Source: Smithellaceae bacterium | GTDB taxonomy: Bacteria > Desulfobacterota > Syntrophia > Syntrophales > Smithellaceae | NCBI GenBank assembly: GCA_050008655.1 | Contig: JBEKMF010000001.1 | Coordinates: forward strand, 1,445 to 65,444 | Length of the DNA: 64,000 bases | Direction of reading: 5' to 3' | In this document: positions 1 through 64,000 of the stretch, piece by piece | How the letters are laid out: each line of letters begins with the position of its first letter | How positions within the stretch are numbered: position 1 is the first letter of the stretch | Position numbers and translations under genes: made by a program | The notes under the pieces: generated by a model | Database searches by the model: none | The model's input: only the letters and a program-made list of their open reading frames with translations | Told to the model about the DNA's origin: nothing

Positions 1-1
1 T

Positions 2-286
2 CCGGAGACGTGGGCGGTGGCGATCGGCTACAGCGCTTTTTGCGTCTTCATCGAGTGCTTTTTAAATATCGGCGGCCTTCTCGTCTGGGAATATCCTTTC
101 TGGAACTTATCCTTTAAAGGCGTTTGGCTTATCTTTCTAATCGGCTACTTCCACTTCTTCTGCTGGGCTATCTTAGTGATCAGCTTAAAAAAGTTGAAAA
201 CTAAAATCATGGCCGTGAGCATCATTTACGCTGTGCCGATTTTGATGAATATAGTCGCTATCGGATTTCTGGGCTGGAAATACTAA
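2..286 (+). CDS. hypothetical integral membrane protein, C-terminal fragment (ORF open to window edge)
   Basis: The frame is open from nt 2 and the listed ORF starts at an internal GTG. The sequence is hydrophobic (W/F/I/L-rich) with 2-3 likely TM segments. No family recognised. Confidence 0.35.
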   Translation, partial: PETWAVAIGYSAFCVFIECFLNIGGLLVWEYPFWNLSFKGVWLIFLIGYFHFFCWAILVISLKKLKTKIMAVSIIYAVPILMNIVAIGFLGWKY

Positions 287-298
287 TTCCAGTTCTAT

Positions 299-318
299 AT
301 CAAAGCGCTATCTTTGAT
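299..318. terminator. hairpin between convergent genes (ATCAAAG-cgctat-CTTTGAT)
   Basis: Perfect 7-bp inverted repeat with a 6-nt loop, located between the + gene ending at 286 and the - gene ending at 335. The stem is AT-rich and the U-run is short. Confidence 0.35.
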
Positions 319-334
319 TTAGAACCGGAATAAA

Positions 335-877
335 CTACAGGCTGAGCCCGGAGTATTCTTCGACGACTTTATTGTATTTTTCGTGAATCATTTTGCGGTC
401 GAATTCCCAAAATTCGGCCAGCATCTTTTCCTGCTCGTTTTTGTCGAAGTATTCCTGGCAGGGATAAAAGAAATGCTTATCTTCCTTTTTGATATGCTTT
501 GGGTAAAAATCGCCTAACTGCCGCGCGAGATCTATTATCCCGGCAAGCTTTTCTTTGTCGCCTTGCAAGTATTTTTCTTTAGCCGCCACCAGCATTCCTG
601 TCGTCTTACGGGCCCATACATGCTCGTCGAGGAGCTCCTGCATTGTTTTCTTTAGTTCCGGGGTGAGATTTTTCCGGGCTAAATCCCGAAAGAGAATTTC
701 CTCTTCCTTCCCATGGTGGGTGCGGTCGGCGTAGGTACGGATAAAATCGACAGCTATATCTATTACCAGGGGATTAATTTTCCCGCTTTTTTCGGCTTGA
801 TCGATATGACGCATCACCGCACCGAGCATTTTTTCAATCAATCTATGTTCCCACATCAGCGGCCCAATTGGTTTCAT
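335..877 (-). CDS. hemerythrin-like (HHE cation-binding) domain protein
   Basis: 180 aa. Contains His/Glu-rich helical motifs (WEHRLIEK, TYADRTHHGKEEE, DEHVWAR, HIKKEDKHFF) typical of hemerythrin HHE domains. Confidence 0.7.
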   Translation of the reverse strand: MKPIGPLMWEHRLIEKMLGAVMRHIDQAEKSGKINPLVIDIAVDFIRTYADRTHHGKEEEILFRDLARKNLTPELKKTMQELLDEHVWARKTTGMLVAAKEKYLQGDKEKLAGIIDLARQLGDFYPKHIKKEDKHFFYPCQEYFDKNEQEKMLAEFWEFDRKMIHEKYNKVVEEYSGLSL

Positions 878-960
878 AAACTGTCCTCCTTTGCTGGCTG
901 ACTTATTATTTATGCAGTATTTGGCTGCTATTTATAGCACAAATCAGGTCGCTAGCCAAA

Positions 961-990
961 AATAATTGTTGCAACTCTGTTGCATTATTG
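961..990. promoter_or_regulatory. candidate Fur/Zur-type operator in the hemerythrin/zur divergent region
   Basis: The sequence is AATAAT-TGTTGCA-actc-TGTTGCA-TTATT. It has flanking inverted AATAAT/ATTATT arms, the 8-bp palindrome GTTGCAAC, and an 11-nt-spaced direct repeat TGTTGCA. It lies about 15-40 nt upstream of the zur start. Confidence 0.3.
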
Positions 991-1003
991 ATAAAGACCG
1001 GCC

Positions 1004-1468
1004 ATGAACATGAATAAGAAATATAAAGACGCCTTGTTTACTTTGCAAAATGCCGGCCTTTCCAAGACGCCGCAGCGTGTCGCTGTTTTGACTTTATTGC
1101 TCAAAGCAACAACTCCTTTAAGTGCACGCGAGATAAGTCGAGCGCTGGCAGACAACGCACGCATTGATAGAGTGACAATTTACCGTATTCTGTCGCTATT
1201 TAAACAGCATGGTATTGTCCGTGAAATAGCTTCGTCCGGCGGCACTAATTATTTTGAAATGGCTTCCTATGAAAATCCTGTGCATCCCCATTTTAACTGC
1301 CAGAGCTGTGGAGAGTTGAGCTGTATGGAACCTCTGACCTTTTCCCAGGCTCGTCAGCTAATTTCCGCCAAAGAAGATTACAGTGTTGACCATATCGAAA
1401 TCAATATATCCGGTCTTTGCGCCGCATGCAAAAATGCAACCAAGTTGCGAAAGCAATCGAACAAATGA
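1004..1468 (+). CDS. zur: Fur-family metalloregulator, probably Zur
   Basis: Winged-helix region (PQRVAVLTLL...LSAREI...DRVTIYRIL) plus HPHFNCQSCG and a C-terminal CAAC metal-site motif. It sits immediately upstream of znuACB-like genes; the Zur assignment rests on that context. Confidence 0.7.
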   Translation: MNMNKKYKDALFTLQNAGLSKTPQRVAVLTLLLKATTPLSAREISRALADNARIDRVTIYRILSLFKQHGIVREIASSGGTNYFEMASYENPVHPHFNCQSCGELSCMEPLTFSQARQLISAKEDYSVDHIEINISGLCAACKNATKLRKQSNK

Positions 1469-1479
1469 GGATGAAGATT

Positions 1480-2409
1480 ATGTCTTCAAAAAATATATTT
1501 GTTTTTCTCCTTCTCGTTTTATCAATTATTTTATCCTGTCAGCCCGCAAGAGAAACAGGCGCAGCAAATAATAAATTAAAGGTAATGGCCACGATTTTTC
1601 CTCTTTATGATTTTGCCCGGATTATCGGCGGGAACAAAATCGACGTAACCATGCTCTTGCCGCCGGCAACCGACGCTCACCATTACGAGCCGAAGCCTGA
1701 CGATATAGTTAAAGTATGCAAAAGCGACATTTTTCTTTTCACCAATTTCGAAATGGAACCCTGGGCTTATAAAATCATCCAGGGATCGGCGGAAAATACA
1801 AATATGTTGACGGTGGAAACCGGTGCAGGAGTTTTCTTGCTGCCGCTCAATGAAAAAGACCGGGAAAATAATGATTATAAATTCGATCCGCACATCTGGC
1901 TCGATCTAGATAATGCTCAAAAAATTGTGGATAATATTGCCAAGTCATTTGTCCACAAGGATCAACGCAACAGCGACTATTACTTAAAAAACGCCGCCCA
2001 ATACAAATTGAAATTGGCTGCTCTGGATCGAAGATATAACTTTGAACTGGCCAAATGCCGGAATAAAACAATTTTTCACGCCGGACATTGGGCTTTTGCC
2101 TATTTGGCCAAAAAATATAACTTAGAATATATTGCGGCTTATAATTCATCAACCGAATCCGAACCTCTGCCGCAAAATATTTTTACTCTAATCGAACAGA
2201 TAAAAAAGCAAAAGATACGTTACATCTATTACGAAGACCTGGCTGCTCCACGCCTGGCGCAAACGATTGCTAAAGAAACAAGGACTAATTTGCTCCAACT
2301 CCACAACGGCCACGATATAAGCAAGAATGATATCAAAAAAGGGGTATCCTTTCTTATGTTGATGGAGGAGAATTTGAAAAATTTAAAAAAGGGATTACTA
2401 TGTCCGTAA
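1480..2409 (+). CDS. znuA: metal (Zn/Mn) ABC transporter substrate-binding protein, ZnuA/TroA family
   Basis: Signal peptide (MSSKNIFVFLLLVLSIILSC), then KVMATIFPLYDF, DAHHYEP and DPHIWLD motifs. I prefer the start at ATG 1480, which follows GAGGA, over the track start at 1417, which overlaps zur. Confidence 0.8.
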   Translation: MSSKNIFVFLLLVLSIILSCQPARETGAANNKLKVMATIFPLYDFARIIGGNKIDVTMLLPPATDAHHYEPKPDDIVKVCKSDIFLFTNFEMEPWAYKIIQGSAENTNMLTVETGAGVFLLPLNEKDRENNDYKFDPHIWLDLDNAQKIVDNIAKSFVHKDQRNSDYYLKNAAQYKLKLAALDRRYNFELAKCRNKTIFHAGHWAFAYLAKKYNLEYIAAYNSSTESEPLPQNIFTLIEQIKKQKIRYIYYEDLAAPRLAQTIAKETRTNLLQLHNGHDISKNDIKKGVSFLMLMEENLKNLKKGLLCP

Positions 2410-3143
2410 ACTTGATCAGCACCGAAAATCTGACTTTCTGCTTCAACGGAGTGGAGGTCCTTAGCAATATTTCCTTTGCCGTAAAAAAAGGCGATTATAT
2501 GGGCATTGTGGGACCAAATGGCTCCGGAAAAAGTACTCTGATTAAAAACATTCTGGGCATCCTACAGCCGCAGAAAGGCTCTGTCAGTCTTTTCGGCCAA
2601 CCGCTTTCTTCTTTTCGCCAGTGGAATAAGATCGGTTATCTGCCCCAGAAGTTAAGTGCCTTAAACTCCCATTTTCCCGGCAATGTTGAAGAAATAGTCC
2701 AGCTGGGGCTGCGGAATAAAAACGCGCAGAATTTGGAACAGGTTCTTCAGCTCATGGGAATTAAGCATCTTTCTTCCCGCCTGATCGGCGAGCTCTCTTA
2801 CGGCGAACAGCAGCGGGCAATGCTGGCGCACGCACTGGTCAGCCGACCGGAACTGCTTGTCTTCGATGAGCCGACAACCGCTCTTGATCCCGAAACAAGG
2901 GATATTTTTTATTCGCTCACCCACGAATTGAATCGCGTTCACGGCACAACTATCGTTCTTATTACCCATGACATAGGGAGCATCGGTAAATATGCCCGAA
3001 ACCTTCTCTATCTCGATAAGAGAGTAATTTTTGCGGGAACATTTGAAGATTTTTGCACTTCACCGGACATGGCAGGACTTTTCGGGCCAATGAGTCAACA
3101 CATCATCTGCCACCAGCATGATGCATTGGGGACTAATCCATGA
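2400..3143 (+). CDS. znuC: metal ABC transporter ATP-binding protein
   Basis: Walker A (GPNGSGKST), signature LSYGEQQR and Walker B (LLVFDEP). The start overlaps the end of znuA. Confidence 0.85.
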   Translation: MSVNLISTENLTFCFNGVEVLSNISFAVKKGDYMGIVGPNGSGKSTLIKNILGILQPQKGSVSLFGQPLSSFRQWNKIGYLPQKLSALNSHFPGNVEEIVQLGLRNKNAQNLEQVLQLMGIKHLSSRLIGELSYGEQQRAMLAHALVSRPELLVFDEPTTALDPETRDIFYSLTHELNRVHGTTIVLITHDIGSIGKYARNLLYLDKRVIFAGTFEDFCTSPDMAGLFGPMSQHIICHQHDALGTNP

Positions 3144-3970
3144 TCGGGCTTGGGGAAATATTCAAATACGAATTCGTTCAGCGAGCTTTGCTTGCCGGTG
3201 TGCTCATTGCCGCCGTTTCTTCCGTGTTGGGAATATTTCTCGTCTTGCGCCGGCTGTCCTTGATCGGCGACGGACTCGCGCACATTACCTTTGGCAGTGT
3301 AGCGGTAGTATTATTGATTGGATTCAGCCCTCTTTATGTTACTGTGGCCGCTCTGCCTCTGGTTATGCTTTCATCTCTGGCCATACTTCAACTGACTCGC
3401 TATAAGCGCATTCACGGTGATGCGGCCATCGGTATCATCTCTTCCGTGGGAATCGCCGTGGGCATAATCCTGGCCAGTCTCTCAGGGGGCTATAATGTCG
3501 ATTTATTAAGCTACCTCTTCGGCAACATTCTCACGGTAACGCAAACGGAACTCTTGCTGTCTTTTATTGTTTTTATAGTTGTAGTTGGCACTGTTATTTT
3601 TTTCTATAATGATCTGTTTGCAGTTACTTTTGACGAAGAACTGGCCAAAAGCATGGGTATTAAGACAAAAAGAATCAATATCATTCTTTTATTATTGACT
3701 GCCGTGGCCGCTGTTTTAGCGATGAAAGTTACCGGTATAATGCTGGTTTCGGCATTGCTGATTATTCCCCCGCTTACGGCGTTGCAGCTTTCTTTCAGCT
3801 TTAAAACGACTATTATTATCTCGGCCGCTATTTCCATCTTCTCGGTAATTAATGGTATAATATTTTCTTTTTTATTGAACTTGCCGGCAGGAGGAACTAT
3901 AGTAATTTTCAATATAGCTTTCCTTTTGATTATTTTTGGAGCTAAAAAAATCTTGCATTTTCAGAGGTAA
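3140..3970 (+). CDS. znuB: metal ABC transporter permease
   Basis: 276 aa polytopic membrane protein of ABC-3 type (LLSYLFGNIL, DEELAKSMGI). Translationally coupled to znuC by an ATGA overlap. Confidence 0.85.
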   Translation: MIGLGEIFKYEFVQRALLAGVLIAAVSSVLGIFLVLRRLSLIGDGLAHITFGSVAVVLLIGFSPLYVTVAALPLVMLSSLAILQLTRYKRIHGDAAIGIISSVGIAVGIILASLSGGYNVDLLSYLFGNILTVTQTELLLSFIVFIVVVGTVIFFYNDLFAVTFDEELAKSMGIKTKRINIILLLLTAVAAVLAMKVTGIMLVSALLIIPPLTALQLSFSFKTTIIISAAISIFSVINGIIFSFLLNLPAGGTIVIFNIAFLLIIFGAKKILHFQR

Positions 3971-3974
3971 AAAA

Positions 3975-4952
3975 ATGGCTCGATTCAAATATCTTGTTTT
4001 TTCCCGCGCGGCATCTTTTCTTTCCCGCTTCGCATATCTTCCTTCCCGCTCTAACATACTTTTTCTTGCTTCTGTGCTTTGCGGTTTTGTTTTACCTCAG
4101 GCGAATGTAGTCGCCGCCGCCCTGACCTTGCCCGCGCTGACGGTCATTCTGACAATTACGCCGTTAAAAATACCGCCCGGCTTTTTCCGTCGATCTAAAA
4201 AACTCGCGTCTCCTGCTCTCCGGGGTAATGTAATTAACTATCTCCTTTGGGGAAATTTTATAATTCTGACCGGTATTTTTTTTATTCTTGACGAAAACTT
4301 TTGGATCGGCATGGTGTTGATCGCTGCCACACCACCGGCACTTGCCGTAATACCGTTGAGCAATTTATTTAAAGCTGACACAACTTCATCAATCGCCGGT
4401 CTCGCCGGCACTTATTTGGGTGCCCTGTTAATCGCTCCATTAATCGTTTTAGGTTTTATTAAAGATGCTCCCATTGATTATTGGACTTGTATTTTCCTCA
4501 CTGTCGAATTAATTGTATTGCCGCTCGTCGTTTCTCGAATTGCCGTAGAAAAAGACTGGGATAAACTTATTGACCCGTATGAAGGGATAATAATCGATTG
4601 CTGTTTCTTTATCGTATTTTACAGCATAAGTGCAAACGGCAGAGATGTAATTATGAATTGGCCACCCGACCTAATTTCTATTGTCTTAATAGCTTTTATA
4701 GGCATTTTTTTATTTGCTTTGGCAATTAAGAAAACTGGAGAGTTTTTTCATGTCGCTGAAAAGAAGATTACTTCTTTTCTTCTTCTGGGGACTACGAAAA
4801 ATTACGCGCTTTCCGGTGGTATAGCGCTAATTATCTTTAACCGGGAAGCCGCTCTTCCGTCATTAGTTTTCGCTATTATCACTTTCTTTTATATAAATTG
4901 GCTCAAATATAAAATGGGATATAACGCTACCGGTTCAAGTAAGCGGCATTGA
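3975..4952 (+). CDS. polytopic membrane protein, putative transporter (BASS/AEC-like, uncertain)
   Basis: About 10 hydrophobic segments. I prefer the start at ATG 3975 (after AGAGG) over 3936. No diagnostic motif recognised. Confidence 0.4.
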   Translation: MARFKYLVFSRAASFLSRFAYLPSRSNILFLASVLCGFVLPQANVVAAALTLPALTVILTITPLKIPPGFFRRSKKLASPALRGNVINYLLWGNFIILTGIFFILDENFWIGMVLIAATPPALAVIPLSNLFKADTTSSIAGLAGTYLGALLIAPLIVLGFIKDAPIDYWTCIFLTVELIVLPLVVSRIAVEKDWDKLIDPYEGIIIDCCFFIVFYSISANGRDVIMNWPPDLISIVLIAFIGIFLFALAIKKTGEFFHVAEKKITSFLLLGTTKNYALSGGIALIIFNREAALPSLVFAIITFFYINWLKYKMGYNATGSSKRH

Positions 4953-5191
4953 CCATCAGTGCAAGTTTTGAGTTTCCTCATCCCGCCACGCTTCGCTCAG
5001 GGGATCAATTCCACCTGTGGCTGGATTGATTCGGCTAGCAAATTTAAAGGCTCTCCTCAGTAATCTTTAAAGAACCTTTAAATTTGAGTCTCATTGACCA
5101 CGGGTATCTATGATTCCCTCCGCCTATGGCGGGATCAATTCCACTTACGCTTCAAACTACACTCCATTTGTTTTCAGCGAGTGTCATTGAC
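4947..5191 (+). repeat. family-1 modular intergenic repeat, locus 1
   Basis: Contains alpha hairpins (CCCGCCACGCTTCGCTCAGGGGATCAATTC and CTCCGCCTATGGCGGGATCAATTC), a stem AAATTTAAAGG...CCTTTAAATTTGA, and the GAGTCTCATTGA tail, plus degenerate tails (GAGTTTCCTCAT, GAGTGTCATTGA). Confidence 0.85.
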
Positions 5192-5242
5192 AAACCGCAA
5201 TTGCGCCTTATATTTAAAACAATAAAGAAAGGAGAACAAAAT

Positions 5243-5836
5243 ATGGCTATAAATTTACCAAACCTGCCTTACGGGAAAGACGCGCTAGCGCCCTATATCA
5301 GCTCCAATACCTTGGATTTCCACTATGGCAAACATCACAAAGCTTATGTGGATAACTTAGTGAAGCTGATTGCCGGCACCGACCTTCAAGAAAAACCACT
5401 GGAAGAAATTATTAAGATCGCGGCCAAAGATCCGGCCAAAGCCGGCATCTTCAACAATGCAGCCCAAGTTTGGAATCATTCTTTCTACTGGCAATGCCTG
5501 AAAAAATCAGGTGGGGGCACACCTACCGGAACAATTGGTAGCAAGATAAACGCTACCTGGGGAAACTATGATAAATTTGCCGAAGAATTGAAAAACGCCG
5601 GAGTCACTCAATTTGGCAGCGGCTGGGCCTGGCTGGTCTTGGAGGGAAAGCAGTTAAAAATAACAAAAACAGCTAATGCCGATACTCCCATTGCCCATGG
5701 CCAGAAACCGCTCCTGACTATCGATGTCTGGGAACATGCCTATTATCTCGATTATCAAAACAGAAGACCGGATTATCTTTCTGCTGTCATTCAAAATTTG
5801 ATTAATTGGGATTTTGTTAACGGAAACTTAGGCTAA
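5243..5836 (+). CDS. sodB: Fe-type superoxide dismutase
   Basis: Motifs LPYGKDALAPYIS, FHYGKHH, FNNAAQVWNHSFYW (Fe-type Gln position) and DVWEHAYYLDYQNRRPDY. ATG 5243 follows AAAGGAGA. The track start at 5126 lies inside the repeat. Confidence 0.9.
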   Translation: MAINLPNLPYGKDALAPYISSNTLDFHYGKHHKAYVDNLVKLIAGTDLQEKPLEEIIKIAAKDPAKAGIFNNAAQVWNHSFYWQCLKKSGGGTPTGTIGSKINATWGNYDKFAEELKNAGVTQFGSGWAWLVLEGKQLKITKTANADTPIAHGQKPLLTIDVWEHAYYLDYQNRRPDYLSAVIQNLINWDFVNGNLG

Positions 5837-5863
5837 TTTGATTGAACAATGGCAATTAATGAT

Positions 5864-5896
5864 AAAAAGGGGACTTTATTTACGTCCCCTTTTTTT
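5864..5896. terminator. bidirectional rho-independent terminator (sodB / ihfB)
   Basis: AAAAAGGGGAC-tttatttac-GTCCCCTTTTTTT. A GC-rich stem is flanked by an A-run and a T-run, between convergent genes. Confidence 0.75.
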
Positions 5897-5921
5897 ATTT
5901 TATATAAGCAGGCTAGGATTG

Positions 5922-6203
5922 CTATTTTTTCCTATCAACTCTATCTTTTAATTCTTTTCCCACTTTAAAGAAGGGTAATTTTTTGGGTTCAACTTGAATC
6001 TTAGCGCCCGTTTTAGGATTTCTTCCCGTGTAAGCGCCATACTTCTTCACCACAAAACTGCCGAACCCTCTGATTTCAATACGGCCGCCTTTTTTTAGCT
6101 CATCGGTAAAACCTTTGAAAACAAGATTGACAACGTCAATTGCTTTCTTTTCGGTTAAATTGAGCTTAGTACTCAAAGATTCGATTAGATCGGATTTGTT
6201 CAT
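5922..6203 (-). CDS. ihfB: integration host factor beta-like (HU/IHF family) DNA-binding protein
   Basis: 93 aa. IEIRGFGSF...GRNPKTG...FKVGKELKDRV is the IHF-beta-like pattern. Confidence 0.65.
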   Translation of the reverse strand: MNKSDLIESLSTKLNLTEKKAIDVVNLVFKGFTDELKKGGRIEIRGFGSFVVKKYGAYTGRNPKTGAKIQVEPKKLPFFKVGKELKDRVDRKK

Positions 6204-6319
6204 AAGCCCTCCTTAAATCTGTTTACAATCCCGCATCACCTGACGATATTATGTTTATTTCTACACGCTTATACGTGCTTAAACTTATTATTTATTTTAT
6301 GGCGAATGTCAAGAAAATT

Positions 6320-7051
6320 TTACTCATTCTTATTTAGCGCATAATTAAGCAGACGGGTTATTTCTTTTTTCGTCAAATACCGCCAGGAACCTTCCTTCAG
6401 GCTTCCCAGTTTAATGTCGCCTACGGCTTCCCGCGCCAGACGCGTTACCCGATAAGAACTCGCTTCAAAACCTCTTCTTATTATTCTATTTTTCCCTTCT
6501 TTCAGCGTCAGCCGCAACCAACAACTACGGTCATTGATTTTTTCCATTTGGATATTTTCCGGTTTAAAGACGCCGTCAGACAATTTAATACCTCTGCTTA
6601 ACTTTTTTAATTCTTCTTTCGATAAATGTCCTTGAATCTTAACCCGGTAAACTTTAGGTATCTGAAAACGGGGATGCTGAATTTTTTGTGCGAAATCACC
6701 GTCATTAGTCAAAAGCAAAAGTCCCGCGGAATCGTAATCAAGTCTCCCTACCGGATAAACCCTTTCCGGCACTGTGCTTAGCAAATCCATAACTGTCGGC
6801 CGCTTTTGCGGATCGCTCATGGTAGTAATAAATCCGGCCGGTTTATTTAAAGCAATATATAAATTTGTTTTTTCGACGGAAATAATTTTCCCGTCAATCC
6901 GGATAATATTTCTTTGGGCGTCAGCTTTTACCCCCAGCTCTTTCACGACGGCGCCGTCGATGCTGACGCGCCCGGCAGTTATCAGTTTTTCCGCGTGACG
7001 CCGTGACGCAATCCCGGCGGCGGAAATAATCTTTTGCAAACGTTCTTTCAT
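6320..7051 (-). CDS. rluB: 23S rRNA pseudouridine synthase, RluB/RsuA family
   Basis: N-terminal S4 domain (ERLQKIISAAGIASRRHAEKLI..GRVSIDG) and catalytic motif VGRLDYDSAGLLLLTNDG. Confidence 0.85.
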   Translation of the reverse strand: MKERLQKIISAAGIASRRHAEKLITAGRVSIDGAVVKELGVKADAQRNIIRIDGKIISVEKTNLYIALNKPAGFITTMSDPQKRPTVMDLLSTVPERVYPVGRLDYDSAGLLLLTNDGDFAQKIQHPRFQIPKVYRVKIQGHLSKEELKKLSRGIKLSDGVFKPENIQMEKINDRSCWLRLTLKEGKNRIIRRGFEASSYRVTRLAREAVGDIKLGSLKEGSWRYLTKKEITRLLNYALNKNE

Positions 7052-7602
7052 GTGTCGGAATGATCTTCGAGGGGTTCCTGCTGTTCGTGAAGCTCTTTCA
7101 ATTCCCGCAAAGTGGGCAGCTCCGAGAGATCTTTCAGGTTAAAAACCTCTAAAAATCTTTTTGTGCTTCCATAAATGATGGGCTTGCCGGGCACATCTTT
7201 TCGCCCGACAATGCGCACGAGCTTCTTTTCCAAAAGACTCTTAAGTTGATAACCTACATCCACACCGCGAATACTTTCGATTTCCGATTTGACTATCGGC
7301 TGCCTGTAAGCAATAATCGCCAACGTCTCCAGAGCAGCGGGCGATAACGAAGCCGGTTTTGTGCTTTTTAACCTTTTTACCCAATCGCCAAATTCCGGTC
7401 TCGTCCGAAATTGCAGACCGCCGGCAACTTCCTGTAGACAAATCCCACCCTGTCTTTCTTTATATTCCTCAATTAGCTCACCGACGGCTTCATCGATCAG
7501 CGTTTTTTCTGTTTCCGGAAGAACCGCATAAATCTTTTGCAATACCAACGGAGCTTCGGAAGCTAAAATAAGGGCTTCAATTATAGATTTAATATTTTCC
7601 AT
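7048..7602 (-). CDS. scpB: segregation and condensation protein B
   Basis: Motifs IIEALILASEAPL, LSPAALETLAIIAYRQPI and IRGV. Coupled to scpA and rluB. Confidence 0.85.
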   Translation of the reverse strand: MENIKSIIEALILASEAPLVLQKIYAVLPETEKTLIDEAVGELIEEYKERQGGICLQEVAGGLQFRTRPEFGDWVKRLKSTKPASLSPAALETLAIIAYRQPIVKSEIESIRGVDVGYQLKSLLEKKLVRIVGRKDVPGKPIIYGSTKRFLEVFNLKDLSELPTLRELKELHEQQEPLEDHSDT

Positions 7603-8346
7603 TTAGGACTCCACAGCCGGAAATATCCGGATCACGCCAAAAGCCGAGGTTTGATAAGCTTTCACGATTCTGAGTTTAACTAATTCGAGTAAAGCTAAAA
7701 AAGTGTAAATAATGCGCCAGCGCTCTTTTTTTTCTCCAAGCAGTTCATCGAAAGTCAGGTTTTTTTCATTAGACAGCCGTTCCATTATATCGTTAATTAT
7801 ATCCGTAAGCGACATCTTTTCCAGATCGATTTCCAAAAGGGCTTTTTTATCGATGCGCGAAACAATACGATGGAAAGCTTCTATAAGTTCAAAAATACTT
7901 ACCTCAATAAGTTCTTCTTCGGCCGTAGCCGACTTTTCAGACTCTTCCGGCAAGAAGGCTGCCCGGGTAAACACGTCTCTTTCCAAAATCGGCCTTTCTC
8001 CCAAATTAGTCGCAGCTTCTTTAAACGCTTGATATTCTAAAAGCTGTCTGACCAATTCCGCTCGGGGATCTTCTTCCTCTTCTTCTTCCGTCTCTTCCGG
8101 CTCAGGTAAAAGCATCTTGGATTTTATGTGAATGAGTGTCGAGGCCATGACCAAATACTCACCGGCTAAATCGAGGTTGAGTGATTTGATCATTTTGAGG
8201 TACTGAAGATACTGTTCCGTAATCAAGGCTACCGGGATGTTATAGATATCAATTTCATTTTTTTTAATTAAATACAAAAGCAGGTCGAGCGGACCTTCGA
8301 AAATATCAAGTTTAATGGCATAACCTGTCGTCTGTTCTTCATTCAT
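7603..8346 (-). CDS. scpA: segregation and condensation protein A
   Basis: FEGPLDLLLYLIKKNEIDIYNIPV is the ScpA N-terminal signature. Also has an acidic linker and a C-terminal winged helix. Confidence 0.85.
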   Translation of the reverse strand: MNEEQTTGYAIKLDIFEGPLDLLLYLIKKNEIDIYNIPVALITEQYLQYLKMIKSLNLDLAGEYLVMASTLIHIKSKMLLPEPEETEEEEEEDPRAELVRQLLEYQAFKEAATNLGERPILERDVFTRAAFLPEESEKSATAEEELIEVSIFELIEAFHRIVSRIDKKALLEIDLEKMSLTDIINDIMERLSNEKNLTFDELLGEKKERWRIIYTFLALLELVKLRIVKAYQTSAFGVIRIFPAVES

Positions 8347-8361
8347 AAATATTGAGCCGGG

Positions 8362-9351
8362 TCAGATTTTAACCGCGGCGCGGACTTCTTCCATTGTTAG
8401 ACGCGCTATCTTTGTCGCCTTTTCGTTGCCTTCTTCAATAACCGACTTAATTTCATCCGGATGATTCATATAATAGTCCATCCGCTCGTGAATGGGGTGC
8501 ATAGCATCGGCAATTCGCCCTGCGAGCATTTTTTTACAATCAGTGCAGCCGATGGCCGCCTTCCTGCAGCTTACATCTATTTCTTTTACGGTCCCCGCAT
8601 CCGAATACAAACCATGAAAGGTAAAGACGTTGCATATTTCAGGATTTCCCGGATCTGTTTTTTTCACGCGCTGAGGATCAGTGAACATGGACGAAATCTT
8701 CTGCTGCAATTCTTTACCGCGGTCGCTGATATAAATTGAATTCTCGTAGGACTTGCTCATTTTTCTTCCGTCAATACCTAGAAGCTTAGGCACACTGGTT
8801 AATAAAGGCTCCGGAATCGGAAAGATTTCCTTGTAAAGAAAATTAAAACGACGCGCGATCTCGCGGGTAAGTTCTACGTGGGGCAGTTGGTCAACCCCGA
8901 CAGGAACGCCGTAAGCCTTATACATGATAATATCGGCAGCTTGCAGCACCGGATAGCCCAGGAAACCAAAAGTGGATAGATCCTTGTTGGCCAGTTCCGC
9001 TTTCATCTCCTTATAGGTGGGATTGCGCTCGAGCCAAGCGAGCGGAGTGATCATCGAAAGCAGAAGGAAAAGCTCGGCATGTTCTTTAATCGCCGATTGC
9101 ACAAAGAGCGTGCTTTTCTGAGGATCAAGCCCGACGCTGAGCCAGTCAATGACCATGCTGATTATGTTATCCTTGATTTCCTCTGTGGAGCTGTATTCGC
9201 TGGTAAAGGCATGCCAATCGGCGACAAAATAAAAGCAATCGTATTTGCCGTTATTCTGCAATTCGATCCAGTTTCTCAATGCCCCGTGTAAATTGCCTAA
9301 ATGCAGTTTTCCCGTAGGCCGCATCCCGCTCAAGATTCTTTTGAGTGCCAA
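8362..9351 (-). CDS. trpS: tryptophan--tRNA ligase
   Basis: Class I HIGH-type motif (SGMRPTGKLHLGNLHG), KMSKS motif and 329 aa length. Confidence 0.95.
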   Translation of the reverse strand: MALKRILSGMRPTGKLHLGNLHGALRNWIELQNNGKYDCFYFVADWHAFTSEYSSTEEIKDNIISMVIDWLSVGLDPQKSTLFVQSAIKEHAELFLLLSMITPLAWLERNPTYKEMKAELANKDLSTFGFLGYPVLQAADIIMYKAYGVPVGVDQLPHVELTREIARRFNFLYKEIFPIPEPLLTSVPKLLGIDGRKMSKSYENSIYISDRGKELQQKISSMFTDPQRVKKTDPGNPEICNVFTFHGLYSDAGTVKEIDVSCRKAAIGCTDCKKMLAGRIADAMHPIHERMDYYMNHPDEIKSVIEEGNEKATKIARLTMEEVRAAVKI

Positions 9352-9380
9352 AACAAAAACTCCTTATGATTATTATCCTC

Positions 9381-9758
9381 CATCACAGGTATTCGATACC
9401 CGCTTTGCGGAACAGTCCCGCTGAGCTTCGCTCGCGGGATCAACCCCACCTCTGGTGGGATCAATTCGGCTAACATGTTGTAGTTCACTACATTCCTAAA
9501 ACATGAGTCTCATTGATTCAACTACCGTTCCAAACTTCACTGCGTTCGTTTCACCACAGCGCTACGCGCCTGGTATAATTTGTCCAGCAAACTTCAGCGC
9601 ACTTTGTTTCTGAAGCTTGGGTCTCATTATCAGCGAGCGTCATTGATTCGGCTTACAATATAGTCCCACATGACTTCGCATGTGGGATAATTCGGCTTGC
9701 AAATTTCGCTGCACTGCGCTTGTGAAATTTGAGTCTCATTAAAATTTGAGCCTCATTA
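9381..9758 (+). repeat. family-1 modular intergenic repeat, locus 2 (about 4-5 concatenated units)
   Basis: Alpha hairpins are CCCGCTGAGCTTCGCTCGCGGGATCAAC, CCACCTCTGGTGGGATCAATTCGGCT and CCCACATGACTTCGCATGTGGGATAATTCGGCT. Stems are AACTTCAG...CTGAAGCTTG and CAAATTTC...GAAATTTG. Five GAG(T/C)(C/G)TCATT tails. Confidence 0.85.
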
Positions 9759-9767
9759 TAAATGCAG

Positions 9768-9808
9768 TGAGGCCTCCGATTGTTTCTCTGAAAAATGCGG
9801 AGGCCTCA
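9768..9808 (-). terminator. strong hairpin downstream of hup (possible terminator)
   Basis: Perfect 11-bp inverted repeat TGAGGCCTCCG / CGGAGGCCTCA with a 19-nt loop, 25 nt past the hup stop. There is no clear U-run, so it may be a stabiliser rather than a terminator. Confidence 0.4.
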
Positions 9809-9832
9809 GTTGAATAATGACTTAAAAATTTA

Positions 9833-10105
9833 TTACTTACATTTGTCAGCCAGTTCCTTACCGGCCTTGAATTTTACGACTTTCTTCGCAGGAATCTTAA
9901 TGGCCTTACCGGTTTGAGGGTTCCTGCCATCCCTCGCCTTCCTTTTAGCCACAGAAAACGTACCAAATCCTACCAGGCCAATCTTGCCGCCCTTCTTCAG
10001 TTCTTTCGTGACTGCATCAACGTATGCGTCCAGTGCCAATGCTGCTGCTGCCTTGGTAATATCTGCTTCTTTTGCCATAGCATCGACCAAATCTGCTTTT
10101 GTCAT
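9833..10105 (-). CDS. hup: HU family DNA-binding protein
   Basis: 90 aa. Pattern MTKADLVDAMA...GFGTFSV..R.AR.GRNPQTG..I.IPA...V.FKAGKEL. Confidence 0.9.
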   Translation of the reverse strand: MTKADLVDAMAKEADITKAAAALALDAYVDAVTKELKKGGKIGLVGFGTFSVAKRKARDGRNPQTGKAIKIPAKKVVKFKAGKELADKCK

Positions 10106-10544
10106 TCTTGAAATGCCTCCTTTCCTAAGATTAGATATATGAGATTATAATCAACCGCTTTTGCGGCTACAGCTAAGTTTCCGGCACTAAACCTCTATTG
10201 AATCTGTGTTCCCCCTGATAATAACCGGCGTTAAACCTCAAAGTCAGCTTTAAATTCATCGCGCATCTGTCAAATCTGAAATGTTTAACTTTTTCTCAGC
10301 CTGCATGATTACTCATTCGAGAAGGTGTCTTCCCTGCAAACTTGCGCTACGCCTAACACAAAAAAAATCAACAAGCAAGAAAAAAGTAATTCTTTCTCCG
10401 CAACCTCGTACCTCCGATTTTTACCGCTAACTTTTCATGGCTATATTGATCCTACGCACACAATATCGCCGGAAAAATACTGTAGAGCCCTTTGACAAAG
10501 ACGACCCTTTATGTTAGTAAACCGCCGCACAACATCGGCAGCTT

Positions 10545-11465
10545 ATGCAATATTCAGTAAAACAAATACTAGGGGGATGGTTTAGCCTTTCCCGGCCTCC
10601 CTTTCATACAGTAGGAATACTGCCTTTTATATTAGGAACCGTACTTGCTTATAAATTCACGTCCTCAGTCAGTATTACAGTTTTCTTTCTTGGTGTTTTA
10701 GCGGTAATCCTGATCATGCTTTCCACTTACCATGCCGGAGAGTACTTCGATTACCAAGAAGACGAAATATCGCATCGTTTTTATAAGAGTAATTTTGCCG
10801 GCGGATCCGGAGTTATTCAAAAAGGAGTATTGCCCCGTTCGGTTCCATTTTGGACCAGCATTATTTCTTTTCTCCTTGCCGGATTCATCGGGCTGACTTT
10901 GCAGTTCTACTTCCAAACAGGCACATATACGCTCGCCCTCGGTTGCCTCGGGGCTTTCCCGGGTTTTTTTTATTCCGCTAAACCGATACGCTTTGTCCAG
11001 CGCGGTTTCGGTGAATTATTTATCGGTTTCTGTTATGGCTGGCTGCCCATCGCCTCCGCCTATTATATTCAAACCGCTACCATTGATCCGATCATTCACT
11101 GGCTGGGCATACCTATAGGATTTACCGTCTTCAATGTAATTTTACTCAACGAATTCCCCGATTATATAGCCGATAATTCCGCGGGAAAAAGAAATTTGCT
11201 CAACCGTCTGGGCAAAAAAGCCAGCATGATCATTTATGTAACTTTATCCTTATTAGCATCACTGGCCGTACTTGCCTCACCACTTCGGGGCATTCCTTTC
11301 CGAGTTTTATATTTTTATTTGCCCATACTGATCATTTCCTTATTTATCGTTCTGATGATGCTACGCGGCAAATATGAAGACAGAAAAACGCTGGAAATTT
11401 TATGCGCATTGAATATCGTCGTCAATCTGGGAACATCTCTGACGTACATTGTGACGTACATATAA
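10545..11465 (+). CDS. UbiA-family (MenA-like) aromatic prenyltransferase
   Basis: 306 aa with about 8-9 TM segments. It has two Asp-rich motif regions (GEYFDYQEDE and NEFPDYIADNSAGKRNL). Confidence 0.8.
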   Translation: MQYSVKQILGGWFSLSRPPFHTVGILPFILGTVLAYKFTSSVSITVFFLGVLAVILIMLSTYHAGEYFDYQEDEISHRFYKSNFAGGSGVIQKGVLPRSVPFWTSIISFLLAGFIGLTLQFYFQTGTYTLALGCLGAFPGFFYSAKPIRFVQRGFGELFIGFCYGWLPIASAYYIQTATIDPIIHWLGIPIGFTVFNVILLNEFPDYIADNSAGKRNLLNRLGKKASMIIYVTLSLLASLAVLASPLRGIPFRVLYFYLPILIISLFIVLMMLRGKYEDRKTLEILCALNIVVNLGTSLTYIVTYI

Positions 11466-11474
11466 AACTTCATC

Positions 11475-12734
11475 ATGCAGAAAAAAAAGAAAACAAAATC
11501 ATTTTATAACTCTCCTTCCCTTTTATTCAGACAAATGGGCAGTGTTTTACTCATGGGATATTTAAACCGCTGGCGGCACTTCCCCGGATGGCTTGTCCAT
11601 CACGGATTTAAGTCTATACTGGTTGCCAACGGTTCTTTAGGCATGGGCTGCATCGGCTATCCCGGTCATCCGGTCTGGGAAGTAACCGGCGCTTGTAATT
11701 TAAAATGCATTCACTGTCATGCGGTAAGCGGTAAAGCCGCCCCCGACGAGCTGACTACAAATGAAGGGAAGAAACTTATCGACATGCTGGCGGATAGAAG
11801 CGAATTCCGCACCTTGATCTTTACCGGCGGCGAACCACTGGTTAGACCGGATATTTTCACTCTGCTTAGACATTCGCAACAGGCCGGGCTGGCCAATATC
11901 ATTGCCACCAACGGAACATTGATCGACGAAGAGATGGCCTTCAAGCTGAAGGACCACGGTGTTGTCTGCAATGCCATCAGCATTGACGCCGCCAATGCCG
12001 AAATTCATGATTTGGTAAGAAACCAGCCCGGTGCTTTCGATCAGACACTCAGGGCAATTGAAGCCACAAAGAAAGCGGGAATACTTTTGCAAATCAACAC
12101 AACGGCCATGGAATACAATATGGCTCATTTACCCGATCTCATTGATTTTGCCGACGGATGCGGCGCAGGTATTATGCTGATGTATCAGCTTGTCGCCGTC
12201 GGCCGGGGAGAGAAAATAGAAAAAGCCACTTTAAAGAAAAGCGCCAATAAATATTTAAGCGAACTTATTGCCGCTAAACAAAAAATCGCCAAAACCATTA
12301 TCGAACCGGTTGCCGGACCGCAATATTGGCCCTATATTCTGGAAAAAAACGGTATCCGGGGCGGTTCGCTGTTAAAACTAGCAGGCAATTTTTTCCACGG
12401 CTGCGCTGCTGGCAGGAGTTTTGTTTACATCAAGGCCAACGGCGATGTCTGGCCCTGTCCCTTCGTCGAGATCAATGCGGGAAATATCAGGAATGCAAGT
12501 TTCCGGCAAATATATACCGAAGCGCCGGTATTCCAAAATTTGCGGTGGCGTGAAGAAAAACTCAAAGGCATCTGCGGCGAATGCAATTACAGAACTGTTT
12601 GCGGCGGCTGCCGCGGACGCGCCCTAGCTTATAGCGGAGACTACCTGGCGGAAGATCCCCGCTGTTTTATTCGTGAGACTACAATTTCAAAAAAGAAGTG
12701 CATTGAAATTGTTAAGTCGAACAATCCCGCCTGA
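11475..12734 (+). CDS. radical SAM / SPASM-domain protein, NirJ/AhbC/AhbD-like
   Basis: CNLKCIHCH radical SAM cluster motif, GGEPL, and a C-terminal Cys-rich SPASM-like region (CPF...CGECNYRTVCGGCRGRALAYSGDYLAEDPRC). Confidence 0.8.
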   Translation: MQKKKKTKSFYNSPSLLFRQMGSVLLMGYLNRWRHFPGWLVHHGFKSILVANGSLGMGCIGYPGHPVWEVTGACNLKCIHCHAVSGKAAPDELTTNEGKKLIDMLADRSEFRTLIFTGGEPLVRPDIFTLLRHSQQAGLANIIATNGTLIDEEMAFKLKDHGVVCNAISIDAANAEIHDLVRNQPGAFDQTLRAIEATKKAGILLQINTTAMEYNMAHLPDLIDFADGCGAGIMLMYQLVAVGRGEKIEKATLKKSANKYLSELIAAKQKIAKTIIEPVAGPQYWPYILEKNGIRGGSLLKLAGNFFHGCAAGRSFVYIKANGDVWPCPFVEINAGNIRNASFRQIYTEAPVFQNLRWREEKLKGICGECNYRTVCGGCRGRALAYSGDYLAEDPRCFIRETTISKKKCIEIVKSNNPA

Positions 12735-12890
12735 GGCGAACTGAAGGCGGATGGTATCGCAGACACCCGTGGTAAGAGAAAAAATAAAGAACCAATAGAG
12801 TTGTCTTTCCCTGAAATAATAACTACCGATTTTTTTAGACAGATCACAAAAAAAGCGTGTAATACCATTTCGCTTTCAAAAGATTCCAGC

Positions 12891-14918
12891 CTATCCAATC
12901 CTGACCCACCGGGAGGCGGCAAGGGATGTCAAATTCGATATCGTTCCCAGAATGCGGCGTTGTTCCGGAAGCAGGTTCTTAAACTCATATTTTATGCCGA
13001 CTACACCGATCGTCTCCTCCTGGGATTTGATGGGCAGAAAACTATAGGGGATACTCGGCAGAGTCTCAGTTCCGGCACCGGAAATTTCTCCGTGAGAAAA
13101 CGACCAATGGGCAACGGCCAGATCATTTTGATTAATTTCCAAATCCGGACTGCTTCTTGACCATAGCTGCAGATCGCCTCCCTTTGCCTTGAACAGGACA
13201 AAACAAGGAACGTTGATAACCTTCTGAACATATTTGACGGTAAGATTGCTTATGTCGTTAAGAATCGTTGTTCGTAAAAAGGCCAGCGTGTTCATCGTTT
13301 CCTGAGAAAAAGTAGCCAGTCCTTCCACCAGCTGTTCGAGAGGGGGAAGAATCAAAAATTCCTTGCTCATCTCTTCGATCAGGACAACCCTCTCCAGCCT
13401 TAGTTGCAGGGCGACATTCTGTTTTTTCACAACCTTTACCAACTGCCCGACAATAATTGCAGTAAAAAGAAAAACCAGTAGGTTGATTATTTCCTTGGGA
13501 TCATTCATCGAAAAGCTGTATTTGGGCGCGGTAAAGAAAAAATCAAAAGTTAAAAGACTAAAGATCGAAGTAAATATTGACGGCCATACACCAAACAACA
13601 AGGCACTAACAATTGTAGCAATTAAATAGATATAAACTAACGAAGACGGATCAACAAAGTTCTGAAGAACAGCGTTAACCATAGTGATAATTGCAATCAT
13701 ACCCAGTGTCATTAAGTAATCGGATAACTTAAACGCTACTTGCCGATGAGGAGGACTGGGTTCTTTTTCTTTTTTTCCCACTGTCGGAGTAATGAGATGA
13801 AGTTCAAAATCACTCGAGGCATAAAGGAGACGGGAAGCAGGTGATCTTTTAAAAAATTCAATAATAGGCGAACGCAGCGGCTTACCGATCACGATCTGTG
13901 TAATATTGTTCTCCCGGGCAAAACGAATAATTTCATCGGCAATATCGTCGCCGGTAAGCGTCATGATTTTTGCTCCCAGCTCTTCCGCGAGATTCAGCGC
14001 TTCCGTTAAATAAACTTTTGCCTTACCCGAGGGCTCCGTTAAGCCACTGGATAAAACATAGACTGCATACCATTCGGCGTGCGCATCCTTAGCGATCGAA
14101 TAGGCTTTGCGTATTAATTGTTTGGCATAGGGGCTGGCAGCAATGCAGACAACAACTTTTTCCGCGGTAGGCCAGGGGCCGGGAATTGCTTTTGCCCTCA
14201 TATAATTGATCAGCTCGCTATCCATCTTGCGAGCTACAAGGGTTAACATTAGTTCGCGCAGGGCAAATAAATTGCCCCGCTGGAAAAAGTTATCTATAGC
14301 ATGGAGAGCCTGCTCGGGAATATAAACCTTGCCCTCCTTTAACCTCTGCGTCAGCTCTTCCCACGGAATGTCGATTACCTGGACCTCGTTGGCCAGGTCA
14401 AAAAACGTGTCCGGCAATGTTTCCAGCATACGGACAGAGGTGATTTTAGCAACGGCGTCGTTCATGCTTTCAAAGTGCTGGATATTGACCGTGGTGTGAA
14501 CATCAATTCCTTGTTCCAGTAATTCCTCAATATCCTGATAACGCTTCGGATGGCGGCTACCCTCGACATTAGTGTGGGCAAGTTCATCCACCAGAACAAC
14601 GGCGGGATGCCTCGTAAGAACGGCATCCAGATCCATTTCTCCGATGGAAATACCCTTATAATTAATCATCTTCCGGGGTATTACTTCCAGGCCGGCAAGA
14701 AGCAATTCCGTATCGGCGCGCTTGTGTGTTTCGACAATACCCACGACGACATCTATCCCGCGTTTCTTCAACACATGGGCATCATTGAGCATCGCATAGG
14801 TTTTACCGACACCAGGAGCGTAGCCGAGAAATATTTTTAATCTTCCCTTCCGAACATCTTCTTTTTCGACTTCTTTCAAAAGGGCATCGGGATCAGGTCT
14901 TAATTTTTTCTCTTCCAT
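12891..14918 (-). CDS. kdpD: KdpD-like sensor lacking the histidine kinase (DHp/CA) domains
   Basis: KdpD N-terminal domain with Walker A (GYAPGVGKTYAM), a USP-like domain, four TM segments and a GAF-like C-terminal region. The protein ends at 675 aa with no H-box or N/G1/G2 boxes. Confidence 0.85.
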   Translation of the reverse strand: MEEKKLRPDPDALLKEVEKEDVRKGRLKIFLGYAPGVGKTYAMLNDAHVLKKRGIDVVVGIVETHKRADTELLLAGLEVIPRKMINYKGISIGEMDLDAVLTRHPAVVLVDELAHTNVEGSRHPKRYQDIEELLEQGIDVHTTVNIQHFESMNDAVAKITSVRMLETLPDTFFDLANEVQVIDIPWEELTQRLKEGKVYIPEQALHAIDNFFQRGNLFALRELMLTLVARKMDSELINYMRAKAIPGPWPTAEKVVVCIAASPYAKQLIRKAYSIAKDAHAEWYAVYVLSSGLTEPSGKAKVYLTEALNLAEELGAKIMTLTGDDIADEIIRFARENNITQIVIGKPLRSPIIEFFKRSPASRLLYASSDFELHLITPTVGKKEKEPSPPHRQVAFKLSDYLMTLGMIAIITMVNAVLQNFVDPSSLVYIYLIATIVSALLFGVWPSIFTSIFSLLTFDFFFTAPKYSFSMNDPKEIINLLVFLFTAIIVGQLVKVVKKQNVALQLRLERVVLIEEMSKEFLILPPLEQLVEGLATFSQETMNTLAFLRTTILNDISNLTVKYVQKVINVPCFVLFKAKGGDLQLWSRSSPDLEINQNDLAVAHWSFSHGEISGAGTETLPSIPYSFLPIKSQEETIGVVGIKYEFKNLLPEQRRILGTISNLTSLAASRWVRIG

Positions 14919-14946
14919 GCCGGCCGCCTTTTACCGATTAAACGGA

Positions 14947-15525
14947 TTACTGCTTAGTTTTAAAGTTATCAAGCGCAATGTTTAGATTCAGCACATGCAC
15001 CCTCTCTTTTCCCCAAATTCCCCAAAAAGGTTTTTCCGTGTTTTGCTGAACGATTTTCTCAATTACGGATTGGGAAATGTTCCTTTCCCTGGCAATACGC
15101 GGCACCTGAAGCAGGGCAGCTTCCGTGCTGATATGCGGATCAAGCCCGGAGGCCGATGCTAAAACCAGATCGGCGGGAATCGATGCATTCTCAGGCAATC
15201 TATTTTCTCGGCGAACCTGCTCAATGCGCGTCCGGACTTGCTCTAACAGCTTGGCGCTGGAAGGCGCCAGATTACTACCGCCGGTATTGCTCGCATCATA
15301 GGGAGGGTCTGTGGCCGACGGGCGGCCGTGAAAGTACTCGGGGCGAGTGAATAATTGTCCGATAAGCTGCGATCCGATGATGACATCGCCGTTTTTAATT
15401 ATGTTGGCATTGGATTGCCGGGGGAATATGGCTTGTGATGCCACCGTAATCACGAGCGGATAAACCAAGCCGCAAATAAGAGATAATCCTGCAAATACCA
15501 AAACAGCACGTTTTAGCTGCTTCAT
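14947..15525 (-). CDS. kdpC: K+-transporting ATPase subunit C
   Basis: 192 aa with an N-terminal TM segment and motifs FHGRPSA and SGLDPHIS. Confidence 0.9.
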   Translation of the reverse strand: MKQLKRAVLVFAGLSLICGLVYPLVITVASQAIFPRQSNANIIKNGDVIIGSQLIGQLFTRPEYFHGRPSATDPPYDASNTGGSNLAPSSAKLLEQVRTRIEQVRRENRLPENASIPADLVLASASGLDPHISTEAALLQVPRIARERNISQSVIEKIVQQNTEKPFWGIWGKERVHVLNLNIALDNFKTKQ

Positions 15526-15536
15526 TGGCGCCTCCT

Positions 15537-17573
15537 TTACACTAGCCTCAATACCGATAATAACATATCGATAAGTTTTATGCCGATAAAAGGCAAGATC
15601 AATCCCCCTATTCCGTAAATCAATAGATTTCGGCGCAGTAAAGCCGATGCGCTGGAAGGATTGTAATGAACACCGCGCAGTGCCAGAGGAATCAAGAGCG
15701 GAATGATGATAGCGTTAAAAATCACCGCCGACAGAACCGCGCTCTGAGGACTGGCCAGATGCATGATATCGAGTATCCGTAACTGAGGATACCCCAGAAT
15801 AAAGATCGCCGGAATGATGGCAAAATATTTAGCGACATCATTAGCAACACTGAAAGTCGTCAACGCCCCGCGGGTAATGAGAATCTGTTTGCCGATTTCA
15901 ACAAGGTCGAGAAGCTTGGTCGGGTTGGAATCGAGATCAACGATGTTGGCCGCTTCTCGGGCTGCCTGCGTGCCGGCATTCATCGCCACGGCCACATCGG
16001 CCTGAGCCAAGGCCGGCGCATCGTTGGTTCCGTCACCGATCATCGCCACCAGATGTCCCATCCCTTGATATCTACGAATGAGTTCCAATTTTGTTACCGG
16101 TCTGGCCTGGGCAACAAAATCATCCACTCCGGCCTCAGCGGCAATGGTAGCCGCCGTTAAGGGATTGTCTCCGGTAATCATAATCGACTTAATCCCCATC
16201 TGCCGCAGTTTGGCAATACGGCCGCTGATGCCTTCTTTGAGAACGTCCTTGAGCCGGATTACGCCGAGGATTTCCCCGTCCTCGGCAACCAAAAGAGGCG
16301 TCGAACCTTCAGTGGAAATATTGGTTACTATTTTTTCAACATCCTCTGCTATGGGCACCCCTTTGACCGCTACAAAATCTTTGATAGCATCCAGAGCTCC
16401 TTTTCTTATCCGGTGGCCGCTCCAGTCAATACCGCTCATCCGCGTCTCCGCACTAAAAGGGGAAAAAACAGCTCCCTCCGGGGCGCGAATATCACTGCCG
16501 CGTATTCCCAGTTTTTCTTTAGCCAAAACAACAATGCTTCTGCCTTCGGGTGTATCGTCGGCAAGCGATGATAAAAGCGCTGCATTGATCAGGTCGGTTT
16601 CTTTTTTCTTATCCAGAGGAACAAATTCTGTCGCCATCCTATTGCCCAGCGTTATCGTGCCGGTTTTATCCATGAGCACAATATCAACATCTCCGGAAGC
16701 TTCCACGGCACGGCCGCTCATCGCTATAAAATTATACTGGAGCAACCTATCCATGCCCGCAATTCCTATGGCCGGCAATAATCCTCCGATAGTGGTGGGC
16801 ATCAGACACACCAGCAGAGCAATCAGCGTCGCCACGGCAACACTAACGCCCATGTAAGCGGCAAAATATTTTAAGGTCACGACAACAACAATGAAGAGGA
16901 CCGTGAGCGCAATTAAAAGCATATTCAGCGCCCGCTCATTGGGAGTCTTCTGTCTTTTGGCGCCCTCGACCATATGAATCATTTGATCGAGGAAGCTTTC
17001 GCCGGGATTGGCGGTAATGCGAACTTTTATTTTCCCCGAAAGCACTCGCGTTCCTCCGGTCACGCCGCTGCGGTCGCCGCCGCATTCTCTGATGACGGGT
17101 GCGGATTCTCCGGTTATGGCCGATTCATCAATAAGCGCGGTCCCCACGGCGACCTCACCGTCTCCGGGAATAGTGTCGCCGTCTTCCAGAAGGACCATGT
17201 CATCTTTTTTCAACTGCAAAGCGGATATTGTTTCCGTGCTGCCGTCATTCAATAATCGTTTAGCTACAGCTTCCGAACGGTTCTTTTTGAGAGAATCGGC
17301 TTGCGCCCGTCCCTGGCCTTCGGCCAGGGCTTCAGCAAAATTGGCAAATATTACAGTAAACCACAACCAGAGAGTGATCTGCAAATCAAAGGCGATACTG
17401 CTGCCGGTAAATATATCATGCAGAACTATGAACGAAGTTACGATGGTAACCATCTCTACAATGAACATCACCGGACTTTGAATCATTCTCACCGGATTTA
17501 GTTTTATGAGCGAATCTTTCAGCGCCGGTAAAATAAACTTCGTCTGCCAGATATTAATTTTTTTCGATTTCAT
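15537..17573 (-). CDS. kdpB: K+-transporting P-type ATPase subunit B
   Basis: DKTGTIT phosphorylation motif, TGDN and [10 protein letters not shown]; 678 aa. Confidence 0.95.
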
Positions 17574-17584
17574 TTTCCTTTACC

Positions 17585-19291
17585 TCAAAACGTTTTGCCG
17601 ATCGCCAGGAGCAGATGTTCCAGAAACGGCCCCAAAGTGAACACCGGGAAATATGTCAGCGCGCCGACAACAATGATTACACTGACCAGCATGACAATAA
17701 AAAGAATACTTGTCGTGGGAAAAGTCGCTACACTTGTCGGAACAATTTTCTTGCCCGCCAGAGCGCCGGCAATCGCCAAAGCCGGAATGATTGTGGAAAA
17801 CCTGCCGACCAGCATGGCCAAAGAAGTAGTAAGATTGTAGAAAATTGTGTTGGCATTTAGTCCGGCAAAGGCAGAGCCGTTATTGCCGGTGGTAGAGGCA
17901 TAAGCATAAATAATTTCGGATAACCCATGCGGCCCGGCATTCCCGAGGCTCGCAAGGCCTAGCGCCGTAGAAATGGCGAGGCTCGATAAGATGAGCAGTA
18001 AAATAGCCGGCGAAAGAATAATCACTACCGCCATAACCATTTCAAAGAGTTCCAGCTTTTTGCCGATTAGCTCCGGAGTCCGGCCGATCATCAATCCGGC
18101 GAGAAACATAGTGATAATGGCATAACCGAGCATGCCGATGAGACCGGTGCCCACGCCGCCGAAGATGACTTCACCAATGGCCATGTTAAACATGAGAACC
18201 AGCCCGCCGAGCGGCATCATACTATCGTGCATGCTGTTGACGGCTCCGCAGGAGGTAACAGTTGTGGACTGAGCAAATAAAACAGAATTGACCACTCCGA
18301 ATCTTACTTCCTTACCTTCCATGTTTATCCCGCTGGCAACTCCTGCTTTTTCCAGTAAGGGATTCCCCCGCGTTTCCGCCCAGGCAAAAAGGCTAAGGCC
18401 CGCAAGATAGAGAATCATCATCGCGGCAAATATTGCCAATCCCTGACGCCGTTTTTTCAACATCGCTCCCAGAGTAAAAGGCAAAGCCGCCGCAATTAAA
18501 AGAAGCCCCAGCACTTCCAAAAAATCAGTCAGCGGTGTCGGGCTCTCGAAGGGATGGGCGGAATTGGCGTTAAAGAATCCGCCTCCATTGGTGCCGATCT
18601 GCTTGATTGCTACCTGGGAAGCCACAGGACCGACAGCAATAACCTGTTTACTTCCTTCCAATGTCTGCGCCTGGACAGAGGGACTCAAAGTTTGAACTGC
18701 TCCCTGCGAAACCAGAAGAATTGACCATATAATCACCAGCGGCAGCAACACATATAAAACACAGCGGGTGAGATCAACCCAGAAGTTGCCGATCGCTGCT
18801 GCTGATTTACGGATGAACCCTCTGATTAAGGCAATGACGGCAACAATGCCAATGGCCGCGGAAGAAAAGTTTTGGAAAGTAAGGCCTAACATCTGGGTCA
18901 AGTAACTCATGGTTTGTTCTCCGCTGTAGGCCTGCCAGTTGGTGTTGGTACCGAAAGAGATAGCGGTATTGAGAGCAGTATCCCAGCGCACAGCGCCGAA
19001 TTTCTGCGGATTGAATGGAAGTATTCCCTGAATAAGCTGCAGAAAGAATAATGCCGCTATGCCGATTACATTAAATACAACCAGAGAGAGGGCATAAGTT
19101 TTCCAGGACATTTCTTCTCCCACATCAACTCTGAACAGCCGATAAAGAAGTCTTTCCACAGGAGCAACAATAGGCGCGAGAAATGAACGCTCGCCGCTGA
19201 ACACCCGAGCCATGTATTCTCCCAAAGGAAAAGCCAATAGCGTTAAGATTAACGGAAATAACGTAATGCATAACCAGTCATTCGTTGTCAT
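17585..19291 (-). CDS. kdpA: K+-transporting ATPase subunit A
   Basis: 568 aa polytopic protein with KdpA selectivity-filter-like motifs (NTNWQAYSGE, GTNGGGFF, TSCGAVNSMHDS, NNGSAFAG). Confidence 0.95.
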   Translation of the reverse strand: MTTNDWLCITLFPLILTLLAFPLGEYMARVFSGERSFLAPIVAPVERLLYRLFRVDVGEEMSWKTYALSLVVFNVIGIAALFFLQLIQGILPFNPQKFGAVRWDTALNTAISFGTNTNWQAYSGEQTMSYLTQMLGLTFQNFSSAAIGIVAVIALIRGFIRKSAAAIGNFWVDLTRCVLYVLLPLVIIWSILLVSQGAVQTLSPSVQAQTLEGSKQVIAVGPVASQVAIKQIGTNGGGFFNANSAHPFESPTPLTDFLEVLGLLLIAAALPFTLGAMLKKRRQGLAIFAAMMILYLAGLSLFAWAETRGNPLLEKAGVASGINMEGKEVRFGVVNSVLFAQSTTVTSCGAVNSMHDSMMPLGGLVLMFNMAIGEVIFGGVGTGLIGMLGYAIITMFLAGLMIGRTPELIGKKLELFEMVMAVVIILSPAILLLILSSLAISTALGLASLGNAGPHGLSEIIYAYASTTGNNGSAFAGLNANTIFYNLTTSLAMLVGRFSTIIPALAIAGALAGKKIVPTSVATFPTTSILFIVMLVSVIIVVGALTYFPVFTLGPFLEHLLLAIGKTF

Positions 19292-19530
19292 TTCAACCTC
19301 CTTTTGTTTTCCCCATTCTCCAACGTATCAAAAAATAACGAAACAACACGGCCAATCAAGCCCTGGAGTGCCATGGATAAAAATTAAAACAATCATGAAG
19401 CGTTTGATAAGAAGACAAATCAATAAAAATCATTGGAAAGCTAAAGACAAGCGGGCACAGTGATTCCCCATTTTCAGCAAAAGACAATCGCCGTAGAAGA
19501 ATTGATGAAAAAAGAACAGTCATTTTTTTA

Positions 19531-19660
19531 TCCTCCCATACGCCGACGAGGTTAGCTGACGGGCTCGGACATGGAAGTGTCCTCTTCTTCACTCGCTAAG
19601 AAATTCGCCCCAAACTACCCGGTTCCCCCGTATCCACACTATATATGGATTTAGGCATTG
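19531..19660 (-). promoter_or_regulatory. c-di-AMP riboswitch-like leader (ydaO/kimA class) upstream of the kdp operon
   Basis: The minus strand reads CCUAAAUCC...GGAUACGGGGGAACCGGGUAGUUUGGGGCGAAUU...CCGAGCCCGUCAGCUAACCUCGUCGGCGUAUGGGAGG. This matches, from memory, the pseudo-twofold ydaO core blocks (ACGGxGGAACC, UUGGGGUxAAUC, ACCCGxCAGCUAACxxCGxxGGC). An SD (GGGAGG) follows directly. Confidence 0.65.
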
Positions 19661-19958
19661 TTAAAAAACATTGTCGAGCTAGCTATGCCCTTTTTAAATG
19701 ACTGTCAAGCAATATTTGCCATACATTTTTGTATTATTTCTTCATCCTTTTTGAGTAAAAGGGAGGAATTCAATCCGTAATAAACACAATTGAAGTTCTT
19801 CGCGTCAAGCCACTGAGAATCTTCGATTCTTAGGGGGCCATATTAGTCGGTATTCACTCGCTTACCCGCAGCAAGCTACAGGGAATGCGCTTGCTGTCGA
19901 ATTCACACCCGGCAACAAACATCGACACTACACCCCATATTTTGCGGTCAATATTCCA

Positions 19959-19987
19959 TTGACACACAAGATTGCTCTTAGTATACT
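19959..19987 (+). promoter_or_regulatory. sigma-70-type promoter for the 20045 gene
   Basis: TTGACA (19959-19964), a 17-nt spacer, then TATACT (19982-19987), about 58 nt upstream of the start codon. Confidence 0.45.
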
Positions 19988-20044
19988 TCTAAACCGAAAA
20001 AGAAAATTCTTATCAATCAATTTAGTCTTCAATAGGAATTTCTG

Positions 20045-20980
20045 ATGATTAAGCCCGACAAAGAAGACGTTGCTTGGATGGCTGTCGGAGCAGTAATACT
20101 GCTGCTGATCCTCCTGGTTGTGTTTCATTTCTACCAAAAACAGAATCCCGCCGAACAATTGGCCTTCAAAGCGAGCCGAGTTGACTTAGTAAATCGGATG
20201 CGCTTAGCCTTGGCTTCAGCTTCAGAAGCGGAAAAGAGCACAGTCCTTGCCATCACCGACCAAGACTCGCGATCATTTGCGGGCCAGAGCAGAACGGCCA
20301 CGGCAGAAGTCGAACAGGAACGTCGGGAGTTGAGTGAACTCCTGAAAGCTGGCGGCACCCAAGACGAGAAGGAGTTATTTAACCAATTCTCTGAACTTTT
20401 CGCTGAGTTCCAGCACATCGATACCAATTTACTAAATCTGGCAGTCAAGAACACCAACATCAAGGCGTATAGTCTGGCGTTTGGACCGGCCGCTGCTACA
20501 CTCAATGAAATGGACGCCGCGCTATCCCGCTTAATTGCATCAAATATTGGCTCTCCAGAGGATAGACAGGTGATGTTCCTTGCTTACCGCACAGAGATCA
20601 GCGCCCTGCGCCTTCAAACTTTGATTCCACCACACATTGCGGAGGAAAGCGATCAGAAAATGGATGAATTGGAAGCCCTAATGTCCAAGGAAGACAAGCA
20701 GATTCGTAAGAATCTGGATGAACTGACTGCGCTTCCAAAATTAAACCACAATGCCGATCTGACAGAGGCGGTATCAAGCTATGCCAGGTTCAACAAAATC
20801 AAAACCAAAATTCTGGCACTTTCGCGGGAAAACACCAACGTGAAGTCGCTGTCCATTTCCCTTAATCAGAAGCGCAAGATGATGCTCCTGTGTCAGGATA
20901 CCTTGAACAAGCTGCAACAAGCTATCTTAGAGGAACCCATTGCGGGAGTCACCTATGGCCGTCCGGCCAGACCCCGCTAG
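20045..20980 (+). CDS. membrane-anchored helical protein, 4HB_MCP-like sensory module without an output domain (hypothetical)
   Basis: One N-terminal TM segment, then about 280 aa of Ala/Leu/Glu-rich helices resembling the periplasmic four-helix-bundle of chemoreceptors. No HAMP or signalling domain. Confidence 0.35.
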   Translation: MIKPDKEDVAWMAVGAVILLLILLVVFHFYQKQNPAEQLAFKASRVDLVNRMRLALASASEAEKSTVLAITDQDSRSFAGQSRTATAEVEQERRELSELLKAGGTQDEKELFNQFSELFAEFQHIDTNLLNLAVKNTNIKAYSLAFGPAAATLNEMDAALSRLIASNIGSPEDRQVMFLAYRTEISALRLQTLIPPHIAEESDQKMDELEALMSKEDKQIRKNLDELTALPKLNHNADLTEAVSSYARFNKIKTKILALSRENTNVKSLSISLNQKRKMMLLCQDTLNKLQQAILEEPIAGVTYGRPARPR

Positions 20981-21079
20981 CTTCCTGAAGAGACCTTGAA
21001 TCACTTCTTAATTCATCTGCGCTATGATCATTTTGAATGATAATCAACAATAAATCCCGACCATGATTTTAAAAGAATT

Positions 21080-21150
21080 GTACATACGTTGAGGAAGCCG
21101 ACGACGATGCCAACAAAGATAGCATTTTGATTTAGAATTGGAATAAAGCA
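21080..21150 (+). repeat. family-2 repeat, copy a (degenerate)
   Basis: ACGTTGAGGAAGCCGACGACGATGCCAACAAAGATAGC, nearly identical to copies at 30367-30450 and 62314-62407. It lies 14 nt beyond the mltA stop. Confidence 0.8.
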
Positions 21151-21163
21151 AAGCGATTTCCTG

Positions 21164-22342
21164 TTATTTTTTGATTAACAAATACAGTTCGCCCTTTTCT
21201 TTGAGAGTGCCAGCGGTGGCCTCCGCCTTTCCTCCAAACCCGCAGAAAAGGTCAACCCGTCCGGGGCCTTTGATTGCCGAGCCCTTATCCTGGCTCAACA
21301 CAAACCGAGAAAAGCTAATCCTTTGCGAAATATTGCCTGCGGCATCGAAAACAGGCTTCTTCAGGCGGATAAACGCCAGGGCTCCTTCCGGAAAGTAGTC
21401 CGGATCCGTGGCAATCGATCTCCCTTCTGTTACCGGCACGCCCAGAGAACCCAGAGGATCTTTATCCACAAAACGAAAGAAGATATAACTCTCGTTGTAA
21501 CTTAAAATTTCATAGAGCTCCTGCTCCTGCTTTCCTTTCAGAAGGGCTTTTACGTTGCGATAGGAAGTCTCCCCGCTCTTTATTTTGCCGTGGTCCAGCA
21601 TGAATCTTGTTACACTGCGGAAAGGCCGGCCATTGGTTTGGGCAAAACTGACCGTCAATAAAGTTTCGTCGGGAAGTTTAATCTTCCCAGAGCCCTGCAC
21701 ATGCAGAAAAAACAAATCCACCGGATCGGTCACCCAAACAAGCTCCAGATTTTTCCCCCGCAATACTCCATCAACATCAATTTCCTCGCGGTTATAGTAA
21801 GGAACAAACTCACCGCCTTCACTCCGGCCAATCCTGTTTTCATTTTTAATCAAATCGCCCGGCACTCGATAAAGCGGATATTTGTATTTTTCGCTCTTCG
21901 TCAATGAGCCTTCAAGGAGCGGTTCGTAATAACCGGTAAAAAGCGTTCTCCTGTCCGCGTCAGCGCCCGCCACCATATAGATATCAAAGTCAACCGCGAT
22001 GTTTCTGTTTAAATCATCCTGCTTTTCGGAGTGACGCAGAACTTCACCAAACGCGATAAGCGTTTCCTTCAACTTCGCCGCGTCAACCGGTGGTCTATCC
22101 GCGATCAGATAGACTTTATCCCGGCCGTTAGTTTCATAATATTGGATGCTGCGATCGATCGCTAATTGCAAAGAGTCTAAATCGAGATCATCCGTAAAAT
22201 TAATATCGGAGGCGGAAACAAGAAAAAGAGGCACCAGATGTTTTTCCGGTGGTCCGGACGGAATTTTTGGCAGGGCCTTTACGCACCCGGCAAAGCAAAC
22301 GGCAATCAATAGCAATCGTATAATATTGCGCCAGTGTTTCAT
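21164..22342 (-). CDS. mltA: murein transglycosylase A
   Basis: Lipoprotein-like signal (LLIAVCFAGC), MltA domain and a C-terminal 3D domain motif (QDKGSAIKGPGRVDLFCGFG). Confidence 0.85.
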   Translation of the reverse strand: MKHWRNIIRLLLIAVCFAGCVKALPKIPSGPPEKHLVPLFLVSASDINFTDDLDLDSLQLAIDRSIQYYETNGRDKVYLIADRPPVDAAKLKETLIAFGEVLRHSEKQDDLNRNIAVDFDIYMVAGADADRRTLFTGYYEPLLEGSLTKSEKYKYPLYRVPGDLIKNENRIGRSEGGEFVPYYNREEIDVDGVLRGKNLELVWVTDPVDLFFLHVQGSGKIKLPDETLLTVSFAQTNGRPFRSVTRFMLDHGKIKSGETSYRNVKALLKGKQEQELYEILSYNESYIFFRFVDKDPLGSLGVPVTEGRSIATDPDYFPEGALAFIRLKKPVFDAAGNISQRISFSRFVLSQDKGSAIKGPGRVDLFCGFGGKAEATAGTLKEKGELYLLIKK

Positions 22343-22797
22343 AGCTCCATAATCATCGCCGTCTCATCGCAGTAGTCGGGATACTTGGAACAGCGCAGAC
22401 AATCCGACCAAATCTTTTCCGGCAGAGTTGCCCTATCAACTTCTTTAAAACCCAGCTTGGCAAATAAATCGCTTTTGTAGGTAAGCGTGAATATCTTAAA
22501 GAGTCTCAGTGTAATAGCTTCGGAAATGCAGGCTTCCACAAGTTCCTTGCCGACGCCTTTTCCCCGATGATTTTCGTCAACATAGAGAGAGCGGATTTCC
22601 GCGAGATTTTCCCAAATAATATTCATCGCGCAAATGCCGGCCACCGACGATTCATCCTCATCATAATAAACAAAAAAATCGCGCAAAGAATTGTAAATAT
22701 CCATCAGCGAACGCGGCAGCATTTCGCCCTTGCCCGCCGATGAATTTATCAGACGGTGAATCGTTTTTACGTCATCAATGCGCGCCTTCCTTAACAT
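22339..22797 (-). CDS. GNAT family N-acetyltransferase (short ArgA-like)
   Basis: 152 aa with acetyl-CoA binding motif HRGKGVGKELV. Overlaps both neighbours and so lies within the operon. Confidence 0.75.
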   Translation of the reverse strand: MLRKARIDDVKTIHRLINSSAGKGEMLPRSLMDIYNSLRDFFVYYDEDESSVAGICAMNIIWENLAEIRSLYVDENHRGKGVGKELVEACISEAITLRLFKIFTLTYKSDLFAKLGFKEVDRATLPEKIWSDCLRCSKYPDYCDETAMIMEL

Positions 22798-24509
22798 TTT
22801 CCTCTCCCGCCCGAATTACTGGAATTTGATATTTTGGAACCATCGAGCATCTCGCGGGCGTGCTTACGTGTAGTCTGGGTTACATCCACTCCGCCCAGCA
22901 TCCGGCTTATTTCTTCAATCTTTTGTTCCTCATCGAGTTTGGTGACGGCGGTGGTTGTCCGGCCCTTTATGATCTTTTTGGAAACATACAAATGATCTTC
23001 GCCAAAACAAGCAATTTGCGGCAAATGGGTGATACAAATAATCTGATGATTGGCGGACACCTCTTTTAATTTGCGGCCGACAATTTCCGCCGTTGCTCCG
23101 CCGATGCCGTTATCCACTTCATCAAAAATAATCGTCGCCACGGAGCCGGTGCGCGACAAAACATTTTTCAGCGCCAGAACTATACGCGATAATTCACCGC
23201 CGGAGGCAATCTTGTTTAGGGGCTTGGGCTCTTCTCCGGCATTAGCCGTCAGATAAAACTCTATTTCATCGCCGCCTTTTGGTCCGAAAGATTCGACATT
23301 TTTATCAGCGGCGTTTTTTTTAAAGTTAGCCTCAAAGGAGGCATGGGGCATATTTAACTCATGAATTTCCTTATCCACGGCATCTTTCAGCTTCGCCGCT
23401 GCCTGGCCTCTGAGTTGAGAAAGATCGAGCGCTTTTTGGCGCAAATTATTTTTTGCGGCTGTTTCTTCTCTACTCAGATTTTCCAACTCTTCTTCCACGG
23501 AAAAAACCCGGCGCAATTCTTCTTCTATTTCTTGTTTTTTGTTAAGAACACTTTCGAGAGATCCGCCGTGTTTGCGTTTAAGCCGGCCCAGCATTTCGAG
23601 ACGTTCGTCAATAGTCGCCAGCCTCTCCGGATCGAAGAAAAGATTTTTACTGTAATCGCGCAGAACCAAAGCCGCTTCCTGGAGTGTAATAAAACTGCCT
23701 TCAATATCCGCAGGGACAAGCTTCAAATTCGCATCAATATTTTTGATTTCTTTTACCTGATTTTGAACTTCTTTCAACTTAACGACGGCGGAATCCTTCT
23801 CGCCGTAGAGCAAATCATAAGCGTGGTTGGCCCAGTCCATGAGCTTTTGCGCGTTAACGAGAACTTTTTTTTCATCGGAGAGTGTTGTGTCTTCCTTCGG
23901 CTGTGGATTAATATCCTGAATTTCCTTTAGCTGAAATTTGAACAAATCTGCTTTTTCTTCGCGGCTGCGGCGCAAATTTTCCATTTTTTCTATTTTAGTT
24001 CTGATTTGCGTATATTGATTATACGCCTCGGCATAGGAAGTCCGGAGAGGAAGACAGCCACCGAATTCATCCAGTATATCTATATGATTTTCGGCATTGA
24101 GAATTATCTGATGTTCATGCTGGCCGCAGATATTAATCAGCGATTCGCTGATGGCGGACAAATTAGCCAAAGTTGCCATTTGACCGTTGATGAGCGCCTT
24201 ATTTTTGCCGGTACGCGAAATAATCCTACGGATTATCAGCTCTTCACTGTCGGCAAAACCCATGGCTGCGATTTTCTCCCTGAGCTCACTATTCCCGGCA
24301 ACTTTAAAGAGCGCTTCCACTGTTGCCGCATCCGCCTGCGATCTGATCAAATCCGCTGTCGCTCTATCGCCTAAGAGTAAACTTACCGCGCCGATAATAA
24401 TCGACTTTCCGGCACCGGTTTCTCCGGAGATAACATTCAGCCCTTCACCAAAGGAAACGTGGAGTTCATCAATGATGGCGAAGTTTTTAATGCTCAGGTC
24501 ATTAAGCAT
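22791..24509 (-). CDS. recN: DNA repair protein RecN
   Basis: N-terminal Walker A (GETGAGKSIII), a long coiled coil, and C-terminal SGGELSRI and IFDEVD motifs. Confidence 0.95.
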   Translation of the reverse strand: MLNDLSIKNFAIIDELHVSFGEGLNVISGETGAGKSIIIGAVSLLLGDRATADLIRSQADAATVEALFKVAGNSELREKIAAMGFADSEELIIRRIISRTGKNKALINGQMATLANLSAISESLINICGQHEHQIILNAENHIDILDEFGGCLPLRTSYAEAYNQYTQIRTKIEKMENLRRSREEKADLFKFQLKEIQDINPQPKEDTTLSDEKKVLVNAQKLMDWANHAYDLLYGEKDSAVVKLKEVQNQVKEIKNIDANLKLVPADIEGSFITLQEAALVLRDYSKNLFFDPERLATIDERLEMLGRLKRKHGGSLESVLNKKQEIEEELRRVFSVEEELENLSREETAAKNNLRQKALDLSQLRGQAAAKLKDAVDKEIHELNMPHASFEANFKKNAADKNVESFGPKGGDEIEFYLTANAGEEPKPLNKIASGGELSRIVLALKNVLSRTGSVATIIFDEVDNGIGGATAEIVGRKLKEVSANHQIICITHLPQIACFGEDHLYVSKKIIKGRTTTAVTKLDEEQKIEEISRMLGGVDVTQTTRKHAREMLDGSKISNSSNSGGRGKC

Positions 24510-25443
24510 TTTCCCTTTTCCCAGCTCCTGAAGGTAAACCGCCCCAGCCTAGTTTGGAACGTAATATTTCCCAGTAACTGCGATGTGGCGAAAGAACCAA
24601 CTTAGTCACATATTTTGATTTTTTTATAGTCACAACATCTCCGGACTCGATTTGGTAGGATTCCTGTCCGTCCAAAGTCAAAGTGGCACCCCTTCCTTTG
24701 GACCATAGTGTTATTTTCAAATTCGAATCCTGCGGAAAAATAATCGGGCGGTTAGTCAAAGTGTGAGGGCAGATGGGATTAATAATTATCAAGTCTTTTG
24801 CGGGAAAGACAATCGGGCCACCCGCCGAAAGCGAATAGGCCGTGGAACCGGTAGGCGTCGAAATAATCAGACCGTCTCCCTTGTAAGTCGTCAGGTACTC
24901 ATCATTAACCGATGTTTCCAGTTCAGTAATGCGGGATAGATTGCCGCGATTGATGACCACATCATTCAACACGTCGCCTACATCAGCGATAGTGTTGCCG
25001 TGCTTGACGGCTACGGTGAGCATCATTCTTTTTTCCGCTGCAAATTTGCCGCCCAGAATCACTTCCAGCGCCGAATGCATTTCGTTTAAATTGACTTCGG
25101 TGAGATAGCCGAAACTACCCATATTGATTCCCAGAATAGGAACACCATATCTCGCCACAGCGCGCGCTGCACGGAGCATCGTTCCATCACCGCCTAAAAC
25201 AATAAGCAGTTGAGATTTTCGCGCCAGCTCATCCCATTTAAGTCCGCCACCGATGCCGGCTTTAGCGGCTATTTGAGCTTCCAGGAAAACTTCATTGTCT
25301 TTTTCTTCCAGCCACTCCTTTAGAGATTTGGCGTGCCGGGCTATTTTTACTTTTTCTATATTGGCAACAATACCGACTTTCTTGATTTTCAGTGGAGCCA
25401 CCTCCAACAGGAGCCTGAAGCTCCTTATAATAATGAGACCCAA
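24502..25443 (-). CDS. nadK: NAD kinase
   Basis: Motifs GGDGTML, NxGxLGFL-like (NMGSFGYL) and TPTGSTAYSLSAGGPI. The listed TTG start at 25443 lies inside repeat locus 3. The true start is probably further in (TTG 25407, or later near LKIKKVGIVAN). Confidence 0.85.
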   Translation of the reverse strand: MGLIIIRSFRLLLEVAPLKIKKVGIVANIEKVKIARHAKSLKEWLEEKDNEVFLEAQIAAKAGIGGGLKWDELARKSQLLIVLGGDGTMLRAARAVARYGVPILGINMGSFGYLTEVNLNEMHSALEVILGGKFAAEKRMMLTVAVKHGNTIADVGDVLNDVVINRGNLSRITELETSVNDEYLTTYKGDGLIISTPTGSTAYSLSAGGPIVFPAKDLIIINPICPHTLTNRPIIFPQDSNLKITLWSKGRGATLTLDGQESYQIESGDVVTIKKSKYVTKLVLSPHRSYWEILRSKLGWGGLPSGAGKRENA

Positions 25444-25672
25444 ACTTCAGAAATAAAGTGCATAACCTAATAACCTGAGGGTCACAAGAGGTCACGTCAC
25501 CACTCAAGCTTGCAGGTCGAATGAATGAAACTCAAATATTACAAACGCAGTGCAGTAATATTTGTAAGTTGAATGCATCCCGCAAAGCAGATGATAAAGC
25601 GACCTCCCGCGGATTACCGCGCATTTCTACTTTGGCCAGAGCCGGGGAATTCCAAATCGCGGGATCGATTGC
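25410..25672 (-). repeat. family-1 modular intergenic repeat, locus 3 (mostly reverse orientation)
   Basis: The reverse complement of 25431-25525 aligns base-for-base with the long unit at 27683-27775 (ATTCGACCTGCAAGCTT...GTGACGTGACCTCTTGTGACCCTCAGGTTATTAGGTTATGCAC...CTGAAGTTTGGGTCTCATTA). Additional alpha-like hairpins occur at 25640-25672. Confidence 0.85.
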
Positions 25673-25840
25673 AACCTCGAAATATGAAGCTCACTAACAT
25701 AAAAAAAAGCCGCTGTCTACGCATAAATATTTTACTGATACATTTACAAAGCAATTAATTTTTTAGGATAATTACCGAGGATAAAGTCTTGACAGATTCA
25801 GGGCGTTTAATATACCGTGCACGCAGGTTTGGTGCTAATT

Positions 25841-26911
25841 ATGGGTTTGCTCAAAGGCAATTTTACTTTTATGAGATTTCATGTGGAAGGTCGGCTGCCG
25901 CAAGAATTTTTGAATTTCGTCAATGACCGCATTAAAGCCAATGCTTTTCGCGAGACGTCCAAGTCAACCCAAGAAAAACAATTAGGCTGGGTTTCTCTTA
26001 CCGATGTGTTGGATGCTGACTTCGAAAAGGCTGATTATACATTGGGTGATTATCTTATTTTTTGCCTGCGCATTGACCGTAAGCTGGTCCCGCCCAAATT
26101 GATGAAGCTAAAATTGATGACTCAAGAGAGAAACTATCTTACTCAAAGCGCAGGCACCGGCCGGATTAATAAAGAAACCGCAACAGCGATCAAAGATAAG
26201 GTCAAACTAGAATTGGTGACCAAACTTGATCCCGTGCCTTCTTTTTATGATGTCTGCTGGTCCATAGGACAAAACAAGATTTATTTTTCCTCACTTGCCG
26301 ATACGGTAGCAGATGATTTTGTTGATTTGTTCCAGAAAACTTTTTCTTTAAATCTTAAACGCTTTTTGCCGCAAGAAAATCCGCAGATAGCAAAAAATGA
26401 TGGACCCGCAGAGGCCATCTCTCTTATCGGCCGTGAATTTTTAACCTGGCTCTGGTTTAAATCGGAAGAGCGCAACGGCAGGATAACGCTTACGGACAGT
26501 GAAGAAGTCGAACTTCATTTCTTAAAAAGAATTGTATTGGAATCCGGCGAAGGCGAGTATTCCCAGGGTGTTGTTTGTCATGGAATCCACACTGAGCTTA
26601 AAGAAGGCAAGGAAGCTATCCGCCAGGGAAAAAAAGTTAAGGAAACGGGAATCAAGCTAAGTCATAATCAAAATGAATGGGAATTCACTTTTAAAGCCGA
26701 TTCTTTTAATTTTCATTCATTGAGCCTGCCGGCAATATCCCCTCGGGAAACTCCAGAAGACCCTGTGGGAAACCTGTTGGAAAGAATTTATCTTGTGGAA
26801 AACGCGGTAAAAACAATGGATAACCTTTTCGAATCTTTTTTACGTATCCGTTATTTACCCCAGTGGGAAGAACGTGAGTTGAAGCTTGTAGCCAAGTGGC
26901 TGGAACGTTAA
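25841..26911 (+). CDS. RdgC-like recombination-associated protein (putative)
   Basis: The N-terminus MGLLKGNFTFMRF...LGWVSL...FCLRIDRKLVPPKL parallels the RdgC pattern (MxFKNxxxYRL...MGWVPP...ICxRxEEKxLPxxV). I prefer ATG 25841 over GTG 25817. Confidence 0.5.
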   Translation: MGLLKGNFTFMRFHVEGRLPQEFLNFVNDRIKANAFRETSKSTQEKQLGWVSLTDVLDADFEKADYTLGDYLIFCLRIDRKLVPPKLMKLKLMTQERNYLTQSAGTGRINKETATAIKDKVKLELVTKLDPVPSFYDVCWSIGQNKIYFSSLADTVADDFVDLFQKTFSLNLKRFLPQENPQIAKNDGPAEAISLIGREFLTWLWFKSEERNGRITLTDSEEVELHFLKRIVLESGEGEYSQGVVCHGIHTELKEGKEAIRQGKKVKETGIKLSHNQNEWEFTFKADSFNFHSLSLPAISPRETPEDPVGNLLERIYLVENAVKTMDNLFESFLRIRYLPQWEERELKLVAKWLER

Positions 26912-26918
26912 TATTAAT

Positions 26919-27581
26919 TTATGGGCGGAGATGTAAGTAAGGCCGCATGGCATTTTCCAGAATTTGTCTTTGGTTTTCCAAATCCGCTTTATCTTTTGCC
27001 GGTGGGAGCTTAATCATTTCACAGAAAACAATGGTTACGCGGGAAAATGGCTTAGGAATCATAAATTTATCCCAGCTACTTAAATACCAAGCATTTTCGG
27101 CCTGGACATATCCCGGCAGGATAACCGCGTCCGCCGCATGAGCAAGGCTGATCACGCCAGGCTTTGCCACACCTGCCGGGCCACGCGGCCCATCCGGAAA
27201 AAGAATTGCCAGACCGTGTTTTTTCAGCCTATTGGTCATCTCTCTGAGAGCGGGACCACCATCGCGGGAAGAAGAGCCACGAACCGGATACCAGCCTACC
27301 TCTCTGGCCACCCCTGCAGTAATCTCTCCATCCAGGCTTTTCGAAGCCATAATACTGGGATTATATTTTCGAAATTTTTTACCATAATAAAATGCGGAAA
27401 ATAATTGCTGATGCCACGCACAAATTAAAACACGGCCGCCTTGATCCAAATAATTCAGCAAAGGTTCTTCATTCACTACCTGGAAACGGAAAGTCACGCA
27501 ATATAAACGAACCAGCCAGTATATAATCTTACTGGCTGGTTTTGTCGTTGCTAACTTACGTAACGGCTTAAACATTTCCAC
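26919..27581 (-). CDS. lysophospholipid acyltransferase family protein (DUF374-type)
   Basis: 220 aa with motifs RVLICAWHQQLF, SxSxDGE, and LFPDGPRGP-like. Confidence 0.65.
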   Translation of the reverse strand: MEMFKPLRKLATTKPASKIIYWLVRLYCVTFRFQVVNEEPLLNYLDQGGRVLICAWHQQLFSAFYYGKKFRKYNPSIMASKSLDGEITAGVAREVGWYPVRGSSSRDGGPALREMTNRLKKHGLAILFPDGPRGPAGVAKPGVISLAHAADAVILPGYVQAENAWYLSSWDKFMIPKPFSRVTIVFCEMIKLPPAKDKADLENQRQILENAMRPYLHLRP

Positions 27582-27647
27582 ATCCTAAGAATCAATTTTC
27601 CGACCGGCAAAAATATACATGGCAGGCAAACTGACTAAGTATCTTTC

Positions 27648-28048
27648 AATCACGGGTATCTACGATACTCTCCGCCTTCGCGGGATAATTCGACTGCAAG
27701 CTTCAGCATGTGTGACCTCTTGTGACCTTCAGGTTATTAGGTTATGCACTCTGCTTCCGAAGCCTGTGTCTCATTACAACTTACTAATTTTCCCACATTC
27801 GTTATGAAAATTGGAGTTTCACGAACCACGGGTATGAATCCCAAAGCAAGCTGGGGATATTAGTATTGCCCCGCTAAGCTTCGCACGCGGGATAACCCCA
27901 GTAGCCTTTGCTATAGGATTAATTCAGCTAACAGATATTACAAGCGCAGCGCAGTAATATCTGAGTTTCATAAATTCGACTTGCAAGCTTCGGCGGTGAC
28001 GTGACCTCTAGGTTATGCACTCTGTTTCTGAAGCTTGAGTCTCATTAC
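27648..28048 (+). repeat. family-1 modular intergenic repeat, locus 4 (about 4 units, best-preserved copies)
   Basis: It starts CACGGGTATCTACGATACTCTCCGCCTTCGCGGGATAATTCGACTGCAAGCTTCAG, followed by the nested stem GTGACCT..GTGACCT..AGGTTAT..AGGTTAT and then CCGAAGCCTGTGTCTCATTA. A second full unit spans 27975-28048 and ends in GAGTCTCATTA. Confidence 0.9.
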
Positions 28049-28833
28049 GGCTGGATATTATTTTTTGCGGTTCTGCTTTTTTCTTGCCGGGCTTTTTTTA
28101 ATTTTTCTTCCTCAGCCTTTTTCAACTTCTCTTCTTCGGCAATTTTCGCTTTGGTTTCATTAATAAAATATTCTACCTTATAATCAAGTCCGACGTTCGC
28201 ATAATCTCGCACTATTGTTTCAAAACGCGCAAGAGCGGCCTGATATTTTTTCTGCTTGAAATAAAAATGCCCCACATAAAATTCTGCTTCTGCCAGTTTC
28301 TGCTTGCAGTCGTAAATCAACTTCTCGGCCATTATGGCAAATTTACTATCAGGGTGACGGGAGACAAGCTTTTCGAATTCTTTTTTTGCTTTAATTGCCG
28401 ATGTCTGATCGCGATCGATTGCATCTATTTGGTTGTAATGACACATACCTATTTGGTAGATGGCATAAGGAACATTCTCGTTAGTAGGATGAAGAGTGAT
28501 AAAATCGTTGTACGCATTTTCCGCTTCCATGTATTCCTTGTCACTATAATGGCAATCGGCTATTCCTATTTCCGCTAAAATAGCCAGATTATGCAGGGGA
28601 TATTCTTCTTTAACCCTCATAAAATATTCCCGGGCTTTTTTATAATCGTTATAATAATTGCTTTTCTGAAATTCGGCAGCTCCGCGCGAGTAAAGCCATT
28701 CCGGAGTATTCTTGGCCGTTTCTTTCTTGCTAAATATATCCAATAAAGAACAACCGCTAATGGAACATAATATCAATAAAATAATTATAAATATTTTCCA
28801 ATTCAATGTTTCCCGCAATCTTTTTAAATACAT
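28045..28833 (-). CDS. bamD: outer membrane protein assembly factor BamD (TPR lipoprotein)
   Basis: Lipoprotein signal (ILCSISGCS), TPR-like repeats and a Lys/Glu-rich C-terminal tail (EEEKLKKA x2). The stop codon is the TTA of the repeat tail CTCATTA. Confidence 0.8.
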   Translation of the reverse strand: MYLKRLRETLNWKIFIIILLILCSISGCSLLDIFSKKETAKNTPEWLYSRGAAEFQKSNYYNDYKKAREYFMRVKEEYPLHNLAILAEIGIADCHYSDKEYMEAENAYNDFITLHPTNENVPYAIYQIGMCHYNQIDAIDRDQTSAIKAKKEFEKLVSRHPDSKFAIMAEKLIYDCKQKLAEAEFYVGHFYFKQKKYQAALARFETIVRDYANVGLDYKVEYFINETKAKIAEEEKLKKAEEEKLKKARQEKSRTAKNNIQP

Positions 28834-28866
28834 GCCTTCACTACCTTTCAGCGGTACATTCTTAAT

Positions 28867-29232
28867 TTATAAACTTTTTTTAACGAATTCTTCCAGTTTT
28901 GCCTTGGGAACAAGGCCGATGAGAGTATCGAGTACTTTGCCTTCCTTAAAAAGGATAAGGGTCGGTATGCTCCTAACACCGAAACTAAGCGCTGTTTTCT
29001 GATTTTCGTCAACATTTAATTTCATTATTTTGACGCTATCTTGAAATTGCCCGGCAAGCTCTTCAACTATAGGGCCGATAGCTTTACATGGCCCGCACCA
29101 CGGCGCCCAAAAATCAATGAGCACCGGCTTGGCGCTTTTCAGAACTTCGGCTTCGAAGTTATCGTCGGTGGCGACGCCTAAAAATTCACTGCTCACCAAT
29201 TGCGCTCTCCTTAACTCTTGTTTTGATTGCAC
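28867..29232 (-). CDS. trxA: thioredoxin
   Basis: WAPWCGPCK active site and thioredoxin-fold length. Confidence 0.95.
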   Translation of the reverse strand: MQSKQELRRAQLVSSEFLGVATDDNFEAEVLKSAKPVLIDFWAPWCGPCKAIGPIVEELAGQFQDSVKIMKLNVDENQKTALSFGVRSIPTLILFKEGKVLDTLIGLVPKAKLEEFVKKSL

Positions 29233-29400
29233 GCCTATATGTCATAAAGGAACCTCAAAAGTCAAATGCTATTTGGCAATAGTTTTTGGTTGCTAAATGA
29301 CAATTTGTTTTATATTAAAAAGCCTAAATTAATGCCCCTTTGCAGTCAAAAGAGGACATCGGCTGCAAGGAACAGGCGACACTGCATGCGCCGGGCAGGC

Positions 29401-29475
29401 AGCAGGCGTATTTCTTATATGTTGAGGAACCGATGGCTCAACACACGCCGGACAGGCTTTGGCCAACAAAGATAA
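29401..29475 (+). repeat. family-2 repeat, copy d (diverged, with internal insertion)
   Basis: AGCAGGCGTAT..TATATGTTGAGGAACCGATGGCTCAAC...GGCCAACAAAGATA shares the GCAGGCGTAT, GTTGAGGAA and GCCAACAAAGATA blocks with copies a-c. Confidence 0.6.
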
Positions 29476-29505
29476 AATAATGGATGCGAATTGGAGGAGG
29501 TTTTT

Positions 29506-30219
29506 ATGGCTCTCATAGGCGTTATTTCCACCAGCTTAGTCATGGAAAAAAGCGATTTATTGAAAAAGGGCAAAGCCAGACCGATGAAAAACGAATTCGG
29601 CCGAACAGAAGTATTTCTTACCGATAAAACAGCCTTGATTTTGCGCCACGGCAATAACCCTAATAATCATATTTTGCCTCATTTGATCAACCATCGCGCC
29701 AATATGCAAGCCCTGAAAGATACCGGCGTAACCGAAATAGTCGGCATTAATTCCACCGGCTCTTTAAAAAAGAATTTATGCCCGGGAATAATCGTTGTTC
29801 CCGATGATTTTATCACGCTTACCGCCACCCCTACCATTTATCAAAATAGCACCGTTCATATCACTCCTTTATTAAACGAAAAAGTGCGACAAAAGATTAT
29901 CCAAGCGGCGCGAAACTGCGGAATTAATTTTGTCGATAGGGGAACTTATTGGCAAACGCAGGGTCCGCGACTGGAGACAAAAGCGGAAATTAAAATGATG
30001 GCTAATTTTGCCGATATTGTCGGCATGACTATGGCTAATGAAGCTGTAATCGCTCTGGAGATGGACTTGCCTTACGCGTCTGCCTGTTCCATTGATAATT
30101 TCGGTAATGGCTTACTTACTGAACCTTTAAGTATGGAAGAAATACTCGCCGGTATTAGTAAAAACGCCGATTTAATGATTCGCTTGCTGCAAAGTTATTT
30201 GAAAATTTCCTATCCGTAA
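29506..30219 (+). CDS. MTAP-family purine nucleoside / methylthioadenosine phosphorylase
   Basis: Motifs NHRANMQALKDTGV, YWQTQGPRLETKAE and ADIVGMTMANEAV. ATG 29506 follows GGAGGAGG. Confidence 0.65.
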   Translation: MALIGVISTSLVMEKSDLLKKGKARPMKNEFGRTEVFLTDKTALILRHGNNPNNHILPHLINHRANMQALKDTGVTEIVGINSTGSLKKNLCPGIIVVPDDFITLTATPTIYQNSTVHITPLLNEKVRQKIIQAARNCGINFVDRGTYWQTQGPRLETKAEIKMMANFADIVGMTMANEAVIALEMDLPYASACSIDNFGNGLLTEPLSMEEILAGISKNADLMIRLLQSYLKISYP

Positions 30220-30366
30220 AAACGACTTTGAATTATCAAGCGGTAATCCACAGGAAATTATACTAATGCCAAGTCGCCTTCAAGAGGATATCGCGACGGC
30301 AGTGAAACTCGAATTACAGTCACGCAGAAACTGGAATTCGTTAGTTGAACTGTCCCGCTTCAGTGG

Positions 30367-30450
30367 GGCAAGGAAGAGGCGACGCAGGCGTATAGTAAGG
30401 AGCCGATGACGATGCCAACAAAGATAGCCGAAGGAGGGCGGATTGGTATC
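30367..30450 (+). repeat. family-2 repeat, copy b
   Basis: GGCAAGGAAGAGGCGACGCAGGCGTATAGTAAGGAGCCGATGACGATGCCAACAAAGATAGCCGAAGGAGGGCGGATTGGTATC. Its last bases overlap the stop codon of the 30449 gene. Confidence 0.85.
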
Positions 30451-30883
30451 AAAAAGCTCCCAGTTGACAAGGCTTAATCTTTATTTGCATTGCTTCGCAG
30501 GCGGCGGAAACCTTCATGCGGGGAATATTAAACTTCTCGGCAATTTCCCAAGCGATGCTACAGGGAAGACAACCGTTTTTCAAGGCCGCTAAAATATTTT
30601 TTTTCAGAACCGGCGCGATTTCTTTGACGGGCTGCACAATTTTTTTATGCGGGCTATGACCAAAAAGACCCAATTGACATTCGATAATCTTGATATTTAA
30701 AATGTCAATGGTAATACCGATATTGTTTTGAGCTATTCCTTTTCGTCGGGCAATTTCTTCCGCGGCCGCGCAGGAAATATCATTCGCCTCGACATTCTGC
30801 AGAATCTCCTGTTTTAAAGAATCATCAACTTTGGCCTTACCAGGGTGTTTTTGAAAATATTTGTCTTGATCCAAGTGGGTCAT
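30449..30883 (-). CDS. hypothetical protein with two tandem about 60-aa repeats each ending in CQLG(L/A)F
   Basis: The internal duplication is ISCAAAEEIARRKGI...IKIIECQLGLFG versus LPCSIAWEIAEKFNI...IKIKPCQLGAF. It is the last gene of the paaK-ACT operon. Confidence 0.5.
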   Translation of the reverse strand: MTHLDQDKYFQKHPGKAKVDDSLKQEILQNVEANDISCAAAEEIARRKGIAQNNIGITIDILNIKIIECQLGLFGHSPHKKIVQPVKEIAPVLKKNILAALKNGCLPCSIAWEIAEKFNIPRMKVSAACEAMQIKIKPCQLGAF

Positions 30884-30907
30884 AATCCTTTCCCCGCAAT
30901 CTCGGGC

Positions 30908-31360
30908 TTATTTTACATAAAGCGTCGGTTCGATCGCCGAAAGCTTTTCTGTGTTAAGAGTTTCAAATCCTTTTTCCTCCAGAAGCTTTTCCGTTTTTTG
31001 AATCTGGTCGACATCGACTACAAACACCGCCTTTTTAGAGCCTTCCAGAACAAAGCCATACGCATTATTAATGTTAATGCCTTCCTGAAGGAGCAATTGG
31101 GTAAGGTTATCCAAACCACCGGGTTTGTCCCGAATAAGAATCGCCAACACTTCCCGCAAATGCACGGTCATTCCTGCTTTGGCCAGAGCGGTTTCCGCGC
31201 GCTTCGGGTCGTCAACAATCAGGTTGATTACCCCAAATGTATCGGCCGTTGATATTGTTGTAGCCCGGATATTTATTTTTTCCTTAGCCAGAACTCCGGT
31301 TACCAGAGCAAGTTTTCCGGGCTTATTTTCCGCGAAAATTGAAAGCTGATAAGCAATCAT
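30908..31360 (-). CDS. ACT domain-containing protein (two ACT domains)
   Basis: 150 aa. Two beta-alpha-beta-beta-alpha-beta units (LSIFAENKPGKLA and LAILIRDKPGGLD). This is the typical partner of PaaK-like ligases. Confidence 0.8.
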   Translation of the reverse strand: MIAYQLSIFAENKPGKLALVTGVLAKEKINIRATTISTADTFGVINLIVDDPKRAETALAKAGMTVHLREVLAILIRDKPGGLDNLTQLLLQEGININNAYGFVLEGSKKAVFVVDVDQIQKTEKLLEEKGFETLNTEKLSAIEPTLYVK

Positions 31361-31612
31361 AATTTTCTCCTTTGTTTATTTTCAAGTGACACAATTTTTT
31401 ATCCACAAATAATACATTTACACCACTTTGCTATCCAAAGTACAACGCGCCGGTGAATGAAATCATCGCTGCTATTCCTAGTTTATTTTTGATGATGAAT
31501 AAAAAGCTCCAGATGCAAGGCGCGCGATGAATCGCAATCCGGCATGCGCCGGATAAACTCCGCATATGCGCAACCCGGCGAATGGCGGGAACTTTTCACT
31601 GTATCATCCATG

Positions 31613-32911
31613 TTAATCTTTGCGGTTGTCAATGACGCGCACCGCCTTCCCCTCTCCTTTGGGAATGCTATCCGGCTCCACCAAATCAACTTTGGGCGTG
31701 ACCAGAATTTCGCTTTTCAGTTCTTCGACGATTTTCTTTCTTAATGCATCCAACTGTTTTATATCGCCCACAAAATATTTTTTGTTTACCTCGACCTTCA
31801 CCGTCATATCATCGTTAAATCCTTCGCGTTCCAGAATAATCAAAAAGTTAGTACCGACACCTTCTATCTCCATTAGCTTCTTTTCAATCTGCATGGGATA
31901 GATATTGACCCCCTTAAGAATAAGCATATCGTCCGTTCTTCCCTTGATACGCTCAATCCGCCGGTGGGTGCGCCCGCAGGCGCAAGCTTCAGGAATAATC
32001 CGCGTTAAATCTTTGGTGCGGTAGCGAATGAGTGGCATGCCTTCTCTTTGCAGTGTGGTCATGACCAGTTCGCCTTCCACGCCGTCGGCCACTGGCCGCA
32101 GAGTGTCAGGATCAATAATTTCCACCAGAAAACTATCTTCCCAGATATGCATGCCCTCCTGATAAGGGCATTCAAAGGCCACGCCCGGCCCGTTCATTTC
32201 GGAGAGTCCATAGGAGTTGAAGGCCTTATAACCATATATTTCTTCAATTTTTTTGCGCATTATTTCCGTATGCGGCTCCGCGCCTAAGAAAGCGATTTTT
32301 ACTTCAGTATCTTTGCGCGGATCAATTTTCAGTTCAGCAAAGACAGTGGACAAATGCAGGGCGTAACTAGGGATGACATGGATGGTGGTTGTCGCAAAAT
32401 CCATCATCAGTTGAATCTGGCGTTTGGAATTGCCCGCGCCGGCGGGAATTACCAGCGCGCCTATTTTTTCCGCACCGTAATGGAAACCAAGGCCGCCCGT
32501 AAAAAGGCCATAAGTCATCATGTTTTGAAAAACATCGCTTTTGCGCATACCGGCCATATACATGCACCGCGCCAGGAGATTCGACCAGACGGCAATATCG
32601 TTAGCTGTATGGAAAACTACCGTTGCTCTGCCCGTGGTTCCCGAAGACGAATGCATCCGGACAAGTTCCTCCTTCGGCACGGCAATAAATCCGTAAGGCC
32701 AGTGTTCACGCAAATCATCTTTAGTCGTAAAAGGAAATTTATTAATATCGTTCAGGGACCTGAGCGATATTACATTCAATCTTTTTCCTTTTAATGTTTT
32801 GCCGTAATAAAAAGACTTCTGAGCGCTCCTGATGGTATCCTTTAGTCGTGCCAATTGCATTTTTTCCAGCCTGGCGCGGCTCAGTGTCTCTATACTCTTT
32901 TCCCAATACAT
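31613..32911 (-). CDS. paaK: phenylacetate--CoA ligase family protein
   Basis: 432 aa with adenylate-forming motifs SSGTTGRATV, GLSEMNGPGV and YRTKD. Confidence 0.9.
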   Translation of the reverse strand: MYWEKSIETLSRARLEKMQLARLKDTIRSAQKSFYYGKTLKGKRLNVISLRSLNDINKFPFTTKDDLREHWPYGFIAVPKEELVRMHSSSGTTGRATVVFHTANDIAVWSNLLARCMYMAGMRKSDVFQNMMTYGLFTGGLGFHYGAEKIGALVIPAGAGNSKRQIQLMMDFATTTIHVIPSYALHLSTVFAELKIDPRKDTEVKIAFLGAEPHTEIMRKKIEEIYGYKAFNSYGLSEMNGPGVAFECPYQEGMHIWEDSFLVEIIDPDTLRPVADGVEGELVMTTLQREGMPLIRYRTKDLTRIIPEACACGRTHRRIERIKGRTDDMLILKGVNIYPMQIEKKLMEIEGVGTNFLIILEREGFNDDMTVKVEVNKKYFVGDIKQLDALRKKIVEELKSEILVTPKVDLVEPDSIPKGEGKAVRVIDNRKD

Positions 32912-33013
32912 TTATAATTCCTCCAACTACTATTAATAGAGGTTTTTACAACCCGGCCGATTTTTTATCAAGTCAAATTAAATTTTTTGGATAATTACTA
33001 GAATGAGAAATAT

Positions 33014-33904
33014 TTATGTTCTCCGGTATTGATTCTTATCACGGACAATTTGCCCTTGCGTCTCCAAACGTTCCAGATGCTTATTCACGAGAACGCGCTC
33101 ATTAAATTCAAAGAACTCCAGAGGTTTTCGGGGCTTGCCATAAATCAGCCACGCGGCGGCAATTTCTTCCAGTGTGTGCGGTTTTTTTAAAAATTCCAGA
33201 ATTTTCCTTTCGCGTTCATAGATAATATTTTCGTAGTTATCCCAGAGCTTCCCCGGATTTTCCTCAAACAAGCCGTCTTCATGACAGACAATCCACTTTT
33301 TTGCCGGTATTTTTTTCAATCGCCGGATTGATTTGATGGTTTCATCAATACTGGATTGCACATCGCCATACCAGGGACCGAATGCGGTCAAATCGTAATC
33401 TCCTAAAAAAAGAAGTTCTTCTGCGGGAAAAAAGAAAGACAGGTGGCCGGGGGTATGTCCCGGGGTAGCAATCGCCTGCACCTTAACTTGCCCCAGATCA
33501 ATTTCTTCTTCATTTCCGATAAAACGTGCCTGAGACTGAGGCTGAAAATTGAATACATCTCTCATCACTTGTTTCCAGTAAGTGCGGCTACGTTCATCGG
33601 AAATGCCGTACCAATCCAGAAAAATCTCGATGTCCGTGAGCGGCGGGAAATCCCGCTCGGAAACCCACAAAGGTGAGTCCCCAAAAAGATATACGTAATG
33701 GAAATGATCTTCATGCCAGTGGGAAAGCCAGACCATATCCACGCCTTCCTTATCGCGCAGGCGAGATAGCTTTTCCGAACTGCAGGCCGGATCGATGATA
33801 ACGCGAGCTTCATTACTTTCCACATAAAGTGAATGATTAAACGGATATTTGCCGCGGTTTTCTCCGCCAATAAAACGCAGGCGGCCAAACTGACGATCTT
33901 TCAT
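33014..33904 (-). CDS. MBL-fold metallo-hydrolase
   Basis: HWHEDH metal-binding motif, TPGHTPGH, and a C-terminal winged-helix-like tail. Confidence 0.8.
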   Translation of the reverse strand: MKDRQFGRLRFIGGENRGKYPFNHSLYVESNEARVIIDPACSSEKLSRLRDKEGVDMVWLSHWHEDHFHYVYLFGDSPLWVSERDFPPLTDIEIFLDWYGISDERSRTYWKQVMRDVFNFQPQSQARFIGNEEEIDLGQVKVQAIATPGHTPGHLSFFFPAEELLFLGDYDLTAFGPWYGDVQSSIDETIKSIRRLKKIPAKKWIVCHEDGLFEENPGKLWDNYENIIYERERKILEFLKKPHTLEEIAAAWLIYGKPRKPLEFFEFNERVLVNKHLERLETQGQIVRDKNQYRRT

Positions 33905-34184
33905 AAAAACCTCTTTAAATTATAGCCGCAGAATATATGAAATAATTAGAACAATTTCCATTATTAATTATCGGAAGTCTTACCAAATATTGCGCTTTTG
34001 AGTGAAACACATTCCCTGCTTTCGAACACTAGTATCGGACAAAAATGTAATGAAATCATTAACAATATTAGGATTGACTTTCAGTAATTCAGGAGTAAAA
34101 TTGATGTATAATTAAAGCGAAGTCAGGCTTTTTACTAAACATCATATTTACTGACCACCAAGTTTAAAATAAACGGGGAGGAAT

Positions 34185-34370
34185 ATGATCCATATCAAAG
34201 CCAGAGCGCTTTTACGTTTTACTATCCTTGTGCTTACCGCCCTTGCGGTCACCGCACTGACCGTCACCGGCTGCCAGCCGCAGAAGCAGGCAGGCCCACC
34301 GGAAAAAATCACCATAGCATATACGACCTTGATTAATACCGTTCTCGTCCATATCGCCATTGCTATACTC
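34185..34370 (+). pseudogene. possible remnant: lipoprotein signal plus first strand of an NMT1/SsuA-like substrate-binding protein
   Basis: LTALAVTALTVTGCQPQKQAGPPEKITIAYTT..NTVLVHIAIA looks like the start of a periplasmic binding protein and then degenerates. It lies at the left edge of the GC-rich segment. Confidence 0.3.
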
Positions 34371-34465
34371 ATCAATTCAACCTTTATCGGCAGAACCGCT
34401 ATGATACGCGTAACAGCGCTTCATGAAGGGTTCGAAATCATCGGAGGTGAGAGGGAAGCAATACT

Positions 34466-36838
34466 ATGAACGACGCAAACCGCACCCGCTCTTCCAAGGG
34501 GCTTCTGTTCGGTCTGTTCGCCATCGCCACGGGCGCCGTGGTACTTGTAGGTTGGCTGTTTGACATCCCCAGCCTGAAGAGTGTACTGCCGGGGTTCGTG
34601 ACCATGAAGGCCAACACCGCCGTGGGCTTCGTACTCGCGGGGTTGTCGCTGGCGCTGTTGGGATGCGCGGCCCGCTTTGTGTGGGTGCGGCAGTTGTCGC
34701 GAGTGTGCGCGTGCGCCACGGCGCTGCTGGGCCTCCTCACCCTCAGTCAGTATCTCTTCGGCGTGGACTTCGGCATTGACCAACTGCTCTTCCGAGAAGC
34801 GGCTGGCGCCGTGGGTACGCTGTCCTCAGGCCGCATGGCCCCCGTGACAGCGGTCAATTTCCTCCTGTTGGGTTGCGCGCTCTTCCCCGCAGGCTTCCGC
34901 CGTACCATCCCCGCCGCGCAACGTCTGGTCCTAGTTACGGGACTCATGGGTATGCTGTCTCTGATGGGGTACGCATACGGCGCAACTGAGCTTTTTGGCA
35001 TCGGCACCTACACGCAGATGGCCATCCACACGGCCGTGCTCTTTATCCTCCTGAGCCTGGGGGTGCTGTTACTGCATCCGGCGGACGGCTTTATGCGAAC
35101 AGTCACCAGCGATACCGTTGGCGGCTGGCTACTGCGGCGTTTGGCGCCGTTCGTAGTGGGGATTCCGCTGGTCCTCGGGTGGTTGAGGGTGCAGGGCGAA
35201 CAGAGGGGCATCTTCAATGGTCCATTTGGCGTGGCCTTAATGATGATGGTCATGATGCTCATTCTGACGGGCCTGATCTGGTGGACAGCCCATGCACTGA
35301 ACCGGCTCGGCACCGTCCGCCGGCAAGAAGATGCAGCCCGCGAATACGCCGAGAGCATCATCAACACCGTACGTGAACCCTTAATTGCTCTGGATCAAGA
35401 TTTAAGGGTAGTCACGGTCAGCCGCTCCTTCTATGAAGTCTTTAAGGTTAAACCTGAAGAGACCGTGGGACAGCTTATTTATGACCTGGGCAATAAACAG
35501 TGGGATATTCCCAAGCTGCGCGAACTGCTGGAAACCGTCCTTCCCCAAAAGGCGACTTTTGATAATTATGAGGTGGAACACGATTTTGCGACCATCGGCA
35601 GGCGCATAATGCTTTTGAATGCCCGGCAAATTAAAAGAGTATTGGGAAAAGAACGGATCATCCTCCTGGCCATCGAGGATATAACCGAGCGCAGGGAGAT
35701 AGAAATTGGGCTAGAAAAGACCCGAAAAGAACTGGAGATTATTAAAAAAACCGCAGATGAAGCCAGTGAATTCGCCGAGAGCATCATCAACACCGTGCGT
35801 GAACCTTTAATTTCTTTGGATCAAGACCTCAGGGTGGTCACGGTCAGTCGCTCCTTCTATGAAGTCTTTAAGGTAAAACCTGAAGAGACCGTGGGACAAC
35901 TTATTTATGACCTGGGCAATAAACAGTGGGATATCCCCAAGCTGCGGGAACTGCTGGAAACCATCCTTCCCCAAAAGGCAACCTTTGATAACTATGAAGT
36001 GGAACACGATTTTGCAACCATTGGCAGGCGCATAATGCTTTTGAATGCCCGGCAAATTCAAAGAGTATTGGGAAAAGAACGGATCATCCTTCTGGCCATC
36101 GAGGACATCACCGAGAAAAAGATGCTGGAAAGAGGGGTGGTGAAGGCAAGGGATGTTGCTGAAGCTGCCAACAAGGAACTGGAGACATTCAGCTATTCTG
36201 TTTCCCATGATTTACGGGCGCCGCTGCGGGGCATAGACGGATTCAGCCAGGCGCTCCTGGATGATTATAGCGACAAACTTGATGCCACGGGGAAAAATTA
36301 CCTGGAGCGCATCCGCGCGGGTACACAGCGCATGGGATTGCTGATCGATGATATGCTGAAACTTTCGCGGATAACCCGGGCTGAATTTAACTATGAATCC
36401 ATCGACTTGAGTAAAATGGTCCGGACAATTGCAGATGCATTTCAGAAAAATAATCCTGATAAGACCCGCAAGGTGACCATCCAGAAGGGTCTCATCATCC
36501 AAGGTGACTCTCACTCCATGCAGATTGCTTTGATGAACCTGATAGATAATGCCTGGAAGTTCACCGGCAAACAAAAACATGCCCGGATTGAATTCGGCAC
36601 GACTCTCCAGGAGGGGAAAATGGTCTTTTTTGTTCGAGATAACGGCGTCGGATTTGACATGTCCTATGTGGGCAAACTATTCGGCGCGTTCCAGCGTCTT
36701 CATACGATGGATGAATTTGCGGGAACGGGAATAGGCCTGGCAACTGTACAGCGAATCATCCACCGTCACGGGGGGAAAATCTGGGCGGAGGGCGAAGTTG
36801 GGAAAGGGGCAACCTTCTTCTTCACGCTGCCAGCGTGA
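34466..36838 (+). CDS. sensor histidine kinase: multi-TM N-domain, 2 x PAS, HisKA, HATPase_c
   Basis: About 290 aa of hydrophobic N-domain, two near-identical PAS modules, H-box (SYSVSHDLRAPLR), N box (DNAWKF), G1 (DNGVGF) and G2 (GTGIGLA). Confidence 0.9.
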   Translation: MNDANRTRSSKGLLFGLFAIATGAVVLVGWLFDIPSLKSVLPGFVTMKANTAVGFVLAGLSLALLGCAARFVWVRQLSRVCACATALLGLLTLSQYLFGVDFGIDQLLFREAAGAVGTLSSGRMAPVTAVNFLLLGCALFPAGFRRTIPAAQRLVLVTGLMGMLSLMGYAYGATELFGIGTYTQMAIHTAVLFILLSLGVLLLHPADGFMRTVTSDTVGGWLLRRLAPFVVGIPLVLGWLRVQGEQRGIFNGPFGVALMMMVMMLILTGLIWWTAHALNRLGTVRRQEDAAREYAESIINTVREPLIALDQDLRVVTVSRSFYEVFKVKPEETVGQLIYDLGNKQWDIPKLRELLETVLPQKATFDNYEVEHDFATIGRRIMLLNARQIKRVLGKERIILLAIEDITERREIEIGLEKTRKELEIIKKTADEASEFAESIINTVREPLISLDQDLRVVTVSRSFYEVFKVKPEETVGQLIYDLGNKQWDIPKLRELLETILPQKATFDNYEVEHDFATIGRRIMLLNARQIQRVLGKERIILLAIEDITEKKMLERGVVKARDVAEAANKELETFSYSVSHDLRAPLRGIDGFSQALLDDYSDKLDATGKNYLERIRAGTQRMGLLIDDMLKLSRITRAEFNYESIDLSKMVRTIADAFQKNNPDKTRKVTIQKGLIIQGDSHSMQIALMNLIDNAWKFTGKQKHARIEFGTTLQEGKMVFFVRDNGVGFDMSYVGKLFGAFQRLHTMDEFAGTGIGLATVQRIIHRHGGKIWAEGEVGKGATFFFTLPA
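35348..36115 (+). repeat. in-frame tandem duplication of a PAS module (2 x 342 nt, period 426 nt)
   Basis: 35348-35689 and 35774-36115 differ at about 24 of 342 positions by hand alignment. Most differences are third-codon-position changes, with only 4 amino-acid changes. Confidence 0.9.
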
Positions 36839-36895
36839 AGAAGCGTATCTCGTAATTCGTGAATGGTATCTCGCATATAGAGAAGCGATTGAATT
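36820..36895 (+). promoter_or_regulatory. structured junction element J1 (CTTCACGCT/AGCGTGAAG hairpin spanning the kinase stop codon, plus 2 x CGTGAA..GTATCTCG)
   Basis: A 9-bp perfect hairpin at 36820-36840 includes the kinase TGA. It is followed by AAGCGTATCTCG-taatt-CGTGAATGGTATCTCGC. Confidence 0.7.
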
Positions 36896-37270
36896 ATGGA
36901 AAAGGAAAACGGTAAGATAAAAAATTTCAGAGATCTGGATGTGCGGAAACTAGGTATGGAAATAGTCTTCGATTTTTATAAATATACAAAATCATTCCCC
37001 AAAGAAGAAGTATACGGTTTGGTAAGTCAAATGAGAAGAGCGGCTTTGTCGATTGCTTCCAATATCGCCGAAGGATTCAACCGTTACCATAATAAAGAGT
37101 ATCGTCAATTTTTATATGTTGCTCTCGGATCATGCGCCGAACTGGAAACGCAAATCGAGGTTAGTTTGCTTTTGGGATATATTACGCAATCCGCAAGATA
37201 TAAAATAATTGAGAAACTCGATTATGAATCGCGGATGTTGAGAAACTTGATAAAGCGCCTGAATGCGTAA
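36896..37270 (+). CDS. four-helix-bundle protein (23S rRNA intervening-sequence protein / Avd family)
   Basis: 124 aa with the family pattern F.DL.V...........Y....FPKEE.YGL.SQ.RRAA.SI.SNIAEG..R....E...FL..A.GS..E..T. Confidence 0.85.
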   Translation: MEKENGKIKNFRDLDVRKLGMEIVFDFYKYTKSFPKEEVYGLVSQMRRAALSIASNIAEGFNRYHNKEYRQFLYVALGSCAELETQIEVSLLLGYITQSARYKIIEKLDYESRMLRNLIKRLNA

Positions 37271-37333
37271 AGTGCGCCTCGTAGCTCGCGCTTCACGTTT
37301 CACGCTTCACGAAACACGAAAGGAGTTTTTATC
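37271..37333 (+). promoter_or_regulatory. structured junction element J2 (heptad array CTTCACG-TTTCACG-CTTCACG-AAACACG plus RBS)
   Basis: Only the right-arm polarity of the CGTGAAGCG/CGCTTCACG element is present. The 3' end (ACGAAAGGAGTTTTTATCATG) parallels J3 and J4 (ACAAAAGGAATTTATAATG). Confidence 0.7.
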
Positions 37334-37777
37334 ATGGATAACAGAATTATTTTGCTGGTGGAGGATAATCCCGATGATGTCGAGTTGACTCTAAGGGCAT
37401 TCAAGAAAAACGATATCTCCAATAAGGTGATCGTGGCCAAAGACGGTGTGGAAGCATTAGATTACCTTTTTGGAAAGGGAATGTATGCAGGACGGGAAAT
37501 AAATGATCTGCCCGTAGTTACCCTGCTGGATTTGAAACTCCCCAAAATAAGCGGCCTGGAGGTGCTGAAGGCCATCCGCCAAAATGAGTTCACCAAACTA
37601 CTGCCGGTGGTCATCCTCACGTCTTCAATGCATGAACGGGACGTGGTCAACGGGTATAAACTGGGCGTTAATAGTTATGTCCGCAAACCGGTTGACTTTA
37701 AAGAGTTTGTGGAAGCTATCAAATTTCTAGGCCTGTACTGGCTGGTCTGGAATCAACCTCCTCCTTTGGGAAAGTAA
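37334..37777 (+). CDS. single-domain response regulator (CheY-like receiver)
   Basis: Motifs ILLVEDNPDD, LLDLKLPK (phospho-acceptor Asp), ILTSS and KPV. Confidence 0.9.
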   Translation: MDNRIILLVEDNPDDVELTLRAFKKNDISNKVIVAKDGVEALDYLFGKGMYAGREINDLPVVTLLDLKLPKISGLEVLKAIRQNEFTKLLPVVILTSSMHERDVVNGYKLGVNSYVRKPVDFKEFVEAIKFLGLYWLVWNQPPPLGK

Positions 37778-37852
37778 TTCGTGAAGCGTTGTTCGTGAAG
37801 CGTATCTCGCTCTTCACGCTTCACGAGATGCGAGATACAAAAGGAATTTATA
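37778..37852 (+). promoter_or_regulatory. structured leader element J3
   Basis: 2 x CGTGAAGCG, GTATCTCGC, CTTCACGCTTCACG, CGAGAT-GCGAGATAC, then AAAAGGAATTTATAATG. There are several mutually exclusive 6-9 bp pairings. Confidence 0.75.
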
Positions 37853-40099
37853 ATGGCAAAAAAAGTTTTATCTGCACCAAGCAAGCTGAAACCTAAAATT
37901 AGCAAGCCGCAATTACTCCGGGTATTGGTAGTTGAAGATTCGGAAGACGATGCTCTGCTGATAATTCGTGAACTGAAAAAAGGCGGTTACAATCCGGTGT
38001 ATGAACGGATGGAAACAGCACCAGCGATGAAAAAAGCCCTCAGCCAGAAGCCCTGGGACATCATCCTTTGCGATTATAAACTGCCGAAATTCAATGCGCC
38101 CTCAGCCATTACCGTATTAAAAGAAACAAATATCGACATCCCTCTCATCATTGTATCCGGCACTATCGGTGAAGAGACGGCTGTAGAGTGTATGCGCTCG
38201 GGCGCCAAAGATTATGTCATGAAGAGTAACTTATCGCGTCTGTGCCCCGCCATTAAAAGAGAATTAGAAGAGGCAAAAACAAGAGTCCAACGCAAGCGGG
38301 CAGAAGAGGCGCTGCAGGTGAGCGAGGAGAAATATCGTGCCATTATTGAGAACATGCAGGAGGGTTATTTTGAACTTGACCTTGCCGGTAATTTTACCTT
38401 CGTTAATGACGCTGAGTGTATAAATCTGAGATATCCTCGAGAAGAACTGATCGGAATGAACAACAGGCAGTATCAAGATGAAACAAACGCTCAAAAAATG
38501 TATCAACTCTTCAGAGAGCTTTACAGAACAGGTGAACCGGTTAAGGCATTAGATGTTGAAATTATCAGAAAAAACGGGACGAAAGGTTTTAACGAAATTT
38601 CTGTATCTCTTGTCCGGGATGCAGAAGGTAAACCGATCGGATTTTGGGGTGTTTCTCGGGATGTCACCGAGCGCAAGCAGGCCGAGCAGGCGCTACGAGA
38701 GAGCGAAGCCCAGTATCGGCTGCTGGCCGACAACATGCAAGACCAAGTATGGCTCATGGACCTGAACTTAAAACCGACATACATCAGCCCATCTGTTGAG
38801 AAGATACGGGGATACACATTTGAAGAGATTGCGCAACTTCCGCTGGATAAGCAACTCACGGCAACATCCTTACAGTCGGCGATGGAGTTTTTCTCCATTG
38901 AGATGCCCAAGGCGCTGGCAGATCCAACCTATTTCGCGCTTCCACTGGAACTAGAGTTCTACTGTAAAGACGGCTCAACTCTATGGGTGGAAAGCACGTT
39001 TAGTCAAGTCCGGGACGAAAATGGTAAGCCGTTATCCCTACTGGGCGTCGGTAGAGACATCACCGAGCGCAAGCGAACGGAGGAAGCACTGCATAAAAGC
39101 GAACATCTACATAGAGTTATCACAAATAACATTCGGGACACCGTAGCGCTGCTGGACATTAATTTTCGCGCAACATGGATCAATCCGTCAGTAACCAAAA
39201 CACTAGGATTTACTCTGGACGAACTTGCCCAAGTCCCTCTGGAGCGGCAAGTAACGCCGGATTCTATGCAGCGTATGCAGGATCTCATGCTGGAGCATCT
39301 TACAGCAGAAAATTTGACCGATAAAAACAAGGAACTTAATGTCACCGGCGAGTTTGAATTTTACCGGAAAAACGGCGATATTTTCTGGGATGAGATGAAT
39401 ATATCGCTTCTGCGGGATACAGATGGAAAGCCCACCGGCTTTCTGACGGTAGGCCGCGACATCACCGAACGCAAACGAGCGGAGGAAGAACGTAAGCAGA
39501 GCTTTGAGCGGATGAGAAAAGCTCTGAGAGCCACGGTTCAAGCCATCTCTCTGACTGTGGAAATGAAAGATCCCTATACTTCGGGTCATCAACGGCGAGT
39601 ATCCGATCTGGCCCGGGCGATAGCGACAGAAATGGGCTTATCGGCAGACCGGCGGGACTTTATCCGCACTGCCGCCACTATTCATGACATCGGTAAAATA
39701 GCCATTCCATCGGAGATACTCAGTAAACCGACAAAACTGACTGATCTGGAATTCAGTTTGATTAAAACACACGCCCAGGCAGGCTATGATATCCTGAAAG
39801 ATATCGAATTTCCCTGGCCCGTGGCCGATGTCGTCCTTCAGCATCATGAACGGATGGATGGATCCGGCTATCCTCAGGGCCTCAAGGGAGCTAATATTCT
39901 TCTGGAGGCACGGATTCTGGCCATCGCCGACGTTGTGGAAGCCATCGCTTCCCACCGTCCCTATCGTCCGGCATTTGGAATTGATATTGCCTTGAAGGAG
40001 ATTTCCGATAATAAGGGTATCCTTTATGATGCAGTTGCCGTGGATGCCTGTCTGAAATTATTTCGAGAGAAAGGCTACGGCTTGGTTTTAAAAAAGTAG
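37853..40099 (+). CDS. response regulator with REC, about 4 PAS domains and an HD-GYP (c-di-GMP phosphodiesterase-type) domain
   Basis: REC (VVEDSEDD, LCDYKLPK), repeated PAS-end signatures (GVSRDVTERK, GVGRDITERK), and HD-GYP motifs (HDIGKI, HHERMDGSGYPQGL). Confidence 0.9.
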   Translation: MAKKVLSAPSKLKPKISKPQLLRVLVVEDSEDDALLIIRELKKGGYNPVYERMETAPAMKKALSQKPWDIILCDYKLPKFNAPSAITVLKETNIDIPLIIVSGTIGEETAVECMRSGAKDYVMKSNLSRLCPAIKRELEEAKTRVQRKRAEEALQVSEEKYRAIIENMQEGYFELDLAGNFTFVNDAECINLRYPREELIGMNNRQYQDETNAQKMYQLFRELYRTGEPVKALDVEIIRKNGTKGFNEISVSLVRDAEGKPIGFWGVSRDVTERKQAEQALRESEAQYRLLADNMQDQVWLMDLNLKPTYISPSVEKIRGYTFEEIAQLPLDKQLTATSLQSAMEFFSIEMPKALADPTYFALPLELEFYCKDGSTLWVESTFSQVRDENGKPLSLLGVGRDITERKRTEEALHKSEHLHRVITNNIRDTVALLDINFRATWINPSVTKTLGFTLDELAQVPLERQVTPDSMQRMQDLMLEHLTAENLTDKNKELNVTGEFEFYRKNGDIFWDEMNISLLRDTDGKPTGFLTVGRDITERKRAEEERKQSFERMRKALRATVQAISLTVEMKDPYTSGHQRRVSDLARAIATEMGLSADRRDFIRTAATIHDIGKIAIPSEILSKPTKLTDLEFSLIKTHAQAGYDILKDIEFPWPVADVVLQHHERMDGSGYPQGLKGANILLEARILAIADVVEAIASHRPYRPAFGIDIALKEISDNKGILYDAVAVDACLKLFREKGYGLVLKK

Positions 40100-40184
40100 C
40101 TGACGGTGGCCGGTGAAGCGTCGTTCGTGAAGCGTATCTTGTGCTTCACGCTTTACAAGATGTTAGATACAAAAGGAATTTATA
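40100..40184 (+). promoter_or_regulatory. structured leader element J4 (paralogous to J3)
   Basis: GGTGAAGCG-tcgtt-CGTGAAGCG-TATCTTG-tg-CTTCACG-cttta-CAAGAT-GTTAGATAC-AAAAGGAATTTATAATG. It carries a compensatory change relative to J3 (TCTCG/CGAGA becomes TCTTG/CAAGA). Confidence 0.75.
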
Positions 40185-43100
40185 ATGACAAAAAGAACTG
40201 AATCTACCGCAAGCAAGCCGCAATCACTTCGGGTATTGATGGTTGAAGACTCGGAAGACGATGTGCTGCTGATAATCCGTGAGCTGAAAAAAGGCGGCTA
40301 CAATCCGGTGTATGAATGGGTGGAAACCGCCACCGCCATGAAAAAAGCCCTTAAGGAAAAGCAATGGGACATTATTCTTTGCGATTATAAACTGCCGAAA
40401 TTCAATGCTCCCTCCGCCATTGCCCTGTTAAAGGAAGCAAATATCGACATCCCTCTCATCATTGTATCCGGAACTATCGGTGAAGAGACTGCTGTGGAGT
40501 GCATGCGTCTGGGCGCCCATGATTATATAATGAAGAACAACTTATCCCGTCTCTGCCAAGCTATAACCAGAGAATTAGAAGGGGCAGATTCAAGAAGCAG
40601 ACGGAAACAGGCGGAAAAGTCACTCCGGGAGTCCGAAGAGAGATTCCGCAGTCTGTTCGAAAATTCCTTAATGGGAATATCTGCGGCAACGCCTAACGGA
40701 CATCTGATTCACGCCAATCCAGCGTATGCCCTGATGTACGGCTATGACAACCCGGTACAGATGATCGCTGCGATAACCGATATTGGGCATCAGCTTTATG
40801 CAAACCCGGAGGAACGGAAGGAAGTGCTACGGCTTCTAAGCAAGAAGGGCTTCATGGAACCAAGGGAAGTGGAAGTGATTAAACGCGATGGAACGCGGTT
40901 TTCTGTTCTCGTTTCAGCGCGGGAAATCAGAGATGCCGGCGGCAAACTGCTTTACTACCAAGCCGCGCACCTGGACATTACCGACCGGAAGAAATTAGAA
41001 GAAATTCTGGTAAAAGAGCGGGAGGACCTTAAACTCATTATCGATGCTTCGCCGATCAGAGTTTTCTTCAAAGACAAAGAGGGGAAATTTATACGCGTCA
41101 ATAGGATATATGCCAAGACGCTCAACATGCCGGAAGAAAATATCATAGGAAAAACGGTCTTTGACCTTTATTCCCCGCAGATTGCTCAAAGCATGACTGG
41201 CGATGACCAGGAGGTTTTCCAATCACGACGTCCTAAACTTAACATAATAGAACAATATGAATCTGCCAGCGGCATACGATGGGTGCAGACAGATAAGATT
41301 CCGATCTTTGATAAAGATGGCGTTCCAGTCGGTCTCATAGGTTTTGCACAGGACATCACCGACCGGGAGAAATTGCAGGAAATTCTGGTAAAAGAGCGGG
41401 AGGACCTTAAACTCATTATCGATGCTTCGCCGATCATAGTCTTTTATAAAGATAAGGAAGGCAGATTTATACGCGTCAATAAGATATTTGCCGACGCTCT
41501 TAATATACGTGAAGAATCTTTCGTGGGAAAAACAGTCTTCGACTTTTATTCCCCGCAGATTGCTCAAAACATGACTGACGATGACCAGGAGGTTCTCCAA
41601 TCACGGCGCCCCAAACTTAACATAATAGAACAATATGAATCGGCAAGCGGCCTACGATGGGTGCAGACAGATAAGATCCCGATTTGTGACAAAGATGGTA
41701 TCCCACTCGCTCTTATAGGCTTTGCACAGGACATCACCGACCGTAAGCAGACAGAGAGGGCTTTACGCGAGAGCGAAGAAAACTTCCATATTTCTTTGGA
41801 TAATTCCCCGCTGGGAGTCCGCATTGCGACCGCAGAAGGCGAGACACTTTATGCCAATCAGGCGGTTCTGGATATGTTCGGCTACACAAGTATTGACGAG
41901 CTGAGAAAAACACCCCTGAAAGATCGTTATACACCGGAGAGTTATGCCGATTTCCAGATAAGAAAGAAAAAAAGAGGGCGGGGTGAGTTTGCCCCATCTG
42001 AATATGAAATAAGCATCGTGAGAAAAAACGGTGAGATCCGTCATCTTCGGGTTTTCCGCAAAGAAGTCATTTGGAACGGCGCAAAACAGTTTCAGATCAT
42101 CTACCAGGACATTACCGAACGCAAACAAGCCGAGGAGACGTTGCGTGAGAGCGAGGAGAAATATCGTAATATTCTGGAAAGCATCGAAGACGGTTATTAC
42201 GAAGTTGATCTTGCCGGCAACTTAACTTTTTTCAACGATTCGCTATGCCGTATAAACGGGTATCCGCGGGAAGAATTGATGGGGATGAATAACCGGCAAT
42301 ATACAGATGAATATAACGCGAAACAAATATTTCAAGCTTTTAATGAAGTTTATAGAACGGAAAAGCCCGCTACCGGATATGAATATGAGGTTATCAGGAA
42401 AGACGGCGCCAAAGCCTATATTGCCGCCTCTATATCGTTGCGCAAAGATGCAGCGGGTAAAAAAATCGGTTTCAGAGGGATTATACATGATATCACCGAG
42501 GCCAAGAGAACGGAGGAGGCGCTAAAGAAGAGCGAAGAAAAATACCGGCTAACTTTTGCGAGCACCTCTGACATCATTTTTACGGTTGATCCAGAATTAA
42601 AAGTTTCCAATATTACTCCCAGTGTCGAGAAAGTATTGGGCTATAGCCCTGAGGAATTGATCAACAAACACTTCTCGGATTTGAATCTTATGACGCCGGA
42701 ATCACTGGAAAGAGCAATCTTCAATGTGCAGCAAGTTTTCTCCGGTCTCGATGTCCCAAACGCTATTTACGAATTTATAACAAAGGATGGAGTAAAAGGA
42801 ATAGGCGAAGTTACCGGTTCGCCAATCATTCAAGAAAATAAAATCATTGGTGTCACCTGCGTGGCCAGAGATATTACCGAACGCAAGCTGGCGGAGACGG
42901 CGCTAACCAAGAGTGAAGAAAAATACCGCAGCCTCGTGGAAAACGCGCAGGAAGGTATCTACCAGTCAGCCGTCGGATATCTTACCTTAAACCCAGCACT
43001 CGCGCATATGCTGGGCTATGATTCCCCCGAAGAAGTCATGGCAACCGTCACCGACATTGCCCGGCAGCTTTATGTCAACCCGGATGACCGCAAGAAATTG

Positions 43101-43883
43101 CTGGAAATAGTAAATGAAAAAGGTTCTATAACGAATTTTGAAACAGAGTATTATAAAAAAGACGGCAGCCGTATCTGGGTATCCATCAACATGCACGCTG
43201 TCCGGGATGATCAGGGACACATTCTCTATTACCAGGGAATTAATCAGGACATTACGGAGAAAAAGAAAATAGAAGCGGAACGGCAGGAAAATATCGCACG
43301 CTTAAGAAAATCTCTGGGCGCCACAATTAATGCCATGGCTGTAACTGTCGAAACAAGAGACCCCTACACGGCAGGCCATCAACGAAGAGTGGCTGATCTG
43401 GCGCGCGCTATTGCCACGGAGATGAATCTCACCGGCGATCAAATCGACGGCGTGCGCATGGCCAGCATGATTCATGATATCGGCAAGATATCCATTCCTT
43501 CCGAGATTCTCACCAAACCGACTAAGCTTACCAACCTGGAATTTAATTTAATTAAAACGCACCCGGCATCCGGATATAATATCCTCAAAGACATTGAGTT
43601 CCCCTGGCCCATCGCCCAGATTGTTCTGGAGCATCACGAACGTATAGATGGCTCCGGTTATCCGAACGGCCTTAAGGGAGAGCAAATCCTCCTGGAATCG
43701 AAGATTATAGCCATAGCCGATGTAGTGGAAGCCATTTCTTCGCACCGGCCCTATCGCGCCGCCTTCGGCATTGATGCGGCATTGGATGAGATCACTAAAA
43801 ACAGGGGTATTCTCTTTGATCCTGATCTTGTGGATGCCTGTCTGCGGCTTTTCCGGGAAAAGAATTATAATCTGGCCGCTTGA
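40185..43883 (+). CDS. response regulator with REC, about 8-9 PAS domains and an HD-GYP domain
   Basis: 1232 aa. The REC domain is about 85% identical to that of the upstream paralog. It has many PAS-end signatures (DITDRK, DITERK, DITEAK, DITEKK) and HD-GYP motifs (HDIGKI, HHERIDGSGYPNGL). Confidence 0.9.
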   Translation: MTKRTESTASKPQSLRVLMVEDSEDDVLLIIRELKKGGYNPVYEWVETATAMKKALKEKQWDIILCDYKLPKFNAPSAIALLKEANIDIPLIIVSGTIGEETAVECMRLGAHDYIMKNNLSRLCQAITRELEGADSRSRRKQAEKSLRESEERFRSLFENSLMGISAATPNGHLIHANPAYALMYGYDNPVQMIAAITDIGHQLYANPEERKEVLRLLSKKGFMEPREVEVIKRDGTRFSVLVSAREIRDAGGKLLYYQAAHLDITDRKKLEEILVKEREDLKLIIDASPIRVFFKDKEGKFIRVNRIYAKTLNMPEENIIGKTVFDLYSPQIAQSMTGDDQEVFQSRRPKLNIIEQYESASGIRWVQTDKIPIFDKDGVPVGLIGFAQDITDREKLQEILVKEREDLKLIIDASPIIVFYKDKEGRFIRVNKIFADALNIREESFVGKTVFDFYSPQIAQNMTDDDQEVLQSRRPKLNIIEQYESASGLRWVQTDKIPICDKDGIPLALIGFAQDITDRKQTERALRESEENFHISLDNSPLGVRIATAEGETLYANQAVLDMFGYTSIDELRKTPLKDRYTPESYADFQIRKKKRGRGEFAPSEYEISIVRKNGEIRHLRVFRKEVIWNGAKQFQIIYQDITERKQAEETLRESEEKYRNILESIEDGYYEVDLAGNLTFFNDSLCRINGYPREELMGMNNRQYTDEYNAKQIFQAFNEVYRTEKPATGYEYEVIRKDGAKAYIAASISLRKDAAGKKIGFRGIIHDITEAKRTEEALKKSEEKYRLTFASTSDIIFTVDPELKVSNITPSVEKVLGYSPEELINKHFSDLNLMTPESLERAIFNVQQVFSGLDVPNAIYEFITKDGVKGIGEVTGSPIIQENKIIGVTCVARDITERKLAETALTKSEEKYRSLVENAQEGIYQSAVGYLTLNPALAHMLGYDSPEEVMATVTDIARQLYVNPDDRKKLLEIVNEKGSITNFETEYYKKDGSRIWVSINMHAVRDDQGHILYYQGINQDITEKKKIEAERQENIARLRKSLGATINAMAVTVETRDPYTAGHQRRVADLARAIATEMNLTGDQIDGVRMASMIHDIGKISIPSEILTKPTKLTNLEFNLIKTHPASGYNILKDIEFPWPIAQIVLEHHERIDGSGYPNGLKGEQILLESKIIAIADVVEAISSHRPYRAAFGIDAALDEITKNRGILFDPDLVDACLRLFREKNYNLAA
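40976..41731 (+). repeat. in-frame tandem duplication of a PAS module (2 x 378 nt)
   Basis: The protein repeat runs ITDR(K/E)KL(E/Q)EILVKEREDLKLIIDASPI...GFAQDITDR. A run of about 58 nt (GAAATTCTGGTAAAAGAGCGGGAGGACCTTAAACTCATTATCGATGCTTCGCCGATCA) is identical in both copies; the remainder is about 85% identical. Confidence 0.85.
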
Positions 43884-43894
43884 TGATATTTTAT

Positions 43895-44479
43895 TTATCT
43901 TGCAGTTTTTATAAACAGAGCTGATTTACTTAAGGAAATATGCGGACTATAGCCAAGAGTAAATCCTGTTTTTAAGGCTAAATGAACAGTCTGGGCGAAT
44001 TTTGCTTTTGTAACATGGATTTTCGGTTCCGCCATTAAAAATCTACCGTCATCTTTTAACAAAGAATGTAACTCGGCAAAAAACCGCACTTTGTCGGGAA
44101 CCTCGTGTACCATCCAGAAAGCCAAAATAAAATCCAGCTTCGTTTTAACTCCTAACGAATCTGAAGATGCCAACTGAAGCTCAATGCGCTGTAATACGTT
44201 AGCGCGTTGCGCCCTCTTTCTTATGGCGTTAAGCATTTCTTGTTGAATATCGGCGGCAATCACCCGCCCGCTATCATCAACCAGTTCCGCCAGAGGTATC
44301 GTAAAATAACCGATCCCGGGGCCGACATCCAGAACGGTGTCTCCTTCTTTTACGTAAGGCCGAAGAATTTCATACGGATCTTGCAGTAATTTACGAAATA
44401 CATTGTCAAAGGTAAAACACAGCCAACGCGGACAAACGTGTTTAAATCTAAAAAAGAATAAGTCGGAAATTTTGTTCAT
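43895..44479 (-). CDS. class I SAM-dependent methyltransferase
   Basis: Motif I (VLDVGPGIGYFT), post-I acidic residue (AADI) and 194 aa length. Confidence 0.8.
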   Translation of the reverse strand: MNKISDLFFFRFKHVCPRWLCFTFDNVFRKLLQDPYEILRPYVKEGDTVLDVGPGIGYFTIPLAELVDDSGRVIAADIQQEMLNAIRKRAQRANVLQRIELQLASSDSLGVKTKLDFILAFWMVHEVPDKVRFFAELHSLLKDDGRFLMAEPKIHVTKAKFAQTVHLALKTGFTLGYSPHISLSKSALFIKTAR

Positions 44480-44502
44480 ATTACTTCTTGGGTCGTTTCC
44501 GT

Positions 44503-46677
44503 TTAAAAAATGTTTTTTAAAAACTCTAAAACTTTAGCGTTTACCTGCTCGGCTTCTTTTCCCCGCAATATCCCGTGATGATTGGCCTCGATTCGGATAA
44601 GTTCCTTTTTGGGAGCACCAAGTTTTTCCAATATTTCCCGCCCGCTTACCGGATTCACTACCGGATCTTCCGACCCTTGTATGACCAGTGTCGGGTCTTT
44701 GATGTATTTAAGTCGCTCTTCAACGGTATTCATAAGTTTTTCGAGTTCATTCACCCCGCTGACAGGATTGCGCAGGTAATTTATATCTGGATTTTCCGGG
44801 TCGTTGGCAATGAATTCCATTTTCCCTTTGTTTGTGTTCATTTTCGAAAGGAATTTGTTCCAGGCGACAACCACGGATGAAAGCCTGGAGGAAATATTTT
44901 GAAGCTTTAAAGGAGCATTAATCGATATTACTTCCACAAATCTGCCGGGCTTATTCGAAGCCTGCAATAAGGCTATTCCCGCGCCTGTGGAAAAGCCGCC
45001 AATGGCAAAAGATTTCAGGGAATTTTTCATGATGATGTATGCCCTGCTTACAGAATCATACCATTTTTGCCACTTGCAGCCTGCCAAATCTTCCGGGGAC
45101 GTACCATGCCCCCGCAGACGCGCGCCATATACGTTGTAGCCCTTCTTATAGAGGTAATCCGCCAGCGGCCTAATCTCTTCAGGGGCCGCCAAGTATCCGT
45201 GAACTAGGATCACCCCTTTATTACAGAAGAAATGCTTCAGAAAAAAAGGAGCTCCGATATTTTTGGGCTTGCTCTCGCCTTTTATATAATACTGTTGATA
45301 GTCTTGGTCAAAAAGACGCTTATCCAGTTCGATAAAGTGATTCCTTATCTTCATGCGGATAAAACCATCAGGCAGGAGCATTAGACGATCCAAGGACTTG
45401 GTGAGCTCCTGAAGAGGCTCTATCTCATTTTTGAGAACCTCAATGATATTATCCTTCCGGATAGTTTGGAAATCATATTTTTTGCTGAAAAGTTTTCGAT
45501 TTTTGATAATCATCCCGTCTTTTATAGTAATAAAATTATCGGCTGTCGCGGCCTTTATAAAACTTTCGTATTCTTCATGATAATCATCCGTGAGAAGATA
45601 GAACTGCTTTTTATTCAGAGACGTATGATAGTTCGTCAAACCGCTGGCGCGTAAATGTTCGATCGCCAGAAAAACGCGGTTTTTAAAATCGTTTTCACTA
45701 ATTTTGTTTCTACTGTATTTTGTCAAGATATAAGAAAAAAGATGATCATGATTAACGGTCGTCATGGAGTATATGGCATCCATATAATCATACATAATTT
45801 CGATATAGAGCTTTTTAAATGGAGAAACATACTTCAATTCTCCGGGATGCAAATAAAGATTATTATCCGCCAGCATCTTTTTCACTCCCACGCTCGCCGT
45901 GATATATGTTTTCATTGGTATCGGCTGGCCGAAATTAATATCGATATCCACACCGTCCATAATCATGGAGCCTTCGACTTGCATCTCTTCTTCAAACCGC
46001 GCTGAAACCTTATCGACAAATATATTAACAAGCTTGTTGATAGCGTTATTCCTCGCCCGGATCGGGTAATAGGTAATATTTACCGGCACAATATATGTTT
46101 CTTTCTGGAGAATTCGGTCTAAATCCGCGGTATCAAAACCGAAGTGTTTCGCGATTTGAGTAATAGACGAATCATCGCCTCTGTCGCGCAGGAGGCGTAA
46201 TTCTTCGCGAATGAACTGGGAGCGCAGAGCGATCCGCCCCGCGCCGGTATGGGGAGGCCGCCTGATTCCGGTATTGTAGACCATATACTTGCCCTTCTCG
46301 ATAATCTTCTTGTCCTTTATCATCTGGCCTTCCGGGTAAATAATGACCGGGTTAGAATCGGTAAGAAGCGCGTTGATAAGCAGTGTATCCCTGTTGGGGT
46401 CCTCAGTGGAAATTCCACCTAATCTGTCCATAAGCTCGCCCATTTTCCCGCCAAAAAAAGAGCTGTCCGCCAGAGAAATGGGATATTTTTTTATGCTCTT
46501 TTTGATTATGTAGGGCATCAAAATTGTTTCCATCCGCGTAAAGTGATTGATGACATAGAGAACAGGCTGGTCAGGCACTCCTTCAGTTCCATGCAGGCGT
46601 ATATCCGTGCCCGATGCTTTAAATACGACATCGAGTGTGACTATAATGGTTTTAATCAGAGTATTTGATATATTCAT
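44503..46677 (-). CDS. fusion protein: N-terminal PlsC-like acyltransferase plus C-terminal alpha/beta hydrolase (lysophospholipase/esterase-like)
   Basis: N-terminal NHFTRME (an HX4D-type variant) and YPEGQ-type motifs. C-terminal VHGYLAAPEE, nucleophile elbow GFSTGAG, GSEDPVV and a C-terminal His. About 220 aa in the middle are unassigned. Confidence 0.65.
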   Translation of the reverse strand: MNISNTLIKTIIVTLDVVFKASGTDIRLHGTEGVPDQPVLYVINHFTRMETILMPYIIKKSIKKYPISLADSSFFGGKMGELMDRLGGISTEDPNRDTLLINALLTDSNPVIIYPEGQMIKDKKIIEKGKYMVYNTGIRRPPHTGAGRIALRSQFIREELRLLRDRGDDSSITQIAKHFGFDTADLDRILQKETYIVPVNITYYPIRARNNAINKLVNIFVDKVSARFEEEMQVEGSMIMDGVDIDINFGQPIPMKTYITASVGVKKMLADNNLYLHPGELKYVSPFKKLYIEIMYDYMDAIYSMTTVNHDHLFSYILTKYSRNKISENDFKNRVFLAIEHLRASGLTNYHTSLNKKQFYLLTDDYHEEYESFIKAATADNFITIKDGMIIKNRKLFSKKYDFQTIRKDNIIEVLKNEIEPLQELTKSLDRLMLLPDGFIRMKIRNHFIELDKRLFDQDYQQYYIKGESKPKNIGAPFFLKHFFCNKGVILVHGYLAAPEEIRPLADYLYKKGYNVYGARLRGHGTSPEDLAGCKWQKWYDSVSRAYIIMKNSLKSFAIGGFSTGAGIALLQASNKPGRFVEVISINAPLKLQNISSRLSSVVVAWNKFLSKMNTNKGKMEFIANDPENPDINYLRNPVSGVNELEKLMNTVEERLKYIKDPTLVIQGSEDPVVNPVSGREILEKLGAPKKELIRIEANHHGILRGKEAEQVNAKVLEFLKNIF

Positions 46678-47513
46678 AAGTTTTTACCTTCGCTTTTTTG
46701 AGTTTGTTTTATATCTGCCAATACTGCCTTTAATATGTCCGGTTTATTAGTAAAAATCCCGCTGACACCCGACTTGATAAAACGATGCATGTTTTTTTTA
46801 TCGTTTACTGTATAGATATTTACCGGAATATTATTTAATTTAAGATTCATAAGCCATTTCTTGCTAAGCTCATTTTTGGAGCAGTTGAAGGCATCGGCTC
46901 CGAGTAATTCAATTATCTCCGAAGGCAACTTTGATCCATAATATTCTTTTTCAAACAACACTGCAGCAGCCATTTTGACGGCAGCCGCTACAGTGCGATC
47001 TATTTCCTTGAGATGTTTAATGGCCCGCGGATCAAAGCTGGAGAACACTACGTGCTCCCGCATCCCTTTCATCTCAACAATGTTCATGCTCTTTTCCTCA
47101 ATGCCGTTCCGGATTTTTTCATCAACTGCTTCGGTCTTGATTTCAATGTTTACTGCAATTTTATTACGGCAAAGGTTTAACACCTCCTCCAGAGTTGGTA
47201 TCGTTGTACCTTTATACTCTTCGCCAAACCAGCTTCCCGCATCCAGTTTTTTTAGCTCGGAAAGGGCGTATTCGGCAATCCTGCCTTTACCATTCGTGCA
47301 GCGCGTTAGTTTTTCATCGTGAAATACCACCACTTCTCCGTCCCTGGTCAGTTGAACATCGAGTTCGATCATATCGGCACCCATCGAGATCGCCCCCTGA
47401 AATGATTCAATGGTGTTCTCCGGGTAATAGGCGGAAGCGCCGCGGTGGGCGATGGCTGTAAATTCGTCACCTTTAATATAGTTGTATTTAAATAAATAAT
47501 ACGGTTTTCCCAT
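46674..47513 (-). CDS. glycerophosphodiester phosphodiesterase
   Basis: Motifs IAHRGAS..YPENT, ELDV and FHD. The stop overlaps the start of the downstream fusion gene. Confidence 0.9.
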   Translation of the reverse strand: MGKPYYLFKYNYIKGDEFTAIAHRGASAYYPENTIESFQGAISMGADMIELDVQLTRDGEVVVFHDEKLTRCTNGKGRIAEYALSELKKLDAGSWFGEEYKGTTIPTLEEVLNLCRNKIAVNIEIKTEAVDEKIRNGIEEKSMNIVEMKGMREHVVFSSFDPRAIKHLKEIDRTVAAAVKMAAAVLFEKEYYGSKLPSEIIELLGADAFNCSKNELSKKWLMNLKLNNIPVNIYTVNDKKNMHRFIKSGVSGIFTNKPDILKAVLADIKQTQKSEGKNL

Positions 47514-47774
47514 TACTATATCATCCGATAAGTTTAATATGAATAATTTTACCTATTTATTTTATCATTAAACACCAGACAAGTTCATTAAAAATATTTA
47601 GATGAGGCATCCTGATTCCAGAAAGATATTTTTACAAACCGTGGATTTGGAGGTCTCTTTTTTTGCTATAAATAAGCGCAATTGTTTCGGTTTATGGTGA
47701 CAAACATAAAAATTTATGCAACATTATATAGCCGCGTACATTTGTGGTAAAAAATTGTGCTGGTTTAAAGGTAA

Positions 47775-48419
47775 ATGTTCAACTTGGAAAAATATTCTTT
47801 GCTGCAAAACATACTTCTGGGACTTTCGCTGGCCGCGCCGATTGGACCGGTAAACCTGGAAATAATCAGACGTGGCTTGCAATCAGGCTTTAAGCAGGCG
47901 TTTCTTACCGGTGCCGGTGCGATGAGTGCCGATACTACTTATTTGGCGCTTATTTTTTTCGGCCTTACTTCTTTTTTGAATATCGCTTTCATGAAAATTA
48001 TTTTAGTCATCACCGGAAGCATTATTTTGATTTATCTCGGTTTAATCAGCGCCAATGAGTTTTTCCATAAAGCTGCTGTTGCGAAAAATCCGCCGCGACG
48101 GCTGTTCAATAATTCCTTTATCACCGGCTATGTTTTGGCTATTTCCAGCCCGATGACAATTGTCTGGTGGACAGGAGTTTTTGGCGCACTACTGGCATCA
48201 CAAACTCATACGCAAACAAACTTATCCGCCTTTTTATCATGTCTTTCTATTTTGCTGGGTTGTTTTCTTTGGGTGGTTTCTTTTACCCTTGCTCTGCATT
48301 GGGGTAGAAAAATCATCAATGAAAAAATAACCGGGTATATTTCTCTGATCGCCGGAATATTTCTTATTGGATTTGGTTTTTATTTTTTACACCAAGCCTG
48401 TAAATTAATAATTTATTAG
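47775..48419 (+). CDS. LysE/RhtB family amino-acid exporter
   Basis: 214 aa with about 6 TM segments and N-terminal motif APIGPVNLEIIRRGL. Confidence 0.8.
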   Translation: MFNLEKYSLLQNILLGLSLAAPIGPVNLEIIRRGLQSGFKQAFLTGAGAMSADTTYLALIFFGLTSFLNIAFMKIILVITGSIILIYLGLISANEFFHKAAVAKNPPRRLFNNSFITGYVLAISSPMTIVWWTGVFGALLASQTHTQTNLSAFLSCLSILLGCFLWVVSFTLALHWGRKIINEKITGYISLIAGIFLIGFGFYFLHQACKLIIY

Positions 48420-48589
48420 CAGTTCCCCAGGAAATAAATTACCGTGACGCTCTTTTCACTGACAGCTGTATAAGCCTGTTACTTACTGTCGAAACGGCAA
48501 TATGTAATGTTTCTGGATTCCACCGGATTTCACCGCCGTTGCTTGCTTCCTGCATGTATTCGGCGCACTCTGCATGCTTGACATTTAGA

Positions 48590-50014
48590 TTATTTTTTGG
48601 ACAGATACTCATGAATCGCTTTGGCTGCTTTGCGTCCCGCACCCATCGCCAAAATTACTGTTGCCGAGCCCGTGACAATATCGCCGCCGGCATAAATACC
48701 CTCGCGGCTGGTGAGTCCCGATTCGTCTTTAGTAATAATATAGCCGCGCTTGTTTGTTGTGAGTCCCGGTGTAGTTGCCGGCACGATGGGATTGGCCATC
48801 GTCCCTACGGCCACAACAACGGTATCGACATCTATCACAAATTCCGATCCTTTGATGGGTATGGGGCTTCTTCTTCCTGAAGCATCCGGCTCGCCCAATT
48901 CCATCTTGATACATTTGACGCCGGTGACCCAACCCGCGGCATTACCGATATATTCCACAGGGGCGGTCAGCATCAAAAACTCCACACCTTCTTCCCGGGC
49001 ATGATGAACTTCTTCTTTACGTGCGGGCATTTCCACTTCGGTACGGCGATAAATTATCATGGCTTTCTCGGCGCCTAAGCGTAGCGCCGTGCGCACCGAA
49101 TCCATAGCCACATTACCGCCGCCAATTACTGCCACACGCCTACCTCGAACAATCGGGGTATCATATTCGGGAAAGCGATATGCTTTCATTAAATTCGATC
49201 TGGTTAGATATTCGTTAGCGGAATAAATGCCGCTTAAGTTTTCACCGGGGATATTCATAAAAACAGGCGCTCCTGCGCCTACGCCGATAAATACCGCGTC
49301 ATAACCCTCGGCAAAAAGTTCATCAATGGTTTTAGTGCGACCAATGACAAAGTTAGTCTCGATTTTTACGCCCAGCTTCTTTAAATATTCCACTTCTGCT
49401 TCGACGATGGCTTTGGGCAGACGAAATTCCGGAATACCGTAGACAAGCACGCCGCCGGCCTTATGTAAGGCCTCAAATATTGTCACATCATAACCCAATT
49501 TGACTAGATCGCCCGCAATAGTAAGGCCTGCAGGGCCCGCGCCCGCAATAGCTATCTTCTTGCCATTGGTTTTAACTTTGGGAGGAATTGTTACCTTGCC
49601 GGCACTGCGTTCATAATCGGCGGCAAAGCGCTCCAGGCGGCCAATGGCCACCGGTTCGCCCTTTTTACCCAGAATACATTGTTTTTCGCATTGATCTTCC
49701 TGCGGACAAACCCGGCCGCAAACCGCCGGAAGACTATTCGTTTCTTTTAACTTTTTGGCAGCTTCGACGAATTTCCTTTCGGCGATATCTTTGACAAATT
49801 CAGGAATTTTAACATCGACAGGACAGCCGCCGATGCAGCCCGGCTTTTTGCATTGGATGCAGCGTTTGGCCTCGGCTATCGCTTCTTCCTCGGAATAGCC
49901 CAGAGGCACTTCTTCGAAATTGGCGACCCTCTTTCGCGGATCCTGCTCGGGCATCTTTTGCCGCGGCACTTTTTCCTTCTTTTCCTTAGGTTCCTTAGTT
50001 TCCATCGCACCCAC
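48590..50014 (-). CDS. nfnB: NfnB / SudA-type NADPH-dependent oxidoreductase (GltD-like, homotetrameric glutamate synthase family)
   Basis: N-terminal Fe-S motifs (CIQCKKPGCIGGCP, CGRVCPQEDQCEKQC), two dinucleotide folds (GAGPAGL, GGGNVAMD) and GGDIVTG. An alternative start at 50005 is possible. Confidence 0.8.
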   Translation of the reverse strand: MGAMETKEPKEKKEKVPRQKMPEQDPRKRVANFEEVPLGYSEEEAIAEAKRCIQCKKPGCIGGCPVDVKIPEFVKDIAERKFVEAAKKLKETNSLPAVCGRVCPQEDQCEKQCILGKKGEPVAIGRLERFAADYERSAGKVTIPPKVKTNGKKIAIAGAGPAGLTIAGDLVKLGYDVTIFEALHKAGGVLVYGIPEFRLPKAIVEAEVEYLKKLGVKIETNFVIGRTKTIDELFAEGYDAVFIGVGAGAPVFMNIPGENLSGIYSANEYLTRSNLMKAYRFPEYDTPIVRGRRVAVIGGGNVAMDSVRTALRLGAEKAMIIYRRTEVEMPARKEEVHHAREEGVEFLMLTAPVEYIGNAAGWVTGVKCIKMELGEPDASGRRSPIPIKGSEFVIDVDTVVVAVGTMANPIVPATTPGLTTNKRGYIITKDESGLTSREGIYAGGDIVTGSATVILAMGAGRKAAKAIHEYLSKK

Positions 50015-50831
50015 ACTTATGCAGCTCGTAAGCCTGACGTTCGGAATCGCAATACATCTTCAGCCGGTCGGCAAGCAGCTTATAATCAACTTCGTGGCCG
50101 TCGAATTCCGGGCCGTCCACACAAGTAAATTTAGTTTTCCCCCCAACAACAACGCGGCAAGCGCCGCACATTCCCGTCGCATCGACCATAATGGAATTAA
50201 GGCTTACGATTGTCTTGATGCCCCGCGGCCGGGTAACATCGCTTACCACCTTCATCATCGGCACCGGACCAATGGCAAAAACTCGGTCGATTTTCTCGCC
50301 CTTATTGATCAAATCTTCTAGCACCTGGCTCACAAATCCATGGAAACCGTAACTGCCGTCATCCGTGGCTACAATTAGTTTATCAGATATTACGCCCATC
50401 TCCTTTTCCAAAATGAGCAAATCCTTTGTTCGCGAACCAATGATCGACATTACCTCGTTGCCCGCTTTCTTCAGGGCAACGGCTAACGGATAAACAACGC
50501 CTACGCCTACGCCGCCGCCAATGCAGACCACGCGTCCGTAATTTTTGATCTCCGTGGGATTACCGAGCGGCCCCTGCACATCCTGAATCGTGTCGCCAAC
50601 TTTCATCTTCGCGAGCATTGCCGTCGTTTTACCGACGACCTGAAAGATAGCCGTGATGGTTCCGGACTGAGCATCGGAATCGACGATGGTCAGCGGTATG
50701 CGTTCACCTTTTTCATCGATTTTCAAAATGATGAACTGGCCGGCCTTTCTCTTCTCGGCGATAACCGGTGCTGTGAGCACCATCTGAACGACATTTTCGG
50801 ATAAATTCTTTTTTTCGACGATCTTATTCAA
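49995..50831 (-). CDS. nfnA: NfnA / SudB-type ferredoxin-NADP reductase-like subunit (PyrK family)
   Basis: FAD/NAD-binding barrel (GQFIILKI, GERIPLTI, IGGGVGV) and a C-terminal 2Fe-2S motif (MVDATGMCGACRV...CVDGPEF). Confidence 0.8.
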   Translation of the reverse strand: MNKIVEKKNLSENVVQMVLTAPVIAEKRKAGQFIILKIDEKGERIPLTIVDSDAQSGTITAIFQVVGKTTAMLAKMKVGDTIQDVQGPLGNPTEIKNYGRVVCIGGGVGVGVVYPLAVALKKAGNEVMSIIGSRTKDLLILEKEMGVISDKLIVATDDGSYGFHGFVSQVLEDLINKGEKIDRVFAIGPVPMMKVVSDVTRPRGIKTIVSLNSIMVDATGMCGACRVVVGGKTKFTCVDGPEFDGHEVDYKLLADRLKMYCDSERQAYELHKCGCDGN

Positions 50832-50852
50832 AGTTTCTCTCCGTAATTATAC

Positions 50853-50877
50853 AAAAAAAGGGAGTCCAACGGCTCCC
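50853..50877 (-). terminator. rho-independent terminator after the flxA-like gene
   Basis: The minus strand reads GGGAGCCGTTGGACTCCC followed by TTTTTTT. It separates the flx/hdr transcription unit from nfnAB. Confidence 0.7.
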
Positions 50878-50932
50878 TCTATATATGCAAATCTCCGATT
50901 CATCAAGTCCCTAACCGAAACATTAATGAATA

Positions 50933-51772
50933 TTAGTACTCTTTGGTCAGCTTATCCAACTCCGCCAGAGAAAAGACAGGGCCATCTTTACAAACATATT
51001 TGCTGCCTACATTACAGCGGCCGCACTTACCAATGCCGCACTTCATCCTCATTTCCAGGGAGGTGATGATATTCTCCTTCGAAAAGCCAAGATCGAAAAA
51101 CACCGGCAGTGTAAAACGGATCATCACCGGCGGTCCACAGATTACAGCCACAGCGTTTTCCTTGCTGGGAGCAACTTCCTTACATACTGCAGGAACAAAA
51201 CCTTCCCTGCCCTTCCAGTCGGCATCTCCCTTATCTACCGTTACATTAAGATTTAAGTCGCTTCTTTTACCCCATTCGGCCAATTCACCTTTGTAAAGCA
51301 AAAGCCCGGGAGTTCTGGCGCCGTAAATAATCGTGATCTTGCCGAAACGTTTTCGGTTATCTTCGTGAATCATGTAATTAATCAGAGACCGCAACGTCGT
51401 AAAAGCGAATCCGCCGCCGACAATCACAATGTTTTTACCCTCCAGATATTTGAGGGGCCAGGAATTACCCAATGGTCCGCGGATACCCATTAATGCGCCT
51501 TCTTCCATCTCATGCAACGCCGTGGTTACAACTCCGGCTTTCTGGACGGTGAATTCCACATATCCCTTTTGGGTCGGCGATGATGCTATCCCTATGGGCG
51601 ATTCGCCCTTGCCGTAGATGGAGAGTTCGCCGAATTGTCCCGGAATATACTTATATTTTTCTTCATCTTCCGGGTTTACGAATGTAAAACGAAATGTCTT
51701 GATGTCTTTCGTATCCACTTCTGTGATTATTTTGTCTACCTTTACAGGAATCGGTACATACTGATTTTGCAT
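50933..51772 (-). CDS. FAD/NAD(P)-binding oxidoreductase with C-terminal 2Fe-2S, FlxA/HydG/AsrB-like
   Basis: Motifs PGQFGELS, RGPLGN, VGGGFAF and MKCGIGKCGRCNV...CKDGPVF. Confidence 0.7.
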   Translation of the reverse strand: MQNQYVPIPVKVDKIITEVDTKDIKTFRFTFVNPEDEEKYKYIPGQFGELSIYGKGESPIGIASSPTQKGYVEFTVQKAGVVTTALHEMEEGALMGIRGPLGNSWPLKYLEGKNIVIVGGGFAFTTLRSLINYMIHEDNRKRFGKITIIYGARTPGLLLYKGELAEWGKRSDLNLNVTVDKGDADWKGREGFVPAVCKEVAPSKENAVAVICGPPVMIRFTLPVFFDLGFSKENIITSLEMRMKCGIGKCGRCNVGSKYVCKDGPVFSLAELDKLTKEY

Positions 51773-51786
51773 TACTAACTCCCTAA

Positions 51787-52809
51787 TTATAATTTTGAAA
51801 TATCTTCAACAATTTTTCTAATATCTATATTAACGGGACAATACATGACGCAGCGACCACAACCGACGCAGGAAATTGCTTTAAAATTATCGACGTAATA
51901 CTTGAATTTATGCATGGTGCGTTGACGCCATCTTTCCTTCTGCGAAGGACGCGGATTGTGACCTGACGTTTCCTTGGTAAACAAGGGGAACATACAGGAA
52001 TCCCACGACCTAATGCGAACACCGTCGCTGCCTTTCACTTCATCGCTGATATCAAAACAATGACAGGTGGGACATAGATATGTACAAGTACCGCAAGCCA
52101 AACATTTAGAGTGAATTGTGTTCCAGAAAGGATGTTCAAAGTTATTATCCAAAATAGGCTTTATTTCATGAGCCGGAATTTTCGATGTAATGGCTGCTTT
52201 GGCCTTAGTGACAATTTCATTTTTCTTTGTTTCGGCTGCTGCATCCGCTTTGGTTTCACCAAAGTATTTAGCTAATTTTTCACCTTTTGGAGTGATAAAC
52301 TCGACAAGGTAGTCACTGCCGATATCTGTGAGAAGAATGTCTGCGCCTTCTGCGGATACGGGCTCACCATCAACCGATGTACAGAAGCAGGTAGTATAAG
52401 GAGGTTGCGAACAAGCTAGGGAAATAACCGTCGTGCTCTGTCTTTTGGCTACATAATAGCCGTCTTGATATTTTTCCTGATTAAAAAGTTTATCGAGCAG
52501 AAGAAAACTGTGGGCATCGCAAGGGCGAACACCAAACAATACCGATTCTTGTGTCTTGTTTTCGTCTGAGGAAAAAACCATGCCCTTTCCTGTACGGGTA
52601 TATTTCATCATAGTTTCCGTATGTGGGAAGAAAACATTTTTCGGCGCGTTCTTGGAATTCAAATAAGCAAAGAAAGGCTCGGCACCTTTTTGCAAGGGCT
52701 CAAAAAGAACATTATCTTCTTTTTTTACCGGCGCCCAAACCAGGAAGTCCCCGGCCATTTTCTTGGCAATGCCCGCTAGGGCATCTTTTTTAATTAAACG
52801 TTTTTCCAT
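51787..52809 (-). CDS. iron-sulfur protein, FlxB/HydB/AsrA-like
   Basis: CLACGTCTYLCPTCHCFD and CVGCGRCVMYCP motifs. Paired with the FlxA-like gene. Confidence 0.65.
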   Translation of the reverse strand: MEKRLIKKDALAGIAKKMAGDFLVWAPVKKEDNVLFEPLQKGAEPFFAYLNSKNAPKNVFFPHTETMMKYTRTGKGMVFSSDENKTQESVLFGVRPCDAHSFLLLDKLFNQEKYQDGYYVAKRQSTTVISLACSQPPYTTCFCTSVDGEPVSAEGADILLTDIGSDYLVEFITPKGEKLAKYFGETKADAAAETKKNEIVTKAKAAITSKIPAHEIKPILDNNFEHPFWNTIHSKCLACGTCTYLCPTCHCFDISDEVKGSDGVRIRSWDSCMFPLFTKETSGHNPRPSQKERWRQRTMHKFKYYVDNFKAISCVGCGRCVMYCPVNIDIRKIVEDISKL

Positions 52810-52830
52810 AATTTTCCCTAATTAAGAATT

Positions 52831-52932
52831 TAATGAGACCCAAGCTTCAGAAGCGAAGCACATAACCTAAAGGTCATCTGCGACTGAGCTTGCAGGTCGA
52901 ATTATCCCCGAAGCGAAGCGGAGTGGGATAAT
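52831..52932 (-). repeat. family-1 repeat, locus 5: single complete unit inside the hdr/flx operon
   Basis: The minus strand reads ATTATCCCACTCCGCTTCGCTTCGGGGATAATTCGACCTGCAAGCTCAG...GATGACCTTTAGGTTATGTGC...CTGAAGCTTGGGTCTCATTA. It lies between the hdrB stop (52956) and the flxB-like start (52809). Confidence 0.9.
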
Positions 52933-52955
52933 ATCAATATTCCTCCATAAATATA

Positions 52956-53804
52956 TCAAATCAACTGCAATTTTTTCAAAAGCGGTTGTGGATTAAACAT
53001 ATGGGATTTAAACGTATCCTTTGATCCGTCCAAACCCATCGCCAGAGCAATTAATTCCGTGAAATAAAACACCGGAAGTTTTAATTTGCTACTGGGGCGC
53101 ATATCCAGATTGGCCATACAAAGAGGACAGGCGGTGACCACGCAATTGGCGCCGGCTTCTCTCGCCGCGCTCATCAATTTATCGCACATATCGACGACAA
53201 TTTTTGTCTTGCTGATGGCTAATGACCCGCCACAGCAATCTGTTTTGTAAGACCATTTTTTTACATCGGCGCCGATTGTGCCCAATATTTTATCGAGCAT
53301 AAAAGGATTTTCATAGTTTTCAAACTCGCAAACATCAGGTGGTCTTAAAAGCAGACAACCATAATACGAAACCGGTTTCAATCCGATCAAGGGTTTGACT
53401 ACCTTTGCCGTCAGTGTGTCAATGCCAATCTCATTAAAAATGATATCAATAGGATTGCGGATAGCAATGCCTCCCTGATACTTGGCGCCAACCGCATCTT
53501 CAATCTTTGTTTTTAATTTCTTATCGGTCTTCAAATGATGTTCGGCCATTTTGAAGCGATTGAAGCAGGCGGCACAGGGAACCATTACATCCAGAGCGTT
53601 TTTTTCCGCGGAAATCAGGTTACGCGCCGAAAGAGCAATGGCTAAGTCAAAATTTGTGCTGTGCGCAGAGGAAGCTCCGCAGCAAGACCAGTCATCAACT
53701 TCTTTCAGTTCTATGCCCAGAGCGGAACTTACCGACTTCATGGACTGATCATATTCTTTTCCCGTCGCATGCAGCGAGCAGCCCGGATAGTATGAAACTT
53801 TCAA
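52956..53804 (-). CDS. hdrB: heterodisulfide reductase subunit B-like (two CCG domains)
   Basis: Motifs YYPGCS, WSCCGAS, VPCAACF, YYGC, TDCCGGS and TACPLCMANL. Confidence 0.85.
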   Translation of the reverse strand: MKVSYYPGCSLHATGKEYDQSMKSVSSALGIELKEVDDWSCCGASSAHSTNFDLAIALSARNLISAEKNALDVMVPCAACFNRFKMAEHHLKTDKKLKTKIEDAVGAKYQGGIAIRNPIDIIFNEIGIDTLTAKVVKPLIGLKPVSYYGCLLLRPPDVCEFENYENPFMLDKILGTIGADVKKWSYKTDCCGGSLAISKTKIVVDMCDKLMSAAREAGANCVVTACPLCMANLDMRPSSKLKLPVFYFTELIALAMGLDGSKDTFKSHMFNPQPLLKKLQLI

Positions 53805-53825
53805 CTCTAGCCTCCTTAGCCTTCT

Positions 53826-54353
53826 TTACAAATGCTTTGTTTTCTCAAATATATCTTTTACCGACTTCATATCCTTCGTACGCGGAGATAGAAGCGACAA
53901 CTTGCCCTTCATAAACATACCCGGAGCCATTAAAACGTCCGAGAACAGGTCCAGAGATTTTAATTTGTACTGGGCCATCATCATTGGCTCATTGATACGT
54001 CCACCTCGTTTAATTCCGGCAAGGAACGCTTCATGGAATTTCAATATATTCTTTTCGCGAGCACCGATACCTTCTTCAATAGCCATCTGCCTTAGCACAT
54101 CCATCATTCGGGCGATATCGATCTGATTGGGACACCGCGTAATGCATGTTTCACAAGACAAGCAAATCCAGATTGTCGAACTGTTCAGCACCTCATCGCG
54201 CTTGCCATTCTGTATCATTCTTACAACCTTGTTCAGGTTATATTCCATATGCGCTGCCACGGGGCAGCCGGCTGTGCATTTACGACACTGATAACATCGC
54301 TGTAGAGGCACACCGTTGATCTTCTTGTTTACTTCTTCCAGAAAAGTTTCCAT
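53826..54353 (-). CDS. hdrC: heterodisulfide reductase subunit C-like (2 x [4Fe-4S])
   Basis: CYQCRKCTAGCP and CLSCETCITRCP motifs; 175 aa. Confidence 0.85.
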   Translation of the reverse strand: METFLEEVNKKINGVPLQRCYQCRKCTAGCPVAAHMEYNLNKVVRMIQNGKRDEVLNSSTIWICLSCETCITRCPNQIDIARMMDVLRQMAIEEGIGAREKNILKFHEAFLAGIKRGGRINEPMMMAQYKLKSLDLFSDVLMAPGMFMKGKLSLLSPRTKDMKSVKDIFEKTKHL

Positions 54354-54377
54354 ACTGGCTCCATTACCTCGAACTAA

Positions 54378-55388
54378 TTATGGGTTGAAGATAAATTCTT
54401 CTTTATCATGATGTTCATCATATTTACCGAGCGGTGGCATATCTTCCATCGAAGAGCCGGCACGGTTACTGAAAAGCTCCCAGCAATCTTTGTCGATCTT
54501 TTTCAGGAATTTGCGCAAGTCAACGCCCATGGGACAAACGGCAACGCAAGAACCGCAATCGACACAGCGTCCGACCATATGATAGAGGCGCATCAACTGA
54601 AATACCTGCGTATCTGTTTTATCTTCACCGATGCCCACCCACTGCGGCTGGCTCTGCTCAACAAAACAAGTGGGGCAGTAGCAGGAAGGACAGGCCTGAC
54701 GGCAGGCATTGCAGCGTATGCACTTTTCCATCTCCTTGGTAAAATAGGCAAAACGTTCTTCTATTGATTTGGCTTCAAATTCCTTCACGTCATTATATTC
54801 GGCATCGGGATTCATGGCGGGAGCATTTTGGCCGACCATGACATCGGAAATTATCGGATTATTGAAACGGCAGGTGCGGCAGCTGTCAGCCAGCACGTCT
54901 TTTAATGCGACTGCCTTTTCCCCATCCGGGGTTTTCATCTTGATCTGCCCGTTTTCTATCGATCCTTCCACTATATCTGCGCCATTGATAGCCGCTTTCA
55001 ATTTCTTCCCATCCAGATAACCTGTGCAGGGCACGCCGATGATATAGACTTCATCGCGGCCATATTGTCTTTCCTGCAAATGGATGATCAGCGAACGAGT
55101 AGTACAGCCACGGGCAACAACACCGATAACTTTTTTCTTCCGGTCTTCCGGTTTAACCCGCTTTTGTGAGTTTTTGTGCGCCGTTATCAGATCATGCACG
55201 AATTTAGCCAAATTCTGCGTACAGAGATTATTCCATACGAGTTTGTCGGCTTCTTCCGGCGTGGTGATAAAACAAGGTGTTGCCGTGAGTGGAAGCGTGC
55301 CTTTTTCATAGCCGATAATCACGTCGGCCTTTTTTTCCAAAAGCAGCCTTTTTGCTTCTTCCCGCAATTTTGTCTCGATGTTTTCCAC
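54378..55388 (-). CDS. iron-sulfur oxidoreductase subunit, FlxC/HydB-like (uncertain)
   Basis: CIRCNACRQACPSCYCPTCF and CVDCGSCVAVCP motifs. The N-terminal Cys-containing domain (ARGCTTRS, GVPCTGY) is unassigned. Confidence 0.5.
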   Translation of the reverse strand: MENIETKLREEAKRLLLEKKADVIIGYEKGTLPLTATPCFITTPEEADKLVWNNLCTQNLAKFVHDLITAHKNSQKRVKPEDRKKKVIGVVARGCTTRSLIIHLQERQYGRDEVYIIGVPCTGYLDGKKLKAAINGADIVEGSIENGQIKMKTPDGEKAVALKDVLADSCRTCRFNNPIISDVMVGQNAPAMNPDAEYNDVKEFEAKSIEERFAYFTKEMEKCIRCNACRQACPSCYCPTCFVEQSQPQWVGIGEDKTDTQVFQLMRLYHMVGRCVDCGSCVAVCPMGVDLRKFLKKIDKDCWELFSNRAGSSMEDMPPLGKYDEHHDKEEFIFNP

Positions 55389-55425
55389 AGTAATTGTTTC
55401 CCCGTTTAATTTTTATTCCTGAAGT

Positions 55426-55866
55426 TTAACCAATTTTCTTTACTAATTTTTTGGCCGGCCCTAAAGCTTTAACTTTGGCAGTAACGCCTCTAATCACTTG
55501 AGCAAAACGGTCACCTTCGGATGCAGAAACCCAAGTAAACATGGTTCTATCACCCTCCATACCGATATACGACAAAAAGCTCTTTAAAGCGGCAAACTTC
55601 CGGCGCGCCACTAAATTTCCGGAGATGTAATGACACTCACCCGGATGACAACCGGAAACCAGAACGCCATCCGCTCCGCCTTGCAAGGCTTTGACGATAT
55701 AGAAAGGATTAATTCTTCCGGTGCAGGGAACACGGATAATTCTTACATTCGGTGGATACTGAATTCTGCTGATACCGGCCAGATCGGCTCCGGCATAAGT
55801 GCACCAGTTACAGACAATAGCAACAATTTTCGGCTCCCAATCTTTCTTTGCCACATTCTCAGCCAT
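55426..55866 (-). CDS. mvhD: MvhD/FlxD-type hydrogenase iron-sulfur subunit D
   Basis: Motifs IVAIVCNWCTYAGADLAG, IRVPCTGR and GADGVLVSGCHPGECHY. Confidence 0.9.
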   Translation of the reverse strand: MAENVAKKDWEPKIVAIVCNWCTYAGADLAGISRIQYPPNVRIIRVPCTGRINPFYIVKALQGGADGVLVSGCHPGECHYISGNLVARRKFAALKSFLSYIGMEGDRTMFTWVSASEGDRFAQVIRGVTAKVKALGPAKKLVKKIG

Positions 55867-55905
55867 ATATTCTCCGTCTCACGACTCACTTATGAGCCGT
55901 TTGCC

Positions 55906-58900
55906 TTAGTTTAAATTTTCCATCTGTGCCAATACTTCTTCGTTATTGAAACCGTTGAGATCAACTGCATTCATACGGCAGGATGCCGTACAGACACCGC
56001 ATCCTTTACATAAAACGGTATTGACGACCGCGCAGCCTTCCTTAAGATCTACCTGGATCGCGCTATATGGACAATTGATTTCACAAAGACCGCAAGCCGA
56101 ACATCTATCCTTATTGACATAAGCCGTCTTACCTTCCGCCTCTATGAAATCAAGAGTGAGGATTGTGCAAGCGCGTGACACTGCGGCATTCGCCTGAGTT
56201 ATTGATTCGTCACTGAACTTGGGCGAATGCGCCATGCCGCACATAAACACACCATCTGTCTGGAAATCAACCGGACGTAATTTCACGTGCGCTTCGAGGA
56301 AGAAACCGTCTTGATTGGTGGGTACCTTCAGCATTTGACCGATGGCCGCATTTTCGGGATTCGGCACAACGCCGACACTCAGAGCCACAATATCTGCCGG
56401 CAAAACAATCGCTTCATTAAGAATCGGATCAAATACTTTTACTTCGACTTTGTTGCCTTTGGCTATCACTTCCGGTTTCCTATCCTCTTCGAAAGATATA
56501 AATTTGATATTGGCTTCACGCGCTTTTTTGTAATAGTCCTCTTTAAAGGCAAAAGTGCGAATGTCACGGTAAAGAATTGTGATATCGCGGGAGGGATCGG
56601 CAGCTTTAAGTTCCAGTGCATTTTTAACTGCCTCGGAGCAGCAATAACGGCTGCAATAAGGTCTCTCTTTATCGCGCGAACCTACACATTGGATCATTAC
56701 GACATTTTTCACCGCGGCCAGTTTCGGATCTTTTTCGTAAACCAGAGTTTCCAGCTCTCTTTGCGTCTTCACTTTGGCATTTTGGCCGTAGAGATATTCT
56801 TTGGGTTTGTTCTCATTAGCACCGGTGGCTACGATCACCACGCCATGCTCGAAAACTTTTTCGCCTTCTTTAACCTTAACCGTGGTTTTGTAATTGCCGA
56901 TAAACCCTTCGATCTTTTCAATCCTGGCGCCGGTGGCTACTTGGATTAAAGGATTCTTGTAAACTTTTTCCAAAAGACTCTTCAAGTGAGAGCGAGTATC
57001 CAAACCTTCCAGAGTTTTATAGAGGTGATTGTAATTGCCGCCCAGACGTTCTTCTTTTTCCACAATGAACGAAGCAAAACCCTGATCGGCCAGTGACAGG
57101 GCAGCAGTCATGCCGGCCAAACCGCCGCCGATGATCAAAGCCTGATGATTCACAGAAAGCTGACCTGGTTTCAAGGGTTTCAGATATTGCGCCTTGGCCA
57201 CAGCCATGCGTATCAAATCTTTAGCTTTTTCCGTCGCCGCCTGAGGTTCATTCATATGCACCCAGGAATCCTGATCGCGAATATTGGCCATCTCGAACAA
57301 ATATCTGTTTAAACCGGCCTTCTCGCAGTTTTCCTGGAACAAACCTTCATGTGTGCGCGGTGAACAGGAGGCCACAACAACTCTCGTGAGATTTTTTTCT
57401 TTGATGACTTCGGCCATCTTCACGGCCGTATCCTGCGAACAGGTGAACAGATTGTCAGCGGAATAAACTACTGTGGGCAATGTCGCGGCATAATCTCTGA
57501 CGGCGGGTACATCTACTACACCGCCAATGTTGATGCCGCAATGGCAGACAAATACGCCGGTACGCACTCCCGTGCCACGTAAATCTTTTTCTTCCGGATT
57601 TTCCACCGCGGTGATCAGCGTGCCGCGCTGTGAAGCCAGAAGTCCTTCCGCACAGGCAGCGGCGGCACTGGCTTCCATAACCGTTTCGGGAATATCCTTC
57701 GGACCACCGAAAGCGCCGCAAACAAAAACGCCCGGACGAGAAGTCTGCACCGGATTTTCCAACTGTGTTTTGCAGAATCCATGCTCTTCCAACTCTATCC
57801 CCAGACTGCCCGCAAGCTTCTTGGCCTCTTTAGGCGGCATCAGACCGACGGAGAGAACAACCATGTCGAATTCTTCTTCGGTGAATGTTCCGTCCTGATT
57901 GACATATTTAATCAGCAGATTATTCCTCTGCTGTAGTTCTTTGATTGCTGACGGCATCGAACGGATGTAACGAATGCCGTATTCTTCTTTGGCACGATTG
58001 ACAAAACGGTCAAAATCCTTGCCATGGGCGCGAATGTCCATGTAGAAAATTGTCGGTTCCAGACCCTTGGCATGTTCTTTACCGATGATGGCTTCTTTGG
58101 TCGCATACATACAGCAAACCGACGAACACCAGCTGTTGTCGCAGGAGACGTCGCGGGAACCTACGCATTGAATGAACGCGATTTTCTTTGGTTCTTTGCC
58201 ATCGGAAATTCTCTGTACATGGCCGAAGAACGGCCCGGATGCGGATAGAATTCGTTCAAACTGAATGGCGGAAACAACATTTTTATAAATACCGTATCCA
58301 TATTCGCCGCGGATACGGGCATCAAATATTTCAAAACCGGGCGAGGCAATGACGGCGCCTACTTCGATGATTTCTTCTTCAACTTTCATGTCGTGGTCAA
58401 CAGCTTTGGCAATACAAGCTTCCACACACTGATAACATTCGGAGCATATGCCGCAATTCAAACAACGCAGTGCCTCGGCCACAGCTTGAGCTTCATCAAA
58501 GCCAATGCCGACTTCCTTGAAATTGGTTCGGCGATCTTGCGGTTTCATGAGGGGATATTTCACGCGGGGACTCTTGGGCACATCAGAAACATCGGCCTTG
58601 TCCGCCAGGTCTTTGGTCCAATCTTTTTCGCGTCCGGCCTTAATATCTTCACCCAAGAGATAACGATTGATGGACTTGGCTGCTTCTTTACCTGAATAAA
58701 CAGCCTTAACGACCGTCTGAGGACCGGTGACCACGTCACCACCGGAAAATACGCCAGCAATGTTTGTCGCGTAAGTAATCTTATCGTAATCGATATTGTT
58801 CCATTTGTTGATGGAAACGCCGCTTTCTTTGGTAATGAAAGAGAGGTCGGCTTCCTGGCCGATAGCGGGAACGATGGCATCGCATTGGACCATAAATTCC

Positions 58901-60333
58901 GATCCTTTGATTTCAATGGGTCGGCGGCGACCACTCGCATCCGGTTCGCCAAGCTCCATGCGCGTGCATTCGATACCCGTAACTTTCCCGTTCTTGCCGA
59001 GAACCCGCTTCGGGGCAACGAGGAATTTCATCTCGATTCCTTCTTCCATGGCTTCTTCGATTTCCTCCGGTGATGCGGGCATTTCCGCGCGGGTCCGGCG
59101 ATAGAGAATGAAAACATTCTTGGAGCCGGTGCGCACAGCCACGCGGACGGCATCCATGGCTACGTTACCGCCGCCAATAACAGCTACTCTGTCACCCAGA
59201 GAAACTTTTTTACCAAGATTGATCTGCATCAGATAATCAACGCCATGAACCACTCCCTGCATATCCTCGCCGGGAATGTTGAGCTTACTACTCTTCATCG
59301 TACCGCAGCCGATGAAGATCGCGCTGTAATCTTTCCGGAGCTGATCAAAGGAAATATCTTTGCCGATTTTTGTATTGAGGTGAATCTTCACACCCAGGTC
59401 TTGAATGACTTTGATTTCCGCATTGAGAATATTCTTGGGAAGACGGTATTCGGGAATGCCAACAGCCATCCAGCCGCCTGCGACCGGCAGGGCTTCAAAA
59501 ACTTCTACATCATAGCCTTCGATGGCCAGGTAGTAAGCACAGGTCAGACCCGAGGGACCGGCGCCGACAACAGCTACCTTCTTCCCTTTGCTTTCTTTCT
59601 TTTCGGGCAGGTAACGCGTATCGCCACTTAGATCGAGATCCGCAACAAAACGCTTCAGGTGCATAATATCGATGGGATCGTCCACTTTGCCCCGCATACA
59701 GGCCGTCTCGCAGGGATGGTTGCAAACGCGTCCGCAAACAATGGGAAAAGGGTTATCCTGTTTGATAAGTTTGAGTGCTTCTTTAAACTTGCCCTGACCA
59801 ATCAAGGCCACATAACCCTGAACACTGATATGAGTAGGACAATTGGCTTTACAGGGAGAGGTTCCCAGTTTATCGATGGCAAAACCGCTGGGAATAGCCT
59901 GAGGGAAATGGCGGAAGATAGCTTTTCTTTCACTCAAATTACCATTAAATTCAGCTTTTATAGAAACCGGGCAAACATTAGCGCAATCACCGCAACCTGT
60001 ACATTTATCCAGATTAACAAAACGCGGCGCTCTGGTTAATTTAACTTTAAATTTTCCCGGTTCACCTTCGACCGACTCCACAGTCCGTAGTGTTTTAATT
60101 TCGACATTGGGATGGCGCCCTACTTCCACCAGTTTCGGCGACAATATGCAGGCGGAACAGTCATTTGTGGGAAAAGTCTTGTCCAGTTGCGCCATGACGC
60201 CGCCGATACTGATCCCGTTTTCGACCAGATATACTTTCATTCCGGAATTGGCTAAATCGAGAGAGGCCTGAATGCCGGCGATTCCCGCACCAACAACCAT
60301 TACTGCACCAACTTTTTCGTTATCTTTTAGCAC
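55906..60333 (-). CDS. giant HdrA-like flavoprotein (HdrL-type): HdrA module interrupted by a GltD/NfnB-like module, fused to a second complete HdrA module
   Basis: 1475 aa. Four dinucleotide folds (GAGIAG aa 15-20, GAGPSG about 257, GGGNVA about 387, GGGLAG about 1069). Two CVGSRD motifs. Fe-S motifs at about 111, 161-211, 624-640, 1411-1452. The GltD-like block (aa about 155-570) aligns with the NfnB encoded at 48590. Confidence 0.85.
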   Translation of the reverse strand: MLKDNEKVGAVMVVGAGIAGIQASLDLANSGMKVYLVENGISIGGVMAQLDKTFPTNDCSACILSPKLVEVGRHPNVEIKTLRTVESVEGEPGKFKVKLTRAPRFVNLDKCTGCGDCANVCPVSIKAEFNGNLSERKAIFRHFPQAIPSGFAIDKLGTSPCKANCPTHISVQGYVALIGQGKFKEALKLIKQDNPFPIVCGRVCNHPCETACMRGKVDDPIDIMHLKRFVADLDLSGDTRYLPEKKESKGKKVAVVGAGPSGLTCAYYLAIEGYDVEVFEALPVAGGWMAVGIPEYRLPKNILNAEIKVIQDLGVKIHLNTKIGKDISFDQLRKDYSAIFIGCGTMKSSKLNIPGEDMQGVVHGVDYLMQINLGKKVSLGDRVAVIGGGNVAMDAVRVAVRTGSKNVFILYRRTRAEMPASPEEIEEAMEEGIEMKFLVAPKRVLGKNGKVTGIECTRMELGEPDASGRRRPIEIKGSEFMVQCDAIVPAIGQEADLSFITKESGVSINKWNNIDYDKITYATNIAGVFSGGDVVTGPQTVVKAVYSGKEAAKSINRYLLGEDIKAGREKDWTKDLADKADVSDVPKSPRVKYPLMKPQDRRTNFKEVGIGFDEAQAVAEALRCLNCGICSECYQCVEACIAKAVDHDMKVEEEIIEVGAVIASPGFEIFDARIRGEYGYGIYKNVVSAIQFERILSASGPFFGHVQRISDGKEPKKIAFIQCVGSRDVSCDNSWCSSVCCMYATKEAIIGKEHAKGLEPTIFYMDIRAHGKDFDRFVNRAKEEYGIRYIRSMPSAIKELQQRNNLLIKYVNQDGTFTEEEFDMVVLSVGLMPPKEAKKLAGSLGIELEEHGFCKTQLENPVQTSRPGVFVCGAFGGPKDIPETVMEASAAAACAEGLLASQRGTLITAVENPEEKDLRGTGVRTGVFVCHCGINIGGVVDVPAVRDYAATLPTVVYSADNLFTCSQDTAVKMAEVIKEKNLTRVVVASCSPRTHEGLFQENCEKAGLNRYLFEMANIRDQDSWVHMNEPQAATEKAKDLIRMAVAKAQYLKPLKPGQLSVNHQALIIGGGLAGMTAALSLADQGFASFIVEKEERLGGNYNHLYKTLEGLDTRSHLKSLLEKVYKNPLIQVATGARIEKIEGFIGNYKTTVKVKEGEKVFEHGVVIVATGANENKPKEYLYGQNAKVKTQRELETLVYEKDPKLAAVKNVVMIQCVGSRDKERPYCSRYCCSEAVKNALELKAADPSRDITILYRDIRTFAFKEDYYKKAREANIKFISFEEDRKPEVIAKGNKVEVKVFDPILNEAIVLPADIVALSVGVVPNPENAAIGQMLKVPTNQDGFFLEAHVKLRPVDFQTDGVFMCGMAHSPKFSDESITQANAAVSRACTILTLDFIEAEGKTAYVNKDRCSACGLCEINCPYSAIQVDLKEGCAVVNTVLCKGCGVCTASCRMNAVDLNGFNNEEVLAQMENLN

Positions 60334-60491
60334 CTGATACTCCTCATATATTCTCTATAGGCAAAACCTTTTAAAATATTATTTAATACAAGGCCGGACA
60401 AACTGGCGTCGGCTAACATAATTTAATCATCCTGTCAAGGCTAGCAGCTTTCTTATATCTACTTTTTTAATAATTATTGTATAAGAAATTT

Positions 60492-60506
60492 TTGACCATC
60501 GGTCAA
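60492..60506. promoter_or_regulatory. perfect palindrome TTGACC-atc-GGTCAA upstream of the hdrL-like gene
   Basis: 15-bp dyad 160 nt upstream of the 60333 start codon, nested between a 10-bp inverted repeat (GCCGGACAAA 60393-60402 / TTTGTCCGGC 60516-60525). The cognate regulator is unknown. Confidence 0.3.
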
Positions 60507-60688
60507 GAAAAATATTTTGTCCGGCTCACTTTAAATGTTATGGTAAAAAAATCAGTATTAAATCAATGGCTTTAACTGAAAAAAGCTTGTCTGATATCAT
60601 TTATTACCTTAACTATAACCTTAATATAACTATTTCTTTACAAATATCAAATTCAGGAACTTGGCCCTCTTCCGGATTTCACTGACAA

Positions 60689-61288
60689 CTAGCAATTCTT
60701 CTGTGAACGCAAATGATCTTCCAATGACTGCCAAATTTCTTCTTTGCCTTTCTGAGTTTTTGCAGAAAATAAAATAGTTTTTATTCCCGCCGACACCTGC
60801 AAATTGCGTTCAATTGCGTGACGGCGCCTGAGAGTTTGGCTGTACGGTATCTTATCCGTTTTAGTTAAAATGTAAAGATAAGGTATCCGGTAATGCGTAA
60901 GCCAATCTCGCAGTGATAAATCGTCTTCACTGGGATCGCGACGGATATCTAAAATAAATACTACCAAGGTAAGGCTTTGCCGTTCTTTTAAGTACGCCTC
61001 CACCATTTCTCCCCAATTCTTTTTAACCGACTGGGAAACTTTGGCAAAACCATAGCCGGGGAGATCAACAAACGATATTTTTTCATTGATAGTAAAAAAG
61101 TTAATTAGTTGTGTTCTGCCAGGAGTATTGCTGGTCTTGGCCAGATTTTTGCGTCCGACAAGCGTGTTGACCAAAGATGATTTGCCGACATTGGAACGCC
61201 CGACGAAAGCAATCTCCGGCAGTGTCGCCGGTGGGTACTGAGGCGGCCAAACCGCGCTTTTTACAAATTCCGCTTTCGTAATTTTCAT
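60689..61288 (-). CDS. engB: ribosome biogenesis GTP-binding protein YsxC/EngB
   Basis: G1 (GRSNVGKSS), G3 (DLPGYG), G4 (TKTDK) and 199 aa length. Confidence 0.9.
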   Translation of the reverse strand: MKITKAEFVKSAVWPPQYPPATLPEIAFVGRSNVGKSSLVNTLVGRKNLAKTSNTPGRTQLINFFTINEKISFVDLPGYGFAKVSQSVKKNWGEMVEAYLKERQSLTLVVFILDIRRDPSEDDLSLRDWLTHYRIPYLYILTKTDKIPYSQTLRRRHAIERNLQVSAGIKTILFSAKTQKGKEEIWQSLEDHLRSQKNC

Positions 61289-61357
61289 GGTTTAAATATT
61301 AGGGCGCTGTTGTCCCTAATTTCACAATGAACGAGATATAAAAAACAATAACTATTC

Positions 61358-61885
61358 TTATAAACGAATGAACAAGTAATAAAGAATTTCAACTATAAAC
61401 ACTATCGAAAATATGGAGATAATACCTGATATCAAAGAAGGTTTATAGTCGTTGTAAAAATTACGAAAATAATTCCTTATCCAGAAGTAAAGGATCAACA
61501 TTATAACGAAACCTAAAAGTTCAATTATAATTGTATGTAAGTTATCATCTCTTTTCAACTTCCCGTAATATGAACTATACATGAATAATAAGACAACCCA
61601 TCCCCATCCCCACTTACGTCTTTTTTTGTCTTTCTCATCCCTCAAAAATGTTTCCAATATTGTATCATCTTCTAACGTCTTTTCAGTATTTGATGTGTAT
61701 AAGGGGTCATTGTCTTTTTTATCATTAGTATTTTCCTCCTTCATATCGGAAATTATTGGTTTGTCAATATTATCAGAAGGAAGTGATGACACATCCGTCT
61801 TTTCAACATTTAAAATTATCGAACCACAAGAATAACAAAAGATTGAGTCATCACTGATTTCTTTTCCACATTTTGAACAAAACAT
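61358..61885 (-). CDS. zinc-ribbon domain membrane protein (hypothetical)
   Basis: N-terminal CSKCG...CYSCG zinc ribbon, an acidic/Lys-rich linker and 2-3 C-terminal TM segments. Confidence 0.55.
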   Translation of the reverse strand: MFCSKCGKEISDDSIFCYSCGSIILNVEKTDVSSLPSDNIDKPIISDMKEENTNDKKDNDPLYTSNTEKTLEDDTILETFLRDEKDKKRRKWGWGWVVLLFMYSSYYGKLKRDDNLHTIIIELLGFVIMLILYFWIRNYFRNFYNDYKPSLISGIISIFSIVFIVEILYYLFIRL

Positions 61886-62313
61886 TTTCTATTCTCCATT
61901 TATAGAAGATTAAAAAATAAAAAACCCCAAATCCTTTCGGGACTGGAGTTTCATGTTATCTGAAATCGTTCATCTGTTACCCTCGCATTATTAAAGGGAA
62001 TGACTGAACCAATTAAAATTAATTAATTTTTAAAATACCAAATTTCTAATAATTTACAAGATATAAATTCCTCTTGTTCAACTTTTCAACTCAATACTGA
62101 ACAAATTTTCTAAATTTTCTCTGTTATTAGGAACAGCAGGTCTTGAAATATCAGTTCTATTTCCATTTCCCATCCGCTATTTTGCATTTGTTTCCCGGAT
62201 TCACCCTAAAGGTTACTTCGCCCGCCTACGCGGGAATGACTACTTTTGTAGCTTTTAGTAATATCCACTTCGCCATTATTTTATATCATTTCGATTTCAA
62301 AGGATAACCAGGC

Positions 62314-62407
62314 GGCAAGGAGGAGGCTCCGCAGGCGTATATGAATATACGTTGAGGAAGCTGACGACGAAGCCAACAAAGTTAGCCAAAGAAAGCGGAA
62401 TGGTATC
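62314..62407 (+). repeat. family-2 repeat, copy c
   Basis: GGCAAGGAGGAGGCTCCGCAGGCGTATATGAATATACGTTGAGGAAGCTGACGACGAAGCCAACAAAGTTAGCCAAAGAAAGCGGAATGGTATC. It ends 8 nt before the stop codon of the ntrC-type gene. Confidence 0.85.
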
Positions 62408-62414
62408 GGGCACA

Positions 62415-63797
62415 CTATTCCCGCTCAAAGGCTATCCCATACTTTTCCAGCTTCCGTTCAAAGGTCGGCCGGGAAATTCCCAATATCTCGCAAATTTCCC
62501 CTTTATTTTTATTCGTTTCTTTAATGACCTTTCGAATGTAGCGCTCTTCCACTTCATCCAGGGTCAGAAATTTGCCCAACTCGGCAGACGTAAATACATC
62601 TGTTGTTGCCTCCTTTGGCTGCTGGGCTGTCTCATCCTTACCGAGCTCGGGAAAATCATTTTTGCCCAAGACCTGCCCCTTAGCCACAACACAGGCCCGG
62701 ACCAATAAATTCTCCAACTCGCGGATATTGCCAGGCCAGCCATAGTTCATGAATATTTCCATCATTTCGTCCGAGATGCCGATAATTTTCTTGTGCAAAT
62801 CCAAATTAATTTTTGCCAGCAAATAATCAAGCAGGGGAGGAATATCTTGACGGCGCGTGCGCAACGGCGGAATATTTATCGATACAATATTCAAGCGATA
62901 ATACAGATCATCGCGGAATTTTCCTTCTTTCACCAGAGCCTTTAAATCCTTATTGGTCGCGGCCATAATCCGGGCGTTAACCTTGACTTTATCTTTACCC
63001 CCTACCCGATCAAATTCCATTTCCTGCAAAACACGCAAAAGCTTTGCCTGCAGGTTCACGGACATTTCGCTGATTTCATCCAGAAAGACCGTGCCGTAAC
63101 GGGCCAGCTCAAACTTGCCCAGTTTGCGGGCAACTGCACCGGTAAACGAACCCTTTTCATGACCGAATAATTCCGACTCCAGAAGTGTCTCGACAATCGC
63201 CGAACAATTAACGGCAATAAATGGTTCGTCGGGCGACGTATTATGATGGATGACTTTGGCGATTAATTCTTTGCCCGTACCGCTTTCCCCCTGAATGAGA
63301 ACGGTAGTCCGGCTTTGTGAAACTACTCCTATCGTTTTAAATATTTCCCGCATTTCATTGCCGGTGCCGACAATATCGCCGACCCGGAAATTGCGCGAAG
63401 GCTCCATCAAAAGCCCGTCAATCTTTTTTTCCATTTCCAGGGATTTCAGGGCCTTTTTAATCGCGATATCCAGTTCATCAACATTGACCGGTTTATGAAT
63501 ATAATCGAAGGCTCCGCTTTTCATGGCGTTAATCGTTGTTTCCATGTCATGATAAGCGGTAATCATAATCACTTTTATGTTTTCATTTTCTTCCTTCAGG
63601 TCTTCCAGCACGGAGAAGCCATCGACATCCGGCAGTCGAATATCTAAAATCACAACGTCTGCCGGATTTTGCACATACTTATTCAGGCCTTCCGTGCCGC
63701 TTTGAGCGGTTTCCACAGTGTAGCCTTCCTCAGTCAGGTACAAATCTAGAGTTTCCCTGATCGAAGCATCATCATCAATAACCAGAATTTTGGACAT
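62415..63797 (-). CDS. sigma-54-dependent response regulator (NtrC/AtoC family)
   Basis: REC (ILVIDDD, ILDIRLPD), AAA+ sigma-54 activator motifs (GESGTGKE, GAFTGA-like GSFTGA, ESELFGH) and a C-terminal Fis-type HTH. Confidence 0.9.
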   Translation of the reverse strand: MSKILVIDDDASIRETLDLYLTEEGYTVETAQSGTEGLNKYVQNPADVVILDIRLPDVDGFSVLEDLKEENENIKVIMITAYHDMETTINAMKSGAFDYIHKPVNVDELDIAIKKALKSLEMEKKIDGLLMEPSRNFRVGDIVGTGNEMREIFKTIGVVSQSRTTVLIQGESGTGKELIAKVIHHNTSPDEPFIAVNCSAIVETLLESELFGHEKGSFTGAVARKLGKFELARYGTVFLDEISEMSVNLQAKLLRVLQEMEFDRVGGKDKVKVNARIMAATNKDLKALVKEGKFRDDLYYRLNIVSINIPPLRTRRQDIPPLLDYLLAKINLDLHKKIIGISDEMMEIFMNYGWPGNIRELENLLVRACVVAKGQVLGKNDFPELGKDETAQQPKEATTDVFTSAELGKFLTLDEVEERYIRKVIKETNKNKGEICEILGISRPTFERKLEKYGIAFERE

Positions 63798-63808
63798 AAT
63801 GAGCGACC

Positions 63809-64000
63809 TTAATTATTGAGCGGACTAACTAAACGTTGATCATCAATTTCCAGCGGTAAAACAATACTAACCACCGTACCTTCATTCTTTTTGCTTAAAA
63901 CATCAATAGTCCCCCGATGAAGATCAATTATTTTCTTTACCTGAGACAGTCCTAAACCTGTACCATATTTTTTCACCGTAAAGAAAGGATTAAATATATG
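63809..64000 (-). CDS. sensor histidine kinase, C-terminal fragment (continues beyond window)
   Basis: The reverse-strand translation is ...IFNPFFTVKKYGTGLGLSQVKKIIDLHRGTIDVLSKKNEGTVVSIVLPLEIDDQRLVSPLNN-stop. This contains the G2 box of HATPase_c. It sits 11 nt upstream of the ntrC-type gene. Confidence 0.8.
   Translation of the reverse strand, partial: HIFNPFFTVKKYGTGLGLSQVKKIIDLHRGTIDVLSKKNEGTVVSIVLPLEIDDQRLVSPLNN

Follow-up and report, generated by a model that had tools for sequence, protein, structure and literature searches.

We found that J3 and J4, the two leaders preceding the tandem REC-PAS-HD-GYP regulator genes of a Smithellaceae operon, belong to a family of imperfect palindromes built of tandem heptamers, which is spread across phyla, and that arms of the same kind bracket the gene of a 23S rRNA-intervening sequence protein (IVP) encoded in the same operon. 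The association of IVP genes with heptamer arrays holds across phyla, and no riboswitch signature was detected in J3 or J4. It is likely, in our judgement, that J3 and J4 are gene-less copies of the heptamer palindrome, largely neutral, and that the J1-IVP-J2 segment is its loaded form, with RNase III or stability effects at most.

The window, i.e., the whole 64,000-nucleotide stretch of DNA analysed, contains an operon encoding a PAS histidine kinase, the IVP, a stand-alone receiver (REC) protein and two REC-PAS-HD-GYP regulators (Table 1); J1 to J4 denote the junctions between these genes. The loaded J1-IVP-J2 segment spans positions 36817-37318, and the IVP gene lies around 0.5 kb upstream of J3. 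Products with the PF05635 domain are also named "23S rRNA-intervening sequence protein," S23p, TIGR02436 or "four helix bundle protein." At least 7,990 database clusters match the window IVP at E ≤ 1e-5, and its closest solved relative is PDB 2GSC (five chains; E = 4.5e-20). PADLOC returned no defence-system match for the IVP, and domain annotation of the response regulators of the operon gave no DNA-binding domain. The heptamer CGTGAAG occurs 17 times in the 64-kb window vs. 6.1 ± 2.5 times in shuffled sequences, the excess corresponding to the four junctions of the operon. No motif copies were found elsewhere in the window, where the idea of a high-copy REP of this genome thus fails, with zero copies outside the operon in 64 kb.

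Table 1. Genes of the operon and sequence features of junctions J1-J4 in the window.
Feature	Position	Strand	Remarks
Host operon, including a 94-aa ORF	34185-43883	+	one operon
PAS histidine kinase gene	34466-36838	+	domain annotation
J1 perfect 13-bp palindrome CTTCTTCACGCTG/CAGCGTGAAGAAG	36817-36843	+	I6/I12; kinase stop TGA (36836-36838) within a CGTGAAG unit
J1 left-arm heptamers CGTATCT CGTAATT CGTGAAT, then GGTATCTCGC; 5′ of the IVP gene	36844-36874	+	CGT phase
IVP / S23p / "four helix bundle protein" gene, 124 aa	36896-37270	+	PF05635, E = 4e-34; TIGR02436
J2 right arm: CGTAGCTCGCG, then CTTCACG TTTCACG CTTCACG AAACACG; 3′ of the IVP gene	37280-37318	+	ACG phase; TRF
Stand-alone receiver (REC) gene	37334-37777	+	domain annotation
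J3 left arm: CGTGAAG CGTTGTT CGTGAAG CGTATCT, 4 in-phase heptamers	37780-37807	+	CGT-phase run of 4 units
J3 centre CGCT separating both arms	37808-37811	+	element called at 37780-37825 with a 4-nt gap
J3 right arm: CTTCACG CTTCACG AGATGCG AGATACA	37812-37839	+	ACG phase; last two units degenerate; I16/I17 are 11-nt perfect inverted repeats
Shine-Dalgarno AAGGA (37841-37845) and ATG (37853) of the REC-PAS-HD-GYP gene	37841-37855	+	unpaired in the minimum-free-energy fold
REC-PAS-HD-GYP regulator 1 gene	37853-40099	+	domain annotation
J4 left arm: (C)GGTGAAG CGTCGTT CGTGAAG CGTATCT	40112-40139	+	three in-phase CGT units, at 40119
J4 right arm, decayed: CTTCACG CTTTACA AGATGTT AGATACA	40144-40171	+	CpG to TpG/CpA relative to J3
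REC-PAS-HD-GYP regulator 2 gene	40185-43883	+	tandem duplicate of regulator 1, upstream J element included

J3 and J4 follow the layout typical for the family, in which a 5′ arm of in-phase CGTNNNN units and a 3′ arm of NNNNACG units form an imperfect palindrome, and neither of them carries an ORF. J3 is intergenic, starting 3 nt past the TAA codon and ending 14 nt short of the ATG. It holds 4 + 2 exact units plus 2 degenerate ones, while J4 holds 3 + 1 plus degenerate units. The distance to the ribosome-binding site (RBS), originally given as about 10 nt, is shorter, as the repeat ends at 37838-37839, approximately 2 nt before AAGGA. In turn, the array of J2, the 7-nt period of which was borne out by TRF, ends 6 nt 5′ of the AGGAG of the REC gene. 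The J1 region folds with z = -3.2, and the J1 × J2 complementarity in the window is weak (z = -1.7, vs. a median of -4.2 for the IVP family).

The first-pass annotation had described J3 and J4 as conserved structured leaders of response-regulator genes with mutually exclusive pairings. The pairings themselves exist, namely CGTGAAGCG (37794-37802) with CGCTTCACG (37817-37825), lengthened by the inverted-repeat search to 11 perfect bp (I17), GTATCTCGC (37802-37810) with GCGAGATAC (37830-37838), and ATCTCG (37804-37809) with CGAGAT (37824-37829). Multiple interleaved registers arise because all units share CGT/ACG and unit types are few, so that the alternative helices follow from 3-4 shared heptamers and give no sign of a switch. 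The folding energies of J3 (z = -1.85) and J4 (z = -0.70) are unremarkable against dinucleotide shuffles. J4 does contain ATCTTG (40136-40141) opposite CAAGAT (40156-40161), but the compensation carries little meaning: the double substitution (37808 C>T with 37825 G>A) is one pair among eight J3/J4 differences over 72 aligned positions, four of them at CpG, and simulated substitution sets of equal size, with any helix of 6 bp or more counted, held at least one compensated pair in 26% (uniform positions) to 45% (CpG-matched) of trials. Likewise, the two elements are paralogous as proposed, being 83% similar, but the likeness runs on into the coding sequence at 89%, which therefore speaks for tandem gene duplication and not for leader conservation.

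The comparison of nine leaders located 5′ of orthologous or paralogous regulator genes in related genomes did not uphold a conserved leader specific to these genes. RNAalifold gave no consensus structure for the nine leaders (-0.24 kcal/mol; modular repeats align poorly). The first two helices (A and B) were paired in 66.0% of cells vs. 66.6% in shuffles, with zero double changes, and helix C was equalled by 164 of 500 shuffles; the structure-preserving covariation expected of a functional RNA is thus absent across the nine leaders. Only the last ∼40 nt, comprising the end of the right arm, the RBS and the ATG, are conserved among them, while the number and order of left-arm units vary between orthologues, and a related contig (L128) has no element 5′ of either regulator gene. 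Scanning the operon against Rfam (E ≤ 10) yielded noise alone, with no rRNA match in 33800-44600. The earlier statement that the element is not a known cis-regulatory RNA consequently holds, and the guess at c-di-GMP sensing finds no backing, c-di-GMP riboswitches being among the Rfam families without a match. Promoter and terminator scans gave nothing in J3 or J4, which speaks against the proposed termination switch; the J3 hairpin is followed by AAAAGGAAUUUAUA and does not combine a GC-rich hairpin with a U tract in the manner of an intrinsic terminator or attenuator. In the minimum-free-energy fold of J3 the last 14 nt are unpaired and the RBS is free. As a candidate riboswitch, J3/J4 is ordinary. 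The original observation was confirmed in part and its interpretation supported in part: of the roles listed in the first-pass annotation, which had also noticed the 7-nt periodicity, RNase processing and protein binding to the array are probably the most plausible ones left standing.

As for the distribution of the family, scanning one genome per species with the pattern TTCGTGAAGCGTN{3,20}GCTTCACG recovered at least 118 loci. True in-phase heptamer runs are carried by 98 of the 118 listed loci; the other 20 equal the number estimated for chance matches. The array-bearing listed loci fall into Nitrospirota (43), Planctomycetota (22), Omnitrophota (13), Desulfobacterota (5) and other phyla, and are often situated on contigs of 0.1-2.9 Mb. 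The vocabulary of 929 units from the 118 listed loci includes CGTGAAG (318), CGTATCT (118), CGTCGTT (82) and CGTGAAA (58), and by frequency in this set the left-arm units of J3 rank 1, 6, 1 and 2. Exact runs in the listed loci comprise three (95), four (74), five (57) or six (8) units.

Solo palindromes (n = 148) have a median length of 60 nt and a median centre of 8 nt. Their arms mainly contain 3-5 units, six or more being rare: five-unit arms number 31-35, but six-unit arms only 4. They are found between co-directional genes in 90 cases, convergent genes in 25 and divergent genes in 14. Between co-directional genes, solos mostly start 0-30 nt past the stop codon, the TGA often being that within CGTGAAG, and those that do not overlap the called downstream ORF end 3-30 nt short of its start codon; these distances derive from crude first-ATG ORF calls, many of them unusable and with 32 elements seemingly "inside" ORFs left out, and are noisy because heptamer arrays are open in some frames. 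The sense strand is the more stable one in 46 solos vs. 40 (p = 0.14), and G-U pairs show no excess on it (137 vs. 124); there is therefore no positive sign of RNA-level selection. In orthologous operons of related genomes, heptamer elements recur at most junctions, and the family precedes unrelated genes in at least four phyla.

The IVP genes are closely tied to these arrays. For all three IVP genes in the listed loci of the pattern scan, as for that of the window, the left arm precedes the gene and the right arm follows it. Two of the three, from Smithella (L067) and a deltaproteobacterium (L083), sit in the same kinase-IVP-REC operon as in the window, while the third is a Nitrospira gene, the product of which is 70% identical to the Smithellaceae IVP and which carries the same heptamers, a sign of horizontal spread. 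In an independent sample of 80 IVP loci from metagenomes, picked by peptide pattern alone, 67 possess an exact run of at least three units no farther than 150 nt from the gene, with CGTGAAG (149) and CGTATCT (137) as the commonest units. The CGT phase lies upstream in 52 and the ACG phase downstream in 51 of the 80 loci, vs. 10 and 5 for the opposite orientations. Arrays occupy 64% of IVP-adjacent junctions vs. 20% of the other junctions of the same loci (odds ratio 7, p = 7e-14). The two flanks of the gene can pair with each other (median duplex -44.3 kcal/mol; median z = -4.2; z < -2 in 75%), which places the ORF inside a loop closed by a long stem. The gene points the same way as both of its neighbours in 44 loci and against both in 5, and the operons that contain it are many and unrelated.

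Proteins that are 62-86% identical and come from different phyla share the same units, and cyanobacterial IVPs 72-80% identical from different genera carry related ones. Of 16 distant, plasmid-borne homologues (27-50% identical to the window IVP), 14 are flanked on at least one side by a clear inverted array of 7- or 8-nt units of another sequence, and most of these 14 on both sides. The units include GTAGGGA/TCCCTAC and AACAGGG in Nostoc, AAAGGGA/TCCCTTT in Geminocystis, GTGACAG/CTGTCAC in Anabaena, GGTTYAA/AACCTTG in Riemerella and AAGGCAG-type units in Stanieria and Nostoc 7120; the arrays of Gemmatirosa, Picosynechococcus and one Nostoc are octameric, and those of Pseudanabaena are direct, not inverted. 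At most of these loci the top upstream unit is the reverse complement of the top downstream unit. An Azospirillum locus (L208) lies within LSU rRNA (Rfam, 907 bits) and represents a genuine 23S intervening sequence (IVS) with heptamer arms.

This organization resembles that of the 23S rRNA IVSs with an S23p ORF known from Leptospira, Coxiella, Brucella, Xanthomonas and the above Azospirillum. In both cases the cargo is a PF05635 gene located in the loop of a terminal-inverted-repeat stem, gene-less short forms exist, and the arms can contain tandem heptamers (GACAGAT in Coxiella, PMC4990558; also Azospirillum). The Coxiella IVS combines the S23p ORF in its loop with a 28-bp terminal stem and tandem heptamers, the copy number of which varies, and is cut by RNase III at the first repeat (PMC4990558). 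In contrast, the elements described here differ in unit sequence and lie in intercistronic spacers flanked by kinase and response regulator genes, and not in helix 25 or 45 of 23S rRNA; J3 and J4 have no ORF, and RNase III excision, shown for rRNA IVSs, would apply here by analogy. Another related class comprises dispersed heptamer repeats, i.e., the cyanobacterial STRR, TAACTGA of Beggiatoaceae, cyanobacteria and Bacteroidetes (PMC4679880), GGGAATC of Xanthomonas (PMC4692102) and the paired five-unit heptanucleotide sites of Geobacter metallireducens (PMC2700814). These, too, consist of tandem 7-nt units, usually in 2-6 copies, are intergenic and often abut start codons, all of which applies to the present elements. 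Their distribution across phyla is patchy, and they are described as unexplained repeats with no known function. They are, however, mostly direct arrays of other sequences, whereas ours are inverted pairs with invariant CGT/ACG. Neither S23p nor IVP is mentioned in PMC4679880, PMC4692102 or PMC2700814, and a search that covered few subscription journals found no literature tying heptamer repeats to S23p beyond the Coxiella IVS. The pairing of an IVP gene with heptamer arrays thus appears not to have been described before; the new aspect is that an element of the IVS type, carrying S23p between heptamer arms, resides in mRNA operons and has abundant gene-less derivatives. Literature matches to the string CGCTTCACGAATTTGCGT are dominated by its use as a U6 qPCR primer.

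The elements also share features with REP/BIME and REPIN-RAYT systems, as short imperfect palindromes that are multi-copy and extragenic within operons, with a non-autonomous majority, a protein-coding partner and possible effects on mRNA stability. Yet, the partner here is a pentameric four-helix-bundle protein for which no catalytic activity is known, and not a RAYT (an IS200/IS605-like Y1 transposase), none of which is present among the genes called around the operon, and the arms are tandem heptamers and not a unique palindrome. The Avd protein of diversity-generating retroelements (DGRs) belongs to the same superfamily as the IVP (PF05635/PF22296) and is a pentameric barrel that binds nucleic acid. 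The DGR reading was dropped because no reverse transcriptase adjoins the IVP gene; nor does a template or variable repeat, and heptamer arrays are not a described DGR feature. An integron attC site was discarded as well, since inspection revealed no RYYYAAC/GTTRRRY cores and there is no integrase nearby.

Other explanations of the arrays have to be weighed against these data. A dedicated cis-regulatory RNA, acting as a translational or termination switch, perhaps in response to c-di-GMP, and setting the expression of the HD-GYP regulators, would account for the location of J3 and J4 directly 5′ of the RBS, for their alternative pairings, for the conservation of the 3′ part CTTCACGAGATGCGAGATAC together with the RBS in several orthologous leaders, and for the recurrence of elements at the same junctions in related genomes. 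Nevertheless, we hold it to be very unlikely, given the lack of an Rfam match, consensus fold, covariation and terminator, a compensatory pair of the kind that chance supplies in a quarter to nearly half of simulations, a left arm that varies among orthologues and a contig (L128) that does without the element, an unpaired RBS, and the occurrence of the same sequence family before unrelated genes in at least four phyla. At least equally improbable, in our view, are simple-sequence repeats produced by polymerase slippage, or DNA sites for transcription factors or internal promoters, with no connection to the IVP. Tandem 7-nt copy number does vary between orthologues, heptamer SSRs are over-represented in bacteria (PMC4692102), and the paired Geobacter sites have been annotated as regulator sites (PMC2700814). 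Slippage leaves unexplained the identical vocabularies in four phyla, the inverted two-arm layout and the sevenfold enrichment at IVP junctions, and this reading is further opposed by the absence of a promoter-like site within J3 or J4 and of a DNA-binding domain in the regulators of the operon.

A reading that overlaps with the gene-less copy explanation, and which we regard as possible though rather doubtful, is that the arrays are candidate binding sites of the IVP homopentamer on RNA, ssDNA or dsDNA, with one heptamer per subunit. Binding might serve the processing or translational control of flanking cistrons, or the copying and spread of the element, and J3 and J4 would then be trans targets of the IVP encoded in the same operon. 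It is favoured by the tight, oriented association of IVP genes and arrays, by unit sequences that track the IVP clade and not the host, with IVPs only 30-50% identical carrying different units, and by arms that seldom exceed five exact units. The 7-nt period with an invariant triplet points in the same direction and resembles the sites of ring proteins such as HutP. In addition, the 2GSC relative has five chains, and this entry is the S23p of Xanthomonas that is cited as a toroidal homopentamer (PMC4990558). On the other hand, cyanobacterial arrays reach 7-15 units, some arrays are octamers, co-inheritance on one mobile unit would equally produce the correlation of clade and unit, and the S23p of Coxiella is reportedly not produced in vivo (PMC4990558).

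In the explanation that we prefer, i.e., gene-less copies next to a loaded form, the gene-carrying element would hold the IVP/S23p gene in the loop between heptamer arms, like the 23S rRNA intervening sequences, and elements sit in intercistronic gaps, where they begin just past a stop codon, or overlap it, and stop a few bases short of the RBS that follows. J4 originated when the regulator gene was duplicated in tandem, and later decayed at CpGs. In the polycistronic mRNA, J3 and J4 are predicted to form imperfect hairpins of ∼18 bp (∼-21 kcal/mol) that leave the RBS free. They may be selfish inserted elements, largely neutral and tolerated where the RBS stays free, and any effect they have would consist, by analogy with IVS stems and REP elements, in RNase III-type processing or segmental mRNA stabilization and not in ligand sensing. 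Several observations speak against this explanation: J3 offers at most 12 bp of uninterrupted helix, little for a canonical RNase III site, the J1 × J2 complementarity is weak and the solos show no sign of sense-strand RNA selection, and the recurrence at orthologous junctions could mean that the element is retained for operon function. No transposase or recombinase behind the spread of the element was identified. We also put forward, tentatively and with less than even expectation, that the IVP pentamer and its heptamer or octamer arrays constitute one two-part element, in which the protein would read its own unit, approximately one per subunit, and which would be passed on horizontally, inserting between cistrons as well as in exposed helices of 23S rRNA, with many gene-less arrays left behind.

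These findings remove a false riboswitch candidate and explain the likeness of all four junctions of the operon. For annotation, they mean that heptamer hairpins fill approximately one in five intergenic junctions near IVP genes, and that such hairpins are prone to be mistaken for regulatory RNAs and also break metagenome assemblies. As inverted heptamer arrays enclose IVP genes in mRNA operons as well as in rRNA, across many phyla, two old puzzles, the function of the S23p/IVP family and the origin of dispersed heptamer repeats, become physically linked, and the hypothesis of a ring protein that reads a 7-nt repeat within a mobile or selfish cassette is made testable. If the IVP-array element is real, it would give rRNA intervening sequences and dispersed heptamers (STRR and those of Beggiatoaceae, Geobacter, Nitrospira, Planctomycetes and others) a common origin, and would provide the first function for a very large family of "hypothetical" proteins.

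The junction of the Smithella locus L067 that is orthologous to J4, the last intergenic junction of the operon, carries CGTATCT/CGTCGTT in its left arm and AACGACG/AACAACG in its right arm (reverse complement, 3780-3900). The units differ between the arms and pair poorly, and the conserved feature may be the periodic CGT/ACG array, not the hairpin. Among the matches listed for the 118 palindrome-pattern loci (L005-L122) and the 80 metagenome IVP loci (L123-L202), exact in-phase runs of three, four and five units number 95, 74 and 57, followed by a sharp fall to 8, 1 and 1 for six, seven and eight units; cyanobacterial arrays are sometimes much longer than five units. The drop beyond five units is suggestive of a possible correspondence with the homopentameric relatives of the IVP. 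Nor is the unit always a heptamer: at three distant plasmid-borne homologues (L207, L216 and L217) inverted octamer arrays flank the IVP genes, for example GAGGGCAG / CTCCTGCC in Gemmatirosa. These octamer arrays resemble the octanucleotide sites of Geobacter metallireducens, which consist of four units (PMC2700814). In many Nitrospira solo elements, i.e., gene-less copies (e.g., L014, L022, L040, L045, L109, L111, and L113), a small central palindrome, GTTCCGRAYTCGGAC, is conserved between the arms; it is absent from the Smithellaceae copies and may represent a sub-family marker or a remnant.

The TGA stop codon of the kinase gene (36836-36838) sits within a CGTGAAG unit, and the left arm of the perfect 13-bp palindrome at 36817-36843 corresponds to the codons TTC ACG CTG of the conserved C-terminal ...TFFFTLPA motif of the kinase. 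At other loci, the TGA of CGTGAAG likewise ends several IVP genes and genes upstream of them. The heptamer element may provide stop codons to its neighbors; alternatively, it may insert beside a TTCACG that is already present.

On cyanobacterial plasmids, neighboring genes of CRISPR-Cas and other operons have IVP cassettes between them, with arms made up of heptamers or octamers (see table); the cas6-cas4 gap is occupied alike in two genera.

Duplication within the operon and IVP cassettes on cyanobacterial plasmids
Feature	Locus	Coordinates	Description
Tandem duplication	Window	40973-41747	378 nt, 2.1 copies, 86% matches; within the 1232-aa regulator gene
IVP cassette	L204 and L210		cas6 / IVP / cas4
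IVP cassette	L216		cas10/cmr2 / IVP / cmr3
IVP cassette	L203		IVP between both ribonucleotide-reductase subunit genes

The tandem repeat in the second regulator gene is probably a recent PAS-domain duplication. JGI contig Ga0427951_002015 (L001/L004), an independent assembly of the operon locus, stops just within this gene, and contigs with close IVP relatives are mostly shorter than 3 kb among the matches listed; both observations are consistent with assembly breakage by repeats and duplicates. In the metagenome loci L123-L202, heptamer arrays also occur in ~20% of the intergenic junctions away from the IVP gene, and the carrier genomes are therefore very rich in copies that lack a gene.

Follow-up and report, generated by a model that had tools for sequence, protein, structure and literature searches.

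Judged from their linkage in related genomes, the seven genes from hdrL to flxA appear to constitute one conserved operon and not a chance arrangement, and their products most likely form a disulfide reductase that depends on NAD(P)H, is coupled to ferredoxin and bifurcates or confurcates electrons. The genes for this uncharacterised Hdr/Flox enzyme have been described before in Smithella and other syntrophs; our literature search found no structure or assay for any HdrL- or Flx-containing complex.

Gene content and conservation of the locus

The window, the whole 64,000-nt stretch of DNA that was analysed, belongs to a Smithellaceae (Syntrophales) genome. According to the ORF list, it carries nine minus-strand genes in the order hdrL, mvhD/flxD, flxC-like, hdrC, hdrB, flxB, flxA, nfnA and nfnB (Table 1). 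The coordinates given for these ORFs (48590-60333) in an earlier note on this DNA proved exact, and its families agreed with Pfam and NCBIfam. Its view that a complete Flx-Hdr-type gene set is present, with HdrL in the place of HdrA, was borne out by the domain assignments. Independent gene calls on a JGI contig agreed with this set of nine genes and with its flanks.

The order hdrL-flxD-flxC-hdrC-hdrB-flxB-flxA was identical in all 20 related Syntrophales loci with enough sequence for the comparison, with short spacers between the collinear genes, which argues for a single operon. Conservation of linkage had been set beforehand as the refuting test, and the proposal withstood it. Gene mvhD follows hdrL in nearly all 80 loci. 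HdrL homologues share 70-95% identity across Syntrophales, and the most distant HdrLs from the locus scan, in other lineages, only 49-57%. The window ORFs that were examined include no hydrogenase, no formate dehydrogenase and no protein with a DsrC-like C-terminus, in keeping with the earlier remark that the window has no obvious substrate-side partner.

Table 1. Genes and other features of the hdrL-nfnB region
Feature	Position	Strand	Description
Palindrome TTGACCGATGGTCAA	60492..60506		hdrL upstream region; possible operator
TTGACA box	60433..60438	-	lies ~100 nt ahead of hdrL; candidate -35 of operon promoter
hdrL	55906..60333	-	1475 aa; HdrA/GltD/HdrA fusion; fused pseudo-dimer of two HdrA-like units
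mvhD (= flxD)	55426..55866	-	[2Fe-2S] electron-transfer subunit; Pfam FlpD 174.8 bits, full profile
flxC-like	54378..55388	-	probable FrhB/FdhB-family Fe-S (possibly flavin) subunit; weak FrhB_FdhB_C and two Fer4 motifs
hdrC	53826..54353	-	subunit with two [4Fe-4S] clusters; two CxxCxxCxxxC motifs
hdrB	52956..53804	-	two CCG domains (Pfam CCG, 2 stretches); TTG start codon
Dispersed intergenic repeat copy	52828..52937	-	MITE/REP-like, ~100-110 nt; inserted in hdrB-flxB spacer
flxB	51787..52809	-	AsrA/HydB/ShyB-like Fe-S subunit; Fer4_22 119.8 bits
flxA	50933..51772	-	FNR-type NAD(P)H/FAD/[2Fe-2S] subunit, AsrB/HydG-like
Intrinsic-terminator-like hairpin (GGGAGCC..GGACTCCC) and T-run	50852..50880	-	flxA-nfnA gap; hairpin at 50880-50857 (scan)
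nfnA	49995..50831	-	TTG start; PRK06222 408.6 bits, cutoff 220
nfnB	48590..50014	-	20-nt overlap with nfnA; TIGR01316 603.6 bits, cutoff 471.75

HdrL and its partner subunits

HdrL has been defined by HdrA domains fused to a GltD-type module and followed by mvhD (PMC2702500). The protein encoded here has this composition: HdrA domains are combined with a GltD-type NAD(P)H/FAD module, and mvhD lies directly downstream. It exceeded the cutoff of PRK12771 (589 against 516 bits, residues 158-650), with HdrA matches flanking on both sides, and remained below that of NF040770 (HdrA2; 959 bits, cutoff 1100). When mapped onto the HdrA structures 5ODC_A and 8RVU_a, the two HdrL units were complementary. 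Unit 1 has the thioredoxin-reductase (TrxR)-like FAD domain and the inserted ferredoxin domain, the latter interrupted by the GltD/NfnB-like NAD(P)H-FAD-2x[4Fe-4S] module (about residues 158-620), and lacks both the N-terminal and the C-terminal ferredoxin domain of HdrA, the former being the HdrA N-terminal domain proper. Unit 2 combines the N-terminal and TrxR-like domains with the C-terminal ferredoxin domain; as there are no cysteines between residues 1003 and 1216, it is devoid of the inserted ferredoxin domain. Both units retain the equivalent of HdrA Lys409 (K746 and K1237) with the adjacent Cys cluster, and the GltD module carries GAGPSG, GGGNVAMD and YRR motifs.

With 415 bits the insert stayed below the TIGR01316 (NfnB) cutoff of 471.75 and fits PRK12771 instead. 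Its closest solved relatives are the fused GltD-type modules of 9BOV, 8OH5 and the 963-aa 'NfnA' chain 9N5U, modules that we take to bind NADPH in transhydrogenases of the Stn and NfnABC types. The insert and free NfnB share 45% identity and belong to different GltD subfamilies, while NfnA and FlxA share 31%. These values suggest that both pairs are old paralogues, and they lend no support to a recent date for the duplication and divergence that had been considered for the paired modules.

None of the Hdr and Flx subunits reached the equivalog cutoffs that NCBIfam sets for the methanogen, sulfhydrogenase and Asr enzymes, which points to relatives, not orthologues, of these enzymes; HdrB, HdrC and HdrL all fail the cutoffs for the methanogen CoB-CoM heterodisulfide reductase HdrABC. 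HdrC (motif cysteines 20/23/26/30 and 64/67/70/74) was matched at residues 13-104 by TIGR03290 (79 against a cutoff of 160) and NF041779, both below cutoff. HdrB reached 166 against a cutoff of 345 with TIGR03288 and, aligned to 5ODC_B, retains all ten cluster-ligating cysteines. The ShyB, HydB and AsrA models of NCBIfam span FlxB end to end with scores well below their cutoffs, and FlxA, composed of FAD_binding_6, NAD_binding_1 and DHODB_Fe-S_bind domains, scored 231 bits with PRK08345, likewise below cutoff. The FlxC-like protein matched Pfam FrhB_FdhB_C just at cutoff (23.7 bits) and, by sequence, the FdhB chains 7BKB_E, 9T1S_M and 8RVU_E of Fdh/Elp-Hdr complexes. Its AF2 model is of moderate quality (pLDDT 64 overall, 70-90 in the N-terminal domain), and all 12 significant Foldseek matches of this model belong to the FrhB/FdhB/Fsr family, with TM-scores of only ~0.3.

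nfnAB and the intergenic regions

NfnA and NfnB both exceed the curated family cutoffs and their genes overlap, on which grounds the second unit (50831-48590) is a canonical nfnAB pair, predicted to code for an NADH-dependent ferredoxin:NADP+ oxidoreductase. The TTG start of nfnA is kept in most relatives. The pair comes next after flxA in 12 of 18 loci; in the other six, a second hdrD-hdrA-mvhD-flxC set or housekeeping genes are found instead. Given this count and its constant position behind a hairpin, nfnAB often adjoins the Hdr/Flox operon without being an obligate part of it, and the nine-gene 'supercluster' described in the earlier note does not hold as a conserved unit.

In the 12 loci with nfnAB, the flxA-nfnA gap measures 77-279 nt and always contains a GC-rich hairpin. 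Ten share the GGGAGCC/GGCTCCC hairpin, while L018 and L029 have another GC-rich hairpin plus T-run; the T-run is uninterrupted in nine of the 12. Intrinsic termination is predicted from the GC-rich stem, the T-run behind it and the conserved position, and both the scan and the conservation bear out a terminator-like hairpin where the earlier note saw the terminator that sets nfnAB apart. The TATAAT hexamer also reported there (50851-50846) is present; it has no -35 partner and lies just 15 nt before the nfnA TTG start, which makes an independent promoter unlikely. A scan of the minus strand between flxA and nfnA yielded no promoter-like site. The 20-25 nt from the T-run to the nfnA start codon are too short for a normal promoter; judged by this spacing, nfnAB probably depends on partial read-through and is expressed less strongly than the first unit.

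Upstream of hdrL, CTTGA-AG is invariant in an alignment of six Smithella-group regions. No canonical -10 was found 16-18 nt after the TTGACA box, so that a promoter at this site is something we infer. The TTGAC-N5-GTCAA palindrome has a counterpart in the corresponding place in just two close relatives (L001 and L022).

The hdrB-flxB spacer (146 nt) contains a 10-nt direct repeat and an 8-bp hairpin, and its RNA fold was no better than that of shuffled sequence (z = -1.1). The repeat inserted in it has at least five other copies within the window (27676-27776, ~27940-28047, 25431-25540, ~9560-9629 and 9658-9758) and no match in Rfam. Its absence from the spacer in L001, L081 and all other loci points to a lineage-specific insertion. 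The 'structured repeat' of the earlier note is no feature of the operon, but a dispersed MITE/REP-like element peculiar to this genome.

Proposed function and comparison with known systems

The explanation that we favour, and consider rather probable, is that the first unit encodes a bifurcating or confurcating Hdr/Flox complex and that nfnAB, the second unit, is expressed via read-through behind the hairpin. The seven-gene operon (60333-50933), apparently kept throughout Syntrophales, would give rise to a single soluble complex of about 335 kDa, equipped with multiple flavins and Fe-S clusters and working by flavin-based electron bifurcation or confurcation. NAD(P)H would enter at two sites, FlxA and the GltD/NfnB-like module in the unit 1 ferredoxin domain of HdrL. 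From FlxA (FAD, [2Fe-2S]), electrons would pass via FlxB, FlxC and MvhD to the N-terminal domain of HdrL unit 2; the FlxC-like protein counts in favour of this path, as it resembles the FrhB/FdhB type of subunit, which belongs to the donor module in the Fdh-Hdr and Elp-Hdr complexes of known structure. The electron pair would be split at an HdrA-type FAD, the low-potential electron reaching ferredoxin through the single C-terminal ferredoxin domain of HdrL, and the high-potential electron passing through HdrC and the two non-cubane clusters of HdrB to some disulfide. In a syntroph, the complex could work in either direction, with NAD(P)H yielding reduced ferredoxin or with ferredoxin and a thiol being oxidised to form NAD(P)H. 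To our knowledge, no Hdr enzyme characterised so far combines two NAD(P)H sites in a single complex, and any direction and stoichiometry are therefore guesses. In Smithella strain M82_1, whose genome lacks Rnf, Hdr/Flox was proposed as the source of reduced ferredoxin (PMC5606693).

That the complex is a transhydrogenase on an Hdr scaffold, with no disulfide as substrate, strikes us as unlikely. NADPH would bind at the GltD module, NAD+/NADH at FlxA and ferredoxin at the C-terminal domain, and HdrBC would serve as an electron-transfer or storage branch only, or hand electrons to a non-thiol acceptor. FlxA (PyrK/NfnA-like) and the GltD module (NfnB-like) would indeed recreate both Nfn cofactor modules, the nearest solved relatives of the insert point the same way, and four distant HdrL loci (L030, L031, L037 and L055) keep flxDCBA without hdrCB between flxC and flxB. 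Moreover, non-cubane HdrB-type clusters function in pure electron transfer in the S. aciditrophicus EMO, which argues against a disulfide role (bioRxiv 10.64898/2026.08.18.745454). However, EMO lacks one of the catalytic-cluster cysteines, all ten of which are present in the HdrB studied here; hdrCB is kept within the operon in each of the 20 Syntrophales loci; and a second transhydrogenase would be redundant with canonical NfnAB encoded next door.

It is quite improbable that the operon specifies two or more separate, merely co-transcribed enzymes, such as an HdrL-MvhD-FlxC-HdrCB reductase and a FlxBA NAD(P)H:acceptor oxidoreductase akin to sulfide dehydrogenase, AsrAB or sulfhydrogenase beta-gamma. 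The invariant gene order in 20 of 20 loci and the lack of AsrC or a hydrogenase as catalytic partner for free FlxBA oppose such a division, even though flxB and flxA are similar to AsrA/AsrB and HydB/HydG, pairs that are self-contained, and HdrL itself offers an entry site for NAD(P)H. Of all the spacers, the one between hdrB and flxB varies most (24-156 nt) and accommodates an inserted element, and promoter-like hexamers overlap the 3' end of hdrB in the scan; yet flxC-flxB-flxA are contiguous right after mvhD in the same four distant loci, which links FlxBA to MvhD/FlxC as in the hdrCBA-flxDCBA cluster of Desulfovibrio. The locus may serve as a combined NADH/NADPH/ferredoxin hub. Assembly of all nine products into one physical 'hub' supercomplex, the strong reading of the earlier note, is hardly credible: nfnAB lies directly downstream in two thirds of the 18 Syntrophales loci, with no room for a promoter of its own, but is missing after flxA in the remainder, is separated by the conserved terminator-like hairpin, and wherever NfnAB has been characterised, it is a self-sufficient heterodimer (PMC6405883).

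The proposed Hdr/Flox complex shares with FlxABCD-HdrABC of Desulfovibrio vulgaris and Bilophila the subunits FlxA (NAD(P)H/FAD/2Fe-2S), FlxB and FlxC (Fe-S; equated here with those of D. vulgaris by domain type), FlxD (= MvhD), an HdrB with two CCG domains, and HdrC. Bifurcation from NADH to ferredoxin and DsrC, a protein disulfide, was proposed for that system (PMC12125255, PMC5947623). The gene order in Desulfovibrio is hdrCBA-flxDCBA, described in B. wadsworthia as one gene operon (PMC12125255); the 'flxABCD-hdrABC' arrangement taken as reference in the earlier note mistook protein names for gene order. A rearrangement exists in so far as hdrA is replaced by hdrL and hdrCB lies between flxC and flxB, whereas it precedes hdrA in Desulfovibrio; the orders hdrC-hdrB and flxD-C-B-A are the norm and common to both. 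Instead of a canonical single-unit HdrA, the 1475-aa HdrL provides two HdrA-like units and a GltD/NfnB-like module. As the host is a syntroph and the window lacks a DsrC-like gene, DsrC, the proposed acceptor in sulfate reducers, may not have this role here.

Desulfobacterium autotrophicum (HdrL) and Syntrophobacter fumaroxidans (HdrABC/HdrL cluster, Sfum_0819-0824) also have a large fusion of HdrA with glutamate synthase and, behind it, mvhD, the latter species likewise with an FdhB-like Fe-S protein after mvhD, and the fusion was proposed to be NADH-linked (PMC2702500, PMC5947623). Those HdrLs are found together with dsr genes or with an hdrABC set of its own, and selenocysteine is frequent in them, whereas the Smithellaceae protein is the sole HdrA-type subunit, has Cys only and is joined to flxCBA. 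HdrA9/10/11 of ANME-1 archaea share the NfnB-like insertion in HdrA, and NADPH coupling and possibly two bifurcation sites were suggested for them (PMC9012536); unlike HdrL, they are archaeal, belong to CoM/CoB metabolism, and lack a second fused HdrA unit and the association with flxCBA.

The methanogen complexes MvhADG-HdrABC, Fdh-Hdr(-Fmd) and Elp-Hdr (5ODC, 7BKB, 8RVU) have in common with the present system the HdrA FAD with the Lys409 equivalent, HdrC, the ten cluster cysteines of HdrB and the MvhD adaptor, and their FrhB/FdhB-type donor-side subunit has a putative counterpart in the FlxC-like protein. They differ in their donor (H2, formate or F420H2 instead of NAD(P)H) and in having an HdrA homodimer in place of a single-chain asymmetric pseudo-dimer, and their CoM-S-S-CoB is not to be assumed as substrate here. 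Finally, the downstream pair corresponds to the NfnAB (NfnSL) transhydrogenase in its scores above the curated NCBIfam cutoffs and its typical gene overlap; it is unusual only in that the TTG start is conserved and that the pair sits behind the Hdr/Flox terminator.

Gene content and conserved order

The nine minus-strand ORFs lie between 60333 and 48590, as placed by the earlier note, and were assigned by Pfam and NCBIfam scans. None of the Hdr and Flx subunits reached the equivalog cutoff of the methanogen, sulfhydrogenase or Asr enzymes; they are classed as relatives, not orthologues, of those enzymes. The GC content of the cluster (0.43-0.49) was no outlier relative to the rest of the window. 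Its neighbours are unrelated genes: engB, a zinc-ribbon protein and a sigma-54 response regulator on the 5' side, and lysE, a glycerophosphodiester phosphodiesterase and an acyltransferase/hydrolase on the 3' side. Neither a hydrogenase, a formate dehydrogenase nor a DsrC-like ORF was present among the window ORFs examined, and the DsrC-type C-terminal motif was absent from those searched, in line with the earlier remark that the window holds no obvious substrate-side partner.

Features of the cluster, its surroundings and related loci (window positions unless a locus is named; hdrL to flxA assigned by Pfam and NCBIfam scans)
Feature	Position	Strand	Remark
hdrL		-	1475 aa; HdrA/GltD/HdrA fusion
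mvhD		-	after hdrL; FlpD
flxC-like gene		-	336 aa; Fe-S protein, weak FrhB_FdhB_C match
hdrC, then hdrB		-	
flxB		-	AsrA/HydB-like Fe-S protein
flxA		-	AsrB/HydG-like FAD/NAD/[2Fe-2S] protein
nfnA		-	PRK06222 409, curated NCBIfam cutoff 220
nfnB		-	TIGR01316 604, curated NCBIfam cutoff 472
Repeat in hdrB-flxB spacer	52828-52937		bulk of the spacer
Further intergenic repeat copies (at least 5)	9560-9629, 9658-9758, 25431-25540, 27676-27776, ~27940-28047		
Hairpin and T-run	50880-50852		flxA-nfnA gap
TATAAT	50851-50846		
nfnA TTG start	50829-50831		
Palindrome	60492-60506		TTGACCGATGGTCAA
TTGACA box	60433-60438	-	
Upstream regulatory genes	62415-63797 and past window end; L081 3419-7417	-	strand for window
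Insertion in hdrC-hdrB spacer	L081 16518-16702		~165 nt
Second Hdr set	L020 (Smithella sp. SCADC) 19635-24425		hdrD-like 398 aa (Fer4 + 2 CCG); hdrA 649 aa
c-di-AMP riboswitch RF00379	19526-19667	-	89.5 bits
kdpA	17585-19291		
kdpB	15537-17573		
kdpC	14947-15525		
kdpD	12891-14918		
PAS histidine kinase	34466-36838		
Two HD-GYP-type (HD_5) proteins	37853-43883	+	748 and 1232 aa

To assess linkage, an HdrL alignment was scanned against a GTDB set with one genome per species, and the nine window proteins were placed on the resulting 80 loci by tblastn. Of the loci whose HdrL is 70% identical or more, all 20 that extend far enough downstream, from Smithella, Syntrophus, Syntrophaceae and other Syntrophales, carried hdrL-mvhD-flxC-hdrC-hdrB-flxB-flxA with short spacers. 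The scattering of unrelated paralogues that the earlier note had named as the contrary outcome was not found, and for this reason the seven genes from hdrL to flxA are, judged by their collinearity, a real unit. Four distant loci (HdrL 51-57% identical; one each from Clostridia, Desulfobacterales, Syntrophobacterales and an unclassified bacterium) had hdrL-mvhD-flxC-flxB-flxA with no hdrCB between flxC and flxB, three had hdrCB 5' of hdrL-mvhD, and 21 had just hdrL-mvhD. The JGI metagenome contig L081 showed about 85% DNA identity across the whole cluster, and independent gene calls on it gave the same nine genes with the same flanks. Its automatic call for hdrB is cut to 261 aa and loses the essential Cys9; the true TTG start lies further 5'.

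Two further groups of genes in the window were observed. The c-di-AMP riboswitch stands directly 5' of kdpA-kdpB-kdpC-kdpD, an ordinary, known association. The two adjacent response-regulator/multi-PAS/HD-GYP-type proteins, preceded by the PAS histidine kinase, form a dense signalling island unrelated to the cluster.

Intergenic regions and the position of nfnAB

The earlier note had counted a structured repeat between hdrB and flxB among the features of the cluster. This did not hold up: the 146-nt spacer folds no better than shuffled sequence (z = -1.1) and has no Rfam match, so that a structured RNA or known RNA family was rejected, and most of it is one copy of a dispersed intergenic repeat of about 100-110 nt. 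The copies share the 3' end TTCTGAAGCTTGGGTCTCATTA and the middle ATTCGACCTGCAAGCTT, vary in a 5' hairpin, and look like a MITE/REP-like family. The corresponding spacers in other Syntrophales (24-156 nt) are unrelated in sequence and contain no copy, nor do those of the closest relatives, L001 and L081 (56-60 nt). Its distribution marks the spacer repeat as a small dispersed element whose insertion is lineage-specific and which stands outside the operon design. Spacers of the seven-gene operon tolerate insertions, such as the different one found between hdrC and hdrB in L081.

The proposed terminator between flxA and nfnA was recovered by a terminator scan. A GC-rich hairpin occupies this gap in each of the 12 loci in which nfnAB lies behind flxA, and ten of them share the stem GGGAGCC...GGCTCCC. 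Behind the hairpin comes a T-run in nine loci and a broken T tract in the other three. At the level of conserved sequence, the terminator is therefore real. In the window, the TTG start of nfnA lies only about 20 nt beyond the T-run. The TATAAT regarded as a possible nfnAB promoter is indeed present, but was rejected in that role: it has no -35 element, lies 15 nt before the start codon and is kept solely in close relatives, and a transcription start driven by it would fall inside the ribosome-binding site. A promoter scan detected no promoter-like site between flxA and nfnA. Transcription of nfnAB probably occurs mainly by read-through, with the hairpin lowering its level. The TTG start is conserved in most Syntrophales relatives (homologous sites in loci L001, L009-L011, L015, L016, L018, L019, L025 and L029), which suggests deliberately weak translation initiation.

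nfnAB adjoins the cluster in the window (gap of 101 nt). Among the 18 Syntrophales loci that extend far enough, it lies behind flxA in 12, the gap always being 77-279 nt, and is missing there in the remaining six. A second Hdr set (hdrD-like, hdrA, mvhD, flxC-like) takes its place in the three Smithella loci L003, L020 and L022, and unrelated housekeeping genes do so in L008 and L021; L013 was left out of this check. On this gene-order evidence NfnAB is a frequent, non-obligate neighbour of the Hdr/Flox-type cluster. Subfamily scores and identities spoke against a recent duplication as the source of the side-by-side NfnB- and NfnA-type modules, which was rejected: the HdrL insert shares 45% identity with free NfnB and belongs to another GltD subfamily, and NfnA and FlxA, 31% identical, also differ in subfamily. 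Both pairs are, on these comparisons, ancient paralogues recruited separately.

Upstream of hdrL, 14 loci retain engB and 12 a histidine kinase/sigma-54 regulator pair; the pair consists of a dCache/PAS histidine kinase and a sigma-54-dependent response regulator, followed by engB. The conserved regulator prompted a search 5' of hdrL for the site TGGCAC-N5-TTGC. Nothing convincing was found, matches across the window being no commoner than in shuffled sequence, and a sigma-54 promoter was rejected. Since no such promoter was found, a regulatory link from the upstream pair to hdrL is an unproven candidate. In the AT-rich region upstream of hdrL, the palindrome TTGACCGATGGTCAA is common only to the closest relatives L001 and L022, and the TTGACA box, with no canonical -10, is invariant in six Smithella-group loci; the former may be an operator and the latter an unusual promoter.

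HdrL and the other cluster proteins

HdrL was mapped by alignment to the solved HdrA chains 5ODC_A and 8RVU_a together with a cysteine map; it is built of two HdrA-like units that complement each other. In unit 1 (residues ~10-900) there are a thioredoxin-reductase (TrxR)-like FAD domain and an inserted ferredoxin domain, and neither the N-terminal domain of HdrA nor its C-terminal ferredoxin domain is present. Its inserted ferredoxin domain is split by a GltD/NfnB-type module of about 460 residues with an FAD site (GAGPSG257), an NAD(P)H site (GGGNVAMD387), YRR411 and two 4Fe-4S motifs. Unit 2 (922-1475) comprises an N-terminal cluster domain, a TrxR-like FAD domain and a C-terminal ferredoxin domain with two clusters. 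An inserted ferredoxin domain is absent here, as the stretch between 1003 and 1216 is free of cysteines. The HdrA lysine contacting flavin N5 (Lys409; PMC6405883) is kept in both units as K746 and K1237, as is the neighbouring C-x-CC cluster motif, and these residues are invariant in 12 HdrLs. Because the two units complement each other, HdrL looks like a covalently fused, asymmetric counterpart of the HdrA homodimer. We infer a single MvhD docking site, a single route to HdrC, a single ferredoxin-reducing arm and one additional module for NAD(P)H entry. The insert scores above the PRK12771 cutoff (589 versus 516) and below that of the NfnB model TIGR01316 (415 versus 472); its nearest solved relatives are fused GltD-type modules (9BOV, 8OH5, 9N5U), not NfnB proper. 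HdrL homologues number in the thousands; the best reach 94-95% identity, and those that carry a name come from Smithellaceae, Smithella, Syntrophaceae or Syntrophales MAGs.

HdrB aligned end to end with M. thermolithotrophicus HdrB, and by this alignment its cluster site is still of the catalytic type. The point is relevant in view of EMO from S. aciditrophicus: in that enzyme the HdrB-like domain is one ligand short, its substrate pocket is blocked, and it serves electron transfer only (bioRxiv 10.64898/2026.08.18.745454). HdrC has both CxxCxxCxxxC motifs. The only sequence matches of the FlxC-like protein were FdhB subunits of Fdh-Hdr and Elp-Hdr complexes (7BKB_E, 9T1S_M, 8RVU_E). An AlphaFold model built with 21 homologues (pLDDT 64; N-terminal 170 residues mostly 70-90) gave 12 significant Foldseek matches, all FrhB/FdhB/Fsr-family chains; the predicted fold is moderate evidence for placing the protein in that family, since TM-scores were only ~0.3.

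Possible function and relation to known systems

As an inferred mechanism, one soluble complex would oxidise NAD(P)H at two sites. Electrons would pass from FlxA via FlxB, FlxC and MvhD to the N-terminal domain of HdrL unit 2, and from the GltD module to the ferredoxin domain of unit 1. An HdrA-type FAD would bifurcate the electron pair, one electron reaching ferredoxin via the C-terminal ferredoxin domain and the other reaching a disulfide via HdrC and the HdrB clusters; either direction may apply in vivo. The adjoining NfnAB would equilibrate NADH, NADPH and ferredoxin. The main rivals of this mechanism are an Nfn/Stn-like transhydrogenase on an Hdr scaffold, for which no disulfide would be needed, and two separate enzymes that are merely co-transcribed. 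A nine-protein supercomplex is the least likely arrangement because nfnAB is missing from six of 18 loci and a conserved hairpin separates it from flxA. The fullest version of the two-site mechanism is rather improbable in our judgement: HdrL would be an asymmetric pseudo-dimer of HdrA in one chain, its two flavin sites fed differently (NADPH via the GltD insert, NADH via FlxABC-MvhD), the complex could couple NADH, NADPH, ferredoxin and thiol/disulfide, and with read-through NfnAB it would fill the place of the missing device for reverse electron transfer from NADH to ferredoxin in Rnf-less syntrophs.

The bioenergetics of methanogenic degradation has a standing gap: how low-potential reduced ferredoxin is supplied or disposed of in syntrophic degraders of fatty acids, alkanes and aromatics. 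The gap is sharpest where Rnf is absent, and the Hdr/Flox cluster is the usual candidate. The invariant HdrL-type seven-gene form across Syntrophales, the catalytic-type HdrB site and the apparent asymmetric fused HdrA pair with its extra NAD(P)H module together define a purification target, with Syntrophus aciditrophicus as one possible source; the literature searched yielded neither a structure nor an enzyme assay for a complex containing Flx or HdrL. The interest lies in the enzyme class (asymmetric fused HdrA pair, two NAD(P)H sites, its disulfide) and not in the window locus in particular, which is an ordinary, well-conserved instance of the Hdr/Flox cluster and nothing of a new kind.

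Several of its elements have precedents. The definition of HdrL comes from Desulfobacterium autotrophicum, where HdrA is fused with glutamate synthase and mvhD is the next gene (PMC2702500). Syntrophobacter fumaroxidans has an HdrABC/HdrL cluster, including MvhD and an FdhB-like Fe-S protein, whose products are abundant in its proteome under sulfate (PMC5947623). An NfnB-like insertion inside the HdrA inserted ferredoxin domain has been described in ANME-1 (PMC9012536). An Hdr/Flox cluster is reported from Smithella genomes and proposed to supply the reduced ferredoxin when Rnf is lacking (PMC5606693), and Flox-Hdr is termed an "uncharacterized syntroph-associated redox complex" (PMC7382037). 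The name FlxABCD-HdrABC refers to the proteins; the Desulfovibrio/Bilophila gene order, according to PMC12125255 (citing Ramos et al. 2015), is hdrCBA-flxDCBA. Measured against it, the rearrangement claimed earlier stands in part: hdrA is replaced by hdrL and hdrCB has moved between flxC and flxB, but hdrC-before-hdrB and the order flxD-C-B-A are unchanged. The cluster is the known Hdr/Flox-type syntroph cluster in its Syntrophales (HdrL) form, with NfnAB as a frequent neighbour.

Follow-up and report, generated by a model that had tools for sequence, protein, structure and literature searches.

HdrL, a giant soluble Fe-S flavoprotein of 1475 aa encoded by a Smithella-like syntrophic bacterium, is made of two complementary halves of an HdrA dimer fused in one chain, with an NADPH-binding module spliced into the ferredoxin-reducing arm. 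Its gene lies at 55906..60333 of the 64,000-nucleotide stretch analysed here (the window), on the minus strand like all features below, and was delimited by domain searches and 75 orthologues. HdrA models matched the protein with E=1e-288 to 1e-200, and GltD/NfnB-type models matched aa 158-650 with E=1e-177 to 1e-104, which confirms that the central block is GltD-like. The fusion of HdrA and GltD parts that a sequence-only reading had proposed is also borne out by alignments to solved structures, an AlphaFold model (AF2, aa 1-920: pLDDT 90.3, pTM 0.86), a fold search and the literature. The name HdrL dates from 2009 and the type was already known (PMC2702500, PMC5947623 and PMC9012536 jointly), in line with that reading's mention of a type found in Desulfobacteraceae genomes and biochemically uncharacterised. 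The NfnB insert was reported from ANME-1 in 2022; in Smithella papers the hdrL gene cluster appears as Hdr/Flox.

The hdrL gene and its operon

The hdrL reading frame is unbroken from a GTG start, with a ribosome-binding site (GAGGAG) 7 nt 5' of it, to a stop codon at 55906-55908. We found no evidence favouring an assembly chimera or pseudogene, and GC content is uniform along the gene. Full-length orthologues with 70-96% identity (n=75, loci fetched from different genomes) include three on closed long-read chromosomes (OY821638.1, OY820932.1 and OY761459.1), the architecture with the cassette is common to at least 21 clusters at 50% identity, and all ligand residues are conserved. A chimeric origin, which the sequence-only reading had named as a possible refutation, and likewise a pseudogene are for practical purposes refuted, and we regard their probability as negligible. 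The fused HdrA-pair scaffold without the cassette occurs in at least 35 clusters at 50% identity.

Every motif quoted by the sequence-only reading has an exact match in HdrL: GAGIAG (aa 15-20), CTGCGDCANVCP (aa 111-122), CGRVCNHPCETAC (aa 200-212), GAGPSG (aa 257-262), GGGNVAMD (aa 387-394), GGDVVTG (aa 531-537), CLNCGICSECYQCVEAC (aa 624-640), CVGSRD (723 and 1216), CCMY (740), VFVCHCGINIGG (aa 927-938), GGGLAG (aa 1069-1074) and two C-terminal CxxCxxCxxxC motifs (aa 1411-1452). The predicted cofactor load is three FAD sites, one NAD(P)H site and nine [4Fe-4S] sites. All predicted ligand cysteines are invariant across 71 Syntrophales and 20 diverse HdrLs, and the non-ligand cysteines vary.

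hdrL heads the operon hdrL-mvhD-flxC-hdrC-hdrB-flxB-flxA, in which the order from mvhD to flxA is kept in 49 of the 51 loci with enough downstream sequence. MvhD/FlxD (55426..55866; 146 aa, FlpD family, 5 Cys, PF02662 E=8e-52), conserved downstream of hdrL, is followed by a FlxC-like Fe-S protein (54378..55388; 336 aa) with a weak FrhB/FdhB C-terminal match and 2x[4Fe-4S]; the latter resembles the Fe-S protein Sfum_0822 by domains and occupies the same position as in the published S. fumaroxidans cluster. Next come HdrC-like (53826..54353; 175 aa, two CxxCxxCxxxCP, TIGR03290 E=5e-22) and HdrB-like (52956..53804; 282 aa, PF02754 and TIGR03288, E=8e-49) proteins, the second with two complete CCG motifs (C9..C41C42G..C77xxC80 and C159..C190C191G..C226xxC229), and a FlxB-like Fe-S protein of the sulfhydrogenase beta / AsrA type (51787..52809; 340 aa, Fer4_22). 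The FlxA-like FAD/NAD(P)H/[2Fe-2S] protein (50933..51772; 279 aa, sulfhydrogenase gamma / AsrB type) matches PRK08345 at 1e-68 and AsrB at 2e-57, whereas the NfnA-type PRK06222 reaches only 1.5e-24; judged by these matches it is of HydG/AsrB type, not NfnA type. A consensus scan gave a terminator-like hairpin with a T-run 3' of flxA (50857..50880), where the operon likely ends, and a sigma-70-like promoter match (TTGATA-16-TATATT, 60623..60650) about 290 nt upstream of hdrL. A true nfnA lies beyond the hairpin, alongside its own nfnB.

A permuted NADP(H) cassette inside HdrA module 1

HdrA module 1 (aa 1-155 plus 630-900) is the static core of HdrA; besides FAD and the Cys59/Cys62 pair it contains the inserted ferredoxin domain and a cluster of HA4 type. 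The first part of its thioredoxin-reductase-like core, TrxR1 (aa 8-105; 60019..60312), holds the GAGIAG FAD motif and the cysteine pair, kept in 19 of 20 diverse HdrLs, in which Cys62 corresponds to HdrA Cys197. The first half of the ferredoxin domain (aa 106-155; 59869..60018) has invariant C111/C114/C117/C121 and aligns with HdrA 241-290; its second half, with C630/C633/C636/C640, runs together with the remainder of TrxR1 (aa 630-900; 57634..58446). The HA4/E4-type cluster is assigned to Cys723/736/740/741, and Lys746, the flavin N5 lysine, is invariant (36/36 sequences). When the AF2 model was used for a fold search, its HdrA portion matched 8rvu_a and 8rwn_A, two HdrA core chains that lack the arm, with a TM-score normalised to target length (TMt) of 0.95. 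By alignment to solved HdrA, module 1 has neither the N-terminal nor the C-terminal HdrA domain. Since HdrL aa 11-155 align with M. thermolithotrophicus HdrA 146-290 and aa 630 to ~897 with HdrA 293-562, the insert stands in for two residues between the ferredoxin-domain cysteine motifs, in agreement with the earlier placement of an NAD(P)H module between two cluster motifs.

The insert is an NfnB/GltD-type NADP(H) cassette (aa 156-629; 58447..59868, by NfnB alignments and fold search), and it is circularly permuted: the N-terminal ~55 residues of the fold (aa 572-627; 58453-58620), ending in RC624LNC627, come after the core (aa 158-565; 58639-59862), with a variable linker (aa 566-571/589) between them. 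Because this segment is the displaced NfnB-fold N-terminus, the insert ends at aa 629 and not at ~570, as the span of aa ~155-570 first given had implied. In native order the cassette matched NfnB (48590-50014 of the window) in two HSPs (NfnB 60-471, and 17-55 at E=9e-10), whereas a re-ordered construct gave one colinear alignment of 455 columns to NfnB 17-471, gap-free at the junction (RCLNC|GTSP|CKANCP vs RCIQC-KKPG-CIGGCP). The displaced segment is modelled with pLDDT 90-96, and the cassette superposes on 9bov_A with an rmsd of 2.7 A over 481 columns.

BLASTP gave 187/412 = 45% identity (E=9e-119) between cassette and NfnB, the value that had been estimated by eye. The cassette is related to GltD/NfnB but is not a copy of NfnB: it is permuted and of StnC/NfnABC type. 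Csac NfnABC NfnA, T. sibiricus NfnABC and StnC all ranked above NfnB in the fold search, and identity to Csac NfnA is 51% versus 45% to the neighbouring NfnB. Lys227 (K in 18 of 20 diverse HdrLs) sits at the position of StnC Lys170 and of the NfnB Glu ligand, Ser421 (non-Arg in 19/20) is found where bifurcating NfnBs keep Arg333, and a 9-residue NfnB loop is missing from the cassette. The StnC flavin was shown by experiment to be non-bifurcating (PMC10482914), and in Csac NfnABC the domain homologous to the cassette is the NADPH entry (PMC11829005). By these residues, the cassette carries the signature of such non-bifurcating NADPH ports and not that of bifurcating NfnB.

These data bear on whether two bifurcating flavins act in series, an idea raised by Chadwick et al. 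for ANME-1 HdrA-NfnB fusions, in which the cassette would be a true NfnB-like bifurcating site whose low-potential branch meets that of HdrA. Fold and cofactor sites do match NfnB (TMt 0.81-0.83, rmsd ~2 A), Arg297, the counterpart of P. furiosus NfnB Arg201, is invariant, and one diverse relative (P0137) has both the NfnB-like Glu and Arg. However, the window HdrL has Lys227 and Ser421 at these two positions, its closest solved relatives are non-bifurcating ports, and its operon supplies no NfnA-type partner, with FlxA of another type and nfnA past the terminator-like hairpin. We consider this series arrangement improbable. The motif after cassette strand beta-2, YRRT as in NfnB and StnC, points to an NADPH preference. 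In about half of the diverse HdrLs it is replaced by CLES, which suggests NADH-specific variants, and a general 'transhydrogenase' role therefore cannot be extended to the whole family.

Complementary HdrA modules

Module 2 (aa 921-1475) contributes both terminal domains of HdrA and a second TrxR core. Its N-terminal domain (aa 921-1058; 57160..57573) has invariant C930/C932/C965/C990 for an HA3/E3-type 'shuttle' cluster and aligns with HdrA (8rvu) from residue 11; TrxR2 (aa 1059-1400; 56134..57159), with GGGLAG, Cys1216/1227/1231/1232 and Lys1237, aligns with HdrA 146-245 and 326-~575; and the C-terminal 2x[4Fe-4S] ferredoxin domain (aa 1401-1475; 55909..56133; 8 Cys invariant) is the expected docking side for MvhD. 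Overall, module 2 aligns with HdrA 11-245 plus 326-650 and skips 246-325. It was first taken for a second full HdrA, but it is only half of one, because the ~80-aa inserted ferredoxin domain and the cysteines of the TFPTxDCxxC loop, and with them the Cys pair, are absent in the HdrA alignment and across HdrLs.

The two modules thus appear to be complementary halves of an intramolecular, asymmetric HdrA pseudo-dimer, and most likely form one complete bifurcating unit, not two. BamE of class II benzoyl-CoA reductase is such a pseudo-dimer, to which we liken HdrL by the domain description and residue numbering of a preprint (10.64898/2026.04.10.717634). In its cryo-EM structure, TrxR1 has the bifurcating FAD, Lys280, Cys59-Cys62 and the E5/E6 low-potential exit, and TrxR2 is described as structural, its second flavin off-path. 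In the HdrA mobile-arm model, one protomer's arm serves the partner's FAD', HA4' and HA5' (PMC12350162). A rival picture has two HdrA units, each complete and bifurcating on its own, joined to an NAD(P)H dehydrogenase in one chain. It draws on the FAD motif, HA4-type cysteines and mostly the N5 lysine being kept in both modules; module 2 retains the FAD motif, its four HA4-type cysteines (in 20/20 diverse HdrLs) and usually its lysine, and may hold a second active flavin. Yet of the four HdrA elements each module has only the two that the other one is missing, the second flavin of BamE is off-path, and the operon has a single mvhD, hdrB and hdrC, so we give this picture little credence. The BamE description, the mobile-arm model and the conservation of Lys746 (36/36) versus Lys1237 (only 16/20) argue for a single unit.

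A possible route for electrons

That NAD(P)H is oxidised and bifurcation of the HdrA type takes place in cis, as the sequence-only reading suggested, is plausible. The most likely function, which we hold at somewhat better than even, is a single bifurcating flavin of the HdrA type that takes electrons from NADH via Flx/MvhD, with a high-potential exit to HdrBC and a low-potential exit to NADP+. The single bifurcating FAD would be that of module 1, served by the 'mobile arm' of module 2 N- and C-terminal domains, which would dock MvhD. High-potential electrons would pass through Cys723/736/740/741 to HdrC and HdrB. Low-potential electrons would move from the shuttle cluster over both clusters of the ferredoxin domain into the cassette, where they would pass its distal and proximal [4Fe-4S] clusters to reach its FAD, with the 17-residue stretch C624-x2-C627-x2-C630-x2-C633-x2-C636-x3-C640 probably common to three clusters. 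Like its counterparts in StnC and NfnABC, the cassette would serve as an NADP(H) port that does not bifurcate. An external ferredoxin might dock on the ferredoxin domain.

HdrL could instead work without bifurcation, either with HdrBC as an NAD(P)H:disulfide (or NAD(P)H:ETF) oxidoreductase wire, or with the cassette as a built-in ferredoxin:NADP+ oxidoreductase on the HdrA ferredoxin-binding domain. In the wire variant, cassette NADPH and/or Flx NADH reduce the HdrB substrate. Stand-alone NfnB-like proteins and StnC have NADPH-linked ferredoxin or viologen activity, and for HdrL a simple path of electrons from NADH to sulfite was put forward by Strittmatter et al. The full HdrA-type apparatus is nevertheless conserved (Lys746, Cys59/Cys62, the shuttle-cluster domain, MvhD and three separate ports), and since a downhill wire does not need it, this counts against the absence of bifurcation, which we judge unlikely.

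For the single-flavin reading, NADH might enter via FlxA-FlxB-FlxC-MvhD, and an exergonic step at HdrB, in which a high-potential acceptor (possibly a disulfide, or an ETF as for BamD) is reduced, could drive endergonic NADH-to-NADP+ transfer. With NADP+ at the end of the low-potential branch, driving force is lost if the high-potential acceptor is more than mildly positive. If this reading is true, the HdrL complex could be a transhydrogenase that is driven by bifurcation and needs no ferredoxin, or could run in reverse, and NfnAB, encoded next door, could convert the NADPH into reduced ferredoxin.

The hdrL gene and its operon

The hdrL gene (55906-60333, minus strand) is an unbroken ORF encoding 1475 aa, with a GTG start, a GAGGAG motif 7 nt 5' of the start and uniform GC content along its length. 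The sequence-only reading had described the product as an HdrA module interrupted by an NfnB/GltD insert and followed by a second full HdrA. The observation was confirmed, as all quoted motifs were found at their expected positions, Pfam/NCBIfam models of HdrA-type domains matched both ends of HdrL (E=1e-288 to 1e-200), and GltD/NfnB-type models (PF07992, PF14691, PRK12771 and TIGR01316) matched the central block at aa 158-650 (E=1e-177 to 1e-104). A PDB sequence search with HdrL returned methanogen HdrA chains (E=1e-187) together with NfnB-type chains, and the identity to the NfnB encoded at 48590-50014, estimated by eye at ~45%, was computed as 187/412 (45%). The interpretation was largely supported and was corrected on two points: the second HdrA module is not full, and the insert reads as a permuted, StnC-like cassette. 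We refer to aa 1-155 and 630-900 as module 1, to aa 156-629 as the cassette and to aa 921-1475 as module 2.

Such a fusion could have arisen as an assembly chimera, and this was ruled out by the distribution of orthologues. In a genome scan with one genome per species, 75 of 80 loci carried a full-length HdrL orthologue (70-96% identity), among them the closed chromosomes OY821638.1, OY820932.1 and OY761459.1, and the protein database holds more than 120 clusters (90% identity level) of 1449-1502 aa that are at least 74% identical to HdrL. Almost all of the 80 loci are labeled Smithella, Smithellaceae, Syntrophaceae or Syntrophales. Two loci, from a 'Thermoplasmatota archaeon' bin (L068) and an 'Elusimicrobia' bin (L071), carry fragments that match the hdrL operon of Smithellaceae at 88-92% identity, and these contigs are probably mis-binned. 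The 19-residue Kyte-Doolittle mean of HdrL peaks at 1.78, in the HdrA-aligning thioredoxin-reductase-like core of module 2 (TrxR2), as in a soluble protein with no membrane segment.

Six genes follow hdrL on the minus strand: mvhD (FlpD family; 55426-55866), which begins 39 nt 3' of hdrL and is kept in related loci; flxC, encoding an FrhB-like Fe-S protein (54378-55388); hdrC (53826-54353); hdrB with both CCG motifs (52956-53804); flxB, encoding a sulfhydrogenase-beta/AsrA-type Fe-S protein (51787-52809); and flxA, encoding a sulfhydrogenase-gamma/AsrB-type FAD/NAD(P)H protein (50933-51772), after which lies a terminator-like hairpin (50857-50880). This order is intact in 49 of 51 loci with sufficient downstream sequence. 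With flxA, flxB, flxC, flxD (mvhD), hdrB and hdrC alongside an HdrA-type subunit, the operon is a Flx(Flox)-Hdr gene set in which HdrL replaces HdrA. As outlined in PMC7382037 and PMC5606693, which relay Ramos 2015, the canonical FlxABCD-HdrABC ('Hdr-Flox') set, known from syntrophs and sulfate reducers, comprises the same flxA, flxB, flxC, flxD (= mvhD), hdrB and hdrC but has an ordinary HdrA and a different gene order. The orthologous cluster of Smithella M82 (scaffold 437, our locus L052) has been listed as 'Hdr/Flox' and proposed as a source of reduced ferredoxin in that Rnf-less organism (PMC5606693), and Hdr/Flox has been called an 'uncharacterized syntroph-associated redox complex' (PMC7382037).

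A canonical nfnAB pair (48590-50831, minus strand) lies beyond the terminator-like site, with NfnA matching PRK06222 at E=1e-122 and NfnB carrying the Glu and Arg signature. We rejected nfnAB as part of the operon on account of that site between flxA and nfnA and of its adjacency to the hdrL-flx operon in only 10 of 44 related loci; this occasional adjacency suggests a loose functional link via the NADPH pool.

Elsewhere in the window, a perfect palindrome, TTGACCGATGGTCAA, lies at 60492-60506 inside the 355-nt region upstream of hdrL. Its pattern recurs, with relative position unchanged, in L001, L002, L018 and L062, the four closest loci, and in no others, and for this reason it was dropped as a conserved operator; it could be an operator or merely a recent lineage feature. 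The sole Rfam hit within the 64-kb window is a c-di-AMP riboswitch (RF00379; 19526-19667, minus strand; 89.5 bits, E=1e-19) upstream of a 568-aa ORF (17585-19291, minus strand). Tandem signaling proteins of 748 and 1232 aa (37853-40099 and 40185-43883, plus strand) both combine a receiver domain and several PAS domains with an HD/HD_5 (HD-GYP-like) domain at the C terminus. At 44503-47513 (minus strand) the end of the gene for a 724-aa acyltransferase/alpha-beta-hydrolase fusion is overlapped by the start of the next gene, which encodes a glycerophosphodiester phosphodiesterase; the pair looks like one for lipid remodeling, unconnected with hdrL.

The name HdrL dates from 2009, when it was given to an HdrA/glutamate-synthase fusion whose gene precedes mvhD (Strittmatter 2009, PMC2702500), and the window gene shows the same attributes: an HdrA-like part within one large polypeptide, a glutamate-synthase-small-subunit-type NAD(P)H part, and mvhD directly after it. 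HdrL of Syntrophobacter fumaroxidans (Sfum_0824) is abundant in cells grown with sulfate (Sedano-Nunez 2018, PMC5947623), and HdrL has also been invoked for Desulfurivibrio. By description, HdrL1-3 of Desulfobacterium autotrophicum HRM2 and Sfum_0824 resemble the window protein in being large HdrA/glutamate-synthase-type fusions with an NAD(P)H site and mvhD next to them, and the S. fumaroxidans cluster also includes an FdhB/FrhB-like Fe-S protein and hdrBC. However, the D. autotrophicum HdrLs are partly selenoproteins and lie beside dsr genes, whereas the window HdrL is all-Cys and belongs to a Smithellaceae syntroph; relative to the named HdrL clusters, the window cluster adds flxA and flxB in place of a separate hdrA. 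We found no report of HdrL purification or activity in the searchable open-access literature.

Two complementary HdrA modules

When the central block was removed and the remainder aligned to solved HdrA, aa 11-155 corresponded to residues 146-290 of M. thermolithotrophicus HdrA and aa 630-~897 to residues 293-562, so that the cassette takes the place of the two residues that separate ...IDK from the Cys opening the second ferredoxin motif. [quoted passage not shown] Module 2 aligns to residues 11-245 and 326-650 of HdrA (8rvu), skipping the ~80-residue inserted ferredoxin domain, and consists of a cluster domain at the N terminus (C930/932/965/990), a TrxR core that bears a FAD motif, HA4-type C1216/1227/1231/1232 and K1237, and a C-terminal 2x[4Fe-4S] domain. 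At the loop matching that of the Cys pair, module 2 has no Cys in the window HdrL or in 19/19 diverse relatives.

Both modules therefore carry the canonical HdrA combination of an N5 Lys (Lys409 in M. thermolithotrophicus) and four HA4 Cys, around K746 and K1237, respectively. The four-domain set of methanogen-type HdrA is incomplete in either module and complete when both are combined, and the two cores (TrxR1 and TrxR2) share only 28% identity. The modules are thus complementary, and as neither the inserted ferredoxin domain nor the Cys pair is present in module 2, the earlier description of a second full HdrA had to be given up. The predicted ligand cysteines are invariant in 71 Syntrophales orthologues and invariant or present in 19/20 of a diverse HdrL set, while the variable cysteines are 265, 343, 484, 731, 854, 894, 1003, 1389 and 1434; K746 is kept in 36/36 sequences, and Lys occupies position 1237 in 16 of 20 diverse HdrLs.

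We modeled aa 1-920 with AF2 from an alignment of 36 sequences (38-88% identity), giving a mean pLDDT of 90.3 and a pTM of 0.86, with pLDDT of ~58 in the Cys59/62 loop. For the HdrA part, Foldseek aligned the model to 8rvu_a and 8rwn_A, HdrA core chains without the arm, over ~898 columns spanning the insert, with a TM-score normalized to target length (TMt) of 0.95; module 1 thus corresponds to the static HdrA core.

Both architectural features have published counterparts in ANME archaea, where an NfnB insert occurs in the inserted ferredoxin domain of HdrA9-11 (ANME-1) and fused or tandem HdrAs are complementary (Chadwick 2022, PMC9012536). As in HdrL, the ANME-1 insert of ~500 aa breaks the inserted ferredoxin domain, and the fused ANME HdrAs divide the N-terminal domain and Cys197 in a complementary manner between their halves. 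In ANME, however, insert and fusion are found in separate proteins, whereas the window HdrL unites them, and its half order is reversed relative to ANME HdrA3/4, with the Cys197-bearing half first. Because HdrL was named in 2009 and the ANME features are published, the window gene is a Smithellaceae addition to known HdrL proteins.

The permuted NfnB-type cassette

Alignments of aa 91-660 to the NfnL-like NADPH domains in the NfnA of Csac NfnABC (9bov_A), T. sibiricus NfnABC (9n5u_A) and StnC (8oh5_C) extend beyond the GltD core, through the linker up to ...EAxRCLxCG, and run through aa 637-653. The segment at aa 572-627 resembles residues 5-55 of the window NfnB (Smith-Waterman score of 120 versus 31 +/- 6 for shuffles). 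In native order, BLASTP returned two HSPs to NfnB, covering residues 60-471 and 17-55 (the latter at E=9e-10), whereas an artificial re-ordering (aa 572-627, then 157-565) gave a single colinear alignment of 455 columns to NfnB 17-471 that is gapless at the junction (RCLNC-GTSP-CKANCP versus RCIQC-KKPG-CIGGCP). On these alignments, the cassette is circularly permuted relative to NfnB, with the break point between the second and third Cys of the first cluster motif. The displaced N-terminal segment is modeled with pLDDT of 90-96, and the top Foldseek matches in the PDB were 9bov_A, 9n5u_A and 8oh5_C, with NfnB chains next (TMt 0.81-0.83, rmsd ~2 A). Conservation within HdrL is lowest in the linker at aa 566-589, where the mean pairwise identity is 16%, compared with 39-55% in defined domains and 31% in the inter-module linker (aa 901-920).

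Judging from the analogous dihydropyrimidine dehydrogenase and StnC, we presume that the distal cluster of the cassette would be held by C624, C627, C161 and C212 and the proximal cluster by C165, C204, C208 and Lys227. The series C624-x2-C627-x2-C630-x2-C633-x2-C636-x3-C640 would then supply ligands for three clusters, the distal cluster of the cassette and the two in the HdrA ferredoxin domain. Cysteines three residues apart bind clusters ~12 A apart in ordinary 2x[4Fe-4S] ferredoxins, and this spacing would argue for a continuous electron wire at the C624-C640 seam. Our search of the open-access literature found no description of circular permutation in NfnB-type domains, its matches being irrelevant (the barley 'NFNB' disease), and the StnC paper makes no mention of permutation (PMC10482914). 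Likewise, in open-access text we found no description of the permutation and the shared three-cluster motif, of a StnC-like non-bifurcating signature in the HdrL cassette, of the YRRT/CLES split described below, or of the abundance of the cassette-less scaffold.

The cassette might be a bifurcating NfnB or an NADPH port of the kind found in NfnABC and StnC. In favor of the former, it shares with NfnB of NfnAB (4ylf, 5jca and the window gene at 48590-50014) the fold, FAD, the NADPH site and two [4Fe-4S] clusters, at 45% identity; NfnB differs from it, however, in being unpermuted, in its Glu ligand, Arg333, 9-residue extra loop and NfnA partner, and in its bifurcating flavin. Matches to the NfnL-like domains of NfnABC and StnC are stronger (E=1e-134, 1e-127 and 1e-119; 51% identity to 9bov) than those to NfnB of NfnAB (1e-106 and 1e-104; 45% identity to the neighboring gene). 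The cassette and the NfnABC/StnC group have in common the permuted order, a deletion of 9 residues and a proximal-cluster Lys: K227 corresponds to StnC K170, where NfnB of T. maritima, P. furiosus and the window has the Glu ligand. Ser421 stands at the position of P. furiosus NfnB Arg333, a residue kept in bifurcating NfnBs and lost from monofunctional relatives (PMC12221290). In a set of 20 diverse full-length HdrLs, 18 have Lys at position 227 and 19 have a residue other than Arg at position 421.

In StnC (8oh5) and the NfnA of NfnABC (9bov and 9n5u), the domain likewise has the permuted RCLxCG after the core, the proximal Lys and YRRT, and is inserted into a host Fe-S wire protein. There, the host resembles NuoG/Fdh and bifurcation takes place at the HydBC/BfuBC flavin, whereas here the host is HdrA and the operon has no NuoF/NuoE-like genes. 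The StnC flavin is non-bifurcating by structure and mutagenesis (PMC10482914), and in Csac NfnABC NADPH enters at the homologous domain, with bifurcation at the BfuBC flavin (PMC11829005). Given the signature residues, the kinship with NfnABC and StnC and the published flavin roles in those systems, the HdrL cassette is most likely an NADP(H) port. FlxA was considered as an NfnA-like partner of the cassette and rejected, since it matches HydG/AsrB-type models much more strongly than the NfnA-type one and has the HydB/AsrA-type gene next to it as its partner; the true nfnA lies with its own nfnB beyond the terminator-like site. One relative, P0137 (1504 aa), is the sole HdrL-type protein among the 20 with both NfnB-like residues (Glu at 227 and Arg at 421), and its cassette is a candidate for genuine bifurcation.

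After strand beta-2 the window HdrL has YRRT, as in NfnB and StnC, which favors NADPH. About half of the diverse HdrLs (P0121-P0151) have CLE(S/P) at this place and the rest YRR(T/S). Under the usual Rossmann-fold rule, a CLES-like motif after beta-2 favors NADH, and the split suggests NADPH-specific and NADH-specific HdrL sub-families.

To place the fusion within its wider family, we scanned 1.84 billion cluster representatives (50% identity) with HMMER using aa 1-1200 as the query and classified the best 150 matches. Among these were at least 21 clusters (50% identity) of full HdrL, at least 35 of the fused scaffold without cassette (~1000 aa), at least 10 of a single four-domain HdrA with cassette (~1110-1135 aa, ANME-1 type) and at least 10 of a stand-alone module 1 with cassette (~910 aa). 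Hosts of the cassette-less scaffold include Thermodesulfobacteriota and Asgard archaeal MAGs. Because a cassette-less scaffold and other cassette-bearing architectures exist, the cassette looks like a mobile module that was joined to a pre-existing fused scaffold.

Other arrangements were seen in the same family. P0187 and P0294 (1016 aa), with Hodarchaeota and Promethearchaeota MAG labels, are cassette-less fused HdrAs with the HdrL domain order. [quoted passage not shown] Member names of the cassette-less fused clusters, 'heterodisulfide reductase subunit A' or MAG labels, were uninformative as to BamE, the fused HdrA of class II benzoyl-CoA reductase.

Proposed electron paths and their meaning

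[quoted passage not shown] Cryo-EM of BamE places a bifurcating FAD (Lys280), a Cys59-Cys62 pair and cluster E4, leading to the HdrBC-like BamD, in TrxR1; clusters E5/E6 of the inserted ferredoxin domain form the low-potential exit, and the TrxR2 flavin lies off-path (preprint 10.64898/2026.04.10.717634). HdrL follows the same domain order, namely TrxR1 with Cys pair, Lys and inserted ferredoxin domain, then N-terminal domain, TrxR2 and C-terminal ferredoxin domain. In a comparison with the published numbering, C59/C62 are numbered identically in BamE, and K746 comes to ~274 once the insert is subtracted, compared with Lys280 in BamE. The BamE of Geobacter metallireducens, compared through that numbering only, is alike in being a fused HdrA dimer whose TrxR1 has the bifurcating FAD, Cys59-Cys62, N5 Lys and ferredoxin-domain exit, with TrxR2 and the N/C-terminal parts as an arm meeting an MvhD-like adaptor and an HdrBC-like subunit on the high-potential side. 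It differs in having no NAD(P)H cassette, its ferredoxin domain feeding the tungsten enzyme BamBC; in its input, HydBC-like BamGHI rather than Flx; and in its second flavin site, where Gln replaces the Lys usual in HdrL. No AOR-type gene was found in the hdrL neighborhood, and therefore the HdrL system is not a Bam complex.

Since HdrL minus its cassette is colinear with the BamE description, including the Cys59/Cys62 numbering, we assigned the most likely roles by analogy. [quoted passage not shown] Electrons would enter from NADH or NADPH via FlxA-FlxB-FlxC-MvhD. One speculative net reaction, 2 NADH + NADP+ + acceptor(ox) -> 2 NAD+ + NADPH + acceptor(red), would be thermodynamically balanced at assumed in vivo potentials of ~-280 mV for NADH, ~-380 mV for NADPH and ~-140 mV for a disulfide. 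The partner of HdrB may be other than a disulfide; BamD passes electrons to an ETF (preprint 10.64898/2026.04.10.717634).

A bolder possibility, which we consider unlikely at present, is that HdrL-Flx-HdrBC acts as a ferredoxin-independent, bifurcation-driven transhydrogenase in which electrons from NADH arrive via Flx/MvhD and each pair is split at the module 1 flavin. One electron would go to a high-potential acceptor at HdrB (disulfide or ETF), and the other would reach the cassette flavin, and from there NADP+, by way of the covalently wired three-cluster motif. If true, a pyridine nucleotide bound to the bifurcating polypeptide itself would for the first time be the low-potential acceptor of a flavin-based bifurcating enzyme, and the HdrL complex together with NfnAB would provide a route from NADH to reduced ferredoxin in Rnf-less syntrophs.

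The permuted cassette is also an example of modular evolution, as one type of NADPH port is found inserted at a cluster-binding loop in both NuoG-like and HdrA-like Fe-S scaffolds, which are unrelated. Few uncharacterized energy-coupling systems of syntrophs and sulfate reducers are as widespread as the Hdr/Flox-type complexes, and the above analyses turn labels such as 'HdrA-like polyferredoxin' and 'FAD-dependent oxidoreductase' into a concrete, testable wiring diagram, with one putative bifurcating flavin (Lys746, Cys59/62), one arm (module 2 and MvhD), a high-potential HdrBC exit and a low-potential exit with an NADPH port replacing ferredoxin. If correct, this wiring would reveal how NADH, NADPH and ferredoxin are kept in balance close to the thermodynamic limit in Rnf-less syntrophs such as Smithella. 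While the existence of HdrL will not surprise specialists, the proposed wiring makes the role of Hdr/Flox in syntrophs a directly testable question.
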